Origin: an uncultured Gemmatimonadota bacterium
Lineage (GTDB): Bacteria > Gemmatimonadota > Gemmatimonadetes > Palauibacterales > KS3-K002
Direction of reading: 5' to 3'
Length of the DNA stretch: 64,000 nt
Assembly (NCBI GenBank): GCA_964348165.1
Contig: CAYGCC010000074.1
Location: forward strand, 5,128 to 69,127
A program made the position numbers and the translations under genes. Of this stretch, positions 1 through 64,000 are shown piece by piece; within the stretch, counting starts at the first letter, position 1; each line of letters starts with the position of its first letter. The notes beneath the pieces are model-generated. The model saw nothing but the letters and a program-made list of their open reading frames with translations. It ran no database searches and was not told where the DNA came from.

Positions 1-1137
<1,137 letters not shown>

Positions 1138-1141
<4 letters not shown>

Positions 1142-2676
1142 GACCGGCTTCCACTGTTGGCTTCGGCTGGACGGCCGTGGCGCTAGCGGCGCTCGCCGTG
1201 CCGGGCTGCGGCGACGTAGAGCGCGGAGCCCAGCGCGCGTCCTACCGCGAACCGGTGGCGCGGTTGGAGCCGGCGTCGATCCGCGAGGCGCCCACTTCCC
1301 AGACGGTCGCGCTGCGGCCCGAGTACCGCCTGCGCCTCGACCCTTCGGCTCACACCGTCGCGGTCCGGCTCGAGATCGATGTGCCGCGCGCGGACTCGGT
1401 TTATCTCCGCTTTCGGGTCGATTGGGGTGGTTACCCCGGCCTGGCGGAGCGGGTACGGCGCTTACAGGCGTTCGCGGCGAGCGGCGGCCTGAGCGTTGCG
1501 CCGGTGACTGGGGAAGCGGGTTCGGGGCACCACGTCATCGCGGTCGATCGCCCGGGGCGAGTCACGATCATCTACGAAGCGCGGCTCACGCCGCCGGCGG
1601 ATTCGCGCCTTTATCATCGCGCCTCTCAACTCGCGGAAGAGGGCGGCCATCTGCTGACCGGCGATCTGCTGCCGTTTGTCTCTCTTGGCAGCCCCGACGG
1701 CGGCTGGCGCCAGGGCGCCACCATCTGGTTCAGCGGGCTCCCATCGAATTGGCGAGTCAACAGCGTCGAGCGCCGTTCCGGGACGGGATACGATGTGGAG
1801 GACACGCAGGGCGCCGTCTTCGTCGTCGGGCCCTCGCGCACGCGGCGCGCTCACATGGGGCCACGCTCCGTAACCGTGGCCATTCAGGGACGTTGGCCCG
1901 TCCCCGATGAGCGCCTGTTCGACGCTGTCGAGCGCTTGGCCGGAAGCCTGCACCGCATCGCCGGCGCCGGCTGGCCGTCCGGTGACCATCTGATCGGGGT
2001 GGGACGCGCGCCGGTGGCCGTGCAGGGTCTCACCACCGGCGGCCAGGTCCTCGGGCCCGCCGGTTTGATATATCTGGGAGGCGACCCGCAGCCGGAGGCA
2101 GCGATGGCCGCCTGGCTGCGCACGGCGTCCCACGAGCTGATGCACTGGTATATCCCCACCGGCTTCCGCTTTGCCGACGCGTCGCCCTCCTGGTTCGCCG
2201 AGGGCTTCACCGACTACATGTCGCTGAAGGCGCTATTGGCCGGCGGCCTCATCGAGCCGCAGGCGTTTCTCGATGAGATCGGCCAGCGGCTGCAGCGCTA
2301 CCGGGCCAACCCGCTTTATGGGCAGCTTTCGCTGCCCGAGGCCCAGACCGACTTCTGGGAGGACGACGCTTACCGCTTCATCTATGACGGAGGCGCCAGC
2401 GCGGCCTTCCTCCTCGACCTAGGATTTCAGGATCGGGGTGGATCGCTGGAACGGGTGCTCCGCCAGCTGCAGCGGGTCGCGCCGCTCACGACGGATACGA
2501 TACAAACGGCCCTTGCCGGGATACCCGAGAACGAATGGATCGTGGAATGGTTGCGGAGGGGCGCCAATCCCGACTGGGACGCGCGCTTGTCCAAGTACCG
2601 ACTGAACTGGAGCGGTCGAAGGCTGGTGAGTCAGGATGATTGGGCGACGAACGCATTGGCATCGATTCGTCCCTAG
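1138..2676 (+). CDS. Gluzincin-type zinc metallopeptidase lipoprotein (HEXXH-18-E, M1/M61-like)
   Basis: The ATG at 1138 overlaps the kinase stop (ATGA). Lipobox-like signal ALAALAVPGCG. HELMH followed 19 residues later by FAEGFTDY gives the third zinc ligand Glu. Confidence 0.6.
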
Positions 2677-4894
2677 CGCCGCGCCCTGGGTCGGGTCGGG
2701 ACACGCTGTCCGGAGCCTGACCCCGCTGCTGGCGCTGCTCATCCTCACTGCGGTTGAAGCGTTGAGCCAGGACATCCTCGAGTTGGCTCGATCCCGCCAT
2801 CGGCAGGGCGATACCACGCTGTCCGATTATCGCTCGCGCCTCAACACCTTGGTGAGCTTCGGGTTCGTCACCGACCCGCTCGCCCCCGCGAAGCTGCTGG
2901 TCGCCAGCGAGCTGGCGTCAGAGCTGGCCTGGCAGCGCGAGGGCGGCATGCAGGTGCGGATGCTGGGCCAGCGCTATGTCACCTCTTTCGGGTCCGATTT
3001 CGAAGCCGGCCTCGACTTCGACGAGCCCTGGTTCGTGGCGACCGCGCCGGGTGACAGCCTCCGCCTGCTGGGCGGGATCGAGATCCCGGCCCGCGCCGCC
3101 GTCCACCCCTTCGCCGTGGGCGCCGAGCGCTATTACCGCTACGCCATCGGCGACACCGTCACGCTCCTGACACCCGGTCGGCAGGTCGACCTGGTTGAGA
3201 TCCGGGTGACGCCAACGCGTGGTGACCAGGCGCTGGTCGTCGGATCGTTTTGGGTGCATGATGCGAGCGGTGAAGTCGGCGCCCTGCAGATCCGCTTCGT
3301 CGGTAAGCCGCTTTGGGCCAGCGAGGACCACCCCGACGGCTCGGCCTGGGCCAACCGCATCCTGTCGGTCTCCGCTACGGTCCAACAGGGGCTGTGGGAG
3401 CAACGCCACTGGCTGCCGCACCGCCAGGAAGTGGAGCTGATGGTGCGTGTCCCCTTCATCGGGCGCTTCGCGGTGCCGGTCGTCTTCCGCAGCGAGTTCG
3501 GTCGTTACACGATCAACACGGGAGAGCCGATCGCCTGGCTCAGCCCGGATTCGCTCCGTCTGCCGTGGGCGGGAGGTGAAAGCCAAGGCGAGGAGGCGGC
3601 GGCTACGTTGCCCGTGCAGGCCGGCGGAAAGGCCGAGCCGGTCGAGAGCGCTGAGGAGCGGCGCGGCCGGCGGCGCCGGCGCAGCTTTCCCGAGCGCGAC
3701 CAGCTGCAGGTGAGGGCGGGCCATCGCCAGGGCGGCTGGGAGATCATTCGACCGCCTGACGACTCGCTGGCCGCTTACGCCGGCTGGGACCGGCCGCTCG
3801 ACGCGCCGGCCTCCGAGCTGACGCTTCCCACGACGGCCGAGCTGGAGCGACGCGCTCGGCAGCTCGCACCGCAGATCGTCGGTGGAAAGATGTTCGCGAT
3901 CCAGTACGATCGCCTGCCCGAGCTGATCCGTTACAACCGCGTCGAGTCGCTGGGGATTGGACTGGCCGCGCGTTGGGACATCCCACGGCGCGCCTTCTGG
4001 TCGCTGGGCGGCGGAGTCGGCTTCGGCTTCGCCGACCTCGAGCCGAAGGGACGGCTGGACCTGCGCTACGACGCGCCCGGCACCCGGGCCCAGCTGACCG
4101 GCTACAGCGAGCTGCACCTGGCCGGCTCGGCGCTGACCGACGACCGCCGCGCCTACGGCGACCCGCTACGCGCCTTCTTCCTGGGGCGCGACGACGCCGA
4201 CTACTATCGGGGGAGCGGCGTGGCGTTGAGCGTCGGGCGGCGCTGGGGTCGGGTGGCCGGCCGGCTGGGGCTGGCGTTCGAGGATCAGCAGTCGGTGGAG
4301 CGCAACACGCAGGTGGCGATACCCGACATCTGGGAGGATTCGGTCTTCCGCCTCAACCCAGCGGCGGACGAGGGGACGTTCTGGCGCGGGGAGATCGAGT
4401 CCACCATATACCTGGGTGATTGGTCGCGGCCGACCGACCGCGGCGAGCTGCGGCTGGGTGCGGAGTTGGGGAGCGGAGCCGAAACGTTCGATTACGTGCA
4501 GCCGCGGGCCCGATTCGAGGGCCGCTTCGACCCCGGCGGACGGGTGGCGATCGCCTTCAGCGCCAGCGCCGGCTGGACGGGCGGCCAGGTGCCGGCGCAG
4601 CGTGAGTGGCGGCTGGGCGGCCTGAACACGGTGCGCGGGTTCGAGCACGGGGCCCGGCGCGGCGATTCCTACTGGAGCGCGCGGTTCGAGGCGAGCCCGC
4701 GGCGCAAAGCGATCACGCCGGTGGTCTTTGCCGACGTCGGTTGGGCCGGATCCACCGACGATTGGCCCGGCGGCGACGCGATCTGGTCGGTGGGAGCGGG
4801 CGCCAGCTTGCTGTGGGGAATCCTCCGCGCCGATCTCGTCTTCCCCGAGCTGGACGAAGTGTGGTTCGAGCTTTACTTCGGGGGCGCGCTCTAG
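2636..4894 (+). CDS. Hypothetical secreted/outer-membrane protein with an Omp85-like C-terminal beta-barrel module (start uncertain)
   Basis: Signal-like LTPLLALLILTAVEALSQ. The C-terminal half carries YNRVESL, DDADYYRGSG and LGGLNTVRGFEHG motifs shared with the 6684..8372 paralog and reminiscent of the surface antigen D15 barrel. Confidence 0.5.
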   Translation: MIGRRTHWHRFVPSAAPWVGSGHAVRSLTPLLALLILTAVEALSQDILELARSRHRQGDTTLSDYRSRLNTLVSFGFVTDPLAPAKLLVASELASELAWQREGGMQVRMLGQRYVTSFGSDFEAGLDFDEPWFVATAPGDSLRLLGGIEIPARAAVHPFAVGAERYYRYAIGDTVTLLTPGRQVDLVEIRVTPTRGDQALVVGSFWVHDASGEVGALQIRFVGKPLWASEDHPDGSAWANRILSVSATVQQGLWEQRHWLPHRQEVELMVRVPFIGRFAVPVVFRSEFGRYTINTGEPIAWLSPDSLRLPWAGGESQGEEAAATLPVQAGGKAEPVESAEERRGRRRRRSFPERDQLQVRAGHRQGGWEIIRPPDDSLAAYAGWDRPLDAPASELTLPTTAELERRARQLAPQIVGGKMFAIQYDRLPELIRYNRVESLGIGLAARWDIPRRAFWSLGGGVGFGFADLEPKGRLDLRYDAPGTRAQLTGYSELHLAGSALTDDRRAYGDPLRAFFLGRDDADYYRGSGVALSVGRRWGRVAGRLGLAFEDQQSVERNTQVAIPDIWEDSVFRLNPAADEGTFWRGEIESTIYLGDWSRPTDRGELRLGAELGSGAETFDYVQPRARFEGRFDPGGRVAIAFSASAGWTGGQVPAQREWRLGGLNTVRGFEHGARRGDSYWSARFEASPRRKAITPVVFADVGWAGSTDDWPGGDAIWSVGAGASLLWGILRADLVFPELDEVWFELYFGGAL

Positions 4895-5151
4895 GATCGG
4901 TGGCGTCAGCCACCGTGTGACTCCGCTCGTCCAGAAGTCGCCGAATGGTTGCCGGTGGTCGTCGAGGAGTTAGGCAAGTTCTGATAGACTAGCGAGACGC
5001 TGCGGGGGGAGGTGCCGGGGGTCCTCCGAGCGTAACTCGAGAGCGGGCCCGCTGGAACGGTCCACCCGGGCCGATCCCGACCCGCGAACGGTGAAGCGGG
5101 AGGGCCCCCGGGACCTCCCCCCACCACCAGACACCGGCAGTTGGAAGAAAC

Positions 5152-6519
5152 GTGACACACATCCTCATAGTTGACGACGAAGGCAACATCCGGCGGATGA
5201 TCGCCAGCCTGCTCGGCGCCGAGGGCTACACCACCAGCGAGGCCGAGTCGGCTGAGGCGGGCATCAAGCGGATGTCCGCCGAGGAGCCTGACGCCGTGCT
5301 CCTCGACCTGGCGCTGCCCGGCATGAGCGGGCTCGAGGCGCTGGAGAAGATCGCCGAGGGCTGGCCTGAGGTGCCGGTCGTGATGATGAGCGGTCAGGCC
5401 ACGTTGGGCGACGCCGTTCAGGCGACGCGGCTAGGCGCGTTTCAGTTTCTCGAGAAGCCGCTCACACCCGAGGCCGTGTTGATCACGCTCAAGTCGGCGT
5501 TGGAGCTTCGACGTCAGCGCGACCTCAACCGCGCCCTCAAGCAGGAGCTCGAGCCCGGGCAGGAGCTGGTCGGTAAGAGCGCCGCGATCGAGGAGGTCCG
5601 CGCGCTGATTCGAAGGGTCGCGCCCACCGACTCGCGGGTCCTGGTTACCGGCGAGAGCGGGACGGGCAAAGAGCTGGTGGCGGGGGCCATCCACGCGCTG
5701 TCGAAGCGGGTCCGCGGACCGTTCGTGCGCATCAATTGCGCGGCGATTCCCCGTGAGCTGATCGAAAGCGAGATGTTCGGCCATGAGAAGGGTGCGTTCA
5801 CCGGAGCGACTCGCCAGCGGCGCGGCAAGTTCGAGCTGGCGGACGGTGGCACACTGTTCCTCGACGAGGTGGGCGACCTGAGCGCCGAGGCGCAGGCCAA
5901 GCTGCTGCGGTCCATCGAGGCGGGCGAGATCGAGCGCGTCGGGGGAGGCGAGCTGATCCCGGTGGACGTGCGTGCGGTCGCCGCCACCAACCACGACCTC
6001 GAGGCCGAGGTGGAGGCGGGCCGCTTCCGCGAGGACCTCTTCTTCCGCCTGCACGTAATGCCGATCCACATCGCGCCGCTTCGGGAGCGGGTGGAAGACA
6101 TCCCGCTGCTCGTCGCTCACTTCTACGAGCGCTATCGCCAACGACATGGTCTACGGCCGCCCACGCTGACCGACGACGCGCTGGCGGCGCTCGTCGCCTA
6201 CGATTGGCCGGGCAACGTCCGCGAGCTGGGCAACGCCGTCGAGCGCCTGATGATCCTCTATCCAGAGCGCCCGGTTGGCGCGGCAGAGATCGCCGGCGTC
6301 TTGCCCAGCGCACGGCGCGGCGAGCCGGTCCCGGTTGGCGACGGCGGCTCGCTGTCGGAGAAGCTGGAAGCCTATGAGCGCCGGCTGATTCAGGGCGCCC
6401 TCAGCGCCGCCGACGGCAACATCGCCGAGGCGGCGCGGCGACTGAGCACCGATCGGCCCAACCTTTACCGGCGGATGAAGCGTCTGGGGCTACGGCGCGA
6501 AGCGGCGGACGAGCGCTGA
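5152..6519 (+). CDS. Sigma54-dependent response regulator, NtrC/Fis family (REC + AAA+ sigma54 activation + HTH)
   Basis: N-terminal receiver with D54-like LLDLALPGMSG, Walker A GESGTGKE, GAFTGA motif, and a C-terminal Fis-type HTH NIAEAARRLSTDRPNLYRRMKRLG. Confidence 0.9.
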   Translation: MTHILIVDDEGNIRRMIASLLGAEGYTTSEAESAEAGIKRMSAEEPDAVLLDLALPGMSGLEALEKIAEGWPEVPVVMMSGQATLGDAVQATRLGAFQFLEKPLTPEAVLITLKSALELRRQRDLNRALKQELEPGQELVGKSAAIEEVRALIRRVAPTDSRVLVTGESGTGKELVAGAIHALSKRVRGPFVRINCAAIPRELIESEMFGHEKGAFTGATRQRRGKFELADGGTLFLDEVGDLSAEAQAKLLRSIEAGEIERVGGGELIPVDVRAVAATNHDLEAEVEAGRFREDLFFRLHVMPIHIAPLRERVEDIPLLVAHFYERYRQRHGLRPPTLTDDALAALVAYDWPGNVRELGNAVERLMILYPERPVGAAEIAGVLPSARRGEPVPVGDGGSLSEKLEAYERRLIQGALSAADGNIAEAARRLSTDRPNLYRRMKRLGLRREAADER

Positions 6520-6623
6520 CCGCCTGTGCGGCATCCGCACACCCAGCGTGGCCGATTGACACGATGGGCCAACACCGGCGGTCGAGAAGCCGCATGAAAC
6601 CGTCGCGCGCGGCCGCGCACCCA

Positions 6624-6639
6624 CGGCACCCGGTTTGCC
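6624..6639 (+). promoter_or_regulatory. Sigma54 (-24/-12) promoter candidate cGGCACccggtTTGCc
   Basis: GG and GC elements are 12 nt apart, matching TGGCAC-N5-TTGC. It lies about 45 bp upstream of the ATG at 6684, directly downstream of the sigma54 activator gene. A GGAGGA Shine-Dalgarno sits at 6672-6677. Confidence 0.5.
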
Positions 6640-6683
6640 TCCGAGCGGGCGGAGGACACAGTTTGCCTGTGGGAGGAGCAAGT

Positions 6684-8372
6684 ATGAGAGGCGCGCTACC
6701 TCTACTCGTCGCAGTCGCCCTTACCTTCAGCGCCACGCTCGATATCGCCGCGCAGGACACCGTCACCGTCGGTGTGCGCCAGCCGCTGGCCCAAGGCGCG
6801 GAGCTGCCGCGGCGCGTGGCCGACCAGCTGGTGGAGTTCTACAACCGCCCCACCACGCTCCGCTTCAGCGGCCGCACGCGAATCCCCGAGGGCCGCACCG
6901 TCGAGGGCGACGTGGCCATCCTGGGAGGGCCGGTCGAACTAGCCGGGGTGATCGCCGGTGATCTGGTGGTGCTGAACGGCGACATCACGCTCCGCGAAGG
7001 TGCCCATGTCCAGGGCGATCTCACCGTCGTGGGCGGCATCACCATCGGCGCCGAGGATGGGCGCGTCGACGGTTTCATGACGACCTACCCGGCCGTCTTC
7101 CGCTACCGCCGCACCGAAGAGGGGATTGCCTACGCCGGCTCGCAGCGGCCCGAGCCGATCCGGCCCCGGCGCCGGCGCCTGGACCTGCCACGCTGGACGC
7201 TGGGAGAGAGCGAGATCTACGTCTCCGCCCGACCGTACAACCGCGTCGAGGCGCTGCCGATTGCCATCGGCCCTCGCATCACCACGGGCGGCCGCAACCC
7301 CCTACGCATCGATGCCCTGCTGATCTATCGGACAGAGGCGGGCTTCGATCCCGATGAGAACGACGCCGGCTACCAGGTGCGGCTGCGCCAGTGGTTGGGC
7401 GGCCGCCGCGCCATCTGGATCGAAGGGGGCGTGCATTCGATCATCGACCCCGTCGAGGACTGGAAGCTCACGAACCTGGAGAACTCGCTGGCATTGTTGC
7501 TCTTCCGGCGCGATTACCGCGATTACTACGAGCGACAAGGCTTTTTTGGCGGTGTCGGCTGGCGGGCAACTCCCAGCTTGACCGGCTCGCTCGAATTCCG
7601 GATCGAGGATCACAACGCGGTGTCGGCCCGCAGCCCCTGGACCATCTTCTTCAACACCGACGACCGCTTCCGGGCGAACGCCGCGGCGGATGGCGGCGAC
7701 CTGGAGAGCCTGGTCCTTACCCTTGGGCTCGACACGCGCAACGATCGGGACGAGCCCTGGTCCGGCTGGTTCGGTAAGTTGCGCCTCGAGCAGGCCGTCG
7801 GCGGCCGGCTGTCGGAACGAGACCCGGACTTCACCCACTTCTTCCTCGACCTCAGGCGCTACAACCGCGTGAGCCGTACCTCCGTGCTGGCGCTGCGGGC
7901 GGTGACCGGGGGACGCGCCGGCGGCGGCTTCCTGCCGTCCCAGCGGCAGCATGTGCTCGGTGGCGCGGGGTCGCTTCCCGGCTACAACCAGCTTCAGTTC
8001 GACTGCGGCGCCCGCGCCCGCACATCGTTCGGCACGGTCCCCGACTACGGCTGCGAGCGCTTCGCCCTATTCCAGGCGGAGTACCGCAGTGGGCTCGACT
8101 TCCATTTCCACTGGGACTACGATCAGGGGCCGGAGGATTTCTACGGCGACGTCTTCAGCGCGGACTTCGATCCCACGATCGTCCTGTTCTATAATGCGGG
8201 CGCGGCCTGGGACACGCGCGACGGTTTTTTGGACCATCTGACGGATAGCGATAACTGGTTAGCGGATATCGGCGGCGGTATCGAGCTGGGCGGCCTCGGC
8301 TTTTACACTGCTTACCCTCTGACCGGATCCGGGGGATTCAACTTCATCGTGCGTCTTTCCGCCAGATTCTAA
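6684..8372 (+). CDS. Outer-membrane protein with N-terminal bactofilin-like beta-helix and Omp85-like C-terminal barrel
   Basis: Signal peptide MRGALPLLVAVALTFSATLDIAAQ. Repeats GDVAILGGPVELAGVIAGDLVVLNGDITLREGAHVQGDLTVVGGITIG. C-terminal barrel ending ...FNFIVRLSARF (terminal Phe), with YNRVEAL and DYRDYYERQG motifs shared with the 2636..4894 paralog. Confidence 0.6.
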   Translation: MRGALPLLVAVALTFSATLDIAAQDTVTVGVRQPLAQGAELPRRVADQLVEFYNRPTTLRFSGRTRIPEGRTVEGDVAILGGPVELAGVIAGDLVVLNGDITLREGAHVQGDLTVVGGITIGAEDGRVDGFMTTYPAVFRYRRTEEGIAYAGSQRPEPIRPRRRRLDLPRWTLGESEIYVSARPYNRVEALPIAIGPRITTGGRNPLRIDALLIYRTEAGFDPDENDAGYQVRLRQWLGGRRAIWIEGGVHSIIDPVEDWKLTNLENSLALLLFRRDYRDYYERQGFFGGVGWRATPSLTGSLEFRIEDHNAVSARSPWTIFFNTDDRFRANAAADGGDLESLVLTLGLDTRNDRDEPWSGWFGKLRLEQAVGGRLSERDPDFTHFFLDLRRYNRVSRTSVLALRAVTGGRAGGGFLPSQRQHVLGGAGSLPGYNQLQFDCGARARTSFGTVPDYGCERFALFQAEYRSGLDFHFHWDYDQGPEDFYGDVFSADFDPTIVLFYNAGAAWDTRDGFLDHLTDSDNWLADIGGGIELGGLGFYTAYPLTGSGGFNFIVRLSARF

Positions 8373-8389
8373 TCGCGGTTGGCCTGGCC

Positions 8390-8989
8390 GTGGCCTCGGC
8401 CGTCTCCCAACCCTCGGCGGCCCAACAGGCGCCTCAGCTTCTCCTATCGCCCGGCACGTCGGAGAACGGCTGGCGGGCGGCCCTCCGGCCCGTGGCTCTG
8501 CTGTCCGACTCGGCGCTCATTCGACCGCTCGTCTCCGGCCTCCCCCTCCGCTTTCACTTCCAGCTCGAGCTCTGGCATGACCGCTTTCTGTTCGACGGGC
8601 TCGTAGACCGGGCAAGCTGGACGCTGTTTCTCTACCAGGAGCCGCTGTCCGGCGACTACAGCCTCACCCGCTCCTGGGAACCGGAACGCGACGAGTGGTT
8701 TCCCACCCTGGGCGCGGCGGCGCGGGCGCTGGAGCGTTGGTACCTGGCGCCGATCCCCGGACCCGAGCCCAGCAGCGGCCGTTACTACTACGAGGCGCGG
8801 CTGGAGGTCGAGATCCTCTCGCTGGGCGACCTGGACGAGCTGGAGCACTGGCTGCGCGGCGAGGTCGGCGAGGATGAGGGCGATGTGGGGGGCGCGGTCG
8901 CCCGCGGGTTCAAGCGGCTGTTCATCCGCCTCATCGGCCTCTCGGCCCGCAAGTACGAGGCGCGCACCGAGCTGTTCCAACCTCGCTGA
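8390..8989 (+). CDS. Hypothetical protein (DUF-like, about 199 aa), probably co-transcribed with the upstream outer-membrane protein gene
   Basis: Open frame with high GC3, starting 18 nt after the upstream stop. No motif recognised. Confidence 0.45.
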   Translation: MASAVSQPSAAQQAPQLLLSPGTSENGWRAALRPVALLSDSALIRPLVSGLPLRFHFQLELWHDRFLFDGLVDRASWTLFLYQEPLSGDYSLTRSWEPERDEWFPTLGAAARALERWYLAPIPGPEPSSGRYYYEARLEVEILSLGDLDELEHWLRGEVGEDEGDVGGAVARGFKRLFIRLIGLSARKYEARTELFQPR

Positions 8990-9203
8990 CCCCGCCACCC
9001 GGCCACCCTCGACAGCGAGGGGGCCGCCGGATAAGTTATTCAGTTACAAGATTTTTTGAACCATCGGCTGCCCATCGAACGCCGGTGCGACAGAGCCAGA
9101 AAGGGGCTTCCGGGAGGGCCACACCGCCGCCCGTCGGCCCTTTTTGATTTTCTCGCGAATCGACAACCCGCGAGAATCAGAGCCTCGAGGAGGTGAATAA
9201 TAG

Positions 9204-9401
9204 ATGGTCAAAGTCATCGTCCACGAGAACGACGACCTCGAGCGCGCGCTCCGAAAGTTCAAGCGCAAGATGATCCGCTCGGGCCTCTTCCGTGACATGA
9301 AGAGAAAGCGGTACTACGAGAAGCCGAGCGAAGTAAAGCGGCGCAAGGCGCGGGCGAACGAACGTCGGCGCCGGCGTGCCCAGCGCGCGAGGCGCCCGTG
9401 A
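9204..9401 (+). CDS. rpsU: 30S ribosomal protein S21
   Basis: MVKVIVHENDDLERALRKFKRKMIRSGLFRDMKRKRYYEKPSEVKRRKARANERRRRR is typical bS21. A strong Shine-Dalgarno GGAGGTG lies 8 nt upstream. Confidence 0.9.
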   Translation: MVKVIVHENDDLERALRKFKRKMIRSGLFRDMKRKRYYEKPSEVKRRKARANERRRRRAQRARRP

Positions 9402-9408
9402 ACCCGAC

Positions 9409-9447
9409 GGGCCAGCCGCCGGCTGCCGGTGGGCTGGCCCTTCTCTT
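9409..9447 (+). terminator. Rho-independent terminator candidate after rpsU
   Basis: GGGCCAGCC-N14-GGCTGGCCC stem followed by TTCTCTT. Confidence 0.4.
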
Positions 9448-9565
9448 AATCTGCCATACGAATCGGTTGGCCCGCGACCGCAAGCACTGCTAGCTTCCTC
9501 CGACTCAGAACGGGCCCGATTCACAAACCGATCTCGCTTCAGCCTATAACCCGAGGTGTTCACAT

Positions 9566-12500
9566 ATGATCGCGATGCGTTACCGGCTTCTTAGCTGCTT
9601 AGCCGCTTGGTCCCTGCTCGTCACACCCAACCTAGAGGCGCAGGAGCCGGCCAAGAGCGAATGGGATGTGGAGGCGGACCACGGACCCTCGCGAACGCTC
9701 GAGTTCGAGACGGACGAGGGGACCTGGATGAACCTCGACGTGAGCCCGGACGGCCGCTGGGTCGTCTTCGACCTGCTGGGCGAGATCTACCGAGTTCCGA
9801 TTCGGGGTGGCGACGCCGAGCTGCTCTCCGGCGGCGTCTCTTACGAGCACCAGCCGCGCTATAGCCCCGACGGGCGGACCATCGCCTTCGTCAGCGATCG
9901 CAGCGGCATCGACAACATCTGGTTGATGGATGCCGACGGCTCGAATCGGCGACAGTTGACCAAAGAGAAAGACTCGCTTCCCACTGCCCCGGTCTGGGCG
10001 CCCGACGGTCAGTACGTGGTGGTGAAGCGGCACGTGCGGAGCACGCGCTCGCTGGGGGGTGGCGAGCTGTGGATGTATCACCTGCGGGGCGGCTCGGGGG
10101 TCAAGCTGGTCGAGAAGTTGAGCTTCACCTCCGAGCTAAACGAGCCGATGCTCTCCCCGGACGGCCGCTACGTCTATTACGTCTTCGCCGGTCCCTTCGA
10201 TTACAACCGCGACGTCCACGACGGGATCTTTCAGATCAATCGTTACGACCGGGAGAGCGGCGAGGTCGAGCCGGTAACCCGCGGGCCCGGCGGCGCGATC
10301 CGTCCCACGCCCTCACCCGACGGGCGCGCCGTCGCCTTCATCCGTCGCGTCGGGACAAACACCGTGCTCTTCATCCGCGATCTCGAGACCGGGGTCGACC
10401 GACCGCTCTTCAACGGACTGGAGAAGGACCAGATGGAGACCTGGACGGTGCACGGCGCCTACCCGGCCTTCGCCTGGACGCCCGACTCGCGGCGGATCGT
10501 GATCAACTTCGGCGGCAAGCTCTGGTCGCTGGACGCCGGCACGGGCCAGCCGGCGGCCGTCCCGTTCCGCGCGGCCGTCAGCCAGCGCATCACCGAGGCG
10601 CTGCATTTCGACTATCCGATCGCCGACGACTCCCTGCGCGCCCGCCTGATCCGCTGGCCGACGATCACCCCGGACGGCCGCCGGCTCGTCTTTCAGGCGG
10701 TGGGCCACATCTACCAGATGGGGCTGCCGAGCGGGAAGCCGCAGCGGGTCACCGACCTGGCGGCGCTGGAGTACGCGCCCGCCTTGTCGCCCGACGGCCG
10801 CTCGCTCACTTTCGTCACCTGGGACGACGACGAGGGCGGCCAAATCTGGCGCGTGCAGCTCCCGCGTCCCGGACAGCGGGCCCGGCCCCAGCAACTCACC
10901 GCCACGCCCAACCAGTACGCGAACCCGGTCTTCTCACCTGACGGCGGCCGCATCGCCTTCGTGCGCGGGAGCGGACGCGCCAATCGCGGCCAGGACCTCG
11001 GGGCCGAGCTGTACCTGGAGATCCACACGATGTCCGCCCAGGGCGGCGCGTCGCAGCTGGTCACCACCACGGCCAACCGGGGCGCGAACCGCCGCATGCC
11101 CCGGCCACGCTGGAGCGCCGACGGCACGCGGCTGCTCTATCAAGAAAGCGATGAGGACAAGACGTACCTGACCAGCGTCAAGCTGGATGGGACCGACAAG
11201 CGCCACCTGATGGAGAACGAGCGTGCGGAAGAGATCGTCCCGTCGCCGGACGGCAAGTGGGTCGCCTTCAAGGAGCTGCACAACGTGCACGTGGCGCCGC
11301 TACCGATGGCGGGCGCCGACCCGCTGAAGATCGAGGCCGGAGGCGCCGGCGTGCCGGTAAAGACGCTGACGCGATACGGCGGCGACTGGATCGACTGGTC
11401 GCGCGACAGCCGCAGCGTGAGCTATGTGCTCGGGCCGACGGTTTACCGTCATACGCTCGAAACGATCTTCGCCGAGGAAGAGGAGAGCGAGGAAGAAGAG
11501 GCGAGCGAATCGGAAGAAGAAACGAAGCCGAACCATGTCTTCGAGGGTGATCTCTTCGAGATCGCGCTCGCGGTTCCCAAGGCGCGTCCCAGCGGCGCAC
11601 TAGCGCTGACGGGCGCCCGCCTCATAACGATGCGCGGTGACGAGGTGATCGCCAACGGCACGATCGTCGTCGACGGGACCCGTATCGTGGCCGTGGGCGC
11701 GTCGAGCCAGGTGCAGGTGCCGCGCGGGGCCCGGGTCATCGATGTGGCCGGCAAGACGATCATCCCGGGACTGGTGGACGTGCACGCCCACATGGGTTAC
11801 TCCGCCCTCGACATCAATCCACAGCGCGAGTGGCGCTACTACGCCAACCTCGCCTACGGCGTCACCAGCACGCTCGACCCTTCGGCGAGCACGCAGGCGG
11901 TCTTCGCCCAGGCGGAGATGGTGGACGCCGGTCTGATGCTCGGGCCGCGCATCTACTCCACCGGGTTCATCCTCTACGGTGCCGAGAACGCCAACAAGGC
12001 GGTGATCAACAGCCTGGATGACGCCCGCTATCACATCCGCCGCCTCAAGGCGCAGGGCGCGACGGCGGTGAAGAGCTACAACCAGATGAGGCGCGACGTG
12101 CGCCAGTGGGTCATCGAGGCGGCACGCGAGGAAGGCATCCTGGTGGTGCCGGAAGGCGGCTCGATGTACCAGCAGAACATTAGCATGGTGCTGGACGGAC
12201 ATACCGGCATCGAGCACGCCATCCCGATCGCACCCCTCTACCGAGACGCGCTTCAGCTCGTCGGGCGCAGCCGCACCGGCTACACGCCCACGCTCGTCGT
12301 CGGGTATGGCGGCATCTGGGGTGAGAACTACTGGTATCAGCACTACGACGTATACGAGAACGAGCGGCTGTTACAGTTCACGCCGCGCGGCATCCTCGAC
12401 TCTCGCGCCCGCCGTCGAATGCTGATTCCCGAGGACGAATGGAACCACATCGAGCTGGCGAAGGCGGCGAAAGCGATCGTGGAAGCCGGCGGCCGCGTGC

Positions 12501-12820
12501 AGCTCGGCGCCCACGGCCAGCTGCAGGGGCTGGGCGCGCACTGGGAGCTCTGGATGTTCGAGCAGGGTGGGATGACGCCGCTGGAGGCGCTGCGGGCGGC
12601 GACGCTCTGGGGCGCCGAGTACGCCGGCCTCGGCCGTGACGTCGGCTCGCTGGAGCCCGGCAAGCTGGCCGACCTGGTGGTGCTCGACGCGAACCCGCTC
12701 GATGACCTGAAGAACAGCGAGCGGGTGCATAGGGTGATGAAAAACGGCTTTCTCTACGACGACTCGCTGAACGAGGTCTGGCCGCAACAGCGCCAGCGTC
12801 CGGCTTTTCGTTTTGAGTAA
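9566..12820 (+). CDS. TolB-like beta-propeller (PD40 repeats) fused to a metal-dependent amidohydrolase domain; secreted
   Basis: Signal peptide. At least 10 SPDGR/TPDGR-type PD40 repeats. Acidic linker EEEESEEEEASESEEETKP. C-terminal AGKTIIPGLVDVHAHMGY and VVLDANPLDD amidohydrolase signatures. Confidence 0.8.
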   Translation: MIAMRYRLLSCLAAWSLLVTPNLEAQEPAKSEWDVEADHGPSRTLEFETDEGTWMNLDVSPDGRWVVFDLLGEIYRVPIRGGDAELLSGGVSYEHQPRYSPDGRTIAFVSDRSGIDNIWLMDADGSNRRQLTKEKDSLPTAPVWAPDGQYVVVKRHVRSTRSLGGGELWMYHLRGGSGVKLVEKLSFTSELNEPMLSPDGRYVYYVFAGPFDYNRDVHDGIFQINRYDRESGEVEPVTRGPGGAIRPTPSPDGRAVAFIRRVGTNTVLFIRDLETGVDRPLFNGLEKDQMETWTVHGAYPAFAWTPDSRRIVINFGGKLWSLDAGTGQPAAVPFRAAVSQRITEALHFDYPIADDSLRARLIRWPTITPDGRRLVFQAVGHIYQMGLPSGKPQRVTDLAALEYAPALSPDGRSLTFVTWDDDEGGQIWRVQLPRPGQRARPQQLTATPNQYANPVFSPDGGRIAFVRGSGRANRGQDLGAELYLEIHTMSAQGGASQLVTTTANRGANRRMPRPRWSADGTRLLYQESDEDKTYLTSVKLDGTDKRHLMENERAEEIVPSPDGKWVAFKELHNVHVAPLPMAGADPLKIEAGGAGVPVKTLTRYGGDWIDWSRDSRSVSYVLGPTVYRHTLETIFAEEEESEEEEASESEEETKPNHVFEGDLFEIALAVPKARPSGALALTGARLITMRGDEVIANGTIVVDGTRIVAVGASSQVQVPRGARVIDVAGKTIIPGLVDVHAHMGYSALDINPQREWRYYANLAYGVTSTLDPSASTQAVFAQAEMVDAGLMLGPRIYSTGFILYGAENANKAVINSLDDARYHIRRLKAQGATAVKSYNQMRRDVRQWVIEAAREEGILVVPEGGSMYQQNISMVLDGHTGIEHAIPIAPLYRDALQLVGRSRTGYTPTLVVGYGGIWGENYWYQHYDVYENERLLQFTPRGILDSRARRRMLIPEDEWNHIELAKAAKAIVEAGGRVQLGAHGQLQGLGAHWELWMFEQGGMTPLEALRAATLWGAEYAGLGRDVGSLEPGKLADLVVLDANPLDDLKNSERVHRVMKNGFLYDDSLNEVWPQQRQRPAFRFE

Positions 12821-12846
12821 CAGCCGGGCGACGAAGAAGTCTGAGC

Positions 12847-13581
12847 GTGCAAGTCGCACACGCCTGGAACTCTGTCGACTCCGCTGCCGTTCAGTCCGGC
12901 GTGAGATCTGGAGTCTTCTGCTTTCCGTGGCTCATCCGCGCCGCCGTTGCCATCTTCGGCGGACCCGTCGCGGTTCAAGCACAATCGGCAGCGTCATCTT
13001 GGACGGCCGATTTCGACGACGGGTGGAAGGAGCGCTGGGTCGAGACGCGCCTCGACGCCCGGTTCAACCGCTTCAACGTCGTCGAAGACGAAGGTCGACG
13101 CGTCTTACAAGTCGAGAGCGATAATTCAGCCTCGGCACTTTGGCACCCGCTCGATCAGGAGCCATCAGCTGGAAGCCGCGTGGCCTGGCGCTGGCGCCTG
13201 GAGGCAACGCTCACGGGAAACCGCAGCGAGCGGGAAAAGCGTGGCGATGACTTTGCCGCCCGTTTCTTCGTCATCTTCGACGGCCAGCCGTTTTCCCGTA
13301 GCGCCCGGGCGATCTGCTACGTGTGGGCGGCGAGCGAGCCGGTGGGCAGCCGCTATCGAAACCCGTACTTCTCCAACGTGTTGACGATCGTGCTGCGTAG
13401 TGGCGACGAGCTTGCGGGCGAATGGGTGAGCGAAGAGCGCGACTTCATGGCCGACTATCGTGAAGCTTTCGGAGAGCTCCCAAGTAGCGTCACAGCCGTC
13501 GCCGTGATGGCCGACACCGACGACACGGGCAGGCGCGCCACCAGCTGGTTCGCCGACATCCGTCTGGTGAGTCGCGACTAG
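12847..13581 (+). CDS. Hypothetical secreted protein (DUF3047-like?)
   Basis: Hydrophobic N-terminus LIRAAVAIFGGPVAVQAQS. High-GC3 open frame. Confidence 0.45.
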   Translation: MQVAHAWNSVDSAAVQSGVRSGVFCFPWLIRAAVAIFGGPVAVQAQSAASSWTADFDDGWKERWVETRLDARFNRFNVVEDEGRRVLQVESDNSASALWHPLDQEPSAGSRVAWRWRLEATLTGNRSEREKRGDDFAARFFVIFDGQPFSRSARAICYVWAASEPVGSRYRNPYFSNVLTIVLRSGDELAGEWVSEERDFMADYREAFGELPSSVTAVAVMADTDDTGRRATSWFADIRLVSRD

Positions 13582-13613
13582 CCACGCCGCCGGGGCGCCG
13601 CGCTCGCCACGAC

Positions 13614-14546
13614 CTAGTACTTCAGTCCCGTATCGCAGAGCACGGTCACGACAGTGGGAGCTGAACCCAGCGCCCCGCCCTCGATCGACTTCACCGCCGC
13701 GCAGACGTTGGCGGCGGCCGAGTAGCCGACGTGCACACCCTCCTTCTCCGCCAGCAGCCGGCGGTAGCGTGTCGCTTCTTCGTCGGTCACAGCGACGAAG
13801 CCGTCTGCCAGCGCCGGGTCCCACAGCGGCGGGACGATGCCGTAGCCCGTGCCTTGCAGCAGATGGCACGGCTGCGTGACCGGCTGGCCGGCCAGCACCT
13901 GGGCGCCCGCCGGCTCCACCGCCAGGCAGCGCACCTCCGGTTCTTGCCGCTTCAGGTAGCGGCCCACGCCGACGAACGTGCCGCCGGTGCCCACGGTGGC
14001 GATGAAGGCGTCGAGCTTCGTGCCCAGCGCCGCCCAGATCTCCGGGCCCGTCGTCTCCTCGTGAGCCCGGACGCTGGAGGGGTTGTTGAACTGGTCGACG
14101 TAGAATGCCCCACGCTCGCCGGCAAGCTCGTTGGCGCGACTCGTTGCCGCATCGATGTCGGCGCCGGTCACGTGACCTGGTCTGCCTTCCACCTGCGGCA
14201 CCATCACAACTTCCGCACCCAGCGCCTCCAGCATACGAGCCCGGGTCGGGCTGTTGCCTTCCGACATCGTGGCGATGAAGGGGTGACCCAGCACGTTGCA
14301 GACCACGGCCAGGCCGGCTCCGAGGTTGCCGCTGGACATCTCGACCACGGGCTGGCCGGGGACTAGACGGCCCTCCGACCGGGCATCTTGTATGATGCGC
14401 CGCGCGGCCCGATCCTTTACGCTGCCGCCGGGGTGCACGAACTCGGCCTTGGCCAGAATCACGCCGGGCCCCGGAGCGATGCGGCTCAAGCGGAGAAGCG
14501 GGGTGTTGCCGATCAGATCCAGCGCGCTGGACGAGATGCCACTCAT
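13614..14546 (-). CDS. Cysteine synthase family PLP enzyme (CysK/CysM/CBS-like)
   Basis: LDLIGNTPLLRL, PLP-lysine motif GGSVKDRAA, and the glycine-rich loop GNLGAGLAV. Start moved to the internal Met (MSGISS...). Confidence 0.8.
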   Translation of the reverse strand: MSGISSSALDLIGNTPLLRLSRIAPGPGVILAKAEFVHPGGSVKDRAARRIIQDARSEGRLVPGQPVVEMSSGNLGAGLAVVCNVLGHPFIATMSEGNSPTRARMLEALGAEVVMVPQVEGRPGHVTGADIDAATSRANELAGERGAFYVDQFNNPSSVRAHEETTGPEIWAALGTKLDAFIATVGTGGTFVGVGRYLKRQEPEVRCLAVEPAGAQVLAGQPVTQPCHLLQGTGYGIVPPLWDPALADGFVAVTDEEATRYRRLLAEKEGVHVGYSAAANVCAAVKSIEGGALGSAPTVVTVLCDTGLKY

Positions 14547-14653
14547 GCTGCAGTTACTAGGCCGGCGCATCGGCCTTGGCAAGGAGCAGCGTTCAGCACC
14601 AGGCGGCCGCCGTGCTTGGGGTCACGCCCAACCGTAACACGGGAGATAACTTC

Positions 14654-15589
14654 ATGAGCACTCAGGGGACAGGTCGTGGCAGGCGGGCGCTACGCCAGAC
14701 GTTGAGCGGCGCCGCGCTCGTGTGGTTGACGGTCGCAGCCACGCCGCCGCTCGCCGCACAGGACTCGGCCTGGCCGCGGCGCGTGGTGCTCACCAACGAC
14801 GATGGCATTGAGGCTGAGGGGTTGGCAGCGCTCGTCGACGCCTTCGCACCAGTCGCCGAGGTGTTCGTCGTGGCGCCGCGCGACAATCGGAGTGGCAGTA
14901 CCAACTACGTTTCAGCCATCGCGGTGCGGCGGCTGACTGCCGAGCGCCGCCACCTCCGTGAGGGTGTGGTCGCCTACGCCGTAGACGGCTACCCGGCCGA
15001 CGCCGTCGTCTTCGCCCTCTCGGCGCTCCTCGCCGAACGACCGCCCGACCTGGTGATCTCCGGGGTGAACGACGGGCCCAACCTCAGCGACGACTGGAAC
15101 CTGTCGGGCACGGTGGGGGCGGCGCGGATGGCCGCGTTCCTCGGCGTCCCCGGCATCGCCGTCTCGGGCTTCAGCTCCGAGCACCCGGAGACGCTGGAGA
15201 TGATCGGCCGCTGGACCGTGGCGCTGGCGCGCACCCGGCTGGTGCGCGAGCTGGGGCCGGGCCAGTACCTGACGGTTAGCGTTCCGCGCGTCGCCGCGGC
15301 CGAGGTCGCAGGGGTCGAGATCGTACGGCGCGGCCCGCGGCCCTGGGCGTTCGAGTTCGAGCGCGCCGACGGCGGCGCCCCTGACGGCGCGGAGACCTGG
15401 ACCCTCCGCTTCGCGCGCCGGGAGGTCGACCCGCCCGCCGGGACGGACCTGCACGCCTACGCCGCCAACCGCATCGCCATCGTCCCGATGCGGGTCGACG
15501 AACATGACCAGCCTCGGCTGAGAGCCCTCGGCGCGGGCGCGCCCGAAATTCCGGCATGGCCACCGGGCACCGGAAACCCGCCCCGTTGA
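14654..15589 (+). CDS. surE: 5'/3'-nucleotidase SurE family, with N-terminal signal peptide
   Basis: VVLTNDDGIEAEGL (N-D-D-G motif) and VVAPRDNRSGSTN. N-terminal RRALRQTLSGAALVWLTVAATPPLAAQ. Shine-Dalgarno GGGAG upstream. Confidence 0.75.
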   Translation: MSTQGTGRGRRALRQTLSGAALVWLTVAATPPLAAQDSAWPRRVVLTNDDGIEAEGLAALVDAFAPVAEVFVVAPRDNRSGSTNYVSAIAVRRLTAERRHLREGVVAYAVDGYPADAVVFALSALLAERPPDLVISGVNDGPNLSDDWNLSGTVGAARMAAFLGVPGIAVSGFSSEHPETLEMIGRWTVALARTRLVRELGPGQYLTVSVPRVAAAEVAGVEIVRRGPRPWAFEFERADGGAPDGAETWTLRFARREVDPPAGTDLHAYAANRIAIVPMRVDEHDQPRLRALGAGAPEIPAWPPGTGNPPR

Positions 15590-15660
15590 CGGCTCCCCAC
15601 ACCGCCTCGAAACCGTGACGGGTGGCGCTACGTAGAAGAGGAAGACAAGGAGGTATCTAC

Positions 15661-15732
15661 ATGTTGAGACTGTTGAGGCCACTGCTGCGGGTGATCGTAA
15701 AGGTCCTCGAGTGGCTGGAGCGGAAGATCTGA
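15661..15732 (+). CDS. Micro-ORF of 23 aa (MLRLLRPLLRVIVKVLEWLERKI) with a consensus Shine-Dalgarno
   Basis: AAGGAGGT lies 6 nt before the ATG. It sits in an otherwise empty 280-bp intergenic region. Confidence 0.25.
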   Translation: MLRLLRPLLRVIVKVLEWLERKI

Positions 15733-15869
15733 GGCCGGCGTCAGCTGGGGCAGAGCGACGTCGAAAGGCCTCCCCAGCTCCCCATTCGGTACGAATCCTA
15801 ACACATTGTCCGGGTCCGCTCCGATTACGGGCCCGAAGTCTTTTTTCAAACAAAGAATGCCACACACGC

Positions 15870-17240
15870 TCACTCGAGGGCGAACCGCTCGAGCTTCATC
15901 ACCATCGTCTGTAAACCCTCCGCCAGCGCCGGGTGCACCATCTGCGCGTCCACCATCGCTCGCGCCGACGCGCCCGCCTGCATCAGCATCAGAAACGTGT
16001 GGATCAGCTCGCCCGCCTCGTAACCCACGATGGCGGCCCCGAGGATCCGCTCGCCGGCGGGATCGATCAGCACCTTCATCAGGCCGGCGCGCTCGTCCAT
16101 CTCGATCGCCCGGGCGATGTGGCCGAACGGCATCTTCGCCACCTCGTAATCGACGCCCCGCTCCTTCGCCTCGCGCTCCGACAGGCCGACGCGCGCCACC
16201 TGGGGATCGGTGAACACGGTGCTCGGCACGATCCGGCCCTCGCGGCCGCCCTGGCGCCGGCCCATGAGTATGTCGTAGAGGATGCGATGATCGTCCCACG
16301 AGTTGTGGGTGAACTGGGGGCCACCGTTGCAGTCGCCCACCGCGTAGACGCCGTCGGTGCTGGTGCGATAGCCGTCGTCGACCCTCACGAAGCCACGCTC
16401 GTCCAGCTCGACGCCGGCGGCCTCGGCGCCCAGGTCGTCCGTGTTCGGCACCCGGCCCACGGCGACGAGCAGGTGTGAGCCGGTGGTCTCCTGGCCACCG
16501 CCGCAGCGCACGCGTATGCCCTTCCCCGTTTTCTCGACTTCGACCACCTCGGCGTCCAGCACCACCTCGATCTCTTCCGCCCGAAACGCCTCTTCGATCG
16601 CTTCGGAGACGTCCTCGTCCTCGCGGTCCAGCAAGTGGGAGCCCCGCTGCATGATCGTCACCTCGGACCCGAAGCGCCGGAACATCTGGCCGAACTCGCA
16701 AGCGATGTATCCACCACCCACCGTGACCAGGTGCTTGGGCGGCGTGCGCAGCTCCATGATGCTGGCGTTGTCGAGGAACTCGACCCCGTCCAGACCTGAG
16801 ATAGACGGCACCCGCGAGCGCGCGCCCACGTTGATGATGACTGTCTCGGCCCGGTGGCGCTCACCGTTTACCTCGATCTCGCGCTCGCCGACGAACCGTG
16901 CTCGGCCCTCGATCAACGTCAGGTTCGCGCCGGCCCGTTCCAGCCGCCGGCGCACGCCGCTCCGCCACTGCTGTACGATCTCGTCCTTGCGATCGACGAC
17001 GGCGCCGAGGTCGACGCGCACCTTGCCGACCTCGATTCCCAGACGGCCCGCCGTCCGCGCCACATGCGCGGCCCGGGCGCTGGCCACCATCGTCTTGGTC
17101 GGCGTGCAGCCGACGTTCACGCACGAGCCGCCCAGGTCGCCCGCCTCGGCGATGATCACTTTCTTGCCGGCCTCGGCGAGGCGGGCGGCGAGCGGGACGC
17201 CGGCCTGGCCGCTGCCGATGACGATGACGTCGACTTTCAA
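15870..17240 (-). CDS. Class I pyridine nucleotide-disulfide oxidoreductase (dihydrolipoyl dehydrogenase / mercuric reductase-like flavoprotein)
   Basis: FAD motif VIVIGSGQAG, redox-active CxxxxC in GGSCVNVGCTPTK, a second Rossmann GGGYIACEFG, and a C-terminal dimerisation domain. Confidence 0.8.
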   Translation of the reverse strand: MKVDVIVIGSGQAGVPLAARLAEAGKKVIIAEAGDLGGSCVNVGCTPTKTMVASARAAHVARTAGRLGIEVGKVRVDLGAVVDRKDEIVQQWRSGVRRRLERAGANLTLIEGRARFVGEREIEVNGERHRAETVIINVGARSRVPSISGLDGVEFLDNASIMELRTPPKHLVTVGGGYIACEFGQMFRRFGSEVTIMQRGSHLLDREDEDVSEAIEEAFRAEEIEVVLDAEVVEVEKTGKGIRVRCGGGQETTGSHLLVAVGRVPNTDDLGAEAAGVELDERGFVRVDDGYRTSTDGVYAVGDCNGGPQFTHNSWDDHRILYDILMGRRQGGREGRIVPSTVFTDPQVARVGLSEREAKERGVDYEVAKMPFGHIARAIEMDERAGLMKVLIDPAGERILGAAIVGYEAGELIHTFLMLMQAGASARAMVDAQMVHPALAEGLQTMVMKLERFALE

Positions 17241-17321
17241 TTCATCCTCCGTTGGCGTTTCGAGTCAGGCGTCGGTCGGATAGAGCTCGTCCTGCAAACT
17301 CAGGCTGAGAAGAGAACAATA

Positions 17322-18326
17322 TTAGTCCGCTGGCGGATCCAGGAGGGCCCGGACCTGGGCCTCGCTGGTCGGCCAGGCCGGGACATCGAAGAGCCGCTGC
17401 GTTTCCACCAGATCGACGCGCTCGCCGGGTTGCAGACGGGTGAGCGGCCCGTGGATCTCCATCTCGAAATAGGGGAAGCGGTGCGAGTTGTAGACCTCTG
17501 ACAGGCAGCCGTGACCGTAAGGGCGTCCTAAAAAGACGGGCGCGCTCTTCGAGTAGCCGACCAGCCCGGCGGGCGTTTCGCTGATGCCGAGCATCCACCC
17601 TTCGCTCGCGTCGACGCCGAACTTGAACTCGACCTCCTCCGTGCAGTCGATGACGGCGAGCCTGCCCAGCTCGCTCACGACACGCCGGCGAACGCTCACC
17701 GACTCGCCTTCCACCTCGAACGTCTTCACTCCGTCGGTGTAGCTCGCGGTGTCGTTACGGGGCAGATAGACGCGGCCCGGTCGAAGCAGCATGGCGACGT
17801 CCCAGGGCGCCCACTCGACTTCGTCCGAGGAGGCGTTGAGCAGGCTGTGGGCTACCGTCCACCCCGGGCGCTCGGCCTGAACCTCGACGGTGCGGCTGAC
17901 CTGAACGCCGCTCTCGCGGCAGCGTCGACTGGCCATGCGAATGCGAACGGACCGCGCGCTCGCGTCCTCGACGACGAGATCATAGGGGCCGCTGTCGAGA
18001 TCGAGGAACGGCACCGCTTCGGTCCAGCGATCCTGCGGTGCCAGCCACGTCTTGTCGCCGCCCCAAAGGCGGAAGCCGCGCTGGCGCTTGGTCGCCGCCA
18101 GGTCGTTGATGTGCTCGAGATCGTCCACCCGGCCTTCCAGCGCCGGATCGGTGAAGAACAGCTCATGCCCGTGCCAGCGCAGACCCATGATGCGGCCGCC
18201 GACCTGTGGCACCAGCACCAGTTCCAGCGGCCCTTTGCTGAGGTGCCAGCTGTCCCAGCCCTTGTAGCGCCCCCGGCGGAGGCTCACCGGCAGCACTTCA
18301 GTCACCGGCGCCCAGCGCCCGGTCAA
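17322..18326 (-). CDS. Hypothetical protein (DUF4380-like?), probably co-transcribed with the GH15 gene; TTG start and/or short overlap
   Basis: Open frame directly downstream of, and overlapping, the GH15 gene on the same strand. No known catalytic motif recognised. Confidence 0.45.
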
Positions 18327-20133
18327 GGTTGAAGGCGGCGCTGATCAGGCTCAGGTGGGTGAACGCCTGCGGGAAATTGCCCAGCGCCTCGCCACTGGGG
18401 CCCGTCTCCTCGGCGAAGAGACCCAGGTGGTTGGCGTAGCCGAGCATCTGCTCGAACATGAGCCGCGCCGTCTCCAGGCGCTGGCGATCGCGCCGGCCCG
18501 CGCGTGTTAGCGCCTCGACCAGCCAGAAGGTGCAGATGTTGAACGTGCCCTCCTCGCCGCTCAGCCCGTCCGCCGTCTCGCCCACGTTGTAACGGTAGAC
18601 CAGGCTGTTCGACACCAGCCCGCCAGCGCTGGGCGACTTCAGCGTGGCGTCCAGCGTCTTGAGCATCCGGTCGTCGGTGGGCGAGAGGAAGAAGACCAGC
18701 GGCATGATCAGGTTGGCGGCGTCGAGAGCGTCGCTGCCGTAGTGCTGGACGAAGGCGCCCCGCTTTTCGTTCCAACCTTTGGCCATGATCTCGCGGTAGA
18801 TCTCGTCGCGCGCCTTCAGCCAGCGCAGCCGGTCGGCGGGGAACGAGCGCTTGTCGGCCAGTCGGATCGCCCGATCGAGGGCGACCCAGCACATCAGCTT
18901 CGAGTAGACGAAGTGCTGTTTGCCGCCGCGCACCTCCCACACACCCTCATCTTTCAACTTCCAGTTGTTCACCACCCAGTCGGTGAGCGAGGTGATGTGG
19001 TTCCACAGCTCATAGTCGATGGGGCTGCCGTACTTATTATATAGATACACCGAGTCCATCAGCTCGCCGTAGATGTCCAGCTGCAGCTGGTTGTAGGCGC
19101 CGTTGCCGATGCGGACCGGTCGCGAGCCGCGATACCCCTCCAGGTGATCGAGCGTCTCTTCCTTCAGCTCGTGACGCCCATCGATGCCGTACATGATCTG
19201 CAGCGAGCCGTCGGGCTCCAGCTCGTGCGCCCGCGCCTCCAGCCAATCCATGAACCGCGCCGCTTCTTCGGTGAAGCCGAGCCGGATGAACCCGTACAGG
19301 GTGAAGGCGGCGTCGCGGATCCAGGTGTATCGATAGTCCCAGTTCCGCTCGCCGCCGATCCCCTCCGGCAGGCTGCAGGTCGGCGCGGCGACGATGGCGC
19401 CGGTCGGCTCGTAAGTCAGCAGCTTCAGCGCCAGTGCCGAGCGCTCGACCATCTCGCGCCAGCGGCCCGTGTACTCGCAGCCGGACAGCCAGTGGCGCCA
19501 GTGGTCCACCGTGCGCTGGAAGATCTCCGCCGCCTGCGCTTCCGAAATGGAAACCCCGCCCGCAGCGGCTCGGTCCAGCTCGCCGAGCGCGAAGATGGCG
19601 CTCTGGCCCTCCTCCAGCCGGAAGTCCGCCGCCACGCCGTCGCCGTCCAGCGACAGCGGCACGCCGCTCGTCAGCCCCAGGCTGAGGCCGTCCGAGTGGA
19701 ACGCCGCACCCTCTTTCGTCATCTCCGTCCCATGGGGGTCGCGGGCGTAGTTGAAGGCGGGCCGGCACTCCAACCGAAAAGGCATCGTCCCGCGCACCGC
19801 AGTCACCCGACGAAGCAGCCAACGGCCGGCGCCCACGCCGGTCTGCCTCCCCACCGGCATGAAGTCGCGGACCTCGCCGACGCCGTCCGGAGCGAGAAAG
19901 CGGGTGACCAGCACGTTGGTGCCGGGCCAATAGAGCTGTTTTCGCGTCGTTACCGGGCACCTGGGGCCGACCAAGAAGCGGCCGCCCTTCTCGTCGTCGA
20001 GGATCGCGGCGAAGACGCTGGGCGAGTCGAAGTCGGGATAGCAGAACCAGTCGATCGAGCCGTTCTTGCCGACCAACGCCACGGTGTGCATGTCCCCGAT
20101 GATGCCGTAGTCCTCGATCGGTAGATAAGTCAT
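18298..20133 (-). CDS. Glycoside hydrolase family 15 protein (glucoamylase/trehalase-like)
   Basis: N-terminus [46 protein letters not shown] is characteristic of GH15. Confidence 0.85.
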
Positions 20134-20232
20134 TCGTCGTCTCCCGTTGTCGACCCTGACAGGACTGGCTGTATCAAACCTTGAAGGTCGTGGCGAATGC
20201 TGGCCGAGGGTGCCGGACTCACGACGCCGGCG

Positions 20233-20985
20233 TCACCACAGTCGAACGATGTCATCCCCGGCGAATAGAGGCCCGACCTCGAGGCCGAGCGCCGCCTCTG
20301 CGTACAGCTCCGGTGGCACGCTGATGTCGGCCAGGTACAGCTCGCCGACCTGCGCCCCCACCCCGGCCGTGCGCAGTCCCTGCTTGGGCAGCGCCAGCGT
20401 CATCGTCGCCGTGGCCCGGATGGCGGGATCGAAGACCGTCCCGGTGGTCGTGTCCACGCCGGATGGCGCATCGAGCGCGAGTACCGGCGCGGCCTGCTCT
20501 TTGGCCCAGCGGATCACCTCGGCCGCGCTGCCGTGCGGCGCGCCCTTGAGGCTGTACCCGATGACACCGTCCACAACCAAGTCGACTTCTCTCAGGTCCG
20601 CCAGGGCATTGACCTGGCCCACCGGCACCTTCATTCGACGCAGGATCTCGAGCTGATGACCCGGCACGGGGGTGAACCGAGAATCGTCCGCGGTCACAAA
20701 GACCTGCAACTTCGCGCCCCAGTTGTGCAGCCGGCGCGCACACACCAGGGCGCCACCCCCGTTGCCGCCGGTCCCCGCCAGCACGACCACGTGTCGGCCG
20801 CGCGGGTCGCCGTCGAAAAACCGGGACCGTGCCAGGTGGGCGAGGTTACGGCCGGCGTTCTCCATCATCTGGATCAGCTCGATCCGATAGTCCTCGATCA
20901 TCGCCCGGTCGACCTCCACCATCTGCTCGGTGGTGAGGTACGGGATCTCGATGGCGTCGGCCCGGTTCTTCCTCGTAGGGTTCAT
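20233..20985 (-). CDS. NAD(P)H-hydrate epimerase (YjeF N-terminal domain)
   Basis: VVVLAGTGGNGGGALVCARRL matches the YjeF_N glycine-rich motif. Confidence 0.75.
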   Translation of the reverse strand: MNPTRKNRADAIEIPYLTTEQMVEVDRAMIEDYRIELIQMMENAGRNLAHLARSRFFDGDPRGRHVVVLAGTGGNGGGALVCARRLHNWGAKLQVFVTADDSRFTPVPGHQLEILRRMKVPVGQVNALADLREVDLVVDGVIGYSLKGAPHGSAAEVIRWAKEQAAPVLALDAPSGVDTTTGTVFDPAIRATATMTLALPKQGLRTAGVGAQVGELYLADISVPPELYAEAALGLEVGPLFAGDDIVRLW

Positions 20986-21029
20986 CGTTCGTGTAATGTT
21001 CGAGCCGAACCTCTATGTTCCCACCGCGT

Positions 21030-21746
21030 TCAGCCGCGCCCGTAGACCGGGATGGCCGCCCCTGTGATTGCCCGGGCGCCGTCCGAAGCGAGGAAGGCGA
21101 TCACGTCGGCGATCGCCTCGGGCGCGACCCAGCGGCTGAAGTCGGCCTTCGGCATCGCGCTCCGGTTCTGGGGCGTGTCGATGGTGCCGGGCAGCACGCT
21201 GTTGACCGTGATGTTCGAGTCCTTGACCTCGGCGGCGAGGCTCTCGGTTAGCCGCATCACGGCGGCCTTGCTGGCGCTGTAGGCAGCGACCCGCGCGTCG
21301 CCCGACAGCGCGTTGCGGCTGGCCACGTTGATGATCCGGCCGCCCTTCCGCTCCAGCATCGCCGGGATCACGGCCCGGCAGGCGAGGAGCGTCGTGCGCA
21401 GGTTCACCTTCATGAGAAAGTCCCAGGTTTCGGGATCCTCCTCGTGCACGGGCTTGCCGCCCTTGAAGGTGCCCACCGTGTTCACCAGCACATCGATGTG
21501 ACCGAAGCGCTCCGCCACATCTCCGACCAGCTTTTCCACGGCGGCCGGATCCGTCATGTCGACGCCGGAGGCGAGCAGACGATCGCCGGACTTGGCGGCG
21601 TCGGCGAACATGCCGCTCAGCCGGTCGGCCGAACGATCGACCAGCACCGTCCGCGCGCCGGCCCGCTGGAACGCCCGCGCCGTCGCCTCGCCGAGGTTGC
21701 CGGCGGCTCCGGTGATGATCGCCACACGATCCTTCAGATCAGTCAT
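21030..21746 (-). CDS. SDR-family oxidoreductase
   Basis: MTDLKDRVAIITGAAGNLGEA (TGxxxGxG), downstream NAG and YxxxK context. The ORF-track N-terminal extension was rejected. Confidence 0.8.
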   Translation of the reverse strand: MTDLKDRVAIITGAAGNLGEATARAFQRAGARTVLVDRSADRLSGMFADAAKSGDRLLASGVDMTDPAAVEKLVGDVAERFGHIDVLVNTVGTFKGGKPVHEEDPETWDFLMKVNLRTTLLACRAVIPAMLERKGGRIINVASRNALSGDARVAAYSASKAAVMRLTESLAAEVKDSNITVNSVLPGTIDTPQNRSAMPKADFSRWVAPEAIADVIAFLASDGARAITGAAIPVYGRG

Positions 21747-21887
21747 AGAGTCCGTCTCCCGAGAGTCGATGCCGAGTTGAACGACAGAAGCTAGGCCCCG
21801 GTCCTTGCTCGCACCACCGCCAGGGGCCCAGCTTAGGACCTCACCACGAAAGGTGAAACGACGAGCGATCTTCTTGACAGGCCCTCG

Positions 21888-22661
21888 ATGAGTAGCAACG
21901 CCGACAATGTCGTCGAGTTCCGCAAAGCCAGCCTGAGGCTGCCGGACGGCCAGGCGATCGTCGCCGACCTCGACTTCGGCGTGCGCAGCGGCGAGATACT
22001 GGTGCTGCTGGGACGGAGCGGCTCGGGAAAGACCACCACGCTCAAGCTGGTTAACGGGCTGCTGCTGCCCAGCGAGGGCGCGGTCACCGTCGAGGGCCGA
22101 TCGACCCGCGATTGGGAGCGGACCCGCCTGCGCCGCCGTATCGGCTACGTGATCCAAGAGGTGGGTCTGTTCCCCCACTACAATGTGGAGCGCAACATCG
22201 CCCTCGTCCCCACCCTGGAGGGTTGGGACGCGGAGCGCGCGAGCGTCCGCACCCGCGAGCTGCTCGAGCTGGTCGGATTGGAGCCGGCGCGTTTTTCCTC
22301 CCGATATCCGTCCGAGTTGTCGGGCGGTCAGCGGCAGCGGGTCGGGGTGGCTCGCGCGCTGGCCGCCGATCCGCCGCTGCTGCTGCTCGATGAGCCGTTC
22401 GGCGCCCTCGACCCGCTGACGCGGCTGGAGTTGCAGCGTGAGCTACGGGAGCTGCAGGCACGTTTGGGCAAGACGATGGTGTTCGTCACCCACGACGTGC
22501 GGGAGGGGCTTTACCTGGCCTCACGGATCGCGCTCTTCCAGGACGGCCGCCTGGCGTTCATCGGTCGCCCCGGAGAGTTCCTCGAATCGGATCACAGCGA
22601 AGCACGCGCCTTCGTGCAAGCGCTCGAAGAGTCGAATGCGGTTCATCGCCGGACAGAGTGA
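21888..22661 (+). CDS. Osmoprotectant (glycine betaine/choline-type) ABC transporter ATP-binding protein
   Basis: Walker A GRSGSGKTT, signature LSGGQRQRV, Walker B LLLLDEP. Confidence 0.85.
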   Translation: MSSNADNVVEFRKASLRLPDGQAIVADLDFGVRSGEILVLLGRSGSGKTTTLKLVNGLLLPSEGAVTVEGRSTRDWERTRLRRRIGYVIQEVGLFPHYNVERNIALVPTLEGWDAERASVRTRELLELVGLEPARFSSRYPSELSGGQRQRVGVARALAADPPLLLLDEPFGALDPLTRLELQRELRELQARLGKTMVFVTHDVREGLYLASRIALFQDGRLAFIGRPGEFLESDHSEARAFVQALEESNAVHRRTE

Positions 22662-22760
22662 GCGCCGTCCAAGACCGCTGCCGCTGGCGTCGGCGCAGAT
22701 ATGCCACGAGGCTGCCACCCGTTCGACCGGGCGGCACCTAAGCTCTCGAAGGATTCGCGC

Positions 22761-23423
22761 ATGGACCTGATCGAGTTTCTCAGCCGGAATCGCGCCGAGT
22801 TCATCACTCTAACGTTCGAGCACCTGTTCCTGGTCGGCGTCTCCACTGGCGTGGCGCTCATGGTCGGTGTGCCCCTGGGGATACTCCTGACGCGCAGCCC
22901 GCGCTTCAGAACGCCGGTGCTGGGACTGGCCAACATATTCCAAACCATCCCCAGCCTGGCGTTGTTCGGCTTCTTGATCCCGATCCCCTTCATCGGCGGT
23001 GTGGGCGCCCGTACGGCGATCGTCGCGCTGATCCTCTACGCGCTGCTCCCGATCATTCGCAACACCTACGCGGGGATCCAGGGCATCGACCCGGCGGTGC
23101 GCGAAGCGGGTCGCGGGATGGGGATGACCGATCGGCAGCTGCTGTTCATGGTCGAGATCCCCCTCGCCTTCGGCGTTATCCTGGCCGGGATCCGGGTGGC
23201 GACGGTGATCGGCGTCGGTGTCGCCACCATCGCCGCCGCCATCGGCGCCGGCGGCTTGGGCGTCTTCATCTTCCGCGGCGTCGCCATGGTCAACAACACG
23301 CTCATCCTCGCCGGGGCGGTGCCGGCGGCGCTGATGGCGTTGGCCGCCGACTTCCTGCTGGGACGGCTGGAGCGCCGCTACGCGCCGGGGCACGCGCGGC
23401 TGGCCGAGGTACGTGCGGCGTGA
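22761..23423 (+). CDS. Osmoprotectant ABC transporter permease
   Basis: Multi-TM protein with an OpuAB/ProW-like EAA region (VREAGRGMGMTDRQLLFMVEIPLA). Confidence 0.8.
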   Translation: MDLIEFLSRNRAEFITLTFEHLFLVGVSTGVALMVGVPLGILLTRSPRFRTPVLGLANIFQTIPSLALFGFLIPIPFIGGVGARTAIVALILYALLPIIRNTYAGIQGIDPAVREAGRGMGMTDRQLLFMVEIPLAFGVILAGIRVATVIGVGVATIAAAIGAGGLGVFIFRGVAMVNNTLILAGAVPAALMALAADFLLGRLERRYAPGHARLAEVRAA

Positions 23424-24328
23424 GGGTCACGGCGCTTCTCGCGGCGCTCGTCGCGACCGGCTGCGGCCTGCTGGGCGGCGACCGAATCGTCGTCGCCTCG
23501 AAGAACTTCACCGAACAGACGATCTTGGCCGAGCTGGTCGCCCAACAGATCGAGCGGCGCACCGACTTGAAGGTCGACCGCCGCTTCTTCCTCGGCGGGA
23601 CGTTCGTCTGCCACCGCGCGATCGTCGCCGGCGAAGTCGATCTCTACGTGGAGTACACGGGCACGGCGCTCACCGCGATCCTGGAACGGTCGCCCCGACA
23701 GAGCGCCGCCGCCGTCTACGACACGGTGCGCGCCGTCTACGCGCGGCGCTTCGACCTGGAGTGGGGCCGTCCCCTCGGGTTCGACAACACCTTCGCCATC
23801 CTCGTTCGCGGCGCCCACGCGCGAGAGCTCGGCCTGGCGACCATCTCTGACGCGGCGGTCCACACGCCAGGCTGGCGGGCCGGCTTCGGCTACGAGTTCA
23901 TGGAGCGCGAGGACGGCTTTCCCGGGCTGGCGAAGACTTACGGGCTCAAGTTTACCGAGACGCCGCGCACCATGGACCTCGGACTCACCTATCGCGCCCT
24001 GGCCAACCGCCAGGTCGATCTCATCGCCGGCAACTCCACCGACGGCCTGATCGAGGCCCTCGACCTCTTCCAGCTCGAGGACGACAAGCATTACTTCCCA
24101 CCTTACGAAGCGGCGCCGGTCGTGCGCCATCAGCTGCTCGAGCTGCACCCGGAGGTCGGACGGGCGCTGGACGCGTTAGCCGGCCGCATCTCCGACGCCG
24201 AGATGCGGCGGCTCAACTACCGGGTGGATGTGGAGCATCAGGACGTCGCCCTCGTAGTGCGGGAATGGCTTGAGGCGAACCTGCCAACGGCGGAGGCCGG
24301 CGACGAGGTGGAGGCCGTGTCGCGGTGA
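23420..24328 (+). CDS. Osmoprotectant-binding lipoprotein (OpuAC-type substrate-binding protein)
   Basis: Lipobox LVATGCG. ATGA overlap with the permease gene. Substrate-binding-protein fold inferred from context and length. Confidence 0.75.
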   Translation: MRVTALLAALVATGCGLLGGDRIVVASKNFTEQTILAELVAQQIERRTDLKVDRRFFLGGTFVCHRAIVAGEVDLYVEYTGTALTAILERSPRQSAAAVYDTVRAVYARRFDLEWGRPLGFDNTFAILVRGAHARELGLATISDAAVHTPGWRAGFGYEFMEREDGFPGLAKTYGLKFTETPRTMDLGLTYRALANRQVDLIAGNSTDGLIEALDLFQLEDDKHYFPPYEAAPVVRHQLLELHPEVGRALDALAGRISDAEMRRLNYRVDVEHQDVALVVREWLEANLPTAEAGDEVEAVSR

Positions 24329-24823
24329 GCGCCCACTCACATCCTCCGCTCTCGCGTGCGGCGGACCAGGCCAAATCGGCGGGCCGGCCCGAGGCTTGGC
24401 ACGAGGAACTTGCGATGGCCCCCGACACGTCTTAGATGTTTTGGCGCTCGGTGCCCCAGTAATCGACAAACTCGTGCGATAGCCCATGATCCTCGTCGTC
24501 GTCTTTCTCGCTCTCGTGCTGATCCGCATGGTCGTGATGGAGCTTTTCTTGTTGCTCATCCTCAGTGTGGGACCGAGCTGCCCGGCCTGTGGCTGCGAAG
24601 CCATCCTCGTCCGTTCTCCCCGCCCGCTGCGGCGTATCCGCTGGTTGGAGCGCCGCTGGTGTATTAGCTGCGAATGGCAGGATCTGCTTCGCTGTGGCCC
24701 GCGCACGCGGGTCGAGGCCGCCGTGGCGGCGACCGAGCAACCGCGGCCGGCTTGAGGCGGCAAGTTCCGCCGCAGGGTCCGCACCTCGCTGGCGGGCCTT
24801 TGGCGGCCTCGCTCTATTAAGGC

Positions 24824-25297
24824 GTGAACCCTCTTCACCCCGAGGTTGTCCTGGTTTGGCGGGTGTCCGGCCTGCTCACCGCCCTTTTCCTCACGGCGAT
24901 CGTGGCGGCGCTGGAGGGCCTGTTTCTCACGCCCAAGGGCCTGGCGCTGATCGCGCCCCGGGTCATCGTGGGCTTGACCGCGCTCATCGTCATTCCCCTG
25001 GCGCTGATCTGGCCACGCCTGCGCTATCGCTATTGGCGCTGGCAGGTCGAGGCCGACCGCGTTCTGATCGAGAGGGGCGTGCTCTGGCGTTCGCGCTCGC
25101 TCATCCCGCGGGTTCGCATTCAACACGTAGACACCCGCAGCTCGCCCCTGCAGCGCTGGCTGGGGCTCAGCTCGCTGATCATCTACACGGCTGGCACCCG
25201 CGGGGCGGATGTTGAGATCCCCGGACTCGCCGCTGACGACGCCGAGGCGCTTCGCGAGCAGTTAGCGCGCCTGGAAGAGCTGGATGAACGTGGCTGA
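24824..25297 (+). CDS. YdbS-like bacterial PH-domain (bPH_2) membrane protein
   Basis: Two TM helices, then RVRIQHVDTRSSPLQRWLGLSSLIIYTAG, typical of bPH_2. Confidence 0.75.
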   Translation: MNPLHPEVVLVWRVSGLLTALFLTAIVAALEGLFLTPKGLALIAPRVIVGLTALIVIPLALIWPRLRYRYWRWQVEADRVLIERGVLWRSRSLIPRVRIQHVDTRSSPLQRWLGLSSLIIYTAGTRGADVEIPGLAADDAEALREQLARLEELDERG

Positions 25298-25395
25298 ACC
25301 GTCCGAACTCGGCGCACCCCAGGTTGGGGAAGAGTGGCGGCGGCTTCACCCGCTCACTCCGGCCCTGCGGTCGGTCCAGCTCACTGTGCCCGCCA
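25155..25395. repeat. Left copy of the roughly 240-bp imperfect direct repeat (ydbS 3' end + ydbT 5' start)
   Basis: Aligns by eye with 31222..31462 at roughly 9 of 10 positions, e.g. GGGGCTCAGCTCGCTGATCATCTACACGGCTGGCACCCGCGGGGCGGA. Confidence 0.7.
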
Positions 25396-25400
25396 CCCGG
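25284..25400 (+). pseudogene. 5' remnant of a ydbT-like gene (MNVAEPSELGAPQVGEEWRRLHPLTPALRSVQL...), disrupted by the cbb insertion
   Basis: Matches the N-terminus of the intact YdbT-like protein at 31350 (…TWQRLHPLTPALRSIQL), then diverges into Arg/Pro-rich sequence. Confidence 0.55.
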
Positions 25401-26017
25401 TGGCGCTCGGCCGGCTGGCGTACCGGGCCGATCCCGGCACGGTCACCTATCAGTCCGATAAGACGAGCGGGCCCATGGCGGGCACCGAGGACCGTGGACG
25501 CGCTCGAGTTCCTGGCACGGGTGAAGAGCCATATCCCCAACAAGGGCCAGGCCCGGTCCCGCCCGCGCAGTCGGGGGCTCTTGGGGTGGGCGCGGTTCGG
25601 CTCCTCACCGAGGGGGGCCCGGATTCCCCGGCTGCCGATCGCTGATCGGGCCCCCCGGATCCCCCGCTCCACGTCCCACAAGCACGCCCAACTCTGGCCT
25701 CGCTGGACGCGCTTGCGGCCCAACGCTACTTTGGGAGGCGCGATTGAATTCCAATGCCGATGCCGATGTGACTGCAGTTGACCCAGCCCCGGCGCCAGTT
25801 GGTGCTGCAATGCTTAGCGGACCGGGACGGCAAGAGAGGCCGGCGGACGGGCGGCCGCGGCACCGAATAGCCTTTCATCGCCGCGAACGATTATGCAGCC
25901 CGCCGGATGGCGTCACCCCACCCATTCGGGCGGGGACCACCCACCCGTACCGCCTGCCCCGTTTGGCGGTTGTGAGGTCGCCGCGAAACCGCCACTATGT
26001 TCTTGTGAATCTGTTCT

Positions 26018-26033
26018 TGTGAATCTGTTCACA
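26018..26033. promoter_or_regulatory. Perfect CRP/FNR-type palindrome TGTGAATCTGTTCACA
   Basis: TGTGA-N6-TCACA. A half-site copy lies 14 bp upstream, forming a tandem TTCTTGTGAATCTG x2. About 500 bp upstream of cbbP. Confidence 0.3.
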
Positions 26034-26538
26034 TGCCCGCTCTTGATCGAAGCCAACGCCCGCGCCGTAGGCCGAAAACGCGGCTCTGTGGGGGGCCGGG
26101 TGGGTTCCGATCGCGGAGCCGGAGGTGTTGATGCACGGCGCGCGCACTCTATCCACCGGTACGCGGTCAGCGAGGATACGCTGCGCACCGTCTTCTACGA
26201 GCCCGGGTGCCGGGGTGTCGCCCTGGGGGGCATGGTGCTCAAGCCGAATCTGGTGACCTCCGGGCTCGCGGACGCCGAGCGCTGGTATCCGGCCGGTGGC
26301 GGAGGAGAGGGTTTGCTGCCTCGCCACCGCGGTGCCGGCGGCGGTAGCGGAGATCGCCTTTCAAGGGCGGGCGCTCAAGCCCTGGAGAGGCGATGCGGCA
26401 ATGTACTCGAGTCCCCAAAAGCCCTCCTGCATTGGGCGAGACTCAACGTCACGGCTGGGCGAGGTCGTTATTCGGCCGAAATGGAACAGGCGGTGGCTTG
26501 ATGGCCGGCCCGGACGCGGATGCCGCGAGGAGCAGCTG

Positions 26539-27450
26539 ATGTCGAGGAAGCATCCCATCATCGCGGTAACCGGCTCATCCGGAGCCGGCACGACGACCGT
26601 CAAGGCGGCTTTTGAGCACATCTTCTTTCGGGAGAAGATCAAAGCAGTGATTATCGAGGGTGACAGCTACCACCGTTACGACCGGTACGAGATGCGGGAG
26701 GCCATCGCGGTGGCCGCCGCGGAGGGGAAGAGCCTGAGCCATTTCGGGCCGGAAGCAAACCACCTCGACAAGCTGGACGCTCTCTTCGAACAGTACGGCA
26801 GAACCGGCACGGGCGAGCACAGGCATTACCTCCACAACGAAGAGGAGGCCAAGCCCTACGGTCAAAAACCCGGCACGTTCACTCCGTGGGAGCCGATCCC
26901 TGACGGGACGGATCTTCTGATCTACGAAGGCCTCCATGGTGCAGTCATTACCGAGACGGTGAATGTCGCGAGACACGCCGACCTGTTGATCGGCGTGGTC
27001 CCGATCGTCAACCTCGAATGGATACAAAAGATTCACCGAGACACCGAAACGCGCGGCTACCGACCCGAGGACGTGACCGAAACCATCCTGCGCCGGATGC
27101 CGGACTATGTACACTATATCGTTCCCCAGTTCTCGGTCACGGACATCAACTTCCAACGTGTGCCAACGGTGGACACGTCGAACCCGTTCATCGCCCGCGA
27201 TATCCCAACTCTGGACGAGAGCTTCGTCGTCATCCGGTTCCGGGATCCGACAAAGTTCGATGTCGATTTCCCTTACCTCCTGGCGATGCTGCACGACTCT
27301 TTCATGTCGCGGCGCAACTCGATCGTGGTGCCTGGGGGCAAATGGGGGGTGGCGATGGAGATTATCCTCGCCCCCATCATCAAGCGGTTGGTCGAAGGCA
27401 GCGGCGGAGTTCGCGGTGACCGCGCGGAAGCGCTCTCCGCTTCCCGGTGA
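26539..27450 (+). CDS. cbbP: Phosphoribulokinase
   Basis: MSRKHPIIAVTGSSGAGTTTV P-loop and EGDSYHRYDR. Bacterial PRK size (about 300 aa). Confidence 0.9.
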   Translation: MSRKHPIIAVTGSSGAGTTTVKAAFEHIFFREKIKAVIIEGDSYHRYDRYEMREAIAVAAAEGKSLSHFGPEANHLDKLDALFEQYGRTGTGEHRHYLHNEEEAKPYGQKPGTFTPWEPIPDGTDLLIYEGLHGAVITETVNVARHADLLIGVVPIVNLEWIQKIHRDTETRGYRPEDVTETILRRMPDYVHYIVPQFSVTDINFQRVPTVDTSNPFIARDIPTLDESFVVIRFRDPTKFDVDFPYLLAMLHDSFMSRRNSIVVPGGKWGVAMEIILAPIIKRLVEGSGGVRGDRAEALSASR

Positions 27451-27577
27451 GTCGGCGGACGGATTCGATGCCCGCCGCGCTTTGCAGGATCTGCCCTGAG
27501 GCGTCACCGCCAAAAGGGTCGGGTAACCACGTCCTACTTATCGCCACAGTCGGATCTTTTATGGAAGGGAGCTTTGA

Positions 27578-29041
<1,464 letters not shown>

Positions 29042-29056
29042 GGAGGGTCCGTTTCC

Positions 29057-29500
29057 ATGAGCACCGGACTTCGAATCACCCAGGGAACCTTCTCCTACCT
29101 GCCCGATCTCAGCGACGAGGAGATATACGCCCAGATTCAATACGGGATCGACCAGCGGTGGGCAGTGGCGATCGAGTACACCGACGACCCGCATCCCCGC
29201 AACGTGTACTGGGACATGTGGGGGATGCCGATGTTCGACCTGAAAGACGCCTCGGGTGCAGTGATGGAGGTCAACCGCTGCCGGGATACCTTCTCGAACC
29301 ACTACATCCGGGTGACCCTGTACAATCCCAAGCTGACCAAGCAGACCACAGGGCTGCAGTTCCTCGTGAACCGCCCCGAGCACGAGCCAGGCTTCCGGCT
29401 CGACCGCCGGGAGGCGCACGACCGGGTCGTCCACTACACCTTGCACTCTTACGCGGCCGAGCGCCCCCATGGGGACCGCTACCGTGAGGACGGCCGCTAA
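29057..29500 (+). CDS. cbbS: RuBisCO small subunit (red-type)
   Basis: [23 protein letters not shown] ... WGMPMFDL ... YIRVTLY, with a C-terminal extension typical of red-type small subunits. Confidence 0.9.
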
Positions 29501-29512
29501 AAGGTATTATCC

Positions 29513-30646
29513 ATGAGCAGCCAAAAGACTCCCGCCGACAAGGGGCCTCGACGGCCCGGTACGGAGGTTCCCGTCGCACCGCCGATGGGCCTGGGGATGG
29601 AATCCAAACCCAAAGGGATCCTGGAGGTGGAGGCCGAAGGCGAATTCGCCAAGCTGGCCGACCCGCTCAACGAGATTCCCGACGATCTCGAGATCCGCGT
29701 CGACGATGTCCTACGAGACAGCCGCGTGGCGGAGGTCCTTGAGTCCTTCGACCGGGAGTTGGTGGCGCTGAAACAGGTCAAGCGGCGTATCCGCGAGATC
29801 GCGGCGCTCCTTCTGATCGAGCGGCTGCGCCGCTCGATCAACCTCGAGGCGGAGCCGCCCACGCTCCACATGTGTTTCACCGGCAACCCCGGCACCGGAA
29901 AGACCACCGTCGGGATGATGATGGGCAAGATCCTCTTCAAGCTCGGTTACGTCAGGAAGGGCCACCTCGTGGCGGCGGGCCGGGAGGACTTGGTCGGACA
30001 GTACGTGGGCCACACCGCGCCCAAGACCCGCGAGGTCGTCAAGCGGGCCATGGGTGGGGTGTTGTTCATCGACGAGGCCTACAACCTGTACCGGCTCGAC
30101 AACGAGCGCGACTATGGGCAAGAGGCGGTAGAGCTCTTGCTTCAGCTGATGGAGAACGAGCGCGACAACCTGGTGGTGATCATGGCCGGGTACAAGGACA
30201 AGATGGAGCGCTTCTTCAGCGACGTCCCTGGCATCAGGTCGCGCATCGCCCATCATATCGACTTCCCCGACTACTCGTTGGAGGAACTGATTCAGATCGG
30301 CGCGCTGATGCAGAAGAAGCAACGCTATCGGTTCTCTCCCGCAGCCGAGAAGGCCTTTGAGAAGTTGCTCAAGCAAGGCATCTCCCATCCCGGTTTCGCC
30401 AACGGACGCAGTGTGCGAAACGCCCTCGACCACGCACGCCTGCGCCAGGCGATCCGGCTGTTCAATACCGCCGAGCGTGGCGGGAAGCTGACCAAAGCCG
30501 ATCTGGTGACCATCGAGGAGGCGGACGTGCTCGAGATCCGGGCGTTCGCGGAGGGCATTCCAGCGGCGGATCGAGGCTCGAGCGACCTAGCCCGCGCCGA
30601 CGAGCGGCGCCCGGATTTCAAAGGCTCGGGGACGCCAGGTGACTGA
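29513..30646 (+). CDS. cbbX: CbbX, AAA+ red-type RuBisCO activase
   Basis: Walker A GNPGTGKTT, Walker B VLFIDEAYNL, and sensor region MAGYKDKM. N- and C-terminal extensions beyond the canonical length of about 310 aa. Confidence 0.9.
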   Translation: MSSQKTPADKGPRRPGTEVPVAPPMGLGMESKPKGILEVEAEGEFAKLADPLNEIPDDLEIRVDDVLRDSRVAEVLESFDRELVALKQVKRRIREIAALLLIERLRRSINLEAEPPTLHMCFTGNPGTGKTTVGMMMGKILFKLGYVRKGHLVAAGREDLVGQYVGHTAPKTREVVKRAMGGVLFIDEAYNLYRLDNERDYGQEAVELLLQLMENERDNLVVIMAGYKDKMERFFSDVPGIRSRIAHHIDFPDYSLEELIQIGALMQKKQRYRFSPAAEKAFEKLLKQGISHPGFANGRSVRNALDHARLRQAIRLFNTAERGGKLTKADLVTIEEADVLEIRAFAEGIPAADRGSSDLARADERRPDFKGSGTPGD

Positions 30647-30872
30647 ACAGCCGGAAATCGTCATCGCGCGTGTGGTCCTGGGGCGCAAGGACCCCACCAC
30701 CCTCGTCGGGTTTCAATGGACCGGGGTCGACATCGCCGGGCTCTACGACCCCGATCAGGCGCTGATGCTGGGGGCGGTCTGGGAGGGCGACGAGCTGGTC
30801 ACCTACAACCTGGCGGCGCTGGAACACAACGTTCGAACCCAGAACGACAGGCTGCTGGAGGATCCCGATTAG
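30639..30872 (+). CDS. Small hypothetical protein (77 aa) translationally coupled to cbbX
   Basis: A GTG start overlaps the cbbX TGA (GTGACTGA). Confidence 0.4.
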   Translation: MTEQPEIVIARVVLGRKDPTTLVGFQWTGVDIAGLYDPDQALMLGAVWEGDELVTYNLAALEHNVRTQNDRLLEDPD

Positions 30873-30881
30873 CCGACGCTT

Positions 30882-31163
30882 TCATCCACCCGATTCGGGT
30901 GCGGCCACTTCGGCCCCAGGAAGCTGATCGATTAACCCTTCAGCCCCGTAGGTCTGATAATTCCGCCGGATCTCGTAGAACTGCTGTCGACTGTAGCCCA
31001 TGATCCGGCACTCCTTGCTCACGTTCCCCAGCTCCTGCGCCAGCTGTAGCAGACTGAGCTTCCGTCGTGCTATCTCTCCCTTCTGGACGGTGGTCATCTC
31101 CTCCTCCGGGTCTTGAGTGGATTCGGCAACTCTCAAGGAACCCCGGCGAAGGCAGTTGGCCAC
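30882..31163 (-). mobile_element. IS-family transposase N-terminal (HTH) remnant
   Basis: …IARRKLSLLQLAQELGNVSKECRIMGYSRQQFYEIRRNYQTYGAEGLIDQ resembles the N-terminal HTH of IS481-like transposases. The ORF stops after 93 aa. Confidence 0.5.
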
Positions 31164-31221
31164 CGTCTTCTGTTTAGCCTATTGTGTCAGGTGAATACCG
31201 TCACACTTCACACCTTAGTCC

Positions 31222-31462
31222 GCGGTTGGGGCTTAGCTCGCTGATCATCTACACGGCGGGCACCCGCGGGGCGGACGTGGAGATTCCCGGGCTCGCCGCC
31301 GACGACGCCGAGGCGCTTCGCGAACAGTTAGCGCGCCTGGAAGAGCTGGATGAACGCGACTGACGATCACGAGCTACCCGCGAGCGGTGTGGAAGGCCCG
31401 GAGACGTGGCAGCGCCTGCACCCGCTGACGCCGGCCCTGCGATCGATCCAGCTGGTCTACGC
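31222..31462. repeat. Right copy of the roughly 240-bp imperfect direct repeat (ydbS 3' remnant + ydbT start)
   Basis: Encodes …LGLSSLIIYTAGTRGADVEIPGLAADDAEALREQLARLEELDERD*, matching the YdbS C-terminus at 25160..25297. Confidence 0.7.
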
Positions 31463-32924
31463 CCTGGCCATCGCGGCGGTCGCCTCGTCGGTGGGAGTGG
31501 GTTCGACCGTTCTGATCCTGATCGTGGCGGCGGCCGTCATCGCCGCCTGGATCACACTCGCCTATCTCCGCTTCCGCTATTGCGTCACCGAGGACAGTCT
31601 GATCATCCAGCACGGCGTGCTTGTGCGAAGGCGGCGCGTAATCCCCCGCTCGCGGATTCAAAACGTGGACCTGCGGGCCGGGTTGCTGAACCAGCTGCTC
31701 GGCGTCGTGGTGGCCAGGATCGAGACCGCGGGTGGCGAGGCCAGCGAGGCGACGCTTAGCGTCGTGGCGCGGAGCGAGGCGACACGGCTGCGCCGAACCC
31801 TGGTGGCCAGCGCCCTGGGAAGCGCGCCCGGCCTTACACCGGACGCCGGGGCGGTCGAACCATCGGCGATCTTGGAAGGCGCCACCGCGCTCCCAGCTGA
31901 CCGGATCGTTCGCCGATCATCGCTGCTCGACCTCGTGCTTGCCGGCGCCACATCCAACCGGGCCGGCGTGCTATTCGCCGCACTGCTGGGCGGCGATTAC
32001 CTGTTCGAGTTCATGCCCACCGATTGGCTCCTGCGGCGTTTCGTCGCGCCGGAGCTCGTGCAGCCGGACGCCGCGGTTAGGGCGCTGATCCAAACGGCCG
32101 AGCGGGACGTTCAGGCGTTTCTCACGGGGTTGGTGGTCGTGTCGATCTTCTTCGCGCTAGCCGGCTGGGGCCTGTCGATCGCCCTGAGCGTGGTCCGTTA
32201 TTACGACTTCACGCTGGTCGCGGGAGGAGGCGATCTGCAGGTCAGCTATGGACTGTTCACCCGTCGCGAGAAGGGATTCCGACGCAACCGCGTTCAGAAC
32301 GTGCAGATCGAGGAGCCGATCCTGCGGCGATGGCTCGGGCTCGCCACGATGCGCGTTCAGACCGCCGGCTACGGTCCGGGGATGAAGGCCGATGAACGGG
32401 TAGAGACGCTCACCCCCATCGCGCGACGTGGCGAGATCCCCCTCTATCTCAGCGAAGTGCTCCCGGGCCTCGTATGGGAGAGCAGCGAGTGGCGACCGTC
32501 TCACCCACGGGCACGACGCCGGTTGTTCATCCGCCGGGCGCTGGTCGTCCTGCTGGCAAGCGGCGCACTGACACTCCTCACACCATACGGACTCGCCTTG
32601 CTGGCCGCGCTGCTGCCGGCCTGGTTGCTCGCCGCGGCCCACTACCGCCACCTGGGCCACGCCCGCGCCGGCGACTACGTGCTGGTTCGCGAGGGACTCT
32701 GGAACCGCCGCACTTACATCGTGCCGGTGCGCAAGATTCAGGCGCTCCATTTGCGGCAGTCCCCGCTTCAACGGCGTCTGGGACTGGGGACGCTGGTCAT
32801 GGACACAGCCGGTAGCCCGCACGAATGGCACCCGCCCCGCTCCATCGATTTGGGAACCGATTACGGGCGTGAGCTGATGCATGGCCTGGCGACCAGCGTC
32901 AGCGTCACAGGCCTCAACTTCTGA
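31350..32924 (+). CDS. YdbT-like membrane protein with three bPH_2 domains
   Basis: Repeated …RIQNVDLRAGLLNQLLGVV…, …RVQNVQIEEPILRRWLGLAT…, and …IQALHLRQSPLQRRLGLGT… modules, each preceded by TM pairs. Confidence 0.75.
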   Translation: MNATDDHELPASGVEGPETWQRLHPLTPALRSIQLVYALAIAAVASSVGVGSTVLILIVAAAVIAAWITLAYLRFRYCVTEDSLIIQHGVLVRRRRVIPRSRIQNVDLRAGLLNQLLGVVVARIETAGGEASEATLSVVARSEATRLRRTLVASALGSAPGLTPDAGAVEPSAILEGATALPADRIVRRSSLLDLVLAGATSNRAGVLFAALLGGDYLFEFMPTDWLLRRFVAPELVQPDAAVRALIQTAERDVQAFLTGLVVVSIFFALAGWGLSIALSVVRYYDFTLVAGGGDLQVSYGLFTRREKGFRRNRVQNVQIEEPILRRWLGLATMRVQTAGYGPGMKADERVETLTPIARRGEIPLYLSEVLPGLVWESSEWRPSHPRARRRLFIRRALVVLLASGALTLLTPYGLALLAALLPAWLLAAAHYRHLGHARAGDYVLVREGLWNRRTYIVPVRKIQALHLRQSPLQRRLGLGTLVMDTAGSPHEWHPPRSIDLGTDYGRELMHGLATSVSVTGLNF

Positions 32925-33214
32925 CGGCCGGCGATCGAGAGGTGCCGGAATGGCCCGCGAGAATGGGGCGATCACGGCAAGTCGCTCTGGTTCGCCGAGA
33001 TACGGCCGCCGGGCCCGTCGCCCTTGGGGTTGCGCCACACGCCCCGGATGGTATGCTTTAACGACTTTGAGGGCCCCCACCCTCCTGATCCCCCGCCTCT
33101 GCTCCAGCTCAGGAAGCGATGGCGCCCCCATTTGAAGCAGGAGCCGCCGCGGACGCAAAACGTTCGCGTCCCGGGCCGACCCGACGACACCGAGGCTGGT
33201 CTCCGCCCATCACC

Positions 33215-35512
33215 ATGGCTGACGCCCGAGAAACGCACCGAACTGGGTTCGACTTCGCGACCGCCATCCTGGAGGCATGCGCCGCGCTGATCGTGGTGCT
33301 CGATCGTGACGGCCGCATCGTCCGCTTCAACCGGGCCTGCGAACGGCTCACCGGATTTTCCAGTCGCGAAGTGGAGGGCAAGCCGGTTTGGGAAGTCTTA
33401 CTTCTTCCCGAGGAGGTCGGAGGAGTCAAGAGAGTGTTCGCCGAGCTGCGCGACGGCCGCTTTCCCAACAAGCACGAGAATTGCTGGCTGACCAAGAACG
33501 GCGATCGCCGTCTGATCTCTTGGACCAACACCGCTGTCGTGGCCAGCGATGGCTCGGTCGACTACGTGATCGGAACCGGCATCGACGTCACAGATCACAG
33601 GCGGACCGAGGAGGAGCTGGCAAAGTTCCGGCTCGGCATCGAGCGCAGCGGCGAGATCATTTTTTTGACCGATCGGGAGGGACATATCCTGTACGTGAAC
33701 CCTGCCTTCGAGCGCATCTATGGCTTCAGCAAAGAGGAGGTGCTGGGACGAACGCCGCGCATCCTGAAGTCGGGTCTACACGATCGGGAGGTCTACAAGC
33801 AGATCTGGGAGATGCTGCTGGCCAAAGAGACCGTATCCAGCGAGATCGTCAACAAGACGAAAGACGGGCGGCTGCTCACGATGTCCAGCTCCGCCAATCC
33901 GGTTCTGGACGAAGAGGGCAACATCGTCGGGTTTCTAGCGATCCAGCGCGACATCACCGAGAGGAAGATGACAGATCGCGCGCTGAGGGAGAGCGAGGAG
34001 CGCCTGCGCACGCTGATGGAAAAAGTGCCGGACGGCGTCGGCGTGCTGGCCACCGACGGGCGTATCCTTTACGCCAACCCGGCCATGGGCGCGTTGCTCG
34101 GATACACTACCGACCAGATGTTAGGCCGGCGAGTGACAGACTTTCAGCATCCCGAGGACCGGGGCCGCGCGGCCGATCGCATCAAGTCACTCCTCCGGGG
34201 TGGCCCCGAGAGCCCGGCGCAGTATCGCCTGATCCATAGGGACGGCAGCGTCGTGACCTCGGAGATCACCTCACGGGTGATCGAGTTCGAGGGCGAGCCC
34301 GCTCTGCTCAGCACGGTCCGCGACCTCACCGAGCGCATGGAGCTGGAGGAGCAGTTACGCCAGGCCCAGAAGATGGAGGCAGTGGGTCAGCTGGCAGGCG
34401 GAATGGCTCATGACTTCAACAATCTCCTGACCGTGGTGCAGGTCAACACCGAGCTCCTCGCCGATAGGCTGCCCGAGGCCGACGGTCAGGTGACCGATGA
34501 CATTGAAGAACTGAAAGCGGCCGTCGCCCGCGGTAAGAAGCTGATCGAGAAGCTCCTCGCCTTCAGTCGGCGCGAGGAGCTCAAGATCGAGCCACTCGAC
34601 CTGCGGAAGCTGATCACCGACTTCGAGCCGACCCTGCGCCGCTTACTGCCCGAGAACATCGATATCCAGATCGACCCGCCCGACGGGCTCGATAAGGTCC
34701 TCGCCAGCGCCGGGTCAGTCGAACAGATCGTGATGAACCTGGCCACCAACGCACGCAACGCCATGCCCGAGGGCGGCCAGCTCCGCCTGGCGCTTTGGCC
34801 GACTTACCTGGAGGCCGCGGACTGGTTCGCCACCGGACGGACCGTTCCCGGCGCATTCGTTTGTCTGGCCGTAAGCGACACCGGCATCGGCATGGACGAG
34901 CTGACGCAGGCACGCTTGTTCGAGCCCTTCTTCACGACCCGGCGCAGCTCCGGCGGCACGGGTCTGGGCATGGCGGTCGTGTACGGGCTGGCCAAGCAGC
35001 TTGGCGGCCACGTACACGTCTACAGCGAGCTGGGCCAAGGCACGACGATCAAGGTTTACCTGCCCGTGGCCGCGCCCGACTTCGGCGAGGCGCCGCCCGT
35101 CGGCGAGACGGCGATAGAGGTACGAGGCGGAAGTGAGACGATCCTCGTGGCGGAAGACGAGCCAGCGCTGAGGCGAGCGGCCCGGCGGATCCTCGAGCGC
35201 CTGGGTTACCAGGTCCTGCTGGCCGCGGACGGCGATGAGGCGTTGAGAGTATTCGAGGCGAACCAAGATCGAATCGATTTGATCGTCACTGACGTGGTCA
35301 TGCCGAAGCGCGGCGGCCGCGCTCTATATCAAGCGCTGCGTGAACGCGGCGCTCAAGTCCCTTTCCTTTTTGCCAGCGGCTACACGGCGGGCGATGTGGA
35401 GGAGAGCGCTCAGCTCGATCCCGGGCTTCCCTTCCTGGCCAAGCCGTGGACGTTGAGCGAACTGGCCCAGAAGATCCGACAGGTTCTCGACGCCAAAGGA
35501 GTCGAGAGCTAG
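33215..35512 (+). CDS. Hybrid sensor histidine kinase (multiple PAS domains - HisKA - HATPase_c - REC)
   Basis: At least three PAS-like modules. H-box GGMAHDFNNLL. G-boxes DTGIGMD and GTGLGMAVV. C-terminal receiver with DLIVTDVVMPKRGG. Confidence 0.85.
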   Translation: MADARETHRTGFDFATAILEACAALIVVLDRDGRIVRFNRACERLTGFSSREVEGKPVWEVLLLPEEVGGVKRVFAELRDGRFPNKHENCWLTKNGDRRLISWTNTAVVASDGSVDYVIGTGIDVTDHRRTEEELAKFRLGIERSGEIIFLTDREGHILYVNPAFERIYGFSKEEVLGRTPRILKSGLHDREVYKQIWEMLLAKETVSSEIVNKTKDGRLLTMSSSANPVLDEEGNIVGFLAIQRDITERKMTDRALRESEERLRTLMEKVPDGVGVLATDGRILYANPAMGALLGYTTDQMLGRRVTDFQHPEDRGRAADRIKSLLRGGPESPAQYRLIHRDGSVVTSEITSRVIEFEGEPALLSTVRDLTERMELEEQLRQAQKMEAVGQLAGGMAHDFNNLLTVVQVNTELLADRLPEADGQVTDDIEELKAAVARGKKLIEKLLAFSRREELKIEPLDLRKLITDFEPTLRRLLPENIDIQIDPPDGLDKVLASAGSVEQIVMNLATNARNAMPEGGQLRLALWPTYLEAADWFATGRTVPGAFVCLAVSDTGIGMDELTQARLFEPFFTTRRSSGGTGLGMAVVYGLAKQLGGHVHVYSELGQGTTIKVYLPVAAPDFGEAPPVGETAIEVRGGSETILVAEDEPALRRAARRILERLGYQVLLAADGDEALRVFEANQDRIDLIVTDVVMPKRGGRALYQALRERGAQVPFLFASGYTAGDVEESAQLDPGLPFLAKPWTLSELAQKIRQVLDAKGVES

Positions 35513-35520
35513 CCGACTGG

Positions 35521-36192
35521 CTACCTCTGAAGTATTTTGGGATGGCGTATCGTCTTCCCTTCCACCTGGTAGACGACGTCTTCCCCGATGTTGCAAGCTA
35601 GATCCGCCACCCGCTCGATGTTGCGGCCGATGAGAATGAAGGAGAGTGCCTGGCCAATCTCTGAGGGCGACTCCATCATCATCGTAATCGCCGATCGCAG
35701 GTGGGACTCGTGTAGCTGGTCGACGCGATCGTCCCGTTGGGGCACGCTGCGCGCTTTCGCCGCATCGTGCTGCACGAAGGCGTCGAGCACGTCGCGCAAC
35801 ATGCCGCGCGCGATCGAAGCGGCCTCGGACAACTCGATCGGCAAAGACCAGTCGCTGTGCTGTTCGATCAGGCGCTGCGCGGTCTCGGCGATATTGACGG
35901 CGTGATCGCCGATTCGCTCCAGGTCGTTGTTGATCTTGAGGATCGCCACCAGGCGGCGCAGATCACCCGCCATCGGCTGCTGGAGTGCCAAGAGCTCGAC
36001 GCATTCCTCCTCGATCTCGACTTCCGTCGCGTCGATCTCACGATCGCCCAGGATGACCGCCTCGGCCTTGCCGTTGTCACGCTCGTGGACGGCCTCCAGC
36101 GCCGTATCGATCAGCCCCTCGATCAGGCGCGACATGGCGACGAGTCGGCCCGTCAGGTCATCCAACTTCTTCTCGAAGTGCGTGCGCGCCAT
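35521..36192 (-). CDS. phoU: Phosphate signalling complex protein PhoU
   Basis: Two PhoU repeats, with …NNDLERIGDHAVNIAE… and …GRNIERVADLACNIGE…. Confidence 0.85.
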   Translation of the reverse strand: MARTHFEKKLDDLTGRLVAMSRLIEGLIDTALEAVHERDNGKAEAVILGDREIDATEVEIEEECVELLALQQPMAGDLRRLVAILKINNDLERIGDHAVNIAETAQRLIEQHSDWSLPIELSEAASIARGMLRDVLDAFVQHDAAKARSVPQRDDRVDQLHESHLRSAITMMMESPSEIGQALSFILIGRNIERVADLACNIGEDVVYQVEGKTIRHPKILQR

Positions 36193-36203
36193 CTCCTGAT
36201 CCC

Positions 36204-37103
36204 CTAGCCGAACCGGCCCGTGATGTACGCCTCGGTTCGCTCATCATCCGGGCTGGTGAACAGCCGGTCGGTCTCCCCGTACTCGATCAGGCGACCCAGG
36301 TTCATGAACGCGGTATAGTCGGCCACCCGCGCCGCCTGCTGCATATTGTGAGTGACGATCACGATCGTGTAGTGCTGCGCCAGTTCCCGCATCAGCTCTT
36401 CGATCCGGCCCGTGGCGATGGGGTCCAAAGCGCTCGCCGGTTCGTCCATCAGGATCACGTCCGGCTCTACCGCTAACGCCCGGGCGATGCAGACGCGCTG
36501 CTGCTGGCCGCCCGAGAGGCCGAGCGCGCTATCCCGTATCCGGTCCTTGATCTCATCCCAGAGCGCCGCCTTGCGCAACGCCAGCTCAACGCGCTCCGCT
36601 ATATCGCCGGTGTAGCGATTCACCCTGAGACCGAAGGCTACATTCTCGAAGATCGACTTCGGGAAAGGATTCGGCTTTTGGAAAACCATGCCGATGCGGC
36701 GACGCACCTCGACCGGGTCGACATCGGGACTGTAGAGGTCTTCGCCGTTGAACAGCACGGTGCCCTCGCACCAGGATATCGGGATCACGTCGTTCATTCG
36801 GTTGAAGGCACGCAGCAATGTGCTCTTGCCGCTGCCCGAAGGACCGATCAGAGCCGTGATGCGATTCCGCGGAATCGTCAGCGAGATATTGTGAATCGTC
36901 TTGGCCGAGCCGTAGTAGATGCTCAGGTCTTCAGTGGCCAGCACCGGGTCGGCGTGCACCATGATGTGGCGTGGATCGCCGTCCAGCTTGTCCAGATACC
37001 CGAGCTTGTTATTCGACTCCGCCGTCGTCATCCCCGCTCGCTCCGCTTCCTGCGCAGGTTGGGGCATTCGCATCTTGACCTCGGCCACGCGGTCGGGACT
37101 CAT
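36204..37103 (-). CDS. pstB: Phosphate ABC transporter ATP-binding protein PstB (alternative start at 37031)
   Basis: Walker [10 protein letters not shown], signature LSGGQQQRV, Walker B ILMDEP. The start forms an ATGA overlap with the pstA stop. Confidence 0.88.
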
Positions 37104-37993
37104 AGTTTCTTCTGCAATCGGTTTCGGAGCACAATGGCCAACGCGTTCATCGTTAGCAAGGCGATCAGCAAAACGATGATCGCGGCGGCGGCCAGCTCGT
37201 GGAAGCCTGCTTGGGGCCGGGAGGCCCAGTTGAAGATCTGAATCGGCAAGACCGTAAAAGGATCCAGCGGTGTCTCCGGCGTGAACGCCACGAAGGTCAG
37301 CGCGCCGATCATGATCAGCGGCGCCGTTTCGCCGATGGCTCGCGAGAGCGCCAGGATCATCCCGGTGAGAATTCCGGGCAGCGCGATGGGCAGGACCAAA
37401 TAGCGGAGTGTCTGCCACTGGGTCGCCCCAATCCCCAGGCCCGCGTCGCGGACCGAAGAGGGAACGGCCCGGATCGCTTCCTGGGCCGCGATGATCACGA
37501 TCGGCAGGATAAGCAGCGCCAGCGTCGCCGCCCCGGCCAGAACGCTGCGACCCAGGGCGATCCCACGCACGAAGACCGCCAGCCCCAGCACGCCATAGAC
37601 GATCGACGGCACGCCAGCCAGGTTGGCGATGTTGGTCTCGATCACCCGCGTCACCCAGTTGCGCGGGGCGTACTCCTCCAGGTAGATCGCCGCACCCACC
37701 CCCAGCGGGAACGACAGCAACCCCGTGAAACTGACCGTCCATATCGTTCCGTACAGTGCCGACTTGATCCCGGCCCGTTCGGGAAAACGCGACGGGTAGC
37801 TGTTCAAGAATTCCATGGATAGACGCCCGGCGCCCTGTCGCAGGATCTCGATCAACAGCGCCGCCAGCAGCACCACGGCAATCGCCGTGGCGGCAAAGCA
37901 AAACCAGAGAAAGATCGTCCCCCGGAGCCGACGGCGATCCAGACCCACGTCGAACTCGACGGCGCCCGCCGCAACCGCGCCCATCGACTTCAC
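37100..37993 (-). CDS. pstA: Phosphate ABC transporter permease PstA
   Basis: 6-TM permease with an EAA-like loop ([23 protein letters not shown]). Confidence 0.85.
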
Positions 37994-38985
37994 TCGTACA
38001 CCTCGCGGAACCGCCGCAAGATGACACGGCTCAAGATGTTCATCGCCAGCGTGATGCAGAAGAGGAGAAGGCCCACGGCGAAGATCGTCTTGTACTCGAT
38101 CGACCCGACGGGCGTATCGCCCAGGCTCACCTGGACGATGTACGCCGTCATCGTCTGGATGCTCTCCAGCGGATTCGCGGTTAGCTTCGGCGTTGCGCCC
38201 GCCGCCAGCGTCACCGCCATCGTCTCGCCGATCGCCCGCGAGATGGCGAGGATGAACGAGGCGATGATCCCCGAAAGCGCCGCCGGCACCACCACCCGGG
38301 TCACCGTCTCGAACTTCGTGGCGCCCAGCCCGTACGAGGCTTCACGCAGCGAGCGCGGCACCGCGTAGATGGCGTCCTCCGACAGCGACGCCACCATCGG
38401 CACGATCATGATCCCCACCACGATCGCCGCGCTCGCGGCGTTGAAGACACCCGTCTCCGGGAAGATCGTGCGGATGAGCGGTGTGATGAACGTGAGGGCG
38501 AAGTACCCGTAGACGACCGTCGGGATGCCCGCCAGAACCTCCAGCACCGGCTTCAAAGTCTTGCGGACCCGGCTCGGCGCGTACTCGGCCAGGTAGATCG
38601 CGCTCGCCAGTCCTACGGGCAACGCGATCAGCGAGGCGCCAAACGCTACCATCACCGACCCCGCCACCAGCGGCAAGACGCCGAAATTCCGCGGCACGAA
38701 CAGGGGGGTCCACTTCGTACCGGTCAGGAAAGCCCAGGGCGACACCTCACGGAAGAACCCGATCGACTCCCAGACCAGGACGACCACGATCCCGGCCGTG
38801 GTCGCCACCGAGACCAGGCCGCAGGCCAGCAGCACGCCACGGATCAGCCGCTCGCGCCAGCGTCGCCCGCGGGAGAGCACAAGCGTTGGGCCGCCTACAC
38901 CTCGTGGTCCGGCGATCTCAGCGGCTGTCGTTACCGCGTCGAGCAAGCTCGTGTTCTCCGACCAGTTGAATCCGTCCCGACGCAA
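37990..38985 (-). CDS. pstC: Phosphate ABC transporter permease PstC
   Basis: 6-TM permease with EAA-like [24 protein letters not shown] 4-nt overlap with pstA. Confidence 0.85.
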
Positions 38986-39046
38986 CTCACAGGGCTCGAG
39001 GGCGACAAGCTGTTGTCATGTAAACACTTGAACCGTAGATCATCAG

Positions 39047-39065
39047 AAAAAGCCGGGGCCCGGCT
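39047..39065 (-). terminator. Hairpin + U-tract on the minus strand between the pst promoter region and the pstC start
   Basis: Reverse complement reads AGCCGGGGCCCGGCT followed by TTTTTCT. There is no minus-strand gene upstream that it could terminate. Confidence 0.3.
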
Positions 39066-39255
39066 CCGCCCCTGATCGTTGAAACTAGCTCCTGAATACC
39101 AAGGCCGAGTAAACGTTCTGTAACAATCAGGTATCAGCTACGGCGCGAAGCGGGCTGAGTCCCGCTGGCGCGCAGGTCGTAGCGCCCGTACCATGCCGAA
39201 GCGCCGGCCGCGCACCTTCGCGGGCCGGGTCGATCCTCCAGTTGCGAGGGGTGTC

Positions 39256-40155
39256 ATGCGATCAAAAGTTGGCCTCTGGCTCGTTCTGCTTCTCGTACTC
39301 TGCAACCCTCGACTTTACGGGCAACAGAAGATGAAGATCTACATCTCAGCGGACATGGAGGGAGTGGTCGGCGTCGTGACGGGAGAACAGCTTGGCCCGT
39401 CGGGGTTCGAATACGAGCGATTCCGCCAGCTCATGACCGCCGAGGTCAATGCGGCGATCGAAGGCGCGCGCGCCGCCGGCGCGACCGAGATCCTGATCAG
39501 CGACTCGCACGGCAACGGCCAGAACCTCTTGCTGGAAAAACTGCCCACGGACGTCACGCTGGTACGCGCCTGGCCGCGACCTTTGATGATGATGGAGGGA
39601 ATCGACGAAACCTTCGACGCCGCGATCTTCATTGGGTATCACTCGAGCACGACCAACCCCGAGGGCGTGCGCGCCCATACGATGTCGAGCGCGCGCCTCG
39701 CCGACGTGCGCCTCAACGGTACCTCGGTGCCCGAGGCCGGCATCAACGCCGCCATCGCCGGTCACTTCGGCGTTCCCGTGGTCATGATCTCTGGCGATGA
39801 CGCCATCGTGGAAGAGGCGCGCGCGCTGCTTGGCGATATCGAGGGCGCCGTGGTGAAGTGGGCCTACGGCTTTCACTCGGCGCGTACCCTGATGCCGGAC
39901 GCCGCGTACGACCTCATCCGCGAGAAGGTACGGCGCGGAATCGAGCGCGCTTCCAGCCTCAAGCCGTACCGCCTCGATACGCCCATCCGGCTGGATATCC
40001 GTTTCAAGAATTACCGTCCCGCCGAAGTCCTCAGCTACCTTTCGATCGTCGAGCGAACGGACTCGCACAGCATCCGCTTCGTCGGCGAAGACATGATCGA
40101 GGTCTCGAAGTTTCTCGAGTTCATGCTAACCTACGATGGCTCGCTGTCGCCCTGA
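39256..40155 (+). CDS. Peptidase M55 (D-aminopeptidase DppA family), probably with signal peptide
   Basis: MKIYISADMEGVVGV is the characteristic M55 N-terminus. The upstream in-frame MRSKVGLWLVLLLVLC looks like a signal peptide. Confidence 0.75.
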   Translation: MRSKVGLWLVLLLVLCNPRLYGQQKMKIYISADMEGVVGVVTGEQLGPSGFEYERFRQLMTAEVNAAIEGARAAGATEILISDSHGNGQNLLLEKLPTDVTLVRAWPRPLMMMEGIDETFDAAIFIGYHSSTTNPEGVRAHTMSSARLADVRLNGTSVPEAGINAAIAGHFGVPVVMISGDDAIVEEARALLGDIEGAVVKWAYGFHSARTLMPDAAYDLIREKVRRGIERASSLKPYRLDTPIRLDIRFKNYRPAEVLSYLSIVERTDSHSIRFVGEDMIEVSKFLEFMLTYDGSLSP

Positions 40156-40239
40156 GACCATCCCAAACCGCGTCCCGGCGTCGTGCCCGGGCATCACCCA
40201 GGCCGGCCCGGCGACTGAGGTCCTCGGAGAACGCCGCTC

Positions 40240-40647
40240 GTGAAGCTCAAGCGGCTGCTTCATGAGGTCCACCGCCGCTCGGTCTGGCAGGTCCTGGCCA
40301 TCTACCTGGTCTGCGCCTGGGTCGCTTTCGAGGTCAGCCGCGCCATCTCGGACCGGCACGACTTGCCTTCCTGGTTGACCCTCTTGTTTATCGGGCTGCT
40401 GGCGATCGGGTTGCTCTTCGTGATGACGACGGTCTACCTGCAGAAGGGCTTTCCCCGCAAGATGGGCCAGAGCGCCGGCGCCGCTTCCATGTCGCCGGGC
40501 AACGAGGTTTCAGCCGCTGGCGGCGCCGATTCGTGGATCGTCCGCCGTGTCTTCACCTGGCGAAACGCGATCCTTGCCGGAGTTGCCGCGCTCACGCTTT
40601 GGGCCCTTATCGCCGCCGCCTGGCTCTACCTCGCCACACACGGGTGA
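40240..40647 (+). CDS. Small hypothetical membrane protein
   Basis: Three predicted TM helices. High-GC3 frame. Confidence 0.4.
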   Translation: MKLKRLLHEVHRRSVWQVLAIYLVCAWVAFEVSRAISDRHDLPSWLTLLFIGLLAIGLLFVMTTVYLQKGFPRKMGQSAGAASMSPGNEVSAAGGADSWIVRRVFTWRNAILAGVAALTLWALIAAAWLYLATHG

Positions 40648-40800
40648 AACCAAGGCCGATGCCGTCGCCCGAACAGAACCGCGGCTCGGGGTGCCGATGA
40701 CGCTAAAGACTTCACGACGCTGCTTGTTTCGGTCGCCACAACGCGTCAATTTCCCGTTCGAACCCCTCCGCCACGCTCAGGCCGCGAACCCGGACCGTCG

Positions 40801-43149
40801 ATGCTTGCTTCCCCGCCCATGACTTTACAGATCCCGGCCCTCCTTCTGGCGCTCCAGGCGCCTCAGGCCGCGCCCAGTCCCGTCACAATCGAGGAGTACG
40901 TCCAGCTCGCCCAGCTCGGCCAGGTCCAGGTCGCCCCCGACGGTCGCTCCGTCACCTTTATTGCCAACGTGCCCGACGCGGGTGCCGACCTCTATCGCGG
41001 AACCCTCCATATCTGGGAACCTGACCAGGGGGCGCGGCCGGCGGCCGAGGGCTTCGCTGACGTGCGCGACCCGCGCTGGTCGCCCGATGGCGCCTGGCTG
41101 GCCTTCGTGTCCGCCGGACCGAACGCTGTGTCCGGCGACGGCGTCGTTCCGCGGCTCTGGCTGCTTTCGCGCACGAGTAACGAGCCGCGCGCCACTGCCG
41201 AGCTACCCGCCGCGGTCATCGACTACGGCTGGGCTCCCGGCGGCCTGATCTACACGCTGATCGGGAACGCCTCCGGCGGCGCCCGCGAGGTGTGGCGCAT
41301 CGAGGCGGCCCAGGGCGAAAGCGAGCGGGTTTGGGGCGGCGACGCCGGCATTCGTGAGCTGGCTGTCAGCCCGGACGGCGAAGCGATCGTATTCAGCAGC
41401 AACGCCACCGGACTCGACACGGACTATCTCAACTACGACCTGCGTATCCTCGACGTCGGCAGCGGCCGCACTCGAACCCTCACCAGCCGCGCTGGCTCGG
41501 AGCTCGCGCCGCTTTGGTCGCCGGATGGCGGCATGATCCTGTTCCTCGCCCCGCAAGATCCGACACTCGCACACTCACAGACCGAGTTGTTCAGCGTTCC
41601 CGCTACGGGCGGAACGCCGCAGGCGCTCACCGAGTCTTTCGACCTGACCGTCATCGACTTCCGCTGGCCGGCGGGCGGTGACGTCCTCTTCAGCGCCGCG
41701 GTTGGGGCCCACACGCATCTGTTCGCGATGCGGGCGAGCGGTGCCGTCGAGCAATTGAGTGGAGGCGCGTACAACATCGGCGCGTTCGACGCCACGAGCG
41801 GCGGGTCAGCGATCTACGCGATCCGCGAATCGGCGGAAGAAGCCGATGAGCTTTGGCGAATCGAAGTGACGGAGGTGAAGCGGCTCACCACGGTCAACGA
41901 GCGAGCGCGCCGCTGGCGATTGGCTCGGCAGGAGCTGCTGCGCTGGACGGCGCCCGACGGCCTGAGCAACGAGGGGCTGCTCGTCTATCCCGCCGGCTAC
42001 GTCGAGGGTCGCCGCTACCCGCTCTTGCTGAACCCGAGCGGTGGACCGTGGGGTCGCGCACGGGATGTGCTGAACCAGGCGGGCTCCTATCAGCTCTTCG
42101 CCGCCCAGGGCTACGCCGTGCTCGCGGCTAACGTGCGCGGTGGCAGCGGATACGGCGAGAGCTATGCGACGGCCAGTCGCACGGCCCTGGCGGGCGGCGA
42201 CCTGGTCGATCTACTGGCGGGGTTGGATCGAGTCATCGAGATGGGCGTCGCCGACTCGACCCGCATCGCCATCTATGGCGGCGCGGACAGCGAGTACGCC
42301 GCCCACTTGACCAGCTGGGCCGTGACCCAAACCTCGCGCTTTCAAGCCGCCGTGGTGCTATCGGGCATGGGCATCGAGCCGGCGTCCACCGCCGAGGGTA
42401 CGATCGAACGGCATGCCCGAATCGGGGCTCAGTACGTCGAGGCGTTGAAAGAGGAGCGCCCCCTGGTCGACGCGAGTCGCGCGGTTCTCACACCGCTCCT
42501 GATCATCGAAGGCGCGTCGCCGACGCTCGTCTCGCACCCGCGTCTCCTTTACAGCGCCCTCAGAGACCAGAGGCTCCCGGTCGCCCTGGTCGAGCTGCCG
42601 GGGCAGGCCGGCGCTGGATCCGGACCTCAGACACGCCGCGACCTCTTCTTCCGACAGCTTCGCTGGTTCGACCAGTACCTGAAGTTCGGCGGCGCCAACC
42701 TCGTCGATTTCTATATGCTGGATGAACCCGTGCCGGGGCCAGGCGGCTGGCAGCTGCGTGTGACCCGCGCGCAGCCGCGGGGCCCGTACATGGCCGTCGA
42801 GCCGGCCGAGGGACGCTACCTCGAGGTGGTCATCGAGTTCGAGCCCAGCGAAGCGGCGGTGCATGAGGGCAGGTTGGAATCGCTCGTACTGAACCTGGCG
42901 GAGGATCTGAGCCTGCTCGCCCCCGATAACACCTCTCGCTCGTTCGCCGGCACCGTCACCGAGATCTTCGGTCGCGAGACGCTGATCCTGGGCAGCCCCA
43001 GTCCGATCACCGTATCGCCACCGGAAGCGGGGGCGGCCCCGAAGCTCACGTTTCACCTGGCGTTCGAGATTCCAGCGGGGTCGGGTGAGTACCGCCTGCT
43101 GCACGAGGGTTTCGGGCCGGTAAGGATTTGGATTCCGAGAGAGCCGTAG
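40801..43149 (+). CDS. S9 (prolyl oligopeptidase)-family protein with N-terminal beta-propeller. The catalytic triad is apparently degenerate, and there is an extra C-terminal domain.
   Basis: PD40-like repeats (SPDGAWLAFVS, SPDGEAIVFSS, SPDGGMILFLA). The nucleophile-elbow position reads RIAIYGGADSEY instead of GGSYGG. Confidence 0.65.
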   Translation: MLASPPMTLQIPALLLALQAPQAAPSPVTIEEYVQLAQLGQVQVAPDGRSVTFIANVPDAGADLYRGTLHIWEPDQGARPAAEGFADVRDPRWSPDGAWLAFVSAGPNAVSGDGVVPRLWLLSRTSNEPRATAELPAAVIDYGWAPGGLIYTLIGNASGGAREVWRIEAAQGESERVWGGDAGIRELAVSPDGEAIVFSSNATGLDTDYLNYDLRILDVGSGRTRTLTSRAGSELAPLWSPDGGMILFLAPQDPTLAHSQTELFSVPATGGTPQALTESFDLTVIDFRWPAGGDVLFSAAVGAHTHLFAMRASGAVEQLSGGAYNIGAFDATSGGSAIYAIRESAEEADELWRIEVTEVKRLTTVNERARRWRLARQELLRWTAPDGLSNEGLLVYPAGYVEGRRYPLLLNPSGGPWGRARDVLNQAGSYQLFAAQGYAVLAANVRGGSGYGESYATASRTALAGGDLVDLLAGLDRVIEMGVADSTRIAIYGGADSEYAAHLTSWAVTQTSRFQAAVVLSGMGIEPASTAEGTIERHARIGAQYVEALKEERPLVDASRAVLTPLLIIEGASPTLVSHPRLLYSALRDQRLPVALVELPGQAGAGSGPQTRRDLFFRQLRWFDQYLKFGGANLVDFYMLDEPVPGPGGWQLRVTRAQPRGPYMAVEPAEGRYLEVVIEFEPSEAAVHEGRLESLVLNLAEDLSLLAPDNTSRSFAGTVTEIFGRETLILGSPSPITVSPPEAGAAPKLTFHLAFEIPAGSGEYRLLHEGFGPVRIWIPREP

Positions 43150-43162
43150 GTTCGCTTGAGTC

Positions 43163-44785
43163 TTGGTAATTTCAAACTCGCGTGTACAAAGACACGAGCC
43201 CTTCGAAAGCACCGGGCCACCGCGTAACGGAGGTAAGAGCTTGAACTCACGCCGCGTCACACTGCTCATCTTCGGTGTCGTGCTGGTCGCGGCCGTCGCT
43301 CTAGCCGGACGCTTCCCCCAGCAAGGCGGCCACTACGGCTTTTGGTCGGTGCTGCCCCCAGCCGTCGCCATCATCCTCGCCTTTGCGACACGCGAGGTCG
43401 TGAGCTCGCTGTTCATCGGTGTCGCGCTCGGTGGCGTGATCAGCGGCAAGATCAACATCGTACAGCACTTCCTCATCCCATCGATCGGCAGTCCCGAGTA
43501 CGGGCTGATCTTGCTCGTCTACCTGTGGGCTCTGGGCGGTCTCATCGGTCTGTGGACGCGGACCGGAGGCGCTCGCGCCTTTGCTGAGTGGGCGGGGCGT
43601 TTGATGGTGGTCGGTCCGCGCTCGGCGAAGTTCTTCGCCTGGCTGATGGGGATCATCTTTCACCAGGGCGGGACCATCAGCACCGTGCTCACGGGAACGA
43701 CGGTGCGCCCGGTGTCCGACCGGCATCGGGTCTCTCACGAGGAGCTGTCGTACATCGTCGACTCGACGGCGTCGCCCGCCGCCACCCTCATCCCTTTCAA
43801 CGTCTGGCCGATCTACGTCGCCGGACTCGTCGCCGGCACCGTACCGGTTCTGGCGACGCAGGCCGACGGCATCCAGTTCTTCTTCCGTGCGCTACCGTTC
43901 AACTTTTACGCGATGTTTGCGATCCTCTTTACCCTCCTGTTCTCGATCGAGCGTATGCCTTTCATCCCCGGAAAGCTCTGGGGCGATGTCCCGCTCGTCG
44001 TCGGCCGCAAGATGTCCGACGCCATGCGCCGAGCACGGGAGAACGGCGCCCTCGACCGACCCGGCGCCGAGCCGCTCACTTCCGAAGAGCTGACGGTGGT
44101 CAAGGTCGTGGAGGGCTACCCGACCGGGAAGCTCGACTTCTTCGGGCCGATCGGAGTATTGCTAGGCGTTGCAGTGATTCCGTACAGCTACGCTTTCTTC
44201 ATACAAGGTTCTGAAAGCCCGCCCCTCTACATCGCCGAAGCGTTCATCCTCGCCGTACTGGCCGGCGTGGCTATCGCGCTGGTCAAGGGGATGGATCTGC
44301 GAACGGCGATCAGCGCCATCATCGATGGGTGCAAGGGGGTGACGATCGGCGCCATCATCCTGGCGCTGGCCGTCACGCTCAAAGAGGTGGCCAGTGCCGT
44401 GGGCACCGCGGCCTACATCATCGAGGTCACCGCCGGTATACTCAGCCCGGTAATCGTACCCGCGCTCTTTCTCGCCCTCTGCATGGTCATCGCCTTCTCC
44501 ACTGGCACATCGTGGGGCACCTATGCGGTGGTCTTCCCCGTCGCTATGCCGCTCGCCTGGGCGATCAACCCCGACCCCACCTACCTCAAGCTCTGTTTCG
44601 GCGCGGTGCTCGGCGGCAGCGTCTTCGGCGACCAGTGCTCGCCGATCTCGGACACGACGATCCTTTCGTCGCTCGCCACCGGCTCGGACCTGATGGACCA
44701 TGTTTATACGCAGATCCCTCTCGCGCTCACCGCCGCTGGGCTGGGCGGGGTGCTCTATACGATCCTCGCCGCGTTCATTGTCTAG
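43163..44785 (+). CDS. Na+/H+ antiporter NhaC family (start uncertain)
   Basis: SVLPPAVAIILAFATREVVSSLFIGV and 10-12 TM helices, typical of NhaC. Confidence 0.7.
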   Translation: MVISNSRVQRHEPFESTGPPRNGGKSLNSRRVTLLIFGVVLVAAVALAGRFPQQGGHYGFWSVLPPAVAIILAFATREVVSSLFIGVALGGVISGKINIVQHFLIPSIGSPEYGLILLVYLWALGGLIGLWTRTGGARAFAEWAGRLMVVGPRSAKFFAWLMGIIFHQGGTISTVLTGTTVRPVSDRHRVSHEELSYIVDSTASPAATLIPFNVWPIYVAGLVAGTVPVLATQADGIQFFFRALPFNFYAMFAILFTLLFSIERMPFIPGKLWGDVPLVVGRKMSDAMRRARENGALDRPGAEPLTSEELTVVKVVEGYPTGKLDFFGPIGVLLGVAVIPYSYAFFIQGSESPPLYIAEAFILAVLAGVAIALVKGMDLRTAISAIIDGCKGVTIGAIILALAVTLKEVASAVGTAAYIIEVTAGILSPVIVPALFLALCMVIAFSTGTSWGTYAVVFPVAMPLAWAINPDPTYLKLCFGAVLGGSVFGDQCSPISDTTILSSLATGSDLMDHVYTQIPLALTAAGLGGVLYTILAAFIV

Positions 44786-44821
44786 CCCCCCTGCCGGAGT
44801 CGCGCTCATCGTCTAGCCGCC

Positions 44822-45925
44822 GTGTTGTACTCGAGCTTCTCGCGCCTCTTCGACAACCGACGGCTTCGCCGCGCCCTTCCTGGGTATGTGGCCACAGCTC
44901 TGATCATCGTCGTCACGCTCCTCTGGACGTTCTGGAGCGTCGGCGAGCTGTATTACGAGGGGTGGTGGGGAGCGTGGTACATTCGGCTGGCCTACCTGAT
45001 CCCGGCCGGGGTCTGCCTGCTCCTCACCCTGATCGCGTTGACCTGGCCTCGCGTCGGTGGCTGGCTGATCATCATCATCGGCGGCGCCTTCACCGCCTGG
45101 TGGTTGGGTCCACGCCTTCGTTCGGGCCTCGATATCGGCCAACTGCTGGTACTCTTTCCCCTGAGTGGGATGCTCGTGGTGATCGGCGTGCTCTTCCTCT
45201 TCGAGGGGCGGCACCGGCGGTTGTCACGCAGGGAAGGCTGGACCCGGACCGGCGGCTGGCTGCGCCGCAACGCTCGCTTCGTAGCAGCCGTCGGGTTGCC
45301 GCTCCTCATTTTCCTCGGTTGGTCCGTGTACTGGCTACCCGTCCTGTTGTCACGACACGACGACGGCGAGCGTGGTACTCGGCTGATCGCCGGAAATCGC
45401 GTGACTCTGGTCTGGGCTCCCGAGGGCCCGGGCTGGAACTGGAAACAGCCGTGGGGCGGCTATCCATCCTGGGATCGGATCGCGCTTTACGGCGTGCCGC
45501 CGATCGGGCTTGAGGACAAGCCCGGCTATGAGGAAGGCCATGCCGACGCCGCCGAGATGGCGGCGACCGGGCTATGCCGTTATCTGAGCGCCGACGGTCT
45601 GACGCTGCTGAGCGAGGCTCAGAACATCTGGCGCCTGCCCACGACCGACGAGCTCATCGGTTCGCTGATGCGGCACAACGAGAACGCGAACTGCGTACGC
45701 GCCACATCGATCCTTGCAGCGCCCCGCGGCCGCGCCTCGTGCGACCGCACACCGGACAAGGAGACGCCCCTCTGGGCCCCGGACCGGGAACCGATCTACT
45801 ACTGGTCAGCCGACGAGTTCGATGCCGACCGCGCCTACTTCGTGAGTTACAGCGGCGCCTTCAACGTTCAGCCGAAGTCATGGGGCAACCCGCGACACAG
45901 CCATCGCTGCGTCCGCGCGCCTTGA
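44822..45925 (+). CDS. Membrane protein with C-terminal DUF1566 (Lcl C-terminal)-like domain
   Basis: At least 5 TM helices N-terminally, then …AQNIWRLPTTDELIGSLM… resembling the DUF1566 WRLPT..EL motif. Confidence 0.5.
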   Translation: MLYSSFSRLFDNRRLRRALPGYVATALIIVVTLLWTFWSVGELYYEGWWGAWYIRLAYLIPAGVCLLLTLIALTWPRVGGWLIIIIGGAFTAWWLGPRLRSGLDIGQLLVLFPLSGMLVVIGVLFLFEGRHRRLSRREGWTRTGGWLRRNARFVAAVGLPLLIFLGWSVYWLPVLLSRHDDGERGTRLIAGNRVTLVWAPEGPGWNWKQPWGGYPSWDRIALYGVPPIGLEDKPGYEEGHADAAEMAATGLCRYLSADGLTLLSEAQNIWRLPTTDELIGSLMRHNENANCVRATSILAAPRGRASCDRTPDKETPLWAPDREPIYYWSADEFDADRAYFVSYSGAFNVQPKSWGNPRHSHRCVRAP

Positions 45926-45995
45926 ACTAGCGAGCTTGCCGTGGTCCAGCCCTGTCCAATTGCCGGGCATCGACGGGCCGTCTTATTCTTTCTTC

Positions 45996-47066
45996 ATGGC
46001 CCACGTCAGCCTGCGTGATCTCACCAAAGAGTTCGAAGAGACCGTCGCCGTCGCCGAGCTGAGTCTCGAGATCGCGGACGGCGAGTTCATGGTGCTGGTG
46101 GGGCCGTCGGGCTCGGGGAAGACGACGGCCTTGCGATTGATCGCCGGGCTCGAGCACCCCACGCGCGGATCGATCTACATCGACGACCGCAACGTCACCG
46201 ATGTCCCCGCGCGTGACCGCGATATCTCGATGGTCTTCCAGAGCTACGCCCTCTACCCACACATGACCGTGTACCAGAACATGGCCTTCGGCCTCGAGGT
46301 GCGTGGAGTCGGCAAGGAGCAGATCCGCGAGCGGGTCGAGGCGGCAGCGGATATCCTCGGCATACGCGAACTGCTGCACCGCAGACCCGGTCAGCTTTCC
46401 GGAGGTCAGCGGCAACGCACCGCCTTAGGCCGCTCTATCGTGCGCCAGCCCAGCGCGTTTCTATTCGATGAACCGCTCTCTAACCTCGACGCCAGCCTGC
46501 GCGTCGGCATGCGTGCGGAGCTTTCCCAGCTTCACCGCCGCCTGAACGCCACGATCATCTACGTGACGCACGATCAGGTCGAGGCGATGACCATGGGACA
46601 GCGCATCGCGGTCATGAACGAGGGCCGCCTCCAGCAGTGCGCCACGCCGCTGGAGGTTTATCGCCGACCCGCCAACCTTTTCATCGCGGGCTTCATCGGA
46701 TCGCCCGCGATGAACTTTTTTCCGGGCACCCTGGGAAGCGTCCAGGGCGGCTGGGAGTTTCGGGGGGCCAGCTTCAGACTAGAACTGCCGCCGAGCGGCG
46801 AATTCTCCAGCGGTCCAGCGACTTTGGGTGTTCGGCCGGAAGACTTGCAGCTCGGCAGCGACGGTGTCCTGCGTGCGACCGTACGCGTGGTCGAGCCCAT
46901 CGGCAGTGAAGTCTTCGTGCACTTGACCACGGCCGACGGGGAGCTGGCCGTCGCCCGAGCGCCGGCTGATGTGCAGGTGGCGGTGGAGGAGCGCGTCGGC
47001 CTCGAGATCCCACCGAAGAAGGTGCATCTATTCAGTGGCGCCTCCGGCGTGCGGATCGGGCCCTGA
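45996..47066 (+). CDS. Carbohydrate ABC transporter ATP-binding protein (MalK/UgpC/MsmX-like)
   Basis: Walker A GPSGSGKTT, LSGGQRQRTALGR, Walker B FLFDEPLSNLD, plus a C-terminal TOBE-like domain. Confidence 0.85.
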   Translation: MAHVSLRDLTKEFEETVAVAELSLEIADGEFMVLVGPSGSGKTTALRLIAGLEHPTRGSIYIDDRNVTDVPARDRDISMVFQSYALYPHMTVYQNMAFGLEVRGVGKEQIRERVEAAADILGIRELLHRRPGQLSGGQRQRTALGRSIVRQPSAFLFDEPLSNLDASLRVGMRAELSQLHRRLNATIIYVTHDQVEAMTMGQRIAVMNEGRLQQCATPLEVYRRPANLFIAGFIGSPAMNFFPGTLGSVQGGWEFRGASFRLELPPSGEFSSGPATLGVRPEDLQLGSDGVLRATVRVVEPIGSEVFVHLTTADGELAVARAPADVQVAVEERVGLEIPPKKVHLFSGASGVRIGP

Positions 47067-48361
47067 TGCGAACACGCCCCTTACACCGTTTGATCGCCGC
47101 ACTCGTGCTGCTCGCAGCCACGGCCTGCCGAGGCGGCGAGCGCACGGTCATTCGGGTCATGGCATGGGCAGGGCCCGAGGAACGCCAGATCGAGCAGCGC
47201 ATTCTCGACCAGTTTCAACAGCGCCACCCAGAGATCCACATCGAGTACGAGTCGATCTCCGCCAACTACCGTGAGCGGCTGCTGACCTCCATCGTGGCCG
47301 GTACGCCCCCCGACGTGGCGTTGCTTGACAACGGCTCCTTCGGCGCCGCGCCCTTCATCGCTCGAGATCTGCTAGTCAACGTCGCGCCCTATCTCGAGCG
47401 CATCGGCGTCGACACCTCAGCTTACTATCCTCAAGTACTCGAGATCTTCAAACGGGGCGGCGGCCTATACGCGTTCCCGAAGGACTTCAACCCCATCGTC
47501 GTCTATTGCAACGTCGAGCTGTTCGAGGCCGCCGACGTGGCGCTCCCCGAGCCCGACTGGACCTGGGACGATTTCTTGACCATCGCCCAGAGCCTGACCC
47601 TCGACAGCGACGGCGACGGCCGGCCCGAAACCTTCGGAACGTTGCTACGCCGGGTCTTTTACCTCTGGCAACCTTGGGTCTGGGCGGCCGGCGGCGACGT
47701 GTTGAGCCCTGACGGTCGCCGCGCCAGCGGCTATCTGGACAGCCCCGAAACCGAGCGCGCCATCAAGTTTCTCACTGACCTGGTCAAGGTGCACCGTGTG
47801 GTCCCAGCCGTAGACGTGCAGCGGCAGGAGCAGGGGATGGAGCGCAACCTCTTCCTGACAGGTCGCATCGGGATGGTGACCAGCGGTCACTGGTGGCTCC
47901 CCAGCATTCGCCGCTACATCGCCGAGGGAAAGGTCAGGGTGGCGGTGCGTCCCCTTCCGCGCTACGCCGATCGCGAGCCGGTCACCGTGCTTTACGCCGC
48001 CGGTTGGGCGGTGCCCCACAACACCCGGCACAAACGGCTCGCGGTCGAGCTCGCGGCGCACCTGTCGTCGCCCGAAGCGCAAAGTCAGCGCGCGAGCTAC
48101 GGGCTCGCCATTCCGTCGCTTCGCGCCATCCACGAAGAAGCGGCGGCCGCCGACGAGCTGGGCCTGGAGGAGGATTTCCTGGCCGCCGCGCGCTACGGGC
48201 GCATGTCGTGGGGATCGAGCGTGGAAAAGTGGGCGCACGTCGAGGTCTTCCTCCCCGACATCTTCGATCGTGTCATCTTCGCCAAGGAACCGATCCACGA
48301 GGTCACGACCGACGTGGCGCGACGGATCGATGAAATACTCGCCGCGCCCGCCAACGATTGA
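47066..48361 (+). CDS. Carbohydrate ABC transporter substrate-binding lipoprotein (SBP family 1)
   Basis: Lipobox LLAATACRGG. Size and position between the ATPase and permeases. Confidence 0.75.
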   Translation: MRTRPLHRLIAALVLLAATACRGGERTVIRVMAWAGPEERQIEQRILDQFQQRHPEIHIEYESISANYRERLLTSIVAGTPPDVALLDNGSFGAAPFIARDLLVNVAPYLERIGVDTSAYYPQVLEIFKRGGGLYAFPKDFNPIVVYCNVELFEAADVALPEPDWTWDDFLTIAQSLTLDSDGDGRPETFGTLLRRVFYLWQPWVWAAGGDVLSPDGRRASGYLDSPETERAIKFLTDLVKVHRVVPAVDVQRQEQGMERNLFLTGRIGMVTSGHWWLPSIRRYIAEGKVRVAVRPLPRYADREPVTVLYAAGWAVPHNTRHKRLAVELAAHLSSPEAQSQRASYGLAIPSLRAIHEEAAAADELGLEEDFLAAARYGRMSWGSSVEKWAHVEVFLPDIFDRVIFAKEPIHEVTTDVARRIDEILAAPAND

Positions 48362-48413
48362 ACCTACGTTTCAAGACTGTGAACCGCGCGCCGACGATGA
48401 GTGACGGAAACGA

Positions 48414-50615
48414 ATGAGCCGCTTGCGACCAGCCTACTACTTGCTGGTCCTGATGCCAGCTCTGGTTCTCGCTGTCGTCGGGATCGCCGTCGCCCATCGC
48501 AGCCGCGCTGACCTGCAGCCGGAGTTGGACCGGCACGCCGCTGCCCGCGCTGCCGAGTACATCCGCTGGGAGCGCGCGCGTCTCCGTCGACGCCTCGCGG
48601 AATCGGCGGCCTCACTCGCCGACGCGGCCTCCGACCTGTCGATCGAGCGGTACACCTTTTATGAGCGCAACACCGCGCTCGACCGCGAGGTGTTCGTCGG
48701 CTCCTTCCCGGTCGACTCGCCGATCGTACCGCTCACCCCGGAGACTGAGCGCAGCGAAGCGTTACTGGCGACCGCGCGACAAGGCGCCACTGTGGCGGAG
48801 CTGGTCAGCCTGGAAGGGCGGGTGCGCTGGCTCGCTTACCTTTTCGACGGCGAGCGCACGACGGTCGTGTTGCTCGCCTTGGAGCCCGCTCTCACGGAAC
48901 GCTTTCGAGCCGCCAGCGGTTACGAGCTGGCGCTTTACTATGAAGATACGCGTGTCCCGCCCGCCTGGATCGACTGGCCGGAAAATCTCCCGCCTTCCCT
49001 GCGTGACTCGCTGGCAAGCTTCGATCGGCCGATCAGCGCGCGGCTGCAAGGAGAGCGCGCGGCCGCCGCACCCATCAAAGACTTCGACGACTGGGATGTC
49101 ATCGGCACGGCGCTGGTACGTCCAGGCGCGAACGCCCCGGCCACGCCTGGGTTTCCCCTGCTTCCGGCGCTGGCCCTGGTTTTGGCGGCCCTGGCGACGG
49201 CCGGCATCCTCTGGCGCGCCGGGTCCGAGGCGACCCGACCCGCAGGCGCACGCTCGCTTCGCCGGGGGCTGACCCGCGCTCTGGTTCCGGCGGCGCTGGC
49301 GGCGGCCTGGCTCGTCGCCGTGGACAACGGGGCTTCAAGCCGGGCAACCGACGCGGCGCTCGAGATGAGCGCCCGCCTGGTGCGGGGGGCTCTGGGCCCA
49401 ACGGCGGGGCTGTTACCCTCAGCCGCCACTCTCTCGGCCAACGCGCTCTCGCGCCTGAGCGGGTTCGATGTGGTCGTGATGCGCGGCGACTCCATCGCCG
49501 CCGCCACTCGGGAGACGCCGACTGCAGCGCTTATCGGACTGGGATCGCCGGCGGGCCGCTTGCGCTTGGGCGACGATCGCCGCGCCTACCGCCGGCTGGA
49601 CCTTTCCGATGAGTGGCGCCTCTTCTTGCTGGCACCACCGCTCGAGGACTCTCGTAAAGCCGTCCTCTTCTGGCTCGCGGGCCTCTATGGCCTACTCGCC
49701 GTCGGCGCCCTGATCTTCGCAAGCCACGCCAGCGCCGCCGGCAGCGCTCTGGAGCTGCGGGAAGCGGTGACCGGATGGACCTTCATCGGGCCCTCACTCG
49801 CGTTACTACTGGTCTTCTCGGCGGCGCCGCTGCTCTTCGCGTTTTACTTGAGCGTTCATGGTTGGAATCTGGTGGAGCCGGTCAAGCCCTTCGTCGGGCT
49901 CCGCCATTACGTCCAGCTGGCCGGAGATGGAACCTTCTGGAACGCGGCAAAGAACACCCTGCTTTACTCGCTCTACGTGCCGGCGACGATGATGCTGTCG
50001 CTGGCCGTCGCCCTTTTGCTCAACCGCTCGTTCCGGGGCGTGGCGCTGCTGCGTGCCGTGTTCTTCATGCCGTACATCACGAGCTTCGTAGCGATCTCCA
50101 TCGTCTGGCAGTGGATGTACGACCCCGAGTTCGGATTTATCAACTGGGCGCTGGGGCTGGTGGGGCTGGGACCGTACCCCTGGCTCAGCAACCCGGCCAC
50201 TGCCTTGCCCGCGCTAATGATCATGGCCGTCTGGATCCACATCGGCTTCCAGATGGTCATCTTCCTGGCGGGCCTTCAGGCGATACCGAACGAGCTGTAC
50301 GAAGCGGCGATGATCGACGGCGCCGGCCGCTGGCGTCGTTTCTGGCGCATCACCCTACCGTTGCTCAAGCCGACGACGTTCTTCGTGCTGGTTACCTCGA
50401 TCATCGGCTCCTTTCAGGTCTTCACCTTCGTCTATGTCATGACTGAGGGCGGGCCGCTCCGAGCCACCGACGTCATCGTCTATCACATCTATCAGAACGC
50501 CTGGCAGTTCTTGCGTATGGGCTACGCCTCGGCGATGAGCTGGGTGCTGTTCGCGGCCATCTTCGCGATCACGCTGCTCCAGTTCAGGCTGCTGGGCCGC
50601 AGGGTGACCCCTTAG
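48414..50615 (+). CDS. Carbohydrate ABC permease (MalF/UgpA-type) fused to a roughly 445-aa N-terminal membrane/periplasmic extension
   Basis: C-terminal 290 aa carry LREAVTGWTFIGPSLALLLVF and EAA motif EAAMIDGAGRWRRFWRITLPLLKPT. One uninterrupted frame with 3 extra TM segments upstream. Confidence 0.6.
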   Translation: MSRLRPAYYLLVLMPALVLAVVGIAVAHRSRADLQPELDRHAAARAAEYIRWERARLRRRLAESAASLADAASDLSIERYTFYERNTALDREVFVGSFPVDSPIVPLTPETERSEALLATARQGATVAELVSLEGRVRWLAYLFDGERTTVVLLALEPALTERFRAASGYELALYYEDTRVPPAWIDWPENLPPSLRDSLASFDRPISARLQGERAAAAPIKDFDDWDVIGTALVRPGANAPATPGFPLLPALALVLAALATAGILWRAGSEATRPAGARSLRRGLTRALVPAALAAAWLVAVDNGASSRATDAALEMSARLVRGALGPTAGLLPSAATLSANALSRLSGFDVVVMRGDSIAAATRETPTAALIGLGSPAGRLRLGDDRRAYRRLDLSDEWRLFLLAPPLEDSRKAVLFWLAGLYGLLAVGALIFASHASAAGSALELREAVTGWTFIGPSLALLLVFSAAPLLFAFYLSVHGWNLVEPVKPFVGLRHYVQLAGDGTFWNAAKNTLLYSLYVPATMMLSLAVALLLNRSFRGVALLRAVFFMPYITSFVAISIVWQWMYDPEFGFINWALGLVGLGPYPWLSNPATALPALMIMAVWIHIGFQMVIFLAGLQAIPNELYEAAMIDGAGRWRRFWRITLPLLKPTTFFVLVTSIIGSFQVFTFVYVMTEGGPLRATDVIVYHIYQNAWQFLRMGYASAMSWVLFAAIFAITLLQFRLLGRRVTP

Positions 50616-51541
50616 TGATGATGGATACTTCACGCGGAGACGCCCCTCACATCCGCGGACCGAGCGGCCGAGCCCGCGGCGGCGCTCAGCCCGACTCCAC
50701 GCTTGTGAGCATCCAGGCGATGGAGGCTAAGATCGGGCGGGGGCTCGTCCACGGATTCGCCATCCTTCTGGGGCTGACGATGCTCGTGCCCTTCCTCTGG
50801 ATGGTCTCCACCTCGCTAATGACCGAGTTCGAGGTCTATGGGTATCCTCCGCGCCTGCTGCCGGCGGATCCGGTGTGGAGTAACTATCCGAACGCGCTGA
50901 CCGCGGCGCCGTTCGCGCGCTTCTTCCTAAACTCGGCGATCATGTCGACCTTCATCGTGGCCGGGCATCTCGTTACCGCTTCGACCGCCGGCTATGCCTT
51001 CGCGCGTCTTCGCTTCCCCGGCCGCGAGCGAGTGTTCATTCTCTTCCTGGCCAACCTGATGGTACCGGTGATCGTGCTGCTTATCCCGCGCTTCTTGCTG
51101 GTGCAGGCGGCGGGTTGGGTGGACACCTACGCCGGGCTCATCGTCACCGAACTCGTGGGCGTGTGGGGGATCTTTTTGATGCGCCAGTATTTTCTTTCCA
51201 TCCCCCGAGAGCTGGAGGACGCCGCTCGTGTTGATGGGGCGAGCGAGTGGCAGGTCTTTTATCGGGTGGCGCTACCGCTGGCGAAGCCGGCGCTGGCCAC
51301 CGTGGCGCTGTTCTCCTTCGTCGAGACCTGGAAGAGCTTTCTCTGGCCGCTCATCGTCACCCGCTCGATGGGTATGCGCCCGGTCGAGGTGGGGATCGCC
51401 GCCTTCCACGGCATTTACTTCACCAACTGGCCATTCCAGATGGCGGCGGCCGTCACGGCCGTGGTCCCGATCCTCGTCCTCTTCTTGTTCACACAGCGCT
51501 ACTTCGTACGCGGGATCCAGCTGGCTGGGCTCAAGTACTAA
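50615..51541 (+). CDS. Carbohydrate ABC permease (MalG/UgpE-type); true start may be the ATG near 50722
   Basis: EAA region LEDAARVDGASEWQVFYRVALPLAKPAL. 6 TM helices. Confidence 0.75.
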   Translation: MMMDTSRGDAPHIRGPSGRARGGAQPDSTLVSIQAMEAKIGRGLVHGFAILLGLTMLVPFLWMVSTSLMTEFEVYGYPPRLLPADPVWSNYPNALTAAPFARFFLNSAIMSTFIVAGHLVTASTAGYAFARLRFPGRERVFILFLANLMVPVIVLLIPRFLLVQAAGWVDTYAGLIVTELVGVWGIFLMRQYFLSIPRELEDAARVDGASEWQVFYRVALPLAKPALATVALFSFVETWKSFLWPLIVTRSMGMRPVEVGIAAFHGIYFTNWPFQMAAAVTAVVPILVLFLFTQRYFVRGIQLAGLKY

Positions 51542-51570
51542 TCCGACCTTCCCGCTTGAGCGATTTGATG

Positions 51571-52578
51571 TCAGCCGCCGCTTTGCGCGAGACACCACTC
51601 CACCAACTCCGCGTCGTCGACGATTGTCCAGCTGTGAGGTGAAGACCCCTCGTCATAACCTTCCCGCGCCCCGTGCGTCGTCACCAGCTCGACCCTGTCG
51701 CTGCCCTGCAGCTCGAGCTCGGTGACCAGCGCCGCCAGGTCGATCGAGTTCATGTCGTAGTAGCTCTTACGCCGTTTCTCGATCCACCAGTTCACATCCG
51801 GTTCGTGGTACGCCCGCAACGCGACATCGCGAAGAAAGATGGCGTTCCCACCGTTGGGCGCGGAGTGAGTGTAAGGGGAGTACTCCACATAGCGCTCGAA
51901 CTGCTCGTGCGGCGTACCGCCGAGGTGGCTCTCGAGCAGGTAGGTGACCCAGCGCCCCTCGTCAGCGGCGGCCGGGTGGAAGGCGTTGCGGGCGGCCCGA
52001 CGTTCGGTCTCCCACAGGCGGACCATGTCCAACGGCGCATCGACCAGCGCCACCGCTGTCGGCGCCGCCCAGTACGCATCCTCATGCTGGCGCAAAAAGA
52101 TGGCCAGCTTGAGCGCCCGCGTACCTCCGAGCGAGAGCCCGGCGAAACAGAGCGGTGTGTCACGCAGTCCGTGCGACTCGAGCACGCTCTGCAGCCGTTC
52201 CGCCACATCCCGCAGCGTGCCCGGATCGAAAAAGAAGTCCAGCGGGTTTCCGGTCGTCAGGTGCAGCACGCCGACGCCCTGGCTCAGGGCCGTGTGGTCG
52301 AAGCTGCCGGGAGTCGGTGCCCCCCAGCCGTCGAAGCGCCGGGGGTCGAGAAAAACGAAGACGGCGAGCGGTGGGCCGTTGCCGTCGGGGAGCACGAGCG
52401 TGTGGCCCTTTTCCGTCAGCGGCACGGCCCGCTGAGGCTCGGGCCCGATGGGGAGATGACCGTCGAGCGGTTGGTAGCGCTCATGCACGACCTGCCCAAA
52501 GCCCGCCCCACTCGTGAGCATCAAGATCGCCACGCTCAGTATGGGCGCCCGTCGCTCGAACGCCTTCCAATTGCTCAT
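51571..52578 (-). CDS. Secreted alpha/beta-hydrolase (esterase-like)
   Basis: Signal peptide ILSVAILMLTSGAGFGQ. GxSxG nucleophile elbow AGLSLGG. The start was chosen at MSNWKAF, forming an ATGA overlap with the upstream ORF. Confidence 0.6.
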   Translation of the reverse strand: MSNWKAFERRAPILSVAILMLTSGAGFGQVVHERYQPLDGHLPIGPEPQRAVPLTEKGHTLVLPDGNGPPLAVFVFLDPRRFDGWGAPTPGSFDHTALSQGVGVLHLTTGNPLDFFFDPGTLRDVAERLQSVLESHGLRDTPLCFAGLSLGGTRALKLAIFLRQHEDAYWAAPTAVALVDAPLDMVRLWETERRAARNAFHPAAADEGRWVTYLLESHLGGTPHEQFERYVEYSPYTHSAPNGGNAIFLRDVALRAYHEPDVNWWIEKRRKSYYDMNSIDLAALVTELELQGSDRVELVTTHGAREGYDEGSSPHSWTIVDDAELVEWCLAQSGG

Positions 52579-53039
52579 CCGGGCCGCGGGCTGGCGGCGC
52601 CCAAACCTTCTCGACCGGCGCGAAAGTCGTCCTCGTAGTGCCAGCGAACGTGGCTGATTTGACTCGAGCCGGCCAACTCCGCGTGTATCGTTTCGGCGGC
52701 GGCGGTCTTGATCCCCCGCCGGCGGCCGCCGAGCAAAGAAGCGACGAGTCCGACCTTCCGCTCCAGCCAGCCGATCCAGAAACCTGCTTCGTCGCCATCT
52801 CCGGTCCGATAGCCCAGGACAAAATCGTGGTCTACCCCATCGATATGAAAGGAGAAGTACCAGCCGAAATCTTCTTGCCGCGGGGCGTCGTCTGTAGAGA
52901 TGCCCCGTCGTCGCAGCCCGCCCATCAGCCACTCCGCCACGTCATCGCCGAAGCAGGACGGATTGATAAAGTACTCCCGCGGCTGAGAAGTGTTGAAGGC
53001 GGCGCTCTTGAACGTGACGTACGTGCGTAGCTTTGACAT
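52575..53039 (-). CDS. Hypothetical cytoplasmic protein (154 aa), co-transcribed with the hydrolase
   Basis: High-GC3 frame, 4-nt overlap with the downstream gene. Confidence 0.4.
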   Translation of the reverse strand: MSKLRTYVTFKSAAFNTSQPREYFINPSCFGDDVAEWLMGGLRRRGISTDDAPRQEDFGWYFSFHIDGVDHDFVLGYRTGDGDEAGFWIGWLERKVGLVASLLGGRRRGIKTAAAETIHAELAGSSQISHVRWHYEDDFRAGREGLGAASPRPG

Positions 53040-53050
53040 CGGTCAGCCAC

Positions 53051-53785
53051 TCAACCGGCGGGAGCACGTCGCGTCAGCCGCGCGACGTAGGCACCGAACT
53101 CATCCCGGTGAAGGACCTCGCACCTCCAACCCGCGGCCTCGGCGCGCTGGGTCATCGTCTGGGCGTCCACGTAGAGCTCGCGGAAGGGAGGCGCCTCCTC
53201 CCCCCGGTATTCCAGCTTGATCCAGGCCTCACCCCAATAGCCCTCGCTTTCGTAGTCGACGACCTCGGCGGCATCCCCGGGGTCGCCAACGACGTTCGCC
53301 GGCCCCGAGTCGAGCAGTATCTGACCGCCGGGGTTCAGCAGGCGCGGAACATCGCGCATGAAGCGATCGAGACCCCGCAGCGTTTCGAGTATCCCGATCC
53401 CATTCATCATCATCAGAATCGTATCGAAGCGGACGCCTTCAAACTCGCGGACGTCGACGAGCCGGACATCGCGCACACCACGCGCCTTCATGATCTCAAT
53501 CGCCTCCGGGAGCACGTCGATCGCGCAGACCTCCAAACCCCGTGCTTGCAGATAGAGGCTGTGCACCCCGGTGCCCGCACCGACATCGAGCACACGGCCA
53601 TGACAGCGCGCCAGCGCCACACGCTCGAACGGGAAATAGTCCTCGGGCCCCCTGAAGAATACGCTCACCGGAATCTCTTCGTGTTCGCCCAGGCTGCTGT
53701 GCAGCGTCAGCTTCGCATCGGTTAGGCCGCCATAATAATCCCGTAGCGCCGCGCCGTGTGGCGCGCGCGGGTCGGAGTAGTTCAT
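53051..53785 (-). CDS. Class I SAM-dependent methyltransferase
   Basis: Motif I RVLDVGAGTGVHSLYL. Acidic motif II CAIDVLPEA. Confidence 0.75.
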   Translation of the reverse strand: MNYSDPRAPHGAALRDYYGGLTDAKLTLHSSLGEHEEIPVSVFFRGPEDYFPFERVALARCHGRVLDVGAGTGVHSLYLQARGLEVCAIDVLPEAIEIMKARGVRDVRLVDVREFEGVRFDTILMMMNGIGILETLRGLDRFMRDVPRLLNPGGQILLDSGPANVVGDPGDAAEVVDYESEGYWGEAWIKLEYRGEEAPPFRELYVDAQTMTQRAEAAGWRCEVLHRDEFGAYVARLTRRAPAG

Positions 53786-53870
53786 CTTACTCGCAGGATC
53801 GAGGTAGCGTGGCCGGCATCAAACCTGGCCGGGCTCTGCTGCAAGTCGATCGATCCGGCCATGAATGCCG

Positions 53871-54713
53871 TCATGTCCTCGTTCCGCCTCTCGCTGGCAG
53901 TTCCGCCAGGCCGAGGCGTGCTCGCACCTCGCGATTCCTCCGGATCCGCCGCCGGACCTGTCGGTTCCGCTCCTCCACCTCTGCATCGCGATATGGCCGA
54001 GCGTGCTCCAGGTGCAGGAGGGGCGCCCGGAAACGAATGCTCTTGCCACGCACCCCCAGGTTCTCGAGCCGCTCTCCCAGCGCCCGGTCCTCGCCCCCAT
54101 ACCCGAGGTCCATGTCGAACCCGTTTACCTCGACGAGATGTCGCCGCCACGTCGAGGCGTTCATCCCATTCCATGTGGGTGCGGTCGGCGTGAGGCAGTC
54201 GAGCAAGTAGGCGAGGCGCTGCGACCGAAGGAGGCGAAGCCGACGACGCCCAGGCCTCCAGCCATTCCGCAGGAGCCAGCGCCGGTCCATGACTCGTCCG
54301 CTGCTGACGTCGTCCACCGTAATTATGTCAGTGAGCCCTGCGGGCAACCGCAGCGCCCCTCCCGAGAGAAACCGGCCCGGCTGGGCAAGCCGGGCATGTG
54401 CTGCGACGAAGTCGTCTCCCGGTACGCAATCCCCATCGGAAAAGATCAAGTAATCGGCGTCTGTGGCGAGTATGGCACGGTTCAGGATTTCCGTTTTACG
54501 GAAGCCGATGTCGTCGTGCCAAACGTGCGTCAATTCGAAACCGGTTTCCGCCTTTACGCGGTCAATCACGGCTAGGGTTTGCGGCCCGGAGCCATCGTCG
54601 GCCACGATCAACTCGAAGTCCCGGCGTGACTGGCGCGCATATCCCCAGAGCACTCTTTCCAAGTGCTCCGGCTGATTGTAGGTGCTCAGGATCACCGCGA
54701 TGCGACGGTTCAT
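53871..54713 (-). CDS. Glycosyltransferase family 2
   Basis: MNRRIAVILSTYNQPEHLERVL…ELIVADDGS, with DxD context FSDGD. Confidence 0.8.
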   Translation of the reverse strand: MNRRIAVILSTYNQPEHLERVLWGYARQSRRDFELIVADDGSGPQTLAVIDRVKAETGFELTHVWHDDIGFRKTEILNRAILATDADYLIFSDGDCVPGDDFVAAHARLAQPGRFLSGGALRLPAGLTDIITVDDVSSGRVMDRRWLLRNGWRPGRRRLRLLRSQRLAYLLDCLTPTAPTWNGMNASTWRRHLVEVNGFDMDLGYGGEDRALGERLENLGVRGKSIRFRAPLLHLEHARPYRDAEVEERNRQVRRRIRRNREVRARLGLAELPARGGTRT

Positions 54714-55002
54714 CTCTTTGCGGAGTTTGAGTTGAAATCGTCCACCGCACCCTCAAACCACCGTCGTGTGTCGATTCCTGTGCTGAGGAACAAGTAAGGC
54801 CGGCCTCAGATTTTCCGCAACAGTTGATCGCGGTGCACGCCCTCGGACGCAGGGATGGGCTCGAGGGGTCCGCTTACTGAAAGATTGTGCCACCGGCGCT
54901 CAGAGCTGGGCGCCGCCTGGGCCCTTCTGAACCGCGAGACAGGCGGCTATCATTCTTCCTGGTTACCGCAGAAGCACAATACTGGCATCGGTTGAAGGGA
55001 GC

Positions 55003-56175
55003 GTGCCTGTCATGCCGGAAACGCTAACCGTACTGGAGGCGACCGGGAAGCTCGGCGTGGGTGAAGTCGAAACCCATGTGAGCCGACTGGCGATGGGTCT
55101 CATCCGGCGCGGTCACCGTGTCATCCTGCTGAACGAGAAGGGCGGCGGTTTCGGTGAGGAGGCCCGGAAGGCGGGCGCCGAGCTGCTGAGCGTCCCCTTC
55201 GATGAGACGGGCCGCCGCCAGGTTACCGACCGGGTCAAGCCGGGCAGCGTCGATCTCGTCCACACGCACAACTACGGCGCCGCCCGCTTCGCCGCGCCCC
55301 TCGCCCGGGCACTGGGCGTGCCGCACCTGCTGACGGTGCATGGGCTGCGGCCCTGGTACAAGCGCGCCCTGTTCCGCGATTGGGGCGATACCGTCCTGAC
55401 GGTCAGCGAGGCCGGCCGTGACGGCGTAGTAGGACCGTTCGGCCCCCCGGCCGACCGGGTACGCGTCAGCTTCCTCGGCGTCGACACCGACCGCTTTCGT
55501 CCCGGCCTCGACGGCGCCCGAATCCGCGCTGAGTGGCAGCTACCGGAGGACGCACGGTTGGTAGTCAACGTGAGCCGCTTCAGCCATCGCAAGGCGCGGC
55601 CGGCGCGAGCGCTGCTCGAGGCACTGCCGCTGTTGCTTGAGGATGTCCCCGCGGCTCACCTCGTCTTCGTCGGAGATGGGCCGCAGCTGGACCGTCTCCT
55701 CAAGACCGTGGAGCGCGTGAACGACTCCCTGGGACGGCGCGTCGCCACAGTCGTGGGGCACGGCGCTGATATACCCGAGGTGATGAACGCCGCCGACGTC
55801 GTGATCGCCGCCGCCAGCACGGCGATCGAGGCGCTCTCCTGCGGCACGCCGACCATCGCCTTCGGCTCCACCGGCTACTTCGGCATCGTCACGCCCGACA
55901 ATCTGGAGGGCGCGCGCGCCGTCTGCTTCGCCGATCACGGCCACCTGCCGGCGCGAGTCAGTGCCTTGCGTCTCGCCGACGACTTGATCTGGTTGCTGAA
56001 GGATCGCGCGGCAGCGCGCCGCGACGCCGAGGCGATCCGTGCGGCGCTCGCCGAGCGTTACAGCGTCGATCGAATGGCCGAGCAGATTGAGCACGTCTAC
56101 CGCCAAATCGTCGGCGGCGATACAGCCGGCCACGAGAGCACACCGCGCGCCGTGTCCATGGCGCGGCAAGTGTAA
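55003..56175 (+). CDS. Glycosyltransferase family 4 (GT-B)
   Basis: GT-B fold, with C-terminal E…E motif region AASTAIEALSCGTPTIAF. Confidence 0.7.
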   Translation: MPVMPETLTVLEATGKLGVGEVETHVSRLAMGLIRRGHRVILLNEKGGGFGEEARKAGAELLSVPFDETGRRQVTDRVKPGSVDLVHTHNYGAARFAAPLARALGVPHLLTVHGLRPWYKRALFRDWGDTVLTVSEAGRDGVVGPFGPPADRVRVSFLGVDTDRFRPGLDGARIRAEWQLPEDARLVVNVSRFSHRKARPARALLEALPLLLEDVPAAHLVFVGDGPQLDRLLKTVERVNDSLGRRVATVVGHGADIPEVMNAADVVIAAASTAIEALSCGTPTIAFGSTGYFGIVTPDNLEGARAVCFADHGHLPARVSALRLADDLIWLLKDRAAARRDAEAIRAALAERYSVDRMAEQIEHVYRQIVGGDTAGHESTPRAVSMARQV

Positions 56176-56185
56176 TCGATCCTGT

Positions 56186-57289
56186 ATGCGAATCATCATC
56201 CTCGATTCAGCACGCGGTTGGGAAAGCGGCGTCGCCTCAGGTGTCGACGTCGCTCTCGGCCTGGGAGAGGTCGGGCACGACGTCACCGTGGTCTGCCACC
56301 CCCGGGGAGCCATCCACGAGCAACTTGACGGCGATGGACGTGTGACTCTCCGGTCGATCGGGATCCGCTCCCAGCTCAATCTCTACCGCGTCCTTCAGCT
56401 CGCGGCCCTCAACCGGCGCACCACGCCCGATCTCGTGCTCGCCACACGGCCGCGGGACCTGAAGCTCAGCTTCGCGGCGCGCCGGCTGCTGGGCCGATTT
56501 CCCATCGTGCACCGTCACGCAGCGGCGAGCCAGCCGGAGGACGACGGGCCGTACCGCCGCACGTGGGTGCGTGGGCTGCAGGCGCTGGTGGTGAACTCCG
56601 ACACAGGCCGCCGCCGCCTGCTGGAGCGTGTGCCCAGGCTTCAGACCGTAGCCACTCACGTCATCCACAACGGCAAGGACATCTCTCGTTTCCGGCCCAG
56701 GTCCGGGCAGAGAGCGCGGGTACGGACGGAGCTGGGCATCCCCGAGGATGCTTTCATCGTGAGCTTGCACGGAACGCTCGAGCCTACGGTGAAAGGCGAG
56801 CTGCTGATCAGGGCGGTAGCTGCGTTACCTGTCGAGCTGAGAGTGCACGCGCTCATCGTGGGGAGTGGTCCCGCTCGGGCTGAGTTGCGGCGCCTGTCGG
56901 CGGAGTTGCGCGCGCCGGTCATCTTCACTGACACGCGCCAGGAGATCGCCGCAGTGCTGAGCGCCGCGGACGCGGCGGCCGTGCTCTCTACAGAGGCGGG
57001 ATTCTCGGATCGGGCGATCGAGGCGATGGCGTGCGGCCTGCCGATGCTGATCAGCGACACCTCGAGCCACACGGAGCAGGTCGAGGATGGGGTGGAGGGT
57101 GTGCTAATCCCGCCCGATCGCTGGCAGGAGGTTTCCGAAGCCATCCGCTGGTTGGTCAACGATGCGGACGGTCGCGGGCGAATGGGGAAAGCCGCGCGCG
57201 AACGGGCCGTGAGCGAGTTCAGTCGCGATCGGATGGTCAAGCGCTACGACAGCGTGCTGCGAGAGACGGTGGAGACGTACCTCGCCTGA
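56186..57289 (+). CDS. Glycosyltransferase family 4
   Basis: MRIIILD…GVASGVDVALGLGEVGHDVTVVCHP, and C-terminal EAGFSDRAIEAMACGLPMLISD. Confidence 0.75.
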   Translation: MRIIILDSARGWESGVASGVDVALGLGEVGHDVTVVCHPRGAIHEQLDGDGRVTLRSIGIRSQLNLYRVLQLAALNRRTTPDLVLATRPRDLKLSFAARRLLGRFPIVHRHAAASQPEDDGPYRRTWVRGLQALVVNSDTGRRRLLERVPRLQTVATHVIHNGKDISRFRPRSGQRARVRTELGIPEDAFIVSLHGTLEPTVKGELLIRAVAALPVELRVHALIVGSGPARAELRRLSAELRAPVIFTDTRQEIAAVLSAADAAAVLSTEAGFSDRAIEAMACGLPMLISDTSSHTEQVEDGVEGVLIPPDRWQEVSEAIRWLVNDADGRGRMGKAARERAVSEFSRDRMVKRYDSVLRETVETYLA

Positions 57290-57317
57290 ACTCGTAACTC
57301 CAGACGGCCGGGACAAC

Positions 57318-57975
57318 ATGGCCCTGCGGTCTGGACGCTTGCTCCAGCGACGGCTGGCCCACACAAAGCCCTGGACACCGGTCGGCCGCCTCACGGTTCG
57401 TCGCCAGCGACTACCTCCTCGCCAAGCAGGGCCTGTTCCCCATCTGGACTACACCTATTTCCATGTCCTTCACCCGATCGCCCCCTACTCGCTGCTTTTC
57501 CTTGTGACCGAACACCTGCTCCTGTCCGCCCGGCTTTTCTCCGTCGTCTGCAGCCTGATCATGCTGGCCCTGATCGGCGGGTACGCAGCCAAGCTGTTCA
57601 CTGACGCCGATCGCGCATGGAGAGTCGGCGTCGGCCTGGGGTGCGTCGTCCTCCTAGTGGGCAATCCACTGTTCAGTTACACCTACGGTCGCGCCTGGAA
57701 TCACGATGCGTCCCCCATGCTCGCCGTCGCCGGGTTCTCTCTCCCCGGCGCCCTGGCGCCGACCCCTTCGTTCACTCAGTACTTCTACGCACCGCGCCAT
57801 CGCGCCGGCCGACCTGGACGAGTTCCTGCGCGGTCAGCCGCCGGCGGCTATCCTGCTGGGTGTGGAACCGGAAGATCTCGAGCAGCCGTTGCTCGATTAC
57901 GCCCGGATGCACGATTATCGAGCTGTGCCGCTCAACACGGCCATCACATTATGGGTGCCGCCGGCCGGCCGGTAA
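57318..57975 (+). pseudogene. Possible frameshifted remnant of a membrane protein gene (two frames joinable near 57790)
   Basis: Frame 1 gives a TM-rich segment …LLFLVTEHLLLSARLFSVVCSLIMLALIGGYAAKLF…. Frame 2 continues …IAPADLDEFLRGQPPAAILLGVEPEDLEQPLLDYARMHDYRAVPLNTAITLWVPPAGR*. Confidence 0.3.
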
Positions 57976-58054
57976 GATTCACCGCTGGCGAGTCCGCGGA
58001 CTGCGAGAGGTCGCGCGGCGGTTCGAGCCGAGACGGCGCGCCCGTCGAGCGAGA

Positions 58055-59200
58055 GTGCATGTGCGGCTGGTCTATCTGAACTCAGCCCGAGATTGGGGTG
58101 GAGCCGAGAACTGGTCGCTCGAGCTCTGCACCGGCCTGGCCGACCGCGGCCACCAGGTGACCTTCGTCTGCCACCCGGGAAGCGAGTTGCGCCGGCGGCT
58201 GGACGAAGACCGTAGACTGAACATCGTGCCGATACGGATCCGCGGCGAGCTCGACCCTCTGCGCGTCATCCGGTTGGCGCGTCTGTTTCGAGGCGAAAAC
58301 CCGCATATTCTCATCGCTTACCGAACGAAGGATGTGAAGCTCGGCGCGGCGGCCGCCTGGCTGGCCGGCGGGATCCCGCTCGTGCAGGCGCACAAGGCGC
58401 CACATCAACTGCGCAGCACGGCCGTTTACCGGCTGTTCTGGCTGCGCGGCGTGCGCGCGCTGGCGGTACCCTCGCAGGCGATGCGCGCGCTGCTACTGGA
58501 GAAGACTCCGTGGCTGGCGGGCAAGCCGATCCGCGTCATCCCGAACGGCGTCGACACCACCCGCTACCAGCCGAGACCCGAGTTGCGCGAAGATATCCGG
58601 CAGGAGCTCGGCGTCCCACGAGACGTCTTCCTGGTCAGCTATCACGGCCGGGTGGAGAAGCGGAAGAACGTCGACTTGCTGATTCGGGGAGTCGCGCGGG
58701 CTAGGGCGAGCACACCCGTCCACGCCTGCATCATCGGTGACGGGCCGATGATCGACGAGGTGCGCGCGTTGGCGGCGAAGCTGGAGGCACCCGCCACCTT
58801 CACCGGTTTCCGCACTGACGTTGCCCGGCTACTCAGCGCCGCTGACGCCGCCGTCCACCTTTCCACCGCCGAGGGCATGCCGAACTCGGTGCTCGAGGCG
58901 ATGGCGAGCGGTCTCCCGGTGATCGCCAGTGCCGCGACCAGTCACGCCGTGCAGATCGACGATGGCGTGCACGGATTTCTCGTGCCACCGGGGCAGGCCG
59001 AGCCGATCGCCGAGGCGATCCTGAAGTTGGCGCGCGCTCCGGAACTGCGGATGCGTATGGGGCGGGCCGCTCGCAAGCGGGCAGCCGAAGAGTTCAGCCG
59101 TGATACGATGATCGAACGCTACGAGGCCTTCTTCGCGGAGTTCGCCCGGGGGGCGAAAGCACCGGAGCCCGCCTCGCCGCGATCACCGGCGCGCCGGTGA
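58055..59200 (+). CDS. Glycosyltransferase family 4 (GTG start; ORF-track N-terminal extension rejected)
   Basis: VRLVYLNSARDWGGAENWSLELCTGLADRGHQVTFVCHP, and C-terminal EGMPNSVLEAMASGLPVIAS. Confidence 0.75.
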   Translation: MHVRLVYLNSARDWGGAENWSLELCTGLADRGHQVTFVCHPGSELRRRLDEDRRLNIVPIRIRGELDPLRVIRLARLFRGENPHILIAYRTKDVKLGAAAAWLAGGIPLVQAHKAPHQLRSTAVYRLFWLRGVRALAVPSQAMRALLLEKTPWLAGKPIRVIPNGVDTTRYQPRPELREDIRQELGVPRDVFLVSYHGRVEKRKNVDLLIRGVARARASTPVHACIIGDGPMIDEVRALAAKLEAPATFTGFRTDVARLLSAADAAVHLSTAEGMPNSVLEAMASGLPVIASAATSHAVQIDDGVHGFLVPPGQAEPIAEAILKLARAPELRMRMGRAARKRAAEEFSRDTMIERYEAFFAEFARGAKAPEPASPRSPARR

Positions 59201-59220
59201 CACGTACTTCAAAGCCGCGA

Positions 59221-59335
59221 GCTCGAACTTCTCCCGCACCATTCTCGACCGAGATCCGAGCCATCTCATCGAGCCGGTATTCCATGCTGATGGGATAGTC
59301 TTCGCCGGGGTAACGGGCCTAGCCGTCCACCACCA
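59221..59335. repeat. Roughly 115-bp duplicated fragment of the GT9 gene 3' end (second copy 63362..63476)
   Basis: …CCGGTATTCCATGCTGATGGGATAGTCTTCGCCGGGG… aligns with …CCGGTATTCCATGCTGATCGGATAGTCCTCGCCGGGT… at 63414. The minus strand encodes …MEYRLDEMARISVE…, matching GT9 …MEYRRDGMSRITVE…. Confidence 0.6.
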
Positions 59336-59447
59336 GGTCCTCGTAGCGGCGGAGGTCGGCCTCGGGCTGGCCGATAAGGGGCACGACGTCGTCCTCGTCT
59401 GCCACCCCGACAGCGCGATTCGCGAACAGCTCGAGGGTGACGAACGG

Positions 59448-60410
59448 TTGACCCTAAGACCGATCGGAATACGCGCAGAATTGAACCCCTACCGCGTGCT
59501 GCAGCTGGCCAACCTGAATCGGCGGGCGCGACACGACCTCGTGCCCGCCGACAAGCGAAAGGACCTGAAGCTGAGCGTGGCGGCGCGCCGGCTGGCTGGT
59601 GGCTTCCCCATCGTGCACCGCCATGGCGCCCCCAGCGTCCTCCGAGACGGTCCGATCTACCGCCGCGTCTGGGGTCGAGCCATCCAGGCGATGATCGTCA
59701 ACTCCCACACGATGCGTGAACGCCTGCTCGCAGAGTTACCCTGGTTGCAGCGGCTGAGAATCGAGGTCATCCACAACGGCAAAGACACTCGCCGCTATCG
59801 ACCTCTCCCCAGCTCGCGAACGCGCATGCGCACTGAGCTCGGCATCCCGGAAGATGCCTTCGTCGTCAGCTTCCACGGGATGATCCAGCCGCGCAAGAAC
59901 GTAAAGACGCTGGTCCGGGCCGTGGCGTCACTGCCAGCCGGCCTCCGCGTGCACGCTCTGATCACCGGCGGCGGCCCTACCCTACCACAGGTTCGCCGTC
60001 TGGCAACCGAGCTCCGCGCCCCGGTCATCTTCGCCGGCGTCCGTCACGATATACCCGAGGTGTTGAGCGCTGCCGACGCCGCCGCTCACCTGTCCGAGGC
60101 CGAAGGCTTCTCTAATTCGGTTACCGAGTCGATGGCGTGTGGGCTTCCCCTGATCCTCAGCGACGCCACGAGTCATCGGGAGCAGGTGGATGACGGCATC
60201 CAGGGTCTGCTGGTCCCAGCGGGAGAGGTCAGCGCCGTCGCCGATGCGATCCGTTGGTTGGCGACGGATCCGGAGGGCCGGTCGCGCCTGGGCGCCGCGG
60301 CGCGGCAGCGCGCGGTCAAGGAGTTCAGCCGCGAGCTTATGGTCGAACGGTATGAGAAGGTTCTCGGGGAAACGGTCGCGGCGTACCGCTCCGCCGATCG
60401 CGAGGACTAG
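59448..60410 (+). CDS. Glycosyltransferase family 4 paralog of 56186..57289, N-terminally truncated and possibly a pseudogene
   Basis: Alignable over its full length with the 56186 gene product. Homology continues about 55 codons upstream of the first in-frame start (TTG) with no ATG/GTG/TTG available. Confidence 0.55.
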   Translation: MTLRPIGIRAELNPYRVLQLANLNRRARHDLVPADKRKDLKLSVAARRLAGGFPIVHRHGAPSVLRDGPIYRRVWGRAIQAMIVNSHTMRERLLAELPWLQRLRIEVIHNGKDTRRYRPLPSSRTRMRTELGIPEDAFVVSFHGMIQPRKNVKTLVRAVASLPAGLRVHALITGGGPTLPQVRRLATELRAPVIFAGVRHDIPEVLSAADAAAHLSEAEGFSNSVTESMACGLPLILSDATSHREQVDDGIQGLLVPAGEVSAVADAIRWLATDPEGRSRLGAAARQRAVKEFSRELMVERYEKVLGETVAAYRSADRED

Positions 60411-61579
60411 CGATCGATTAGCAGCGCCTGGGCAAACCGCGTATAGACCTCCTCGGCGCTCCGTCGCCAGGTGAAGGTGGCGGCGAACTCTCGTGCGCGC
60501 CTGCCCATCTCGGCCCGCACTCCGTCCTCCCCGGCCAGGCTGATCAGCGCCTCAGCCACCTGCTCCGCCGTCGGATAATAGGGCAAGACGATTCCCGTGT
60601 CTCCGTGGCGCACCGCCTCCGCCACACCTCCAGTATCGCAGGCGATCGATGGCACGCCGCGGGTCGCGGCCTCCAGATAAACCAGGCCCAGACCTTCCAA
60701 GCGGCTGGGCGTTTCCTGGCTCAACTGGATGAACAGGTCGGCGGCGTCGCACGCCTCTACCAGCTCGTCGTCGCCGAGGGCCCCGAGCATGAGGAGCCGC
60801 ACCGATCCAGACTCCGCCTTGGCCCTCAGGTCCCGTGCGTAGTCCTCGGGACCGCCGCCGACAACCACGTAGACTAGCCGCCGGCGCAGCGAAGCGGGCA
60901 GCAGCGACAGGCCCTCTATGACCCGCTGATGACCTTTATCGGGGACGCGTCGGGCCACGGTGAGCACGACCGTCTCGTCAGGTGAAACCTCCCACCGCGC
61001 CCGCACCTGCGCCCGGTCCGTGCTCGGGGTCTCGAACCAGCGTGGCCCCACTCCCGGGTAGGACACGAAAACCGTGTCCTCTCGCACCTTGAAGGTGTTG
61101 ATCAAGATCTCGCGCACGCTGCGGCTGATTGCCGAGGTGCAGGCGACGCGCCGAAACGCCCGGAACATCCAGAGTCGCGGGCTCAAGTCATTGTGGTAAC
61201 GCAACAGCTCGGTCCCGTATACGGTGAAGAAGTACGTTCTCACCAAGCGCATCCTGGAGAGCGCCGTCAGAGCCATCTGGGCGGGCGGGTCGACGGCGTG
61301 GACGATGTCGGGCTTGCGCAGCCGGATCTCGCGACGGCAGCGCGCCGTGAACTTCGCGAGCTTATCTAGACTCAGTACGCTGCACGTTGCGCCGGGAAAA
61401 CGAGAGACCTCGTACGGCTGCGCCGCATCCCATTCAGCGGTGTTCCCGTGATAAGCCGGAGCCAGAACGCGCGCCTCGTGACCGATCGCCGCTGCTCCGC
61501 TCGCCAGGCCGTGGGCTACCGTGGCGATTCCCCCGTGAAAGGGCGGGAATTCATGGGTGAGGATGAGGATCCGATGCAT
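60407..61579 (-). CDS. Glycosyltransferase family 4
   Basis: MHRILILTHEFPPFHGGIATVAHGLA…, and C-terminal EGLGLVYLEAATRGVPSIACD. Confidence 0.8.
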   Translation of the reverse strand: MHRILILTHEFPPFHGGIATVAHGLASGAAAIGHEARVLAPAYHGNTAEWDAAQPYEVSRFPGATCSVLSLDKLAKFTARCRREIRLRKPDIVHAVDPPAQMALTALSRMRLVRTYFFTVYGTELLRYHNDLSPRLWMFRAFRRVACTSAISRSVREILINTFKVREDTVFVSYPGVGPRWFETPSTDRAQVRARWEVSPDETVVLTVARRVPDKGHQRVIEGLSLLPASLRRRLVYVVVGGGPEDYARDLRAKAESGSVRLLMLGALGDDELVEACDAADLFIQLSQETPSRLEGLGLVYLEAATRGVPSIACDTGGVAEAVRHGDTGIVLPYYPTAEQVAEALISLAGEDGVRAEMGRRAREFAATFTWRRSAEEVYTRFAQALLIDR

Positions 61580-61915
61580 CGCTCAGCAGCCTGATGTCGG
61601 GCGCGCAGTTAGCCGTGCCGGAAGAGGCAATGTACGAGGCTCCCAGATTCCCCGTAAGCCTTGAGCCTCGGTCGCCGATAGATGATTAAGTGCCGCCGGG
61701 CGAAGCCGCCTCGCCGCCCCATCCGCTGAACGGTCGACAGCTACCAACCCACCGGCTATGGTAGGGGACGCGCACATAGCTCGTCCGACGAGCCACCACG
61801 GCGGGCCAGGAAGAGGCGCCGCGGGCGGCGGCCTGGTTTCAGACGTAGCTGTCAATACGCGACGACTTGTCGCTCGCGAATAAGCTTCACCCGCTGTCGA
61901 GAAGGGCGATCAGAC

Positions 61916-62506
61916 ATGCTTTTTCTAAGTGTTCTGAGAAAGATTCGCACGTCCCTGTTGCGGCCGGGCATCCTCGGGGGCCCTGGCAAAGTTTCCCGAG
62001 CGAGAAGACACAGCAACAGATGGCTTCGGCAGCATTGCCGCACGATCGAAGGTGACGTGTTGTCGATCGGCAGCGGGACGGACGCGGATGGAGAGGGCAA
62101 CCACTACAGCGATTATTTTGTCAAAGCATCTTCTTATACGACATCCGACTTCTCTCACGATTTCGGCTGTGACCTCACACTCGATGTTCGCTCGATGCCG
62201 CAGATAAAGGACGAATCGTATGATTGCATATTCTGCAGCGGCGTCCTGGAACATGTAGACGACGTAACGGATGGGCTCAACGAGATCACTCGAATTCTCA
62301 AAGTTGGCGGGACGTTATTGCTGGGCCTACCGTTTCGGCAGGCGATTCATATGGCTCCGAACGACTACTGGAGATTCACTGAATACGGGATCAGGCATAT
62401 GCTGAGAATTTCATATGAGATTCAACATGTGGAGCCAATCGACACCCGGGCGAAAAACTTCCCAGCCACGTACTGGGTACGAGCCAGGAAGACGCGGAAG
62501 AGCTAA
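61916..62506 (+). CDS. Class I SAM-dependent methyltransferase with markedly lower GC than its neighbours
   Basis: VLSIGSGTDADG (motif I) and FCSGVLEHVDD. The sequence is visibly AT-richer than the flanking sequence. Confidence 0.7.
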   Translation: MLFLSVLRKIRTSLLRPGILGGPGKVSRARRHSNRWLRQHCRTIEGDVLSIGSGTDADGEGNHYSDYFVKASSYTTSDFSHDFGCDLTLDVRSMPQIKDESYDCIFCSGVLEHVDDVTDGLNEITRILKVGGTLLLGLPFRQAIHMAPNDYWRFTEYGIRHMLRISYEIQHVEPIDTRAKNFPATYWVRARKTRKS

Positions 62507-62604
62507 ACAATCCATCGAATAGACGTGACCGTCGTACCAGCCACGCGGGCGGTTAAGCCACTCTGAGACTCCGTGCAGGAGGGTCACACAGCCAGGTTGA
62601 GCGT

Positions 62605-63270
62605 CTAGCCGGAGCGCAAGGTGACTCGAGCCATTCGCACCTTCAGAGTGCCCCAGTCTTTCTCGAAGTGATCCTCTGGCTCCAAAATCTCCACGTCATA
62701 CTGCTGGCGGTTCAATGAGTTGATCAGATGCTGGCAGCCAACAGCTTGGACTTGCGGTTCCGTGTTGGTGTAGTAGTCGTCGAAGAGCACCACGGTGTCG
62801 GCGGTCATCACCTTTCTGATCTGCTCCCAATCGGCTGCGATCGTTTCGATCGAATGGCCCCCGTCGATGAAGACAAAATCAACGGTGGTGCCCGTGCCCG
62901 TGATCTCCTGCACGAACGCCGGCAGCGTCTCGGACGTGTAGCCGATGAACAGTCGAACCTGGGCACCTGTCTCCTCCAACCTTCGTGTCACCTCGGCGGC
63001 TGGCGGGGGCTTCTTCGAAAACTCCCAGTCCAAATCGTGATCCGTCAATCGCTCAAACAGGTCGAACCCGAAATACGCGACCTGCTCGATGGGATGGAAG
63101 ATGCCCGCGGTTTCGATCATCTGTCGCGCATGAACGCCATCGTAGGTGCCGATCTCGAGCAGTGTGCGGCAGCGTCGTCGGTACACGGTCTCGAGCAAGT
63201 GGCGGTATCGGCTCTTCGCCATCCGGATCAGGCGGCGCCGATACACAAGTCGTCTCAGGAATCTGGGCAT
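62605..63270 (-). CDS. Class I SAM-dependent methyltransferase (TylF/CmcI-like, Methyltransf_24-type)
   Basis: LLEIGTYDG and FVFIDGGHSIE motifs. Confidence 0.65.
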   Translation of the reverse strand: MPRFLRRLVYRRRLIRMAKSRYRHLLETVYRRRCRTLLEIGTYDGVHARQMIETAGIFHPIEQVAYFGFDLFERLTDHDLDWEFSKKPPPAAEVTRRLEETGAQVRLFIGYTSETLPAFVQEITGTGTTVDFVFIDGGHSIETIAADWEQIRKVMTADTVVLFDDYYTNTEPQVQAVGCQHLINSLNRQQYDVEILEPEDHFEKDWGTLKVRMARVTLRSG

Positions 63271-63324
63271 GCTCGGGTTGGACGTGACTAAGTCAAACCT
63301 AGAACCGGGAGTCGGCCGAGTCGT

Positions 63325-64000
63325 TCAGACAGACGTGCGCTTGATGTAGTTGCTGAGCGCCAGCTCGAGCTTTTCCGCCACCATCTCCACCGTGATCCGA
63401 CTCATCCCATCGCGCCGGTATTCCATGCTGATCGGATAGTCCTCGCCGGGTTGGCGCGCGTAGCCGTCGACCACCAGCTCTTGATACATCCGGTAGGGTC
63501 CCGAACGCTTCGGGTTCGTGTAGCCGTATAGCCCCACCACCGGCGTCCCCAGCGCCCGGGCGATGTGCAGCGGGCCGGTGTCGGGGCTGACCAGCAGAGC
63601 CGCGCCATCCACGAGATAGATGAGCTTTCGCAGATCGTCACCCAGCTCGTTCAGCGGACGCGCCCGGCTTCGGCGCACGACTTCGGCAGCCGCCGCCCGT
63701 TCCCGCGGCGCTGGGCCGCCGATGAGCACAGTCTGGAAACCGTAGTCGCCCTCGATGATCTCGAGCAAGCGGCCGTAGCGTTCAGGTGGCCAATCCTTGT
63801 CGGGCTTGCTGCTACCCACGACGACGGCACACACCGGCCGATCGATCGCGTCAAAGAAGCGTCGCTGTTGCTCACGTTCCTCGGCCGTGATCACGATCCC
63901 CCACTCGAGAGGTTCCGGCTCGATGCCCAGGTATTCGAGGAACTCGAAATACTGATCTTGCACGTGCTGATTGGCACGAGACGGGATGCGGTGCGTCGTA
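63325..64000 (-). CDS. Glycosyltransferase family 9 (LPS heptosyltransferase-like), 5'-partial; the gene continues beyond the window end
   Basis: C-terminal GT9 region VVVGSSKPDKDWPPERY…GPAPRE…LVSPDTGPLHIARALGTPVVGLYG. The frame is open to position 64000. Confidence 0.75.
   Translation of the reverse strand, partial: TTHRIPSRANQHVQDQYFEFLEYLGIEPEPLEWGIVITAEEREQQRRFFDAIDRPVCAVVVGSSKPDKDWPPERYGRLLEIIEGDYGFQTVLIGGPAPRERAAAAEVVRRSRARPLNELGDDLRKLIYLVDGAALLVSPDTGPLHIARALGTPVVGLYGYTNPKRSGPYRMYQELVVDGYARQPGEDYPISMEYRRDGMSRITVEMVAEKLELALSNYIKRTSV

Follow-up and report, generated by a model that had tools for sequence, protein, structure and literature searches.

A predicted sigma-54-controlled locus pairing a bactofilin-fold Omp85-type barrel with a DUF4390 protein in Gemmatimonadota

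The window analysed here is a stretch of 64,000 nucleotides from an uncultured Gemmatimonadota bacterium, and the locus of interest lies near its left end. Genes coding for a sensor histidine kinase, an NtrC-family enhancer-binding response regulator (EBP), an outer-membrane barrel protein and a DUF4390 protein are all transcribed rightwards, with two further genes, coding for an M61-like peptidase and a second Omp85-superfamily protein, placed between the kinase and EBP genes. The EBP and barrel genes are separated by a 164-bp intergenic gap containing a predicted sigma-54 promoter and candidate activator sites. Coordinates of all features are listed in Table 1.

Table 1. Genes and predicted regulatory features of the locus, with positions in the window.
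Feature	Position	Strand	Basis or remark
Sensor histidine kinase, C-terminal 379 aa in window	2..1141	+	Translation; N-terminus beyond the window's left end
M61-family zinc metallopeptidase-like protein	1138..2676	+	Pfam Peptidase_M61, 31.4 bits (cut-off 22)
Second Omp85-superfamily protein, 752 aa	2636..4894	+	Pfam ShlB E 1.1e-6, Omp85 E 1.2e-4
NtrC-family EBP, complete	5152..6519	+	Receiver, AAA+ sigma-54 interaction domain, Fis-type HTH
Palindrome TGTGCGGCATCCGCACA, GTGC-N7-GCAC	6525..6541	.	Candidate second activator site, close group only
Candidate upstream activator sequence GTGGC-CGATT-GACAC	6548..6562	.	Family consensus GTGTC-N5-GACAC
Sigma-54 -24/-12 element GGCAC-N5-TTGC, GGCACCCGGTTTGC	6625..6638	+	Motif match and conservation; predicted transcription start near 6650
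Conserved 5'-UTR element CAGTTTGCC	6659..6667	+	Alignment of 14 intergenic regions; close group only
Outer-membrane protein, 562 aa	6684..8372	+	Signal peptide, bactofilin-fold beta-helix, Omp85-type barrel
DUF4390 (PlrP-like) protein	8366..8989	+	Pfam PF14334, 30.8 bits (cut-off 27); listed ORF 8390-8989
Terminator-like hairpin, weak T tail	9418..9438	+	Only operon-end candidate before the next gene (9566)

Full-length relatives of the kinase have a first transmembrane segment (TM1), a periplasmic loop of about 65 aa, TM2, and HAMP, HisKA and HATPase domains; in the orthologues at loci L002 and L006, Pfam identifies HAMP, HisKA and HATPase_c, and no PAS domain. Among sequences 41–70% identical the loop retains invariant residues W47, G54, H77, E80, L81, S84, R90 and R97. 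The top NCBIfam matches of the kinase are AtoS, PrsK and ZraS, every score being far under its cut-off. All three are partners of sigma-54 activators.

The response regulator has every domain expected of the NtrC-type activator that was originally predicted, with Pfam matches to Response_reg (E 3.9e-27), Sigma54_activat (E 2.5e-70), AAA_lid_14 and HTH_8, a Walker A motif (GESGTGKE), an intact GAFTGA motif, and a receiver aspartate within VLLDLALPG. The NtrX equivalog model spans the protein end to end at 405 bits, under its 600-bit cut-off, and the NCBIfam models for NtrC, AtoC and PrsR score it about as well; ZraR and ZraS are among the better matches of the EBP and kinase, all scores being far below the equivalog cut-offs.

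The barrel protein is organized as predicted, with a signal peptide (residues 1–23, MRGALPLLVAVALTFSATLDIAA, followed by QD), a capping helix and right-handed bactofilin-fold beta-helix (residues ~40–152, nt 6801–7139), a disordered Arg-rich linker (~153–176) whose length varies greatly among relatives, and a 16-strand Omp85-type barrel (~177–562) with a C-terminal Phe (...RLSARF). The barrel matches Pfam Omp85 at 34.8 bits (cut-off 24) and aligns with the barrels of BamA, Sam50 and TamA; the Bactofilin model gives 14.9 bits for the window copy, under its cut-off of 27.9, and is matched at E<=0.01 by 11 of 24 relatives. A strand-13 motif FYNAG and two invariant cysteines (C441 and C457) are also present. 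POTRA domains are absent, and the beta-helix stands in their place on its flexible tether. In this respect the protein is reminiscent of the non-POTRA Omp85 proteins (the patatin-Omp85 PlpD, noNterm, WD40-Omp85 and Metallo-Omp85; PMC4104836, PMC11116518, PMC11358297), which have 16-strand barrels with an alternative N-terminal domain or none, and of PlpD in particular, where the Omp85 scaffold is reused for new functions and the N-domain, formerly believed to be secreted, is periplasmic (PMC11116518). By the default Omp85 topology, the beta-helix N-domain would be periplasmic too. The protein departs from these relatives in the predicted dedicated two-component/sigma-54 control of its gene, in its pairing with a DUF4390 protein, and in its bactofilin-fold N-domain, which is found in none of the ten described Omp85 subfamilies (PMC4104836). 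The original description of the architecture as uncommon therefore holds against the published classification, and a literature search found no publication naming both bactofilin and Omp85, but within Gemmatimonadota it is very common, with at least 1553 proteins.

In contrast to bactofilins themselves (Caulobacter BacA, 2n3d; Thermus, 6ria; PF04519), the domain here is predicted to be exported and is covalently tethered to an outer-membrane barrel, a location that excludes cytoplasmic polymerisation, and a conserved helix precedes its N-terminal end. Barrel-only relatives that are without the beta-helix have the same neighbours, including the DUF4390 partner; the beta-helix is not obligatory.

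The downstream gene, originally described as coding for a 199-aa unknown protein, belongs to the DUF4390 family, and most of its homologues have a precomputed PF14334 match. The listed open reading frame begins with a GTG at 8390, but the same frame continues upstream into a conserved stretch resembling a signal peptide (ILIAVGLAVASAVSQPSAAQ). Translation therefore probably begins at a non-canonical codon, and the close group that includes the window has no canonical start codon in this region. Signal peptides are present in all sequence groups, and the protein is probably periplasmic. The reading frame overlaps the TAA of the barrel gene (8370–8372), and a start overlapping or adjoining this stop suggests translational coupling. 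Farther downstream, the terminator scan found one hairpin, a weak call, with 2.8 expected by chance.

The gene order kinase–EBP–barrel–downstream gene is found in 74 distinct Gemmatimonadota loci without exception, down to 34% barrel identity. The EBP gene is directly upstream of the barrel gene (41 of 41 loci), the DUF4390 gene is on its 3' side (55 of 55), and the kinase gene is upstream in all 36 loci with enough flank; as judged from these comparisons, the four genes constitute the conserved core. The intervening M61 and second Omp85 genes, which the original prediction included in the envelope module, do not belong to it. The M61-like protein has an N-terminal signal/lipoprotein-like sequence and an HELMH motif, and its ATG (1138) overlaps the kinase stop (ATGA); the second Omp85 protein keeps the canonical lid-lock motifs VRGF and FADVG, and with 28% identity to the barrel protein over 189 aa (BLASTP, E 4e-5) it is a distant relative only. 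The two genes occur together only in close loci with at least 56% barrel identity (tblastn), and the second Omp85 gene is counted in 7 of 36 loci; the pair is a lineage-specific insertion.

With its flanks the -24/-12 element reads CGGCAC-N5-TTGCC, which compared with TGGCAC-N5-TTGCW has a perfect core and two mismatches. Its -12 GC lies 46 nt from the ATG of the barrel gene, close to the 45 bp originally given, and the gene has a ribosome-binding site (GGGAGGAG, 6671–6678). By itself the motif is not significant within the window, since GGCAC-N5-TTGC occurs once with 0.60 expected, and at least once in 43 of 100 shuffles; for a correct-strand match within the intergenic gap we estimate a chance of ~7e-4 from the window counts. 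The significance of the motif derives instead from its conservation upstream of orthologous barrel genes: GGYAY-N6-TGC is found 34–59 nt before the start codon at 42 of 52 loci (background 7.9e-5 per position), in 42 distinct sequence contexts, with G preferred at -20 as in the consensus TGGCACG, and with the invariant positions kept at fixed spacing and distance even among proteins 34–40% identical. The motif is absent from ten loci, most of which have no intergenic gap; in these lineages the genes appear to be fused into one operon, and control of loci without a gap must differ. At locus L049, where 2.3 kb separate the EBP and barrel genes, both the promoter and the palindrome have remained alongside the barrel gene. 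A scan of positions 4800–9700 gave no sigma-70-like promoter, Gemmatimonadota housekeeping promoters being outside its coverage, and no RpoN box was found within the 64-kb window.

The palindrome at 6548–6562 has its midpoint 71 nt before the -24 GG, at roughly -95 relative to the predicted transcription start. Its consensus GTGTC-N5-GACAC occurs with at most one mismatch 60–110 nt upstream of the -24 element at 31 of 52 loci, in all four sequence groups (background 7.1e-5 per position); there is no other site in the window, and in ~790 kb of related loci it is found almost exclusively before the barrel gene. It is a likely candidate for the activator site, and we think there is a good chance that the adjacent EBP is the one that binds it. 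The half-sites TGTC/GACA are identical to those of GlrK-GlrR (QseEF; PMC4987338 table), which also has an NtrC-family EBP, but the spacing differs (TGTC-N10-GACA in GlrR sites, TGTC-N7-GACA here), as do the targets and the kinase, and the EBP scores only 312 bits against the GlrR model, well under its 763-bit cut-off. Sigma-54/EBP control of the barrel-DUF4390 operon is very probable, and the originally predicted chain from NtrC-type activator through sigma-54 promoter to an Omp85-like, bactofilin-like envelope protein is supported by the conserved -24/-12 element, the palindrome, and the exceptionless gene order.

The locus shares features with two characterised systems. Bordetella PlrP, a DUF4390 protein, is the periplasmic third component of an NtrYX-type system, restrains the phosphatase activity of PlrS, and always colocalises with NtrYX-type systems (PMC13001219). 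The PlrS-PlrR-PlrP system and the locus described here both have a gene for a signal-peptide-bearing DUF4390 protein in obligatory linkage with genes for a membrane-bound histidine kinase and a regulator of the NtrC family, and in both a stop/start overlap suggests translational coupling. The Plr systems belong to beta- and gamma-proteobacteria rather than Gemmatimonadota, have the order rsmB–plrP–plrS–plrR rather than kinase–EBP–barrel–DUF4390, and are without a known Omp85 partner; in Bordetella the coupling joins plrP to the kinase gene, whereas here it joins the DUF4390 and barrel genes, and the DUF4390 gene lies behind a predicted sigma-54 promoter. The kinase here has no PAS domain, and its loop, by our own estimate, looks too small to hold a PDC domain, the part through which PlrP presumably works, so the comparison with PlrP may not carry over. 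E. coli and Salmonella have a comparable arrangement in ZraP-ZraS-ZraR (PMC4987338), where a kinase and a sigma-54 EBP switch on an accessory periplasmic protein from a sigma-54 promoter: ZraR drives the ZraP promoter upon envelope stress, and ZraP is called a repressor of ZraSR in the title of a reference cited there. However, ZraP is a chaperone that binds zinc and has no relationship to DUF4390, and ZraPSR has divergent promoters and no outer-membrane component.

We propose that an envelope cue would shift the kinase/phosphatase balance, and that the phosphorylated activator would bind the palindrome, oligomerise, and remodel the sigma-54 holoenzyme at the -24/-12 element. The barrel and DUF4390 proteins would be produced together in coupled amounts, and the DUF4390 protein, in the periplasm, could in turn influence the kinase and so close a feedback loop, much as PlrP influences PlrS and ZraP is reported to influence ZraSR, with the barrel serving through its N-domain as outer-membrane partner or anchor. 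The four core genes probably form a dedicated envelope signalling module kept throughout Gemmatimonadota, in what looks like a cell-envelope signalling circuit of a make-up undescribed so far. With a DUF4390/PlrP-like member, feedback within the module becomes plausible, although modulation of the kinase by this protein is a tentative suggestion by analogy, and a barrel acting as sensor or anchor and not as transporter is a more doubtful one.

The barrel could instead be a working Omp85-type transporter or insertase (TamA-, BamA- or TpsB-like) with a specific substrate, the DUF4390 protein being a periplasmic helper and the two-component system setting expression only, without kinase feedback. 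Protein insertion and translocation are the general Omp85 function (PMC4104836), and the similarity to BamA, TamA and Sam50, the coupling of the DUF4390 gene to the barrel gene rather than to the kinase gene, and the DUF4390 partner retained by barrel-only variants all fit such a role. We nonetheless consider it unlikely, as the protein has no POTRA domain and its L6 motif is LPGY in place of VRGY; the lid-lock arginine of the (V/I)RG(Y/F) motif, which makes a conserved salt bridge in all solved Omp85 structures (PMC4490367), is thus lost, the substituted proline being invariant in 24 of 24 aligned members. Moreover, comparison of gene neighbourhoods gave no conserved candidate substrate gene, and the sole experimentally characterised DUF4390 member works on a kinase.

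The end-to-end NtrX match of the EBP and the colocalisation of DUF4390 with NtrYX in beta- and gamma-proteobacteria would also be accounted for if the kinase and EBP were the Gemmatimonadota counterpart of NtrYX, with a broad regulon (nitrogen, respiration, envelope) of which the barrel operon is the nearest target. This is improbable given the sub-threshold NtrX score and its near equality with those of NtrC, AtoC and PrsR, the near restriction of the palindrome to barrel genes, and the four core genes that always travel together; the kinase, closest to AtoS, PrsK and ZraS, without PAS and with its short periplasmic segment, is not demonstrably an orthologue of NtrY or PlrS.

Slightly less probable again is a self-exporting, type V-like surface protein, in which the beta-helix would pass through its own barrel to form an adhesin or ice-binding-like rod. 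The resemblance to passengers is one that right-handed beta-helices have in general, the beta-helix is only ~110 aa and missing from barrel-only relatives in the same context, the disordered, length-variable linker looks more like a tether than a segment spanning the pore, and the N-domain of PlpD has since proved periplasmic. Finally, a fortuitous GG-N10-GC, with the barrel gene transcribed by readthrough out of the EBP gene or from an unrecognised housekeeping promoter, would agree with the insignificance of the motif in the window alone, the roughly ten loci with abutting genes and no motif, and the coverage of the promoter scan, but is very hard to reconcile with the 42 distinct contexts at fixed spacing in divergent loci, a palindrome conserved at enhancer distance, and a GAFTGA activator adjoining in every locus.

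Two smaller elements accompany the predicted sigma-54 promoter in the close group. The second palindrome has its centre 22 bp upstream of that of the main one, and GTGC-N7-GCAC is present at 9 of 52 loci, with 0.011 expected per locus, at spacer 7 only of spacers 3–12; its outer bases are conserved, and the interior is variable and complementary not in every case. No T-run follows it, and the terminator scan called no terminator there. The 5'-UTR element adjoins the ribosome-binding site of the barrel gene and can fold as a small hairpin (CACAG-TTTGC-CTGTG).

The genes under study lie in high-GC DNA whose protein homologues carry the names Gemmatimonadota, Gemmatimonadales and Longimicrobiales. 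The genes farther downstream are unrelated and of housekeeping type, including those coding for a PD40/amidohydrolase protein, a DUF3047 protein, a PLP enzyme and SurE. For comparison, 88 related loci were gathered from a metagenome scan and protein look-ups, and a contig scan of genomes gave one locus; the first 86, of which 74 are distinct, entered the synteny and motif counts. Synteny was determined by tblastn with six of the window proteins.

Predicted genes and sequence elements of the locus; EBP, enhancer-binding protein; barrel, Omp85-type outer-membrane protein
Feature	Coordinates	Strand	Remarks
Histidine kinase	ends 1141	+	C-terminal 379 aa
M61-like metallopeptidase	1138-2676	+	ATG overlaps kinase stop
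Omp85-superfamily protein (second Omp85)	2636-4894	+	752 aa
Inverted-repeat hairpin	5004-5122		within gap 4895-5151
NtrC-type enhancer-binding response regulator (EBP)	5152-6519	+	258-bp gap before start
Intergenic region, EBP/barrel genes			164 bp
Palindrome GTGC-N7-GCAC	6525-6541
Palindrome GTGTC-N5-GACAC	6548-6562
Predicted -24/-12 element	6625-6638	+
5'-UTR element	6659-6667
Outer-membrane protein (barrel)	6684-8372	+	562 aa
DUF4390 protein	8390-8989	+	coordinates as listed

Among the 74 distinct loci, the order kinase, EBP, barrel and DUF4390 protein is kept in every one that is sufficiently long, and holds down to 34% identity of the barrel protein: the kinase gene is upstream in 36/36 loci, the EBP gene precedes the barrel gene in 41/41, and the DUF4390 gene follows it in 55/55. 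The original prediction of an envelope module under an enhancer-binding protein stands, and is much the stronger for this comparison, but its membership has to be redrawn. The kinase, EBP, barrel and downstream genes belong to it, whereas the M61 peptidase and second Omp85 genes, also placed in the module by the prediction, occur in close relatives of the window alone (7/36 loci had the paralogue) and are an insertion between the kinase and EBP genes. In Longimicrobiales-type loci the slot held by these two genes in the window's group is filled by a 239-aa lipoprotein-like ORF with an LFVGGC lipobox, located between the kinase and EBP genes (3800-4519 in the related locus L026). A different variation is seen in L088 (4673-7405; GCA_039922775.1), where a 910-aa ORF runs from the EBP through to a barrel-only Omp85 gene without an intervening stop. 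The barrel part carries a Met and a signal peptide of its own, and the DUF4390 gene is next; the long ORF reflects an overlap in frame, loss of the stop or faulty assembly.

The barrel protein belongs to the Omp85 superfamily both by Pfam (PF01103, 34.8 bits, cut-off 24; 18/24 relatives match) and by Foldseek, with BamA as the best barrel match (8xnb, E 1.5e-9) and TamA and Sam50 also found. The AlphaFold model (whole-protein pLDDT 73) consists of a helix (residues 43-54), a beta-helix (59-150; pLDDT 81-93), a disordered Arg-rich linker, and a barrel of about 16 strands; the C-terminus reads ...RLSARF, and relatives end in F, L or I. No POTRA domain is matched by Pfam in the window protein or in 24 relatives, and the beta-helix is found at the N-terminus instead. 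The Bactofilin family PF04519 scores 14.9 bits in the window copy, below the cut-off of 27.9, matches 11 of 24 diverse relatives at E<=0.01 (best 5.6e-6), and a profile search against PDB sequences gave 6ria at only E 0.29. As modelled, the domain has the right-handed beta-helix fold of bactofilins, which bears out, as far as the fold is concerned, the earlier description of an Omp85-like protein with a bactofilin-like domain. The domain comes after a Sec signal peptide and is joined to an outer-membrane barrel; being exported and tethered, it is neither a free cytoplasmic nor a cytoskeletal bactofilin.

The Omp85 signature motifs were judged by the published definition, with (V/I)RG(Y/F) in L6, where the Arg forms the lid lock, and (F/G)xDxG in strand 13 (PMC4490367). 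In the barrel family the L6 motif is S-L-P-G-Y, with Pro in place of the lid-lock Arg and L431, P432 and G433 invariant in 24/24 aligned members. The strand-13 motif is F-x-D/N-x-G, with F502 and G506 invariant and its centre occupied by Asp in most relatives and by Asn in the window (FYNAG) and some close relatives. The second Omp85 protein keeps VRGF and FADVG; its N-terminal region of ~430 aa is only faintly similar to DUF5686 and includes a low-complexity stretch rich in Arg and Glu. A beta-helix N-domain is not found in any of the ten subfamilies that a survey of the Omp85 superfamily describes (PMC4104836), and our literature search found no paper naming bactofilin and Omp85 together. 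The architecture had been called uncommon; it is indeed absent from the published subfamilies, but the family is large: one search gave at least 1553 proteins at E<=1e-10, and 396 representatives of 50%-identity clusters reach E<=1e-30. Some relatives are without the beta-helix and keep the same neighbours, so that the barrel and DUF4390 genes form the invariant pair; in one such barrel-only relative, P0383, the DUF4390 gene is next and overlaps by 4 nt.

An Omp85-type barrel might be read as a regulated transporter. Because the lid-lock Arg and the POTRA domains have been lost, the pairing with DUF4390 is invariable, and there is no conserved substrate gene, we lean towards a role in anchoring or sensing rather than transport. 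The fused beta-helix could likewise be a surface-displayed passenger; we consider it to be periplasmic, as this is the default topology of Omp85 proteins, the linker varies in length, and PlpD sets a precedent.

The gene downstream of the barrel gene, whose product had been put down as a 199-aa protein of unknown nature, encodes a DUF4390 protein by Pfam. The window protein matches PF14334 above threshold (30.8 bits, cut-off 27, E 2.4e-7), as do most of 76 homologues, with distant members at E 4e-6 to 0.025. The DUF4390 proteins of the Longimicrobiales and soil Gemmatimonadaceae clearly have a signal peptide; their start is canonical and either overlaps the barrel stop or comes after it. The window and its close relatives share, in frame and upstream of GTG 8390, a conserved hydrophobic, signal-peptide-like stretch that ends in ...AAAQ; the stretch contains no ATG, GTG or TTG, and the codons about the barrel stop are ATT-CTA/CTG-ATC. 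These close-group proteins are probably translated from a non-canonical start codon through termination-reinitiation. At this junction in the window (8330-8420) and in L001, L002, L004, L008, L012, L015, L018 and L021, the codon overlapping the stop is CTG, CTA or TTG, and gene callers give these close-group DUF4390 proteins lengths from 157 to 209 aa.

Genetic work published in 2026 established the Bordetella DUF4390 protein PlrP as a third, periplasmic component of PlrSR, a system of the NtrYX family, in which it restrains the phosphatase activity of the kinase; PlrP always colocalises with NtrYX-type systems in beta- and gamma-proteobacteria, and its authors raised the possibility of similar proteins outside the Proteobacteria (PMC13001219). 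In the loci described here the DUF4390 gene is linked to a kinase and an NtrC-family regulator (55/55 and 36/36 loci).

The EBP is complete: a receiver domain (PF00072) is followed by an AAA+ domain that contains GAFTGA (PF00158, 236 bits), a lid (PF25601) and a Fis-type HTH (PF02954), and the phospho-acceptor Asp and the motifs are visible in the translation. All domains of an NtrC-family enhancer-binding protein are therefore present, in agreement with the original prediction. Full-length orthologues of the kinase are composed of TM1, a periplasmic loop of ~65 aa, TM2, HAMP, HisKA and HATPase, and several loop residues are invariant across kinases that are 41-70% identical, which argues for a conserved periplasmic interaction. 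The best NCBIfam matches of the kinase are AtoS, PrsK and ZraS, all partners of sigma-54 activators.

Could the pair be a global NtrYX-like regulator? The EBP does match the NtrX model NF051870, but at 405 bits against a cut-off of 600, and NtrC, AtoC, PrsR and NtrX fit it about equally, all below cut-off. NtrY kinases have the architecture HAMP-PAS-HisKA. The kinase here has no PAS domain and its loop is judged too short for a PDC domain, such as that found in the periplasmic part of PlrS (PMC13001219), and for these reasons we do not file the pair as NtrYX.

The region between the EBP and barrel genes contains GGCACCCGGTTTGC, which with its flanks reads CGGCAC-N5-TTGCC (6624-6639); the -24/-12 core is perfect, with two flank mismatches relative to TGGCAC-N5-TTGCW. 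The -12 GC is 46 nt before the ATG at 6684, in coding-strand orientation, and the ATG is preceded by the RBS GGGAGGAG. The motif alone is not significant in 64 kb (one match against 0.60 expected, with at least one in 43/100 shuffles), and a relaxed consensus scan of the window gives fewer matches than chance, so the case for the promoter is made by its context and conservation. Of the 52 loci whose upstream sequence was usable, 42 have GGYAY-N6-TGC 34-59 nt upstream of the barrel gene start, against a background of 7.9e-5 per position (1.58 Mb, both strands, true sites included), which supports the predicted promoter and makes a chance motif very unlikely. All 42 sites differ in sequence context, near-perfect versions include TGGTACGGTCCCTGCT, and G is favoured at -20, as in canonical TGGCACG. 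The exact spacing, the strand and distance, the conservation, and the presence of an adjacent EBP and an upstream candidate site are all as expected of a sigma-54 promoter. A scan of 4800-9700 for sigma-70-like promoters gave none. A regular-expression search found no RpoN box within the 64-kb window; nearly all diderm bacteria that contain LPS are reported to have sigma-54 (PMC3162934).

Two other placements were rejected. A second sigma-54 promoter at TTTGC (6662-6666) has no GG at the correct spacing, and a barrel start at ATG 6564 would give an Arg-rich, unconserved extension without an RBS, whereas 6684 has GGGAGGAG and a signal peptide. Elsewhere in the window, the palindromic GGCACTGGGCGTGCC at 55308-55322, inside the ORF 55003-56175, fits a loose -24/-12 pattern on both strands, probably by chance.

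The motif is absent from ten of the 52 loci. In most of these the EBP stop abuts the barrel start (e.g. L026, L028, L029, L041, L045, L054 and L057), and the genes are presumably co-transcribed. Five of the motif-less loci (L026, L028, L029, L041 and L054) have a conserved sigma-54-like GGCACGrCGGATGC just upstream of the kinase gene on the opposite strand (L026 2029-2042, minus strand). It lies ~120 nt before, and points at, a divergent 247-aa ORF (L026 1166-1909), a possible alternative target for this activator.

Intergenic alignments within four sequence groups of loci reveal a palindrome, GTGTC-N5-GACAC, upstream of the -24/-12 element. If up to one mismatch is allowed, it is present 60-110 nt upstream of the GG in 31/52 loci (background 7.1e-5 per position), and the window copy, GTGGCCGATTGACAC, is at about -95 from the predicted start and is the sole such site in 64 kb. 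A second palindrome, GTGC-N7-GCAC, is seen 22 bp further upstream in the close group, with a spacer of 7 only. In L049 the EBP and barrel genes are 2.3 kb apart (1950-4145), and the palindrome and the -24/-12 element stay beside the barrel gene. The position, dyad symmetry and conservation of the palindrome are as expected of an enhancer site for an NtrC-family dimer, and we infer that the adjacent EBP is the protein that would bind it. A palindrome just past the EBP stop might also be taken for a terminator; this was rejected, as there is no T-run, the interior is not always complementary and the spacer is fixed, and the terminator scan called none there. In the predicted 5'-UTR, just before the RBS, CAGTTTGCC is nearly invariant in 14 close relatives; it can fold into a short hairpin, CACAG-TTTGC-CTGTG, and is absent from the distant groups.

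In the circuit that we propose, the kinase would sense an envelope or periplasmic cue and phosphorylate the EBP, which would bind the palindrome or palindromes and activate sigma-54 holoenzyme at the -24/-12 element; the barrel and DUF4390 proteins would then be made together. These steps are strongly supported by the comparative sequence analysis. By analogy with PlrP and PlrS, and with the periplasmic protein ZraP and the ZraSR system (PMC4987338), the DUF4390 protein may well feed back on the kinase. A bolder extension, which we regard as unlikely, is that the barrel and DUF4390 proteins form a signalling relay from the outer to the inner membrane: the Omp85 scaffold, without its lid-lock Arg and POTRA domains, would have been turned into a sensor or anchor, the periplasmic bactofilin-like rod would, depending on the condition of the outer membrane, hold or free the DUF4390 adaptor, and the freed adaptor would set the kinase/phosphatase balance of the sigma-54 two-component system. 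Such a relay, if true, would amount to a new class of trans-envelope stress sensing, with a logic like that of RcsF with outer-membrane proteins or of FecA-FecR, and would offer a general mechanism for DUF4390.

The proposed circuit, a sigma-54 two-component system with a DUF4390 accessory and an Omp85-family barrel, is an undescribed combination that is widespread in the Gemmatimonadota. It would extend to a different phylum the principle of DUF4390 as a third component, known only in beta- and gamma-proteobacteria, and here with a previously unseen outer-membrane partner. It also defines an Omp85 subfamily with a beta-helix N-domain and no lid-lock Arg that is absent from the published classification, adding to recent evidence that the Omp85 scaffold is reused beyond protein insertion. 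All parts of the circuit are predicted at nucleotide resolution. Among them is a complete predicted regulatory region, composed of the palindrome as candidate enhancer site, the -24/-12 element and the 5'-UTR element; the phylum has been little studied, and hardly any of its promoters have been defined. The module agrees with the notion that sigma-54 governs the exterior of the cell.

The gap between the second Omp85 and EBP genes contains a further structured element, with 24-nt inverted-repeat arms that are 92% complementary and form a ~120-nt hairpin (RNA MFE -94.7 kcal/mol, z = -6.1 relative to shuffles). It has no Rfam match, no Rfam family being found in 4800-9100, and is unique within the window. 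It looks like an inserted element, as the same junction is only 7-16 bp in the related loci L002 and L008.

Follow-up and report, generated by a model that had tools for sequence, protein, structure and literature searches.

Contiguous prk, rbcL and rbcS genes have been described in MAGs of soda-lake Gemmatimonadota (order SG8-23), where the main text reads them as a lateral acquisition with possible mixotrophy (Zorz et al., 2019, PMC6748926). A review treats these MAGs as the first candidate photoautotrophic Gemmatimonadota (PMC8779627). According to the same main text, the soda-lake RuBisCOs are form IC and share >90% of their amino acids with Alphaproteobacteria (Rhizobiales YIM 77505); it gives no account of an insertion site, of repeats or IS remnants, or of exchange between lineages (PMC6748926). 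The locus reported here lies in a 64-kb stretch of chromosomal DNA (the window) from an uncultured member of the same phylum and is of similar GC (PMC6748926). In contrast to the soda-lake genes, its RuBisCO is, among named sequences, nearest to Actinomycetota and Dormibacterota and is 70% identical to the form IC enzyme of Cupriavidus necator, and cbbX and a small gene, orf77, are present. No alphaproteobacterial name occurs among the best 120 matches of the RuBisCO.

Two further systems are comparable. The proteobacterial megaplasmid cbb operons (C. necator pHG1 and others) also hold red-type cbbL-cbbS-cbbX and prk in one operon, but at 69–71% nucleotide identity and with rpe, fbp, tkt and cbbR as well. 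Protein identities between the window and C. necator are 70, 57, 60 and 62% for the large subunit, small subunit, CbbX and phosphoribulokinase (PRK), respectively, and the plasmid collection holds no near relative of the island. The closest cbbL (P0004, 86%) belongs to a cluster, L023, that has the same order of cbbL, cbbS, cbbX and an orf77 homolog and includes a class I aldolase. L023, however, is a full set with cbbR, gap and tkt, and its PRK, of a different type, is only 26% identical to that of the window. The window set is minimal and chimeric: its prk resembles those of Gammaproteobacteria, and its aldolase is dead. We tentatively assign the window cluster to the Actinomycetota-type red form I group, often called form IE, by best matches and not by phylogeny.

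At the locus, a pair of direct repeats (25158–25381 and 31224–31453) encloses 5,842 bases that split ydbS (24824–25297) from ydbT (31350–32924). These genes, and all features below to which a strand is given, are on the forward strand, apart from an IS481 remnant on the reverse strand. The ydbS-like gene is intact, with one bPH_2 domain (Pfam, 5.5e-22), and the left repeat opens with a block made up of its final 140 nt. That repeat continues into 33 codons from the start of ydbT, in an allele unlike the one in the sister lineage described below; this ydbT 5′ remnant (MNVAEPSELGAPQVGEEWRRLHPLTPALRSVQL; 25284–25381) is cut at codon 33 and joined to unrelated sequence. The right repeat comprises a 3′ remnant of ydbS ('ydbS; 31224–31363) and the 5′ end of an intact ydbT-like gene with three bPH_2 domains (7.2e-51). 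This arrangement of intact genes and remnants is as the sequence-only reading had described it, and the content given there for the ∼5.9 kb insert is confirmed: prk, cbbL, cbbS, cbbX, a small open reading frame and a truncated IS.

Immediately beyond the left repeat lies a frameshifted fragment of an IS91-family (Y2) transposase gene (25382 to ∼25601), weakly assigned from a translation stitched across two frames (22.5 bits against Pfam Y2_Tnp, with a cut-off of 20.9 and E 1.3e-4; NCBIfam IS91 E 0.012). Because it begins mid-gene at the left junction, that junction is not an IS end. A spacer (25602–26097) follows, with no Pfam or Rfam match; it contains a 14-nt tandem duplication (TTCTTGTGAATCTG ×2, 26000–26027), and positions 25894–26016 are common to the sister lineage at 92% (blastn against unitig L047). 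Next is a class I fructose-bisphosphate aldolase pseudogene (26098–26501; stitched translation, Pfam Glycolytic 2.7e-19), a C-terminal half with frameshifts and an internal deletion that matches the profile from positions 169–256 onward; its single-frame reading gives a Pfam match of only 0.0016. Both the transposase fragment and the pseudogene had been overlooked in the sequence-only reading. At the other end, the truncated IS481-family element (30882–31221; NCBIfam IS481 1.8e-7, HTH_28 9e-10) retains only its 5′ end, leader and first ∼71 codons (HTH), and its outer end abuts the right repeat. No integrase, att site or circular form was seen.

The genes between these remnants look functional, judged by intact catalytic motifs, invariant residues and dN/dS (0.10–0.29 for cbbL, cbbS and cbbX). 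The prk gene (26539–27450; 303 aa, proteobacterial type) scores 220 bits against Pfam and 498.5 bits against the NCBIfam equivalog NF011997 (cut-off 362), and all PRK invariant residues are retained. The form I red-type large subunit, cbbL (27578–29041; 487 aa; Pfam 2e-134 and 2.3e-42), carries the motifs KPKLG, DFTKDDE, HAGT and GGGTIGHP, and its best solved structures are red-type. It is followed by cbbS (29057–29500; 147 aa; Pfam RuBisCO_small 3e-35) and by cbbX (29513–30646; 377 aa), a homolog of the AAA+ red-type RuBisCO activase with AAA and AAA_lid_6 domains. CbbX aligns with PDB 3syk over residues 60–361 (E 4.4e-110), is longer at both termini than the solved R. sphaeroides chain (309 aa) and scores slightly below the TIGR02880 cut-off (434.7 versus 459.25 bits). 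The GTG start of orf77 (30639–30872; 77 aa) overlaps the cbbX stop. This conserved small protein has 48 homologous clusters and the motifs RVVLGR and GAVWEGDELVT; a full-length homolog lies right after cbbX in L023, and in L044/L045 homologs come after a cbbX that is frameshifted. Promoter and terminator signals do not rise above background. The set is minimal, as had been proposed, but the accompanying description of it as self-contained was overstated: there is no cbbR or any other Calvin-cycle gene in the 64-kb window.

The cargo appears to be of foreign origin, going by the best matches of cbbL and prk. The cbbL gene is 82–86% identical to Actinomycetota-type sequences; among named sequences its nearest relatives come from MAGs of Actinomycetota and Dormibacterota (82–84%), and other sequences reach 86%. 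The best named matches of prk are Gammaproteobacteria (76–80%). On these matches the module is chimeric, with a Gammaproteobacteria-like prk and Actinomycetota-like RuBisCO and CbbX. Close matches of ydbS and ydbT are confined to Gemmatimonadota, so that the proposed check of best-match taxa separates the cbb genes from the genes around them. Composition does not. The island is lower in raw GC (0.59–0.66 versus 0.66–0.70), as had been noted, but this fails as an argument for foreign origin, since GC3 in the island equals that of the flanks (cbbL, cbbS and cbbX 0.84–0.86; flanking genes 0.80–0.90). Clearly native stretches (33250–34000 and 35250–37000) are as low in GC as the island; the lower values stem from the first two codon positions and not from foreign composition.

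The site is empty in relatives. In 17/17 informative Gemmatimonadota loci ydbT follows directly on ydbS, the adjacency that the sequence-only reading had presumed, and none of the 17 has a prk, cbbL, cbbS or cbbX match within ±10 kb, which argues that the cbb genes were acquired and are not ancestral at this site. The ydbT orthologs in Gemmatimonadota are 60–66% identical, and OpuAC-type ABC transporter genes precede ydbS in 10 of the 17, as in the window.

The same island is present in a sister lineage (L029, L047) whose flanks are ∼10–15% diverged from the window. Its sequence comes from short unitigs; SRR33214992 is the one sample in which both junctions are linked, and L039 (SRR14116344) repeats the right junction. 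We considered whether an Actinomycetota or Proteobacteria cbb fragment had been misjoined to a Gemmatimonadota contig, with the repeat arising from collapsed strain variants. The source assemblies are metagenome-derived, and several Logan unitigs break at one point, 26508; this break is explained by overlap, as the last 30 nt of L047 are the first 30 nt of L029. Both junctions recur in independent assemblies and samples (GCA_012974965.1, GCA_012974945.1, ERR2564004, SRR33214992 and SRR14116344; L027, L030, L032, L029, L039 and L047), so the contig is not chimeric. In addition, GC3 matches the host and pieces of the host's own genes lie inside the island, making an artifact extremely improbable.

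The right junction is identical in the two lineages, with the same truncated IS481 and the same 'ydbS start; in L029 and L039 the IS481 copy has decayed to 68% amino acid identity. Divergence across the island is a mosaic. Mismatches amount to 0.9% in 27001–30734, a recently exchanged tract that runs from the 3′ half of prk through cbbL, cbbS and cbbX into the first third of orf77, compared with 6.7% leftward and 11.5% rightward, and the breakpoints at ∼27000 and ∼30735 are sharp. By feature, the neutral IS481 remnant differs by 11.5%, the 'ydbS remnant by 7%, the left interior by 8–9% and the 3.7-kb core by 0.9%. By these estimates, divergence between the lineages is lower in the island and right repeat than in the flanks, although left-flank pS (0.15–0.30) is just modestly higher than the neutral divergence of the island. 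The sister-lineage remnants show what we interpret as neutral decay: Y>H, T>A, I>N, L>H and L>P in the right 'ydbS, and ATG>ATC at the start and TGG>TGA in the left ydbT′. The left ydbT′ remnant runs to about window position 25368, within about 13–18 nt of the window junction, and is followed by 81 bases without assignment that show no significant similarity to the IS91 fragment (score reached in 216/2000 shuffles).

The repeats are real and a chance match is excluded. Their first block (25158–25297 and 31224–31363; 140 nt) is 92% identical and their second (25334–25381 and 31406–31453; 48 nt) 85% in a repeat search, at spacings of 6066 and 6072; between them lie 36–42 nt of ∼50% identity with a 6-nt in-frame indel. 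Alignment of 25155–25395 with 31222–31462, the flanks in which repeats had been suspected, gives a mean identity of 88% (MAFFT). We compared the window copies (W_left, W_right) with those of the sister lineage (L_left from L047, L_right from L029) over columns 29–242. W_left is the outlier, with 27 sites of its own plus the 6-nt indel, and W_right groups with both sister-lineage copies; unique sites number 7 in L_left, 2 in W_right and 10 in L_right, and only 3 sites partition left from right and 1 the lineages. In the ydbT 5′ part W_left is 56–62% identical to the other three copies, which are 82–89% identical mutually. W_right is closer to L_left than to W_left in both parts (ydbS, 94.3% versus 92.1%; ydbT, 89% versus 62%), and ydbT begins MNATDDHELPASG... 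in the right-copy type and MNVAEPSELGAPQ... in the left-copy type. By these patterns the right repeat is a sister-lineage (donor-type) allele, matching that lineage's native ydbS/ydbT. We take the left repeat to be the copy native to the window lineage; our search found no island-free genome of that lineage as proof of this status. The distance between W_left and L_left in ydbS (pS 0.30) appears to match flank-level divergence (ydbS codons 1–111, 0.22; ydbT, 0.27; PAS kinase, 0.33).

These data bear on a model in which the island and the in-situ duplication of the junction, as identical copies, arose once in the common ancestor of both lineages, followed by decay and by gene conversion or allelic replacement of a flank. 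The four copies are nearly star-like in the ydbS part, where site counts are small (10 versus 5 synonymous differences), and the 3.7-kb tract shows clear homologous exchange between lineages, so flank replacement is conceivable. However, 15/19 codon differences between W_left and W_right are synonymous (P = 0.002 against the in-situ-duplication expectation of 0.44), and W_left keeps the reading frame, the WxRLHPLTPALRS motif and the clade-specific N-terminal extension of intact ydbT; the two copies thus seem to differ in the manner of functional alleles. Duplication in situ would also leave equally decayed left remnants, yet of the sites unique to one copy in the ydbT 5′ part, W_left has 20, plus the indel, and L_left 2. 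The right 'ydbS remnants have no common derived change, bar one three-state site, where ∼15–20 neutral changes are expected since the lineages split, and replacement of the left flank to 9 nt from the junction needs a crossover at the homology end. We regard this model as already disfavored, and improbable.

Considered together, the data make it likely that the island was acquired by homology-dependent recombination from a closely related lineage and that its core was later re-exchanged. The repeat copies from different lineages support the earlier proposal of homologous acquisition from a relative. In this model, the native overlapping ydbS-ydbT pair would have been opened by integration of ∼6.07 kb (25382–31453). 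The incoming DNA would have been a decayed mosaic (IS91 fragment, aldolase pseudogene, prk, cbbL, cbbS, cbbX, orf77 and truncated IS481) that also bore a ∼230-bp piece of the donor's ydbS-ydbT junction beside the IS481 end. Recombination through this piece would place the donor 'ydbS/ydbT-5′ copy on the right, as the start of the working ydbT, and leave the recipient ydbT 5′ end stranded on the left, where 33 codons of it remain behind intact ydbS. Homologous recombination would then have exchanged the core, from the prk 3′ half to cbbX, between the lineages once more. For the integration, a Campbell-type single crossover with a circular molecule, resolved where the short homology ends on the right, is the simplest topology; we infer the circular intermediate and the direction of transfer.

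As in known Campbell-type events (F-prime and specialized-transducing elements, suicide-plasmid knock-ins), the insert lies between direct duplications of shared homology, the copies have different parental origins, relatives have an empty site, and integrase or att site is unneeded. Unlike those, the homology is only ∼230 bp, interrupted by a hypervariable stretch, and there are no reciprocal hybrids: the left copy is recipient-type throughout and the right copy donor-type throughout. Recipient-type sequence in the left copy reaches to within 9 nt of the junction, so that a single crossover would have to resolve just where the homology ends, or a heteroduplex would have to segregate unrepaired. 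This crossover position counts against our model, as does a sister left junction that cannot be shown to be the same junction.

Homology-facilitated illegitimate recombination is known from natural transformation, and linear DNA from the same donor could have recombined homologously in ydbS/ydbT at its right end while its left end, a random break within the IS91 transposase gene, was joined illegitimately at ydbT codon 33. This predicts a recipient-type left copy up to the junction without a special crossover position, and fits both a junction in mid transposase reading frame, not at an IS end, and a sister junction whose identity cannot be shown. It leaves the donor's own duplication unexplained, however, and remnants ending within about 13–18 nt of each other are unlikely for two independent illegitimate joins but expected if both lineages inherited one fixed junction. 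We consider a linear join rather unlikely. Of the Campbell-type integration first suggested for this locus, the homology-dependent join therefore stands; a circular crossover is probable, with an outcome indistinguishable from that of a linear one-sided-homology join.

Events of this kind are known, and transfer of Calvin-cycle genes into Gemmatimonadota has already been published, with a different RuBisCO lineage. Readable from the sequence here are the donor-type allele, the moved unit and the later re-exchange. The intact genes are predicted to encode phosphoribulokinase and red-type form I RuBisCO, the two enzymes specific to the Calvin cycle, together with the CbbX activase. The other steps of the cycle would come from central metabolism, and the module may be expressed and may serve an autotrophic or mixotrophic role.

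The Calvin-cycle genes of the window lie between the two members of a YdbS/YdbT-like gene pair, recognized by its Pfam bPH_2 domains (one in ydbS, 24824–25297, and three in the intact ydbT, 31350–32924) and by the adjacent, overlapping arrangement of the genes. Upstream of ydbS are the OpuAC gene of a glycine-betaine-type ABC transporter (23420–24328) and a small ORF of 89 aa (orf89), and a PAS histidine kinase lies to the right of ydbT. The end of ydbS is overlapped by a 5′ remnant of ydbT (ydbT′, 25284–25381), comprising the first 33 codons of the ydbT frame and retaining the 14-nt ydbS/ydbT overlap. Beyond an insert of 5,842 bases, a second ydbS gene is represented only by its final 140 bases (′ydbS, 31224–31363), which the intact ydbT overlaps. 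A repeat search aligns 25158–25297 with 31224–31363 at 92% identity and 25334–25381 with 31406–31453 at 85%, the two blocks being separated by 36–42 nt of poor alignability and a 6-nt indel; a MAFFT alignment of 25155–25395 with 31222–31462 gives 88%. The sequence-only reading had described a cbb island between ydbS and ydbT with flanking repeats, and repeat search, alignment and gene content all confirm this observation. The start of ydbT′ still overlaps the ydbS stop in the native manner and opens a 165-codon chimeric ORF (25284–25781) that runs into the IS91 fragment at the left end of the insert; since this frame is open, a junk fusion peptide may be translated. The remainder of the 64-kb window, which has an overall GC content of 66.1%, encodes transporters, peptidases, regulators and glycosyltransferases.

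The insert begins, exactly at the left junction, in the middle of an IS91/Y2-type transposase gene (a weak match of 22.5 bits, E 1.3e-4). A spacer stretch and a class I fructose-bisphosphate aldolase pseudogene (Pfam 2.7e-19 for the stitched translation) precede prk, cbbL, cbbS and cbbX, which are consecutive and are followed by orf77 (30639–30872; 77 codons), with a GTG start that overlaps the stop codon of cbbX. The insert is completed on the minus strand by an IS481-family transposase gene of which only the first ∼71 codons remain; the outer end of this fragment abuts the right repeat. This element matches the NCBIfam IS481 profile at 1.8e-7 over positions 2–49 of 284, and the DDE domain is deleted; lacking the full set of HTH, DDE domain and terminal inverted repeats, it is a remnant rather than an active member. 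No further copy of either transposase fragment was found in any fetched locus, and these two fragments are the only recombinase-related matches: no recombinase domain was detected in any island ORF. The 64-kb window holds neither a tRNA nor a recombinase gene, and so shows neither the integrase nor the tRNA-adjacent att site of a classical genomic island; it also contains no cbbR and no further Calvin-cycle gene. Promoter and terminator scans gave nothing above background, and Rfam returned a single sub-threshold chance match. The spacer contains an exact 14-nt tandem duplication at 26000–26027 (TTCTTGTGAATCTG twice, then TTCACA). Judging by the IS fragments and the dead aldolase gene, the DNA that entered was probably a decayed part of a larger mobile replicon or island, within which an IS481 would have inserted into a donor ydbS gene.

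The sequence-only reading had also taken the GC dip of the island as support for its foreignness. Raw GC is indeed lower in the island, but GC3 of cbbL, cbbS and cbbX (0.84–0.86) equals that of the neighboring host genes, and raw GC is just as low in other native stretches, so we discarded this argument; the island does not show the deviating base composition of a classical genomic island.

The cbbL product carries PF02788 and PF00016 and keeps the KPKLG, DFTKDDE, HAGT and GGGTIGHP motifs, and cbbS (PF00101, 3e-35) starts 16 nt downstream of cbbL. Among solved structures, the large subunits of Galdieria (1bwv, 4f0h), R. sphaeroides (5nv3) and C. necator (1bxn) are among the best matches at 762–793 bits, compared with ∼640–676 bits for plant and cyanobacterial chains, so that the enzyme is nearer the red (IC/ID/IE) than the green (IA/IB) lineage; with its domains, motifs and adjacent cbbS it is assigned to the form I red-type RuBisCOs. 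Outside its own species cluster, cbbL reaches at most 86% identity, with named matches at 82–84% in Actinomycetota and Dormibacterota MAGs; with respect to a possible place in the actinobacterial form IE subgroup, pairwise identities are 78–86% to Actinomycetota/Dormibacterota-type sequences and 70% to the form IC enzyme of Cupriavidus necator. CbbX aligns end to end with R. sphaeroides CbbX (PDB 3syk/3syl; E 4.4e-110, residues 60–361) and has an AAA+ module complete with lid, in which the Walker A/B motifs GNPGTGKT and LFIDEAY are kept, although its score on the NCBIfam equivalog TIGR02880, 434.7 bits, narrowly misses the cut-off of 459.25. With 377 aa it is longer than the solved R. sphaeroides chain (309 aa), by ∼55 residues at the N terminus and a charged tail of ∼16 residues at the C terminus. 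Both extensions (29513–29690 and 30560–30646) are conserved in the sister lineage described below; the start codon of the long N terminus could have been called too far upstream.

The phosphoribulokinase is of the proteobacterial/bacterial type (NF011997, 498.5 bits against a cut-off of 362), with P-loop and active-site residues in place and every column invariant among homologs retained. Its best named matches are Gammaproteobacteria (76–80%), and the gene (26539–27450) encodes a protein only 26% identical to the PRK of L023, the Actinomycetota-like cluster with the closest cbbL. Because a Gammaproteobacteria-like prk is joined to Actinomycetota-like cbbLSX (27578–30646), the module is a chimera, and its cargo has foreign affinities. 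A tblastn search with the L023 aldolase found no match in the window, the aldolase pseudogene being visible only once frames are stitched. A plasmid collection yielded only proteobacterial cbb operons at 69–71% identity. Exact-protein look-ups found none for the window ydbT and cbbL, whereas prk and cluster members did match.

The small ORF behind cbbX belongs to a family of ∼70–77 aa proteins in 48 clusters, with an invariant RVVL, a near-invariant GAVWEGDELVT and a C-terminal D.D; its named members are Actinomycetota, and neither Pfam nor NCBIfam holds a family for it. A homolog follows cbbX directly in the window and in L023 (12872–13090). In two other loci, L044 (6001–6240) and L045, the cbbX ahead of it is frameshifted, RuBisCO genes are absent and the surroundings look mobile; another member lies in L040 (6001–6234). 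Elsewhere in Actinomycetota, homologs occur in type VII secretion loci with an EccC-like FtsK ATPase and WXG100 proteins. An AlphaFold model (pLDDT 77) matched no PDB fold at E ≤ 0.001. It is possible that orf77 is a previously unrecognized small partner of CbbX/EccA-type AAA+ ATPases.

A one-genome-per-species scan with ydbT recovered 18 Gemmatimonadota loci, together with distant Enterococcus and Phycisphaerales matches. The Gemmatimonadota loci have ydbT identities of 60–66%, apart from one at 88% that is truncated, leaving 17 that are informative. In all 17, ydbS lies directly upstream of ydbT, and none has a match to prk, cbbL, cbbS or cbbX within 10 kb, so the contiguous pair is ancestral. 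The adjacency is also found in 3 Enterococcus loci, and the same ABC transporter precedes the pair in 10 of the 17. The truncated locus (CAYGAJ010000117.1) is the closest other relative (ydbT 88% and PAS kinase 79% at the amino acid level); its contig is broken inside ydbT, at position 1, for which strain heterogeneity at the ydbS–ydbT locus may be the cause. We note that the region immediately upstream of ydbS is variable across the order: ∼3.2–3.4 kb separate OpuAC from ydbS in 4 relatives (L002, 6558–9814; L009; L011; L016), with two ORFs of 439 and 576 aa and no Pfam match in L002, whereas the two genes abut in other relatives and are separated only by the 89-aa ORF in the window.

Both junctions recur in near-identical copies (99.7–99.9%) in two further NCBI assemblies (L027; L030 with L032) and one ENA run (L028); a metagenome pattern scan for near relatives of the junction returned the same JABAOF record only. 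A sister lineage, lineage L, is known from Logan unitigs. On two of these, L029 and L039, prk-cbbLSX-orf77 occurs together with ydbT, the PAS kinase and the truncated IS481 and ′ydbS remnant already seen in the window. A third, L047, carries OpuAC, orf89, ydbS and a ydbT′ remnant, followed by sequence collinear with window 25894–26016 and 26463–26537, and its final 30 nt match the beginning of L029 exactly. From these contents and this overlap, lineage L holds the island at the same site. Its island has no IS91 fragment, keeps only a minor part of the aldolase pseudogene, and has a single diverged copy of the 14-nt spacer unit (L047 ∼1657–1675). A common left junction found no support at the nucleotide level: the similarity of L047 1470–1550 to the IS91 fragment is not significant (216/2000 shuffles), nor is that to window 25838–25867 (322/2000).

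The four repeat copies, left and right from each lineage, were aligned and variable sites classed over columns 29–242. The left copy of the window is the outlier, with 27 unique sites and a 6-nt indel, compared with 7 for the left copy of lineage L, 2 for the right copy of the window and 10 for the right copy of lineage L; 3 sites partition left from right copies and 1 partitions the lineages. Within the ydbT 5′ part, the window's left copy is 56–62% identical to the other three, which are 82–89% identical among themselves, and within the ydbS part the window's right copy is closer to the left copy of lineage L (94.3%) than to its own partner (92.1%). Most codon differences between the two window copies are synonymous (ydbS, 10/12; conserved ydbT stretch, 5/7); the total of 15/19 has P = 6e-6 under pure neutrality, and the differences look like divergence of working genes. 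Consistent with this, the window's ydbT′ keeps its frame, the WxRLHPLTPALRS motif and a clade-only N-terminal extension. Plain decay is seen in the nonfunctional halves of lineage L, where ydbT′ no longer has a start codon and contains a new stop, and ′ydbS carries five non-conservative replacements. The left copies of the two lineages differ in ydbS with a pS of 0.30, which matches ordinary flank divergence (0.22 for ydbS codons 1–111, 0.27 for ydbT and 0.33 for the PAS kinase). On the basis of the unique sites, the working-gene divergence and the flank-level pS, the left copy is best regarded as the window lineage's own allele; the right copy is read as an L-type, donor-type allele that would have arrived with the island. 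Origin of the left ydbT′ remnant from a third lineage was also considered and dropped once L047, the left junction of lineage L, was found, a native allele fitting better. An ancient in situ duplication in the common ancestor is disfavored: the synonymous excess has P = 0.002 under such a model, the left remnants are asymmetric (in the ydbT 5′ part, 20 sites are unique to that of the window and 2 to that of lineage L), and the right remnants are without shared derived changes.

Divergence between the lineages is a mosaic. The coding left flank has a pS of 0.15–0.30, and the left ydbT′ remnants differ by 38% plus an indel. Within the island, the left interior differs by 8–9%, the prk 5′ half by 6.7%, 27001–30734 by 0.9%, the change being abrupt at both edges, within prk and within orf77, and the IS481 remnant by 11.5%; the right ′ydbS remnant differs by 7%, before pS returns to 0.27 in ydbT and 0.33 in the PAS kinase. 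Neutral sites in the island and right repeat are therefore less diverged than synonymous sites of the flanks. The less-diverged unit, insert plus right repeat (25382–31453; 6,072 nt), would be the expected content of a circle integrating by one crossover and is an indirect hint of a circular donor. Within it, the 3.7-kb tract 27001–30734 is 99.1% identical to L029 494–4228 with flanks 10–15% different (breakpoints ∼27000 and ∼30735), which points to a second, more recent homologous exchange of working cbb genes between the lineages. Changes in cbbL, cbbS and cbbX are few, with dN/dS of 0.10–0.29. In prk codons 1–77 (window 26539–27000 against L029 32–493), pN and pS are about equal (0.056 and 0.057), and in codons 78–154 pS is 0.23 and pN 0.054; this pattern reflects either relaxed constraint at the N terminus or another mosaic boundary, all invariant residues being kept regardless.

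Considered together, the flank alignment, the empty site in relatives and the parentage of the repeat copies support acquisition from a related lineage by a process that depended on homology. The sequence-only reading had proposed this, with Campbell-type integration as an example, and we consider it the best-supported reading of these sequences. As in a Campbell-type event, a chromosomal segment that relatives have once is present on both sides of the insert in direct orientation, and the copies come from two parents, the left being the outlier and the right grouping with sister-lineage alleles. A circle would integrate by a single crossover in the ydbS–ydbT homology, which would explain why the outer boundaries of both repeats are fixed in two lineages, why the copies have different parents and what unit was transferred. 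Because the left copy is recipient-type to within 9 nt of the junction, this crossover would have to resolve where the short homology ends on the right, or an unrepaired heteroduplex would have to segregate. Neither a circle nor an integrase or att site was seen. A linear fragment, entering by one homologous and one illegitimate join, needs no special crossover position and agrees with a junction that lies within a transposase gene, but would make an accident of the sister-lineage remnant ending within ∼13–18 nt of the same point. An extension of the circular model, which we think improbable, is that the 6.07-kb unit is a recurrently mobile, integrase-free cassette that circulates among related Gemmatimonadota as a circle, with its captured piece of ydbS–ydbT as integration arm. 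If true, RecA-type homologous recombination would be the means by which a minimal autotrophy module spreads from one species to another.

Gemmatimonadota are abundant and mostly heterotrophic or photoheterotrophic, and to our knowledge the gain of CO2 fixation by some of them is known only as “lateral transfer” inferred from gene trees. Prk and RuBisCO are the sole Calvin-cycle-specific enzymes, the other steps being drawn from central metabolism. In the passages of Zorz et al. (2019; PMC6748926) that concern them, prk-rbcL-rbcS of soda-lake Gemmatimonadota (order SG8-23) are described as laterally acquired and called form IC, of alphaproteobacterial origin; the acquisition is summarized in PMC8779627. 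Set against the genes as those passages present them, the window RuBisCO has no alphaproteobacterial name in its best 120 matches and is accompanied by cbbX and orf77, which suggests that it was acquired separately. Events of this kind are already known; what is new is a second RuBisCO lineage in a chimeric minimal module, an integration scar with identifiable donor- and recipient-type alleles, and repeated inter-lineage exchange. Gemmatimonadota would then have a second, independent RuBisCO lineage, in a module cut to two pathway-specific enzymes and an activase and assembled from at least two sources. Its exact chromosomal entry scar is preserved, the matching sister-lineage allele identifies the kind of donor, and the core genes show evidence of later re-exchange. 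As a natural case that can be tested, the locus parallels the engineered route to autotrophy in which “prk + RuBisCO is enough”. It also suggests that metabolic modules can pass between related species by means of a short captured homology, with no integrase involved.

Follow-up and report, generated by a model that had tools for sequence, protein, structure and literature searches.

The 1.25-kb interval between a ydbS-like host gene and cbbP of a Gemmatimonadota bacterium was found to be a mosaic of five pieces that includes no intact gene. This interval is probably a scar: mobile elements would have brought a cbb island of ~6 kb (delta-fba, cbbP, cbbL, cbbS and cbbX) into the chromosome, and decay followed. 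On this reading, a textbook CRP-type palindrome within it would be the tip of an insertion sequence (IS). The DNA analysed, here called the window, is a single stretch of 64 kb. Judged from its sequence, the part ahead of the acquired cbbP is debris of mobile elements and of a broken aldolase gene, and as the palindrome is most likely an IS tip, its presence is largely ordinary.

Gene remnants between ydbS and cbbP

The ydbS-like gene (24824..25297, + strand; Pfam bPH_2, E=5.5e-22, one domain) is the last intact gene ahead of the island. It shares its strand with cbbP and ends a co-directional array (ABC transporter, OpuAC, orf89, ydbS). A direct repeat of ~230 bp brackets the cbb island, its left copy (25155..25381) consisting of the 3'-end of ydbS and the first ~33 codons of ydbT, and its right copy (31219..31453) of a ydbS 3' fragment and the start of an intact ydbT-like gene (31350-32924; three Pfam bPH_2 domains). 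Repeat search and pairwise alignment gave 92% identity between 25158-25297 and 31224-31363, and 85% for a second segment, 25334-25381 against 31406-31453. The ydbT' fragment at 25284-25381 is thus a duplicated 5' piece of the ydbT-like host gene.

The next piece is a C-terminal fragment of an IS91-family transposase (Y2_Tnp, HUH; 25394..25560, + strand), interrupted by a frameshift near 25491-25495 and missing the catalytic parts. After repair of the frameshift, it matched PF04986 (Y2_Tnp) with 22.2 bits against a cut-off of 20.9 (E=1.6e-4, positions 120-171 of the 183 in the profile). As tblastn of this short fragment against plasmids gave no match, it is the least secure of the remnants named here. 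No oriIS or terIS end was recognisable, and no IS91-like relative for a comparison of ends was found among the fetched loci or the plasmids. It is followed by about 270 bp of decayed DNA (25561..25891) that gave no signal with Pfam, tblastn, blastn or Rfam and is missing from the sister contig L085; a trivial repeat, ATGCCG in 2.5 copies, occurs within it at 25754-25768. A block of 142 bp (25892..26033, + strand), common to L085 at 93% identity, ends in the palindrome.

The last recognisable gene remnant is a class-I fructose-bisphosphate aldolase pseudogene (26043..26501, + strand) that corresponds to residues ~152-340 and retains the stop codon (26499-26501). Intact class-I aldolases, of ~340 aa with a full-length PF00274 domain, served as the benchmark, and only the 3' half of such a gene is present, spread over three frames with at least three frameshifts and some ~35 codons deleted internally. 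In tblastn it was detected in two frames (E=1e-13 and 3e-6) by the intact aldolase of L009, the one relative in which fba-cbbP is shared, and the repaired translation matched PF00274 with 75.7 bits (E=3.9e-21). Upstream, the similarity extends to IEANARAVGR, which matches TEANAHALAR in L009. Gene callers predicted a 202-aa ORF across the leader (25893-26501), which is spurious.

An earlier note on this DNA had described a non-coding leader. This holds in that no intact gene is present, but the region is made of gene fragments and is not featureless non-coding DNA. The fallback offered in the same note, decayed remnant DNA, was borne out, as the aldolase pseudogene, the IS91-family tail and the duplicated host-gene fragment occupy most of the stretch. 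Of the remnants that the note thought a tblastx-type comparison might reveal, the aldolase was recovered by tblastn, and no LysR remnant was detected in the leader.

The cbb genes and the probable loss of cbbR

The cbbP gene (26539..27450, + strand), preceded by GAGGAG at 26527-26532, is intact and encodes a phosphoribulokinase of 303 aa (Pfam PRK, E=2.8e-65). Its closest relatives outside its own cluster share at most 80% identity and are mostly gammaproteobacterial. In a collection of 5.8 billion clusters the best one outside the 90% cluster is 80% identical, and the best GTDB representative 76%. Downstream on the + strand are cbbL (27578-29041; Pfam RuBisCO_large), cbbS (29057-29500; Pfam RuBisCO_small), cbbX (29513-30646; Pfam AAA+AAA_lid_6) and, following cbbX, a conserved ORF of 77 aa (30639-30872). 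These four are intact and 96-99% identical in the relatives L083 and L084. The only informative loci were L083-L086, among which L085 alone covers the leader; L083 and L084 end 31 nt ahead of cbbP and therefore lack it. Between lineages, the core from the 3' half of cbbP through cbbX is ~99% identical, against differences of 11-15% in the genes on its flanks, a sign of recent exchange.

Canonical cbb operons, such as those of Cupriavidus, Rhodobacter and Xanthobacter, are controlled by a divergently transcribed LysR regulator, CbbR. In L009, a LysR gene is likewise divergent from a class-I fba-cbbP-tkt-rpe cluster. The island shares with these systems the gene order fba-cbbP and the presence of the RuBisCO genes cbbL, cbbS and cbbX. 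However, cbbR, the 5' half of fba and the intergenic control region are missing, and the island is reduced to cbbP, cbbL, cbbS, cbbX and the 77-aa ORF. The absence of cbbR, recorded in the earlier note, extends to the whole window, in which the best tblastn match to a CbbR-like LysR protein had E=0.65 and a Pfam search of ~50 ORFs was negative. It is most likely that cbbR and the native promoter were lost along with the 5' half of the aldolase gene.

Metagenome-assembled genomes (MAGs) of Gemmatimonadota with type IC/ID RuBisCO, rbcS and phosphoribulokinase have already been described (PMC10581226). The present case agrees with them in its Gemmatimonadota host and in combining form-I RuBisCO and cbbX with a phosphoribulokinase. 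That survey concerned gene content, whereas the insertion site, the IS scars and the lack of cbbR are described here.

The search for a promoter was negative on the + strand of the leader, where no sigma-70-like promoter was found and nothing convincing was seen for sigma-54. At the motif itself, the sole promoter-like site belongs to the minus strand; it was created by a short duplication described below and points away from cbbP. With no promoter located, the route by which cbbPLSX is transcribed is a matter of conjecture, and we infer only that transcription may now come from host DNA or IS-derived DNA lying upstream. One candidate route is read-through out of the ydbS operon, which is co-directional, as no + strand terminator was predicted between ydbS and cbbP. 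Alternatively, a putative promoter in the IS-derived 142-bp block could drive the operon, as IS481 ends supply such promoters. A structured RNA leader or riboswitch was considered and rejected: Rfam at E<=1 returned one sub-threshold sRNA match (27.6 against 50 bits), and the minimum free energy of 25892-26120 had a z-score of -1.0.

The palindrome and IS481-type ends

The palindrome TGTGAATCTGTTCACA (26018-26033, + strand) is an exact TGTGA-N6-TCACA and, as the earlier note had stated, a perfect one; it is the sole exact occurrence in the window, for which 0.01 would be expected (100 dinucleotide-preserving shuffles). The half-site copy seen upstream by the same note proved to belong to a tandem duplication of 14 bp without mismatch, in which TTCTTGTGAATCTG occupies 26000-26013 and again 26014-26027, reported by TRF at 25998..26030 on the + strand with period 14, 2.4 copies, 100% match and a score of 66. 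This duplication, which supplies the additional TGTGA half-site, is confined to the window lineage, the unit being single copy in L085. Its presence in three more assemblies of the same strain (L001, L002 and L086) shows that it did not arise in assembly. That the palindrome is so rare is accounted for by its apparent origin, a mobile-element end of 34% G+C within DNA of 69% G+C, and needs no regulatory explanation.

The reference for this origin is found at the other end of the island, where a 5' fragment of an IS481-family IS (30875..31212, - strand) retains the left inverted repeat (IRL), the 5' UTR and ~75 codons from the start of the HTH domain. The fragment matched Pfam HTH_28 (E=9e-10) and shares 82% amino acid identity with the HTH part of HTH+rve elements; one of its homologues carries the NCBI name 'IS481 family transposase'. 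Its IRL spans 31176-31212, with the tip at 31212, and contains GGTGAATACCGTCACA at 31190-31205. The IRL and UTR are homologous to those of an intact copy, L090, and 18 nt are identical to its IRL without a gap or mismatch; an nhmmer profile of foreign inverted repeats (IRs) matched 31185-31204 (E=0.0011). Across independent IS copies the IR consensus is CAGGTGAAT/CAGGTCATT...ACA.

The last ~38 nt of the 142-bp block form an IS481-like terminal inverted repeat with its tip, TTCACA, at 26033, such that the right half-site of the palindrome is the very tip of the repeat. The left motif of L085 and the right IR of L083 share 25 identities over 30 positions and the same terminal CTTCACA, with a Smith-Waterman (SW) score of 18, and the left motif of L085 scored 16 against the right-end IR of the window; the background maxima were 14.5 over 2.44 Mb of unrelated loci and 13 over the rest of the window. 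The window's own copy scored 9 against IS481-type IRs, which is not above background, and a profile built from distant IS only found the right-end IR and missed the left motifs of both the window and L085. The assignment therefore rests on the L085 orthologue and on the lineage's own right-end IR. As the L085 motif is significantly similar to an IS481-family IR, the perfect palindrome would be a lineage-specific derivative of an IS end; from sequence comparison, the "CRP-type" palindrome is most likely a mutated insertion-sequence tip.

Between this tip and the point where the aldolase codons become recognisable there are at most 12 nt, and the other side of the supposed insertion is gone. No rve/DDE transposase remnant rose above noise beside the left motif, in a search where HTH matches at E<=1e-5 alone are meaningful. 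Of the right-end transposase, the N-terminal HTH part is all that is left, and both IS ends are remnants, not active elements. A miniature inverted-repeat element (MITE) was rejected as a description of the 142-bp block, which is devoid of terminal inverted repeats in either lineage.

The ends of IS481 in Bordetella pertussis are known to make outward and hybrid promoters (Pout, Pin read-out; PMC6161684). The right end of the island resembles this element in carrying an IS481-type IRL, 5' UTR and HTH fragment, and the left motif, at a gene break-point and facing the downstream operon, has the placement of an IS481 copy that activates its neighbours. Unlike canonical IS481 ends, the left one keeps ~38 nt of IR-like DNA with an internal deletion of 5-7 nt and no transposase; no -10 element was found at the proper distance from its terminal TTCACA.

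In L085, positions 289-421 align with 25892-26038 of the window minus the 14-bp duplicated unit. L085 thus keeps the 142-bp block, with neither the IS91 remnant, the aldolase remnant nor the duplication, and its orthologous motif is GGTGAATCTCTTCACA, in which one half-site is mismatched (GGTGA) and has no tandem copy. The motif differs between the two lineages at 4 of 29 nt in this single orthologous leader, compared with 6.7% for the rest of the block, 7.6% for the adjacent 5' half of cbbP (6.7-7.9% over the flanking leader and this half of cbbP), and 14% for the IS481 pseudogene fragment. By this one comparison, on which the statement that the motif is not conserved rests, it appears to change at least as fast as neutral DNA, and the changes in the window lineage shifted it toward the consensus (GGTGA to TGTGA). 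Its position relative to cbbP is not conserved either, as 505 nt separate the palindrome from the start of cbbP in the window but ~85 nt do so in L085. No further copy of the block was found by blastn against the window and 93 loci, nor by an exact 24-mer scan of the metagenome collection, which returned the source contig only. Of note, the block is kept in both lineages although both of its flanks have been remodelled. Such retention could mean that the block is needed, for example as a promoter, and it was counted against the explanation as an IS scar.

Competing explanations and island history

TGTGA-N6-TCACA is the Escherichia coli CRP consensus, and CRP/FNR operators have a fixed position relative to the promoter (for example, centred near -41.5 or -61.5). 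The earlier note had suggested that the operon may be wired to a CRP/FNR-family regulator, such as a redox or cAMP-type signal, rather than to CbbR. On this reading, a host CRP/FNR-family protein would bring a cAMP-, redox- or O2-type input to the cbbR-less operon, the tandem duplication adding a second half-site for cooperative binding. Both half-sites and their spacing match exactly in a sequence so rarely expected, the site precedes, in the same orientation, an operon deprived of its usual regulator, nothing else of the leader than the 142-bp block is common to both lineages, and the window-lineage changes run toward the consensus. A working operator is nevertheless unlikely. The site is imperfect and unduplicated in L085 and diverges at a rate at least neutral, its distance to cbbP varies, no + strand promoter was predicted nearby, the flanking consensus bases of CRP sites (AAA..TTT) are absent around it, and descent from an IS end accounts for the motif independently. 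No CRP/FNR gene was found in the window (best tblastn E=0.71; none by Pfam in ~50 ORFs). The note had also looked to other occurrences of the palindrome, which are not enriched in the window: sites with at most two mismatches number 11 against 13.3 expected, a weak test, and the sole other site with at most one mismatch falls within the inverted repeat of the right-end IS. We do not believe that a dedicated operator of the CRP/FNR type is involved, and a CRP/FNR wiring of the operon is possible but unsupported. On a further reading, a dead IS481-like tip would have been exapted, with GGTGA becoming a perfect TGTGA-N6-TCACA that was then partly duplicated as a new CRP/FNR-type input (energy or redox) for the operon. 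We regard this as highly improbable; if true, it would be regulatory rewiring from transposon debris, caught in the act, in an acquired Calvin-cycle operon.

The presence of a transposase tail ~470 bp upstream on the same strand raises the question of whether the palindrome is the oriIS end of the IS91-family element. Ends of this type have subterminal palindromes and adjoin a GTTC/CTTG target tetranucleotide, and both GTTC and CTTG occur within 26000-26033. In IS91 the oriIS is at the right end, beyond tnpA, the functional right end is 82 bp, and members of the family are known to capture genes next to them by one-ended transposition (PMC13181058); the orientation of the Y2_Tnp fragment fits this arrangement. 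However, 470 bp is long for an 82-bp end, L085 keeps the motif block without the IS91 remnant, the motif is significantly similar to IS481-type IRs instead, and no intact relative of the IS91-like element was retrieved to compare, so that an oriIS seems very unlikely. A chance palindrome in an AT-rich donor spacer, that is, an old intergenic or promoter remnant with neither a mobile-element nor a regulatory role, would agree with the background-level score of the window copy, with its being missed by the distant-IS profile, and with the block having no other copy in the metagenome collection. It is rendered improbable by the similarity of the L085 orthologue to the lineage's IS481-type IR, well above the 2.4-Mb background, and by the position of the motif, which coincides with the point where the aldolase gene is truncated.

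Taking the palindrome as an IS481-type tip, the following order of events in the history of the island is inferred. The original layout would have been canonical, with a divergent LysR/CbbR gene followed by class-I fba and then cbbP. An IS481-family element may have inserted in fba, or been rearranged there, near codon 150, after which the IS body, the 5' half of fba, cbbR and the CbbR-dependent promoter would have been lost, leaving the IS tip adjoining the 3' half of fba. From an ancestral motif like that of the sister lineage, ...ACTGTGTTCAGGTGAATCTCTTCACA, a 14-bp slipped-strand duplication and a change of CAGG to CTTG in the window lineage would have made the perfect TGTGA-N6-TCACA and its extra half-site by accident.

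The case is a cautionary example, in that a textbook-perfect regulator palindrome turned out, on the most probable reading, to be an IS end at the break-point of a pseudogene. It is reasonable to ask how, in the absence of CbbR, an operon of this kind is expressed. For autotrophy in the Gemmatimonadota, the locus documents a minimal cbbP-cbbLSX island that has lost cbbR and sits within the host ydbS-ydbT operon, with IS remnants and the diverged copies of the 230-bp repeat on either side.

Composition of the leader and the island

The leader between the host ydbS-like gene and cbbP is, as judged from its sequence, a mosaic of gene fragments, unlike clean non-coding DNA. A direct repeat of about 230 bp (25155-25381 and 31219-31453, 85–92% identical) brackets an island of about 6 kb, and contains the 3' end of the ydbS-like gene and about 33 codons from the start of the ydbT-like one, so that the island sits within the host ydbS-ydbT operon, on the same strand. 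The repeat, whose two copies differ by 8–15%, is far too long and too diverged to be a transposition target duplication. It suggests the integration of DNA already bearing the ydbS/ydbT junction of a related strain, possibly by a route such as single-crossover insertion of a circular intermediate. The left repeat copy of L085, a sister-lineage contig, is 92% identical to the right copy in the window versus 81% to the left one.

Within these boundaries, a putative C-terminal fragment of an IS91-family Y2 transposase, frameshifted (25394-25560; Pfam score 22.2 bits, just over the cut-off), is the weakest assignment in the leader, and 25561-25891 matched nothing searched. A 142-bp block common to the window and L085 (25892-26033) precedes a pseudogene (26043-26501) that retains only the 3' half of an aldolase gene (class-I fructose-bisphosphate type) and is disrupted by three or more frameshifts and the loss of about 35 internal codons; its repaired translation matched PF00274 (75.7 bits, E=3.9e-21). 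The earlier note, whose fallback reading was decayed DNA with a possible aldolase remnant, was right in this respect. The 202-aa ORF of the gene callers (25893-26501), spanning palindrome and pseudogene, is a high-G+C artefact.

cbbP starts at 26539, with GAGGAG ahead of it, and is followed by cbbL, cbbS, cbbX and a 77-aa ORF (30639-30872). This ORF has an 8-nt overlap with the end of cbbX, had no Pfam match, is intact with 94% protein identity in the related contig L083, and may be a genuine small gene that accompanies cbbX. There follows, on the minus strand, an IS481-family element of which the 5' end is present (30875-31212), with the inverted repeat, the 5' UTR and about 75 HTH codons; it shares 82% protein identity with HTH+rve elements, one of which is named IS481 family by NCBI, and its inverted repeat and UTR can be aligned to the intact copy in L090. 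In L088, an unrelated metagenome contig, the left end of an IS481-type element is tandemly doubled (2728-2763 and 2884-2919) as two identical copies of the IRL plus about 120 nt, so end duplications do occur in this group.

The host assignment agrees with a 1084-aa PD40/amidohydrolase protein in the window, whose best named relatives are in Gemmatimonadetes MAGs, and with diderm features (Omp85, heptosyltransferase, sigma-54 activator). The cbb genes lie in a G+C trough (61–64%, versus 66–70% in the DNA to the left), and beyond the organism's own cluster the relatives closest to cbbP reach only 76–80% identity and are mostly gammaproteobacterial; the earlier note's assumption that the operon was acquired is thus borne out. 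Gemmatimonadota MAGs with type IC/ID RuBisCO, rbcS and PRK have been described previously (PMC10581226).

The palindrome and its candidate origins

The TGTGA-N6-TCACA site reported earlier was confirmed as TGTGAATCTGTTCACA at 26018-26033, the sole exact match in the window (0.01 expected from shuffles), and the half-site copy upstream proved to belong to a perfect tandem duplication of 14 bp (two units of TTCTTGTGAATCTG, 26000-26027; 2.4 copies at 25998-26030 by TRF), present also in three other assemblies of the same strain. The duplication creates a minus-strand sigma-70-like site (25994-26023: TTCACA, 18 nt, CATAGT) that faces the decayed DNA, away from cbbP, and is missing in the L085 version.

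A mismatch-tolerant search disclosed one other near-perfect site, GGTGAATACCGTCACA at 31190-31205, within the right-end IS481-type inverted repeat. Read to the tip, independent intact IS copies end in ...ACTGTCAGGTCATTACCATCTCTGTACA or ...ACTGTCAGGTGAATACCGTCTCAGCACA, the lineage's own right end is GCCTA(T/C)TGTGTCAGGTGAAT(A/G)CCGTCACACTTCACA, and the L085 left motif is GCCACTGTGTTCAGGTGAATCTCTTCACA. The latter, aligned with the L083 right-end repeat over 30 positions, is identical at 25, those leading into the tip among them, and its Smith-Waterman scores of 18 against the L083 right end and 16 against that of the window exceed the background maxima of 14.5 (2.44 Mb of unrelated loci) and 13 (rest of the window). 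The orthologous window motif has drifted (CAGG to CTTG, one spacer base altered, duplication gained), and alone scores 9, no longer above background. At most 12 nt separate the tip, TTCACA at 26033, from the point where aldolase codons become recognisable, and the 38 nt surrounding the tip have 34% G+C inside DNA of 69%; both fit an IS end. A profile built solely from distant IS copies matched the right end (E=0.0011) and neither left copy, which is a real weakness of the IS-end reading.

A pure chance palindrome is unlikely, given the above-background match of the L085 motif to IS481-type repeats and the placement of the motif at the aldolase break-point. Derivation from an IS91 oriIS would agree with the orientation of the Y2 fragment, the GTTC/CTTG tetranucleotides and the subterminal palindromes known at IS91 ends (PMC13181058), but in L085 the motif is retained although no IS91 remnant is present, and the likeness to IS481-type repeats is the stronger signal.

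The earlier note had proposed that a CRP/FNR-type regulator may control the operon in place of CbbR. The match to the consensus is perfect, and the changes in the window lineage brought the motif closer to it; however, position and conservation fail, since the motif is imperfect and unduplicated in L085 (GGTGAATCTCTTCACA) and lies about 85 nt from cbbP there versus 505 nt in the window, and neither enrichment nor regulator availability within the window lends support. The proposal is therefore not supported, and a working CRP/FNR operator is improbable; that transposon debris was exapted into a CRP-type site is rated lower still. The absence of cbbR holds within the window: tblastn found no gene or remnant of either type (best E=0.65), the queries being CRP/FNR sequences and the CbbR-like LysR of a related locus. 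Pfam scans of about 50 window ORFs gave no CRP and no LysR, and identified an NtrC-type sigma-54 activator (5152-6519, 20 kb upstream of the island) and a hybrid histidine kinase that combines three PAS domains with a receiver (33119-35512, just downstream of ydbT). No other obvious genes for signal transduction lie near the island; the kinase, 85% identical in L083, belongs to the host flank, outside the island.

Divergence between sister lineages

Two more proteins fall in the cbbP cluster, and their contigs (L083-L086) represent the same strain or sister lineages; a different leader version is covered by L085 only (Logan SRR25893905). In L085 the ydbS/ydbT junction is followed by 84 unmatched nt, a block 93% identical to window 25892-26038 and then directly by window 26462 onward, without the IS91 remnant or the 14-bp duplication and with almost no aldolase remnant. 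Of the 29 positions in the motif region, 4 differ, whereas divergence is 6.7% over the remainder of the block, 7.9% for the proximal leader, 7.6% across nucleotides 1-462 of cbbP and 14% for the IS481 pseudogene fragment; the perfect palindrome and extra half-site are thus lineage-specific, and nothing in these alignments suggests purifying selection on either.

Across 26508-35512 the divergence from L083, L084 and L085 is strongly mosaic. The 3' half of cbbP, cbbL, cbbS and cbbX are about 99% identical between lineages, the leader and the opening 462 nt of cbbP (where 35 of the gene's 37 differences fall, with 17 amino-acid changes) about 92–93%, and the flanking IS481 fragment, ydbT and histidine kinase 85–89%, which implies a recombination break-point inside cbbP at about 27000-27330. 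By sequence comparison, this pattern also implies that the RuBisCO core was recently exchanged among, or swept through, related lineages of Gemmatimonadota.

L083 and L084, independent Logan assemblies made from different runs, both begin at window 26508, exactly 31 nt upstream of cbbP, presumably one assembler k-mer if Logan uses k=31; the break is consistent with a de Bruijn graph branch, several leader variants coexisting in those samples. Their ribosome-binding site is AGGAGG, versus GAGGAG in the window. In L001 (GCA_012974965.1) no full-length RuBisCO large subunit was called at 11000-12600, whereas the window has an intact 487-aa cbbL; the two match across cbbL in separate pieces with gaps, which points to assembly errors in GCA_012974965.1, not gene decay.

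History and expression of the operon

The leader is a scar of an ordinary, already known kind, left by mobile-element-mediated gene acquisition. Among 80 fetched cbbP loci, only L009, from an Actinomycetes MAG, clearly matched the aldolase remnant; there a divergent LysR gene is followed by class-I fba, cbbP, tkt and rpe. In the simplest history, the island would have arrived with cbbR and an intact fba, an IS481-type element would have inserted in fba or rearranged there, and deletions would have taken the IS body, the 5' half of fba, cbbR and the CbbR-dependent control region, more debris being kept in the window lineage and further trimming occurring in that of L085.

No intrinsic terminator was predicted between ydbS and cbbP, and no sigma-70-like or sigma-54-like promoter on the plus strand of the leader. 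Transcription could plausibly read through from the host genes that run in the same direction (ABC transporter, OpuAC, orf89, ydbS), or start from a promoter inside the 142-bp block of IS origin, the sole leader segment kept in both lineages. IS481 ends supply outward and hybrid promoters (PMC6161684); no -10 element suitably spaced from the terminal TTCACA was found. At the other end of the island, the surviving IS481-type IRL and 5' UTR (within 30875-31349) face outward to the ydbT-like gene, which is intact, starts at 31350 and is now separated from ydbS by the island. In Bordetella IS481, the outward promoter Pout reads out through this IRL/5' UTR end (PMC6161684), and by analogy ydbT may now rely on transcription that is IS-derived or that reads through from the cbb operon.

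Follow-up and report, generated by a model that had tools for sequence, protein, structure and literature searches.

Does a protein that has the fold of an S9 family serine peptidase and appears to lack the Ser-Asp-His triad still work as an enzyme, and what role might it have beside a transporter gene? The question is raised by a locus in the window, a 64,000-nucleotide stretch of DNA from an uncultured bacterium of the Gemmatimonadota, a largely uncultured phylum. The features discussed below are collected in Table 1.

Table 1. Positions of the S9 homologue, its domains and altered motifs, and the adjacent genes (window numbering).
Feature	Coordinates	Strand	Remarks
Triad-less S9 family homologue (pseudo-peptidase)	40801..43149	+	782 aa plus stop codon; ORF, Pfam, PDB/Foldseek matches, AF2
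N-terminal short hydrophobic segment, signal-peptide-like	40801..40875	+	Residues 1-25; hydropathy
Beta-propeller domain with PD40 repeats	40882..41940	+	Residues ~28-380; Pfam, AF2
Alpha/beta-hydrolase (Peptidase_S9) domain, predicted to be catalytically dead	41941..42690	+	Residues ~381-630; Pfam PF00326
Ser413 at the His position of the HGGP oxyanion-hole motif	42037..42039	+	Alignments
Former nucleophile elbow, IYGGADSEY	42271..42297	+	Residues 491-499; Ala495 for Ser, Asp-Ser-Glu 496-498 inserted; alignments
Former Asp loop, IIEGASPTLVSHP	42502..42540	+	Residues 568-580; Ala572 for Asp, Glu570 for the His of HGxxD, two residues deleted
Former His loop, LPGQAGAGSG	42595..42624	+	Residues 599-608; Gly604 for His, PRxxHG motif lost
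C-terminal Ig-like beta-sandwich, DUF4352/MPT63-like fold	42691..43146	+	Residues 631-782
M55 D-aminopeptidase (DppA-like), signal-peptide-like N-terminus	39193..40155	+	PF04951, E 2e-97; usual upstream cassette member
Small predicted 3-TM membrane protein between M55 and S9	40240..40647	+	Three hydrophobic segments
NhaC-superfamily secondary transporter	43163..44785	+	PF03553, E 6e-33; invariant downstream partner

Domains and fold of the S9 homologue

The protein is an S9 homologue by its domain order, in which an N-terminal beta-propeller precedes an alpha/beta-hydrolase domain with a match to the Peptidase_S9 profile. In Pfam searches the profile matched residues 430-628 (E 6e-18; 65.5 bits, cutoff 22.6), PD40 was recognized three times in the propeller (55.1 bits, cutoff 20.9), and DPPIV_N gave a weak match to the propeller that fell under its cutoff (19.9 bits versus 22). 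The top PDB sequence match found with phmmer was the S9 carboxypeptidase 8wt1 (E 5.7e-39), and the AF2 model (pLDDT 86.6), in which the propeller region is all-beta and arranged in blades, matched the same structure in Foldseek with an E value of 1e-41 and a target-normalised TM of 0.81. According to the model, the S9 fold is intact. The best matches overall were S9 carboxypeptidases and acylaminoacyl peptidases from Geobacillus (8wt1), Deinococcus radiodurans (5yzm/5yzn), Fusobacterium (7ep9), and Pyrococcus (4hxg), which have the propeller and hydrolase body in common with the window protein (sequence E values of 5.7e-39 to 2e-14; Foldseek E 1e-41 and target-normalised TM ~0.8). Those enzymes are active, carry GGSYGG, HGxxD, and HG motifs, and are ~620-690 aa long, whereas the window protein is without the triad or the HGGP His and has an additional 150-aa C-terminal Ig-like domain. 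Two more specific identities were ruled out by their NCBIfam scores, namely Dpp5 (133 bits, cutoff 900) and the lasso-peptide isopeptidase Atxe2 (123.7 bits, cutoff 400).

The C-terminal domain (residues ~631-782) was modeled with high confidence (pLDDT 92.7) as a beta-sandwich of the DUF4352/MPT63-like fold. It matched no Pfam family at E <= 0.01, and a single-sequence search of 1.84 billion representatives returned only its own family. Identity to Bacillus subtilis YjhA (3cfu) and YcdA (4r4g) and to Mycobacterium tuberculosis MPT63 (1lmi) was 9-16%; these Ig proteins stand alone and are of unknown function, whereas the domain in the window is fused to an S9 body. The sequence-only reading had recognized a propeller, an alpha/beta-hydrolase body, and an extra C-terminal domain, all of which were borne out by the Pfam, 8wt1, and AF2 results.

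At the N-terminus, the best 10-aa Kyte-Doolittle window scored 2.2 (family mean, 2.56), a pattern that is conserved across the family, and the best 19-aa window reached 1.22, which is too weak for a transmembrane helix; the hydrophobic core spans ~10 residues. The C-terminal fold is one typical of secreted proteins and lipoproteins. We infer from these features that the S9 protein is exported, but this assignment is not certain because the hydrophobic segment is without a positively charged n-region.

Loss of the catalytic residues in a Gemmatimonadota clade

The triad positions were located by three independent alignments: phmmer against 8wt1, MAFFT alignments of 121 and of 77 sequences, and an hhalign comparison for which the triad-less and the active profile had been built separately (probability 100%, 767 columns). 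All three placed alanine (Ala495) at the nucleophile position, followed by a three-residue insertion, alanine (Ala572) at the acid position, and glycine (Gly604) at the base position. The second Gly of GxSxGG is Ala501 in the window protein, HGGP reads SGGP, and residues 127-133 no longer carry the propeller motif GGEA..T, which does not vary in active enzymes. In 34 active relatives the Ser, Asp, His, and HGGP-His columns show 100% conservation; the HGGP His varies in the triad-less clade, in which the GGP part is invariant. None of the four features by which an active S9 peptidase is recognized (nucleophile Ser, catalytic Asp, catalytic His, and HGGP) is present in the window protein. The active Gemmatimonadota sisters (P0043, P0046, P0047, P0048, and P0055), which are 46-48% identical to it over the full length and have all three domains including the C-terminal one, retain Ser, Asp, His, the HGGP His, PRxxHG, and GGEA..T, whereas the window protein does not. 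A triad in another register or elsewhere in the protein was ruled out by the three alignment methods, including the separately built profiles. Replacement of the nucleophile by Ser497 of the insertion or by the serine of GSG was also ruled out, as neither residue is conserved within the clade. As judged from these alignments, the catalytic machinery of the window S9 homologue has been lost. The sequence-only reading had reported IYGGADSEY at the GxSxGG site with no triad counterparts downstream and had named the protein a candidate pseudo-peptidase; the strings that it quoted are present, the S9 alignments agree with it, and the candidacy is strengthened by the replacement of the HGGP His and by the lack of a clade-specific alternative residue.

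The loss extends well beyond this protein. Approximately 50 protein clusters from uncultured Gemmatimonadota have lost the triad; these are encoded by intact, full-length ORFs and have diverged to 43% identity. The 43 triad-less proteins that were aligned form one clade in a neighbor-joining tree, sister to the active P0043/46/47/48/55 group, and this tree, which is without support values, fits a single loss event. Purifying selection on the triad-less S9 genes is evident from dN/dS ratios of 0.19-0.27 overall, with no domain reaching 0.35 (0.20-0.32 for the propeller and 0.16-0.23 for the hydrolase domain). Conservation is ~0.65 in all three domains, and 51 residues, many in the C-terminal domain, are invariant across 47 sequences. 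The only paralogue-like feature within the window is a distant PD40 propeller at ~9.6-11.3 kb; no close paralogue that might supply the activity was found there.

The M55-S9-NhaC cassette

Each of the 18 cassette loci has the NhaC gene immediately 3' of the S9 gene and in the same orientation, an arrangement seen at none of 63 S9 loci from other phyla, which rules out a general pairing of the two across phyla and shows the linkage to be specific and invariant. More distant active relatives with the C-terminal domain (P0057 and P0064) are likewise outside the cassette. The spacing between S9 and NhaC is short or overlapping in each of the 18 loci (the called genes overlap in L003), and a terminator scan found no terminator-like site in the gap; the two genes are probably co-transcribed. 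Promoter and terminator scans were otherwise at chance level and uninformative, and Rfam gave no matches over the whole window. Judging from homologues and the sequence, the likely true NhaC start is the TTG at 43241, preceded by GGAGG, which would give a protein of 514 aa. Finer naming of this transporter was not achieved; it scored under all NCBIfam equivalog cutoffs, and no PDB relative was found. Upstream, the M55 gene scored 208.7 bits with the NCBIfam DppA model, under its cutoff of 430, and is found in most loci. The small 3-TM protein has no Pfam or NCBIfam match; most triad-less loci have a homologue (38-50% identity) at this position, and the gene is absent in L001, L002, L089, and both active-S9 loci. 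With regard to the neighbors named in the sequence-only reading, NhaC was upheld, but the assignment of the other to DUF1566 was not (Lcl_C, 26.7 bits, below its 34.9 cutoff); for that gene it is DUF7670 that passes its cutoff.

The order M55-S9-NhaC is the same in triad-less members and in the active loci L006 (P0047) and L020. The triad-less clade is shown to be orthologous with active enzymes in the same cassette. We consider it on balance probable that the window protein is an exported pseudo-peptidase derived from an active enzyme of a peptide-scavenging and uptake module and kept for a non-catalytic role, likely as a partner of the NhaC-type transporter. The ancestor would have been catalytically active and probably periplasmic, an exopeptidase of the acylaminoacyl-peptidase or S9-carboxypeptidase type, encoded in an ancestral Gemmatimonadota cassette with the M55 D-aminopeptidase and the NhaC-superfamily transporter. 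This cassette may serve to trim extracytoplasmic peptides, its presumed substrate, and to take up what is released. One lineage would then have lost the Ser, the His, the HGGP His, and the surrounding motifs, with the Asp lost in most members, and the dead S9 protein would have been kept in the cassette under purifying selection. The clade-wide purifying selection and the retention in the cassette persist despite triad loss, and therefore the S9 protein most likely has a function that does not require hydrolysis. Peptides could be held in its former substrate cavity, or docking could take place through the conserved C-terminal domain. The protein would then be a binding or accessory partner of the NhaC-type transporter, with which it is probably co-expressed, or, with lower likelihood, of the M55 enzyme.

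A non-catalytic role unrelated to NhaC, either as a scaffold or regulator of the M55 enzyme or as a TolB-like envelope-binding protein, with the NhaC adjacency being inherited synteny, seems to us unlikely but deserves to be weighed. Synteny extends to the wider region (pst operon, M55, S9, NhaC, and a sugar ABC transporter) throughout the group, and adjacency alone could be historical, but the flanking DUF7670, M61, and small TM genes come and go while the S9-NhaC pair does not, and in the two loci without M55 (L007 and L013) the pair stays intact. The close, same-strand spacing in 18 of 18 loci also argues for a link to the transporter. The PD40/TolB-like repeats of the propeller would suit an envelope-binding protein; identity with TolB itself was ruled out, however, with a score of 41.3 bits against the TIGR02800 cutoff of 343 in which only the PD40 blades match. 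More favorable to an NhaC-independent role is a second triad-less paralogue (P0026) that is found away from any NhaC or other transporter gene, beside a transposase. The S9 protein is, in addition, far less conserved than NhaC. Its dN/dS is 2-4 times that of the neighbors (0.06 for NhaC in the WIN-L001 pair and 0.08-0.11 for M55). Where NhaC identity is 82.5%, triad-less S9 pairs have 52% identity and the one active pair has 67%; stronger conservation might be expected of a tight obligate subunit.

Residual conservation and relation to known systems

It is also conceivable, though we judge it quite improbable, that the protein is still an enzyme with a non-canonical site, using another nucleophile or base or carrying out other chemistry in the same cavity. 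The purifying selection on the hydrolase domain would suit such an activity, as would the invariance of GGP and of several charged residues near the pocket (R419, R446, D470, and D485) and the retention of the Asp at the acid position in part of the clade. No Ser, Cys, His, Asp, or Glu in the hydrolase domain was found to be conserved specifically in the triad-less clade, however; its conserved polar residues are all common to the active sisters, and the domain has just two changes specific to the clade, both Gly to Ala (positions 464 and 490). Neither the length nor the sequence of the three former active-site loops is constant among clade members; one subgroup has the three-residue elbow insertion and another has GSG, GDG, or GEG, and the former His loop is the least conserved stretch of all (mean top-residue frequency of 0.40). 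Even among close relatives at 71-74% identity, Ser497 is replaced by G, N, T, P, or A. A functionless relic, with its DNA or translation kept only for expression of the downstream transporter, would explain the faster evolution of the S9 gene and its relaxed active-site loops, but it is highly improbable given the intact ORFs, the confident AF2 fold, the invariant residues, and dN/dS values of 0.19-0.27 in all domains where a relic is expected near 1; a decaying gene is ruled out because the loss is clade-wide, the dN/dS is low, and the position next to NhaC is fixed.

We return to the pseudo-peptidase with a probable transporter partner, for which animal proteins offer a parallel. DPP6 (DPPX) and DPP10, of the S9B group, likewise have the S9 fold without the nucleophile Ser and are under selection. 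As far as is known they lose only the Ser, whereas the window protein has kept no residue of the triad and is proposed to pair with a secondary transporter instead of a channel. DPP6 and DPP10 lack peptidase activity and serve as auxiliary subunits of Kv4 channels, and fly DPP10 is an active peptidase and a channel subunit at once (PMC4873792, PMC9409431); the latter, already in the partner role while active, parallels the active sisters in the same cassette. DPP6 and DPP10 act by association with a membrane transport protein, whereas the association of the window protein is a genomic one. The window protein shares with them an S9 fold that is without the nucleophile and under purifying selection but not membership of S9B, as DPPIV_N is under threshold and its nearest relatives are of the acylaminoacyl-peptidase/carboxypeptidase type. 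Nor does it share the N-terminal anchor; the two animal proteins have a true TM helix and a type II membrane topology, and the window protein has a signal-peptide-like N-terminus. Peptidases have been described in complexes with the amino-acid transporter B0AT1 (PMC3408045), and the main histidine importer of Staphylococcus aureus is an NhaC-type protein (PMC10817146). By analogy with these systems, a binding or scaffold function is suggested, and the analogy and the gene linkage together point to peptide binding or a role auxiliary to the transporter as the most likely form of it. More speculative, and in our view doubtful, is a bacterial counterpart of DPP6/DPP10 in which the dead S9 protein would be a dedicated periplasmic subunit of the NhaC-superfamily transporter, capturing peptides or amino acids in the former cavity or gating or stabilising the transporter through the C-terminal Ig domain, with the active sisters representing an intermediate stage of enzyme plus partner.

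S9 pseudo-peptidases are already known from DPP6 and DPP10, and the clade is a new bacterial variant. Pseudo-enzymes are common, but few of those in bacteria have a defined active orthologue in the same operon slot from which their origin can be followed, and the natural matched pairs of active and dead S9 proteins in one M55-S9-NhaC cassette offer a direct test of scaffold function after catalysis is lost. The clade also gives an uncharacterised branch of the NhaC superfamily a candidate context in peptide or amino-acid scavenging. An unusual abundance of S9 homologues has been reported for Gemmatimonadota (bioRxiv 10.1101/2024.09.22.614393). Automated annotation labels the triad-less proteins "S9 family peptidase" or "prolyl oligopeptidase family serine peptidase", names that overstate activity for the ~50 clusters.

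Fold and catalytic residues of the S9 homologue

The 782-residue window protein gave a Pfam Peptidase_S9 match at residues 430-628 (E 6e-18) and three PD40 propeller repeats; DPPIV_N and S15 were below threshold, and the NCBIfam models for Dpp5 (133 bits, cutoff 900) and the Atxe2 lasso-peptide isopeptidase (124 bits, cutoff 400) were far sub-threshold. Its closest solved structure by sequence was a Geobacillus S9 carboxypeptidase (8wt1, E 5.7e-39), with a Fusobacterium carboxypeptidase (7ep9), a Deinococcus S9 peptidase (5yzm/5yzo), and the Pyrococcus acylaminoacyl peptidase among the other top matches. An AF2 model built from a 77-sequence alignment was confident (pLDDT 86.6, pTM 0.86), and in a Foldseek search it matched those enzymes again (E 1e-41, target-normalised TM about 0.8). 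On this evidence the propeller and alpha/beta-hydrolase body recognised in the sequence-only reading are real, and sequence and model together identify a family S9 homologue nearest to the acylaminoacyl-peptidase/carboxypeptidase type.

That reading had also proposed a pseudo-peptidase lacking the Ser-Asp-His triad, citing three strings that we located at residues 491-499 (IYGGADSEY), 568-580 (IIEGASPTLVSHP), and 599-608 (LPGQAGAGSG). The catalytic columns were assigned by phmmer against 8wt1, by MAFFT alignments of 121 and 77 sequences, and by hhalign between a triad-less and an active profile, each aligned on its own (767 columns matched at a probability of 100%); the three methods agreed in placing non-catalytic residues at all triad positions. 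The nucleophilic Ser of GGSYGG is replaced by Ala495, followed by an inserted Asp-Ser-Glu, and the second Gly of the elbow by Ala501; the acid of HGxxD is Ala572, with two residues deleted, and the His of that motif is Glu570; the base of PRxxHG is Gly604, and the His of the oxyanion-hole motif HGGP is Ser413. The columns of these elements are 100% conserved among 34 active relatives, and the window protein retains none of the catalytic features by which membership of family S9 is recognised. Trp546 and the propeller positions Thr82, Gly127, Glu128, Ala129, and Thr133, all invariant in active enzymes, are likewise lost in the triad-less clade. The inserted Ser497 was rejected as a cryptic nucleophile: Gly or Asn takes its place in relatives that are 71-74% identical. 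No replacement nucleophile or base conserved specifically in the clade was found in the alignment columns; within the hydrolase domain, clade-specific changes were limited to Gly to Ala at 464 and 490.

The extra C-terminal domain noted in the earlier reading (residues 631-782) is missing from the canonical S9 enzymes of ~660 aa and is shared by the triad-less clade, its active sisters, and the distant clusters P0057-65. Modelled alone it forms a beta-sandwich (pLDDT 92.7), a predicted fold typical of exported proteins. It had no Pfam match, and a phmmer search of 1.84 billion representatives found it only in this S9 family. In one active sister (P0055) the C-terminal ~130 aa is Arg/Pro-rich and does not align with this Ig domain, probably through an assembly frameshift.

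The triad-less clade and its gene cassette

Homologue searches yielded about 55 clusters of full-length relatives (43-74% identity), nearly all without Ser and His at the triad columns; those with a named organism all came from uncultured Gemmatimonadota. One subtype, to which the window protein belongs, reads GGxxxxYGA and has the 3-residue insertion; the other, G[SDEG]G-YGA, is without it, and some members keep the acid-position Asp. The motifs GGSYGG, HGxxD, and PREGHG are kept in the active sisters (P0043, P0046-48, and P0055; 46-48% identity), in P0057-65 (820-866 aa), and in the canonical enzymes. In a neighbour-joining tree without support values, the triad-less sequences group together as a single clade whose sister is the active Gemmatimonadota group, a topology that fits a single loss.

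Nei-Gojobori dN/dS among five close members was 0.19-0.27 for the whole S9 protein, 0.20-0.32 for the propeller, 0.16-0.23 for the hydrolase domain, and 0.08-0.20 for the C-terminal domain, the most constrained part. The same genome pairs gave 0.08-0.11 for the M55 D-aminopeptidase, and the window-L001 pair gave 0.056 for NhaC. By these ratios purifying selection clearly acts on the window protein, though its neighbours are more tightly constrained, and the sequences indicate that absence of the triad is a maintained state and not a sign of decay. In 105 pairwise comparisons of triad-less loci mean identity was 52% for S9, 82.5% for NhaC, and 76% for M55, whereas the only active-active pair had 67% S9 identity at 82.7% NhaC identity; the comparison, with one pair on the active side, suggests some relaxation of S9 after triad loss.

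Coordinates of the S9 gene and other features of the window
Feature	Position	Strand	Remarks
Phosphate ABC transporter block	35521-38985	-	PhoU, PstB, two permeases
M55 D-aminopeptidase	39193-40155	+	
Small protein	40240-40647	+	135 aa, three predicted TM segments; between M55 and S9
Triad-less S9 homologue	40801-43149	+	ORF, 782 aa
NhaC-superfamily transporter	from TTG 43163	+	mechanical ORF; directly after S9
DUF7670 membrane protein	44822-45925	+	DUF7670 above cutoff
Sugar-type ABC transporter	45936-51541	+	MalK-like ATPase, SBP_bac_1 binding protein, two permeases
Distant PD40 beta-propeller coding region	~9614-11272	+	

Triad-less members at 73%, 53%, 52%, and 45% identity lie in the same gene order, M55, (small TM gene), S9, NhaC, as does the active sister P0047. 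Scanning GTDB representative genomes gave 17 family loci, 15 labelled as Gemmatimonadota or Gemmatimonadales MAGs and 2 only as "uncultured bacterium". NhaC directly follows S9 on the same strand in all 18 scorable cassette loci (16 triad-less, 2 active); in 63 S9 loci from other phyla, no homologue of NhaC or M55 lay within 5 kb, and P0057 and P0064, distant active relatives, sit among unrelated genes. Two loci (L007 and L013) lack M55, and not every locus has the small TM gene, DUF7670, or the convergent M61 glycyl aminopeptidase. Neither Pfam nor NCBIfam matched the small protein. Most triad-less loci encode a homologue of it (38-50% identity) in the M55-S9 interval; none occurs in either active-S9 locus (L006 and L020) or in the window's closest relatives (L001, L002, and L089). 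The M61 gene, with a PDZ domain (- strand), lies downstream of NhaC in L003, L004, L006, and L020, both active and triad-less loci; in the window it is not adjacent to NhaC. A second triad-less paralogue (P0026, 761 aa; L005 7001-9286, CP070815.1) lies outside any cassette in a complete MAG, the same genome as L004/L009; a Transposase_29 gene adjoins it and a LytTR two-component system is encoded upstream.

The NhaC gene had rightly been placed beside S9. Alignment with its homologues begins at residue ~27, and a GGAGG precedes TTG 43241 by 7 nt, so the true start is probably that TTG, giving a 514-aa protein like its homologues and a gap of about 91 nt, not 13 nt, in which a terminator scan found no terminator-like site. 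Window and L001 NhaC are 95% identical; the L089 homologue (8430-9890), at 486 aa, is short and shares only 78% identity with each.

Proposed role

Peptidase families are known to include inactive homologues. Because active sisters occupy the same cassette, the ancestral state would have been an active S9 exopeptidase whose gene stood with those for a D-aminopeptidase and an NhaC-type transporter. This set may have formed an extracytoplasmic peptide-trimming and uptake module, since the S9 and M55 N-termini are signal-peptide-like, the C-terminal fold is of exported type, most Gemmatimonadota S9 homologues are reported to have signal peptides (bioRxiv 10.1101/2024.09.22.614393), and the main histidine importer of S. 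aureus is an NhaC-type protein (PMC10817146). The catalytic machinery would then have been lost while the S9 gene kept its slot beside the transporter under selection. The most economical reading is that the protein now serves the same module non-catalytically, in peptide binding or as a transporter auxiliary; since some loci do without M55, that enzyme is a less probable partner.

The dead S9 proteins DPP6 and DPP10, which serve as subunits of Kv4 channels, offer a parallel, with fly DPP10 being both enzyme and subunit (PMC4873792, PMC9409431); complexes of peptidases with the transporter B0AT1 offer another (PMC3408045). The window protein resembles DPP6 and DPP10 as a pseudo-peptidase, a likeness drawn here from sequence and gene linkage, but falls outside their subfamily, with a propeller not of DPP IV type and no TM anchor. 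No description of the clade, the three-domain architecture, or the cassette was found in the searchable literature. The main value is that active and dead orthologues occur as natural pairs within a single conserved operon, which gives a lead on an uncharacterised NhaC-family transporter.

Other genes of the window

The supposed DUF1566 protein is indeed a membrane protein, but its Lcl_C/DUF1566 match is weak (26.7 bits, cutoff 34.9) and DUF7670 applies instead; it is 64-72% identical in several related loci, at variable positions. One permease of the sugar transporter is unusually long (733 aa, BPD_transp_1 only at residues 528-731; the second permease has 308 aa) and recurs in related loci (about 717-734 aa). 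The phosphate block is divergent from the cassette and syntenic in most related loci; a 607-aa ORF within it (36204-38027) is a mechanical over-extension of a PstB of about 300 aa. The distant PD40 region, with 23-27% identity (tblastn) to the S9 propeller, does not qualify as a close paralogue. Rfam gave no RNA hits across the window. GC content falls to 0.587 in 62001-64000, against 0.62-0.71 elsewhere in the window.
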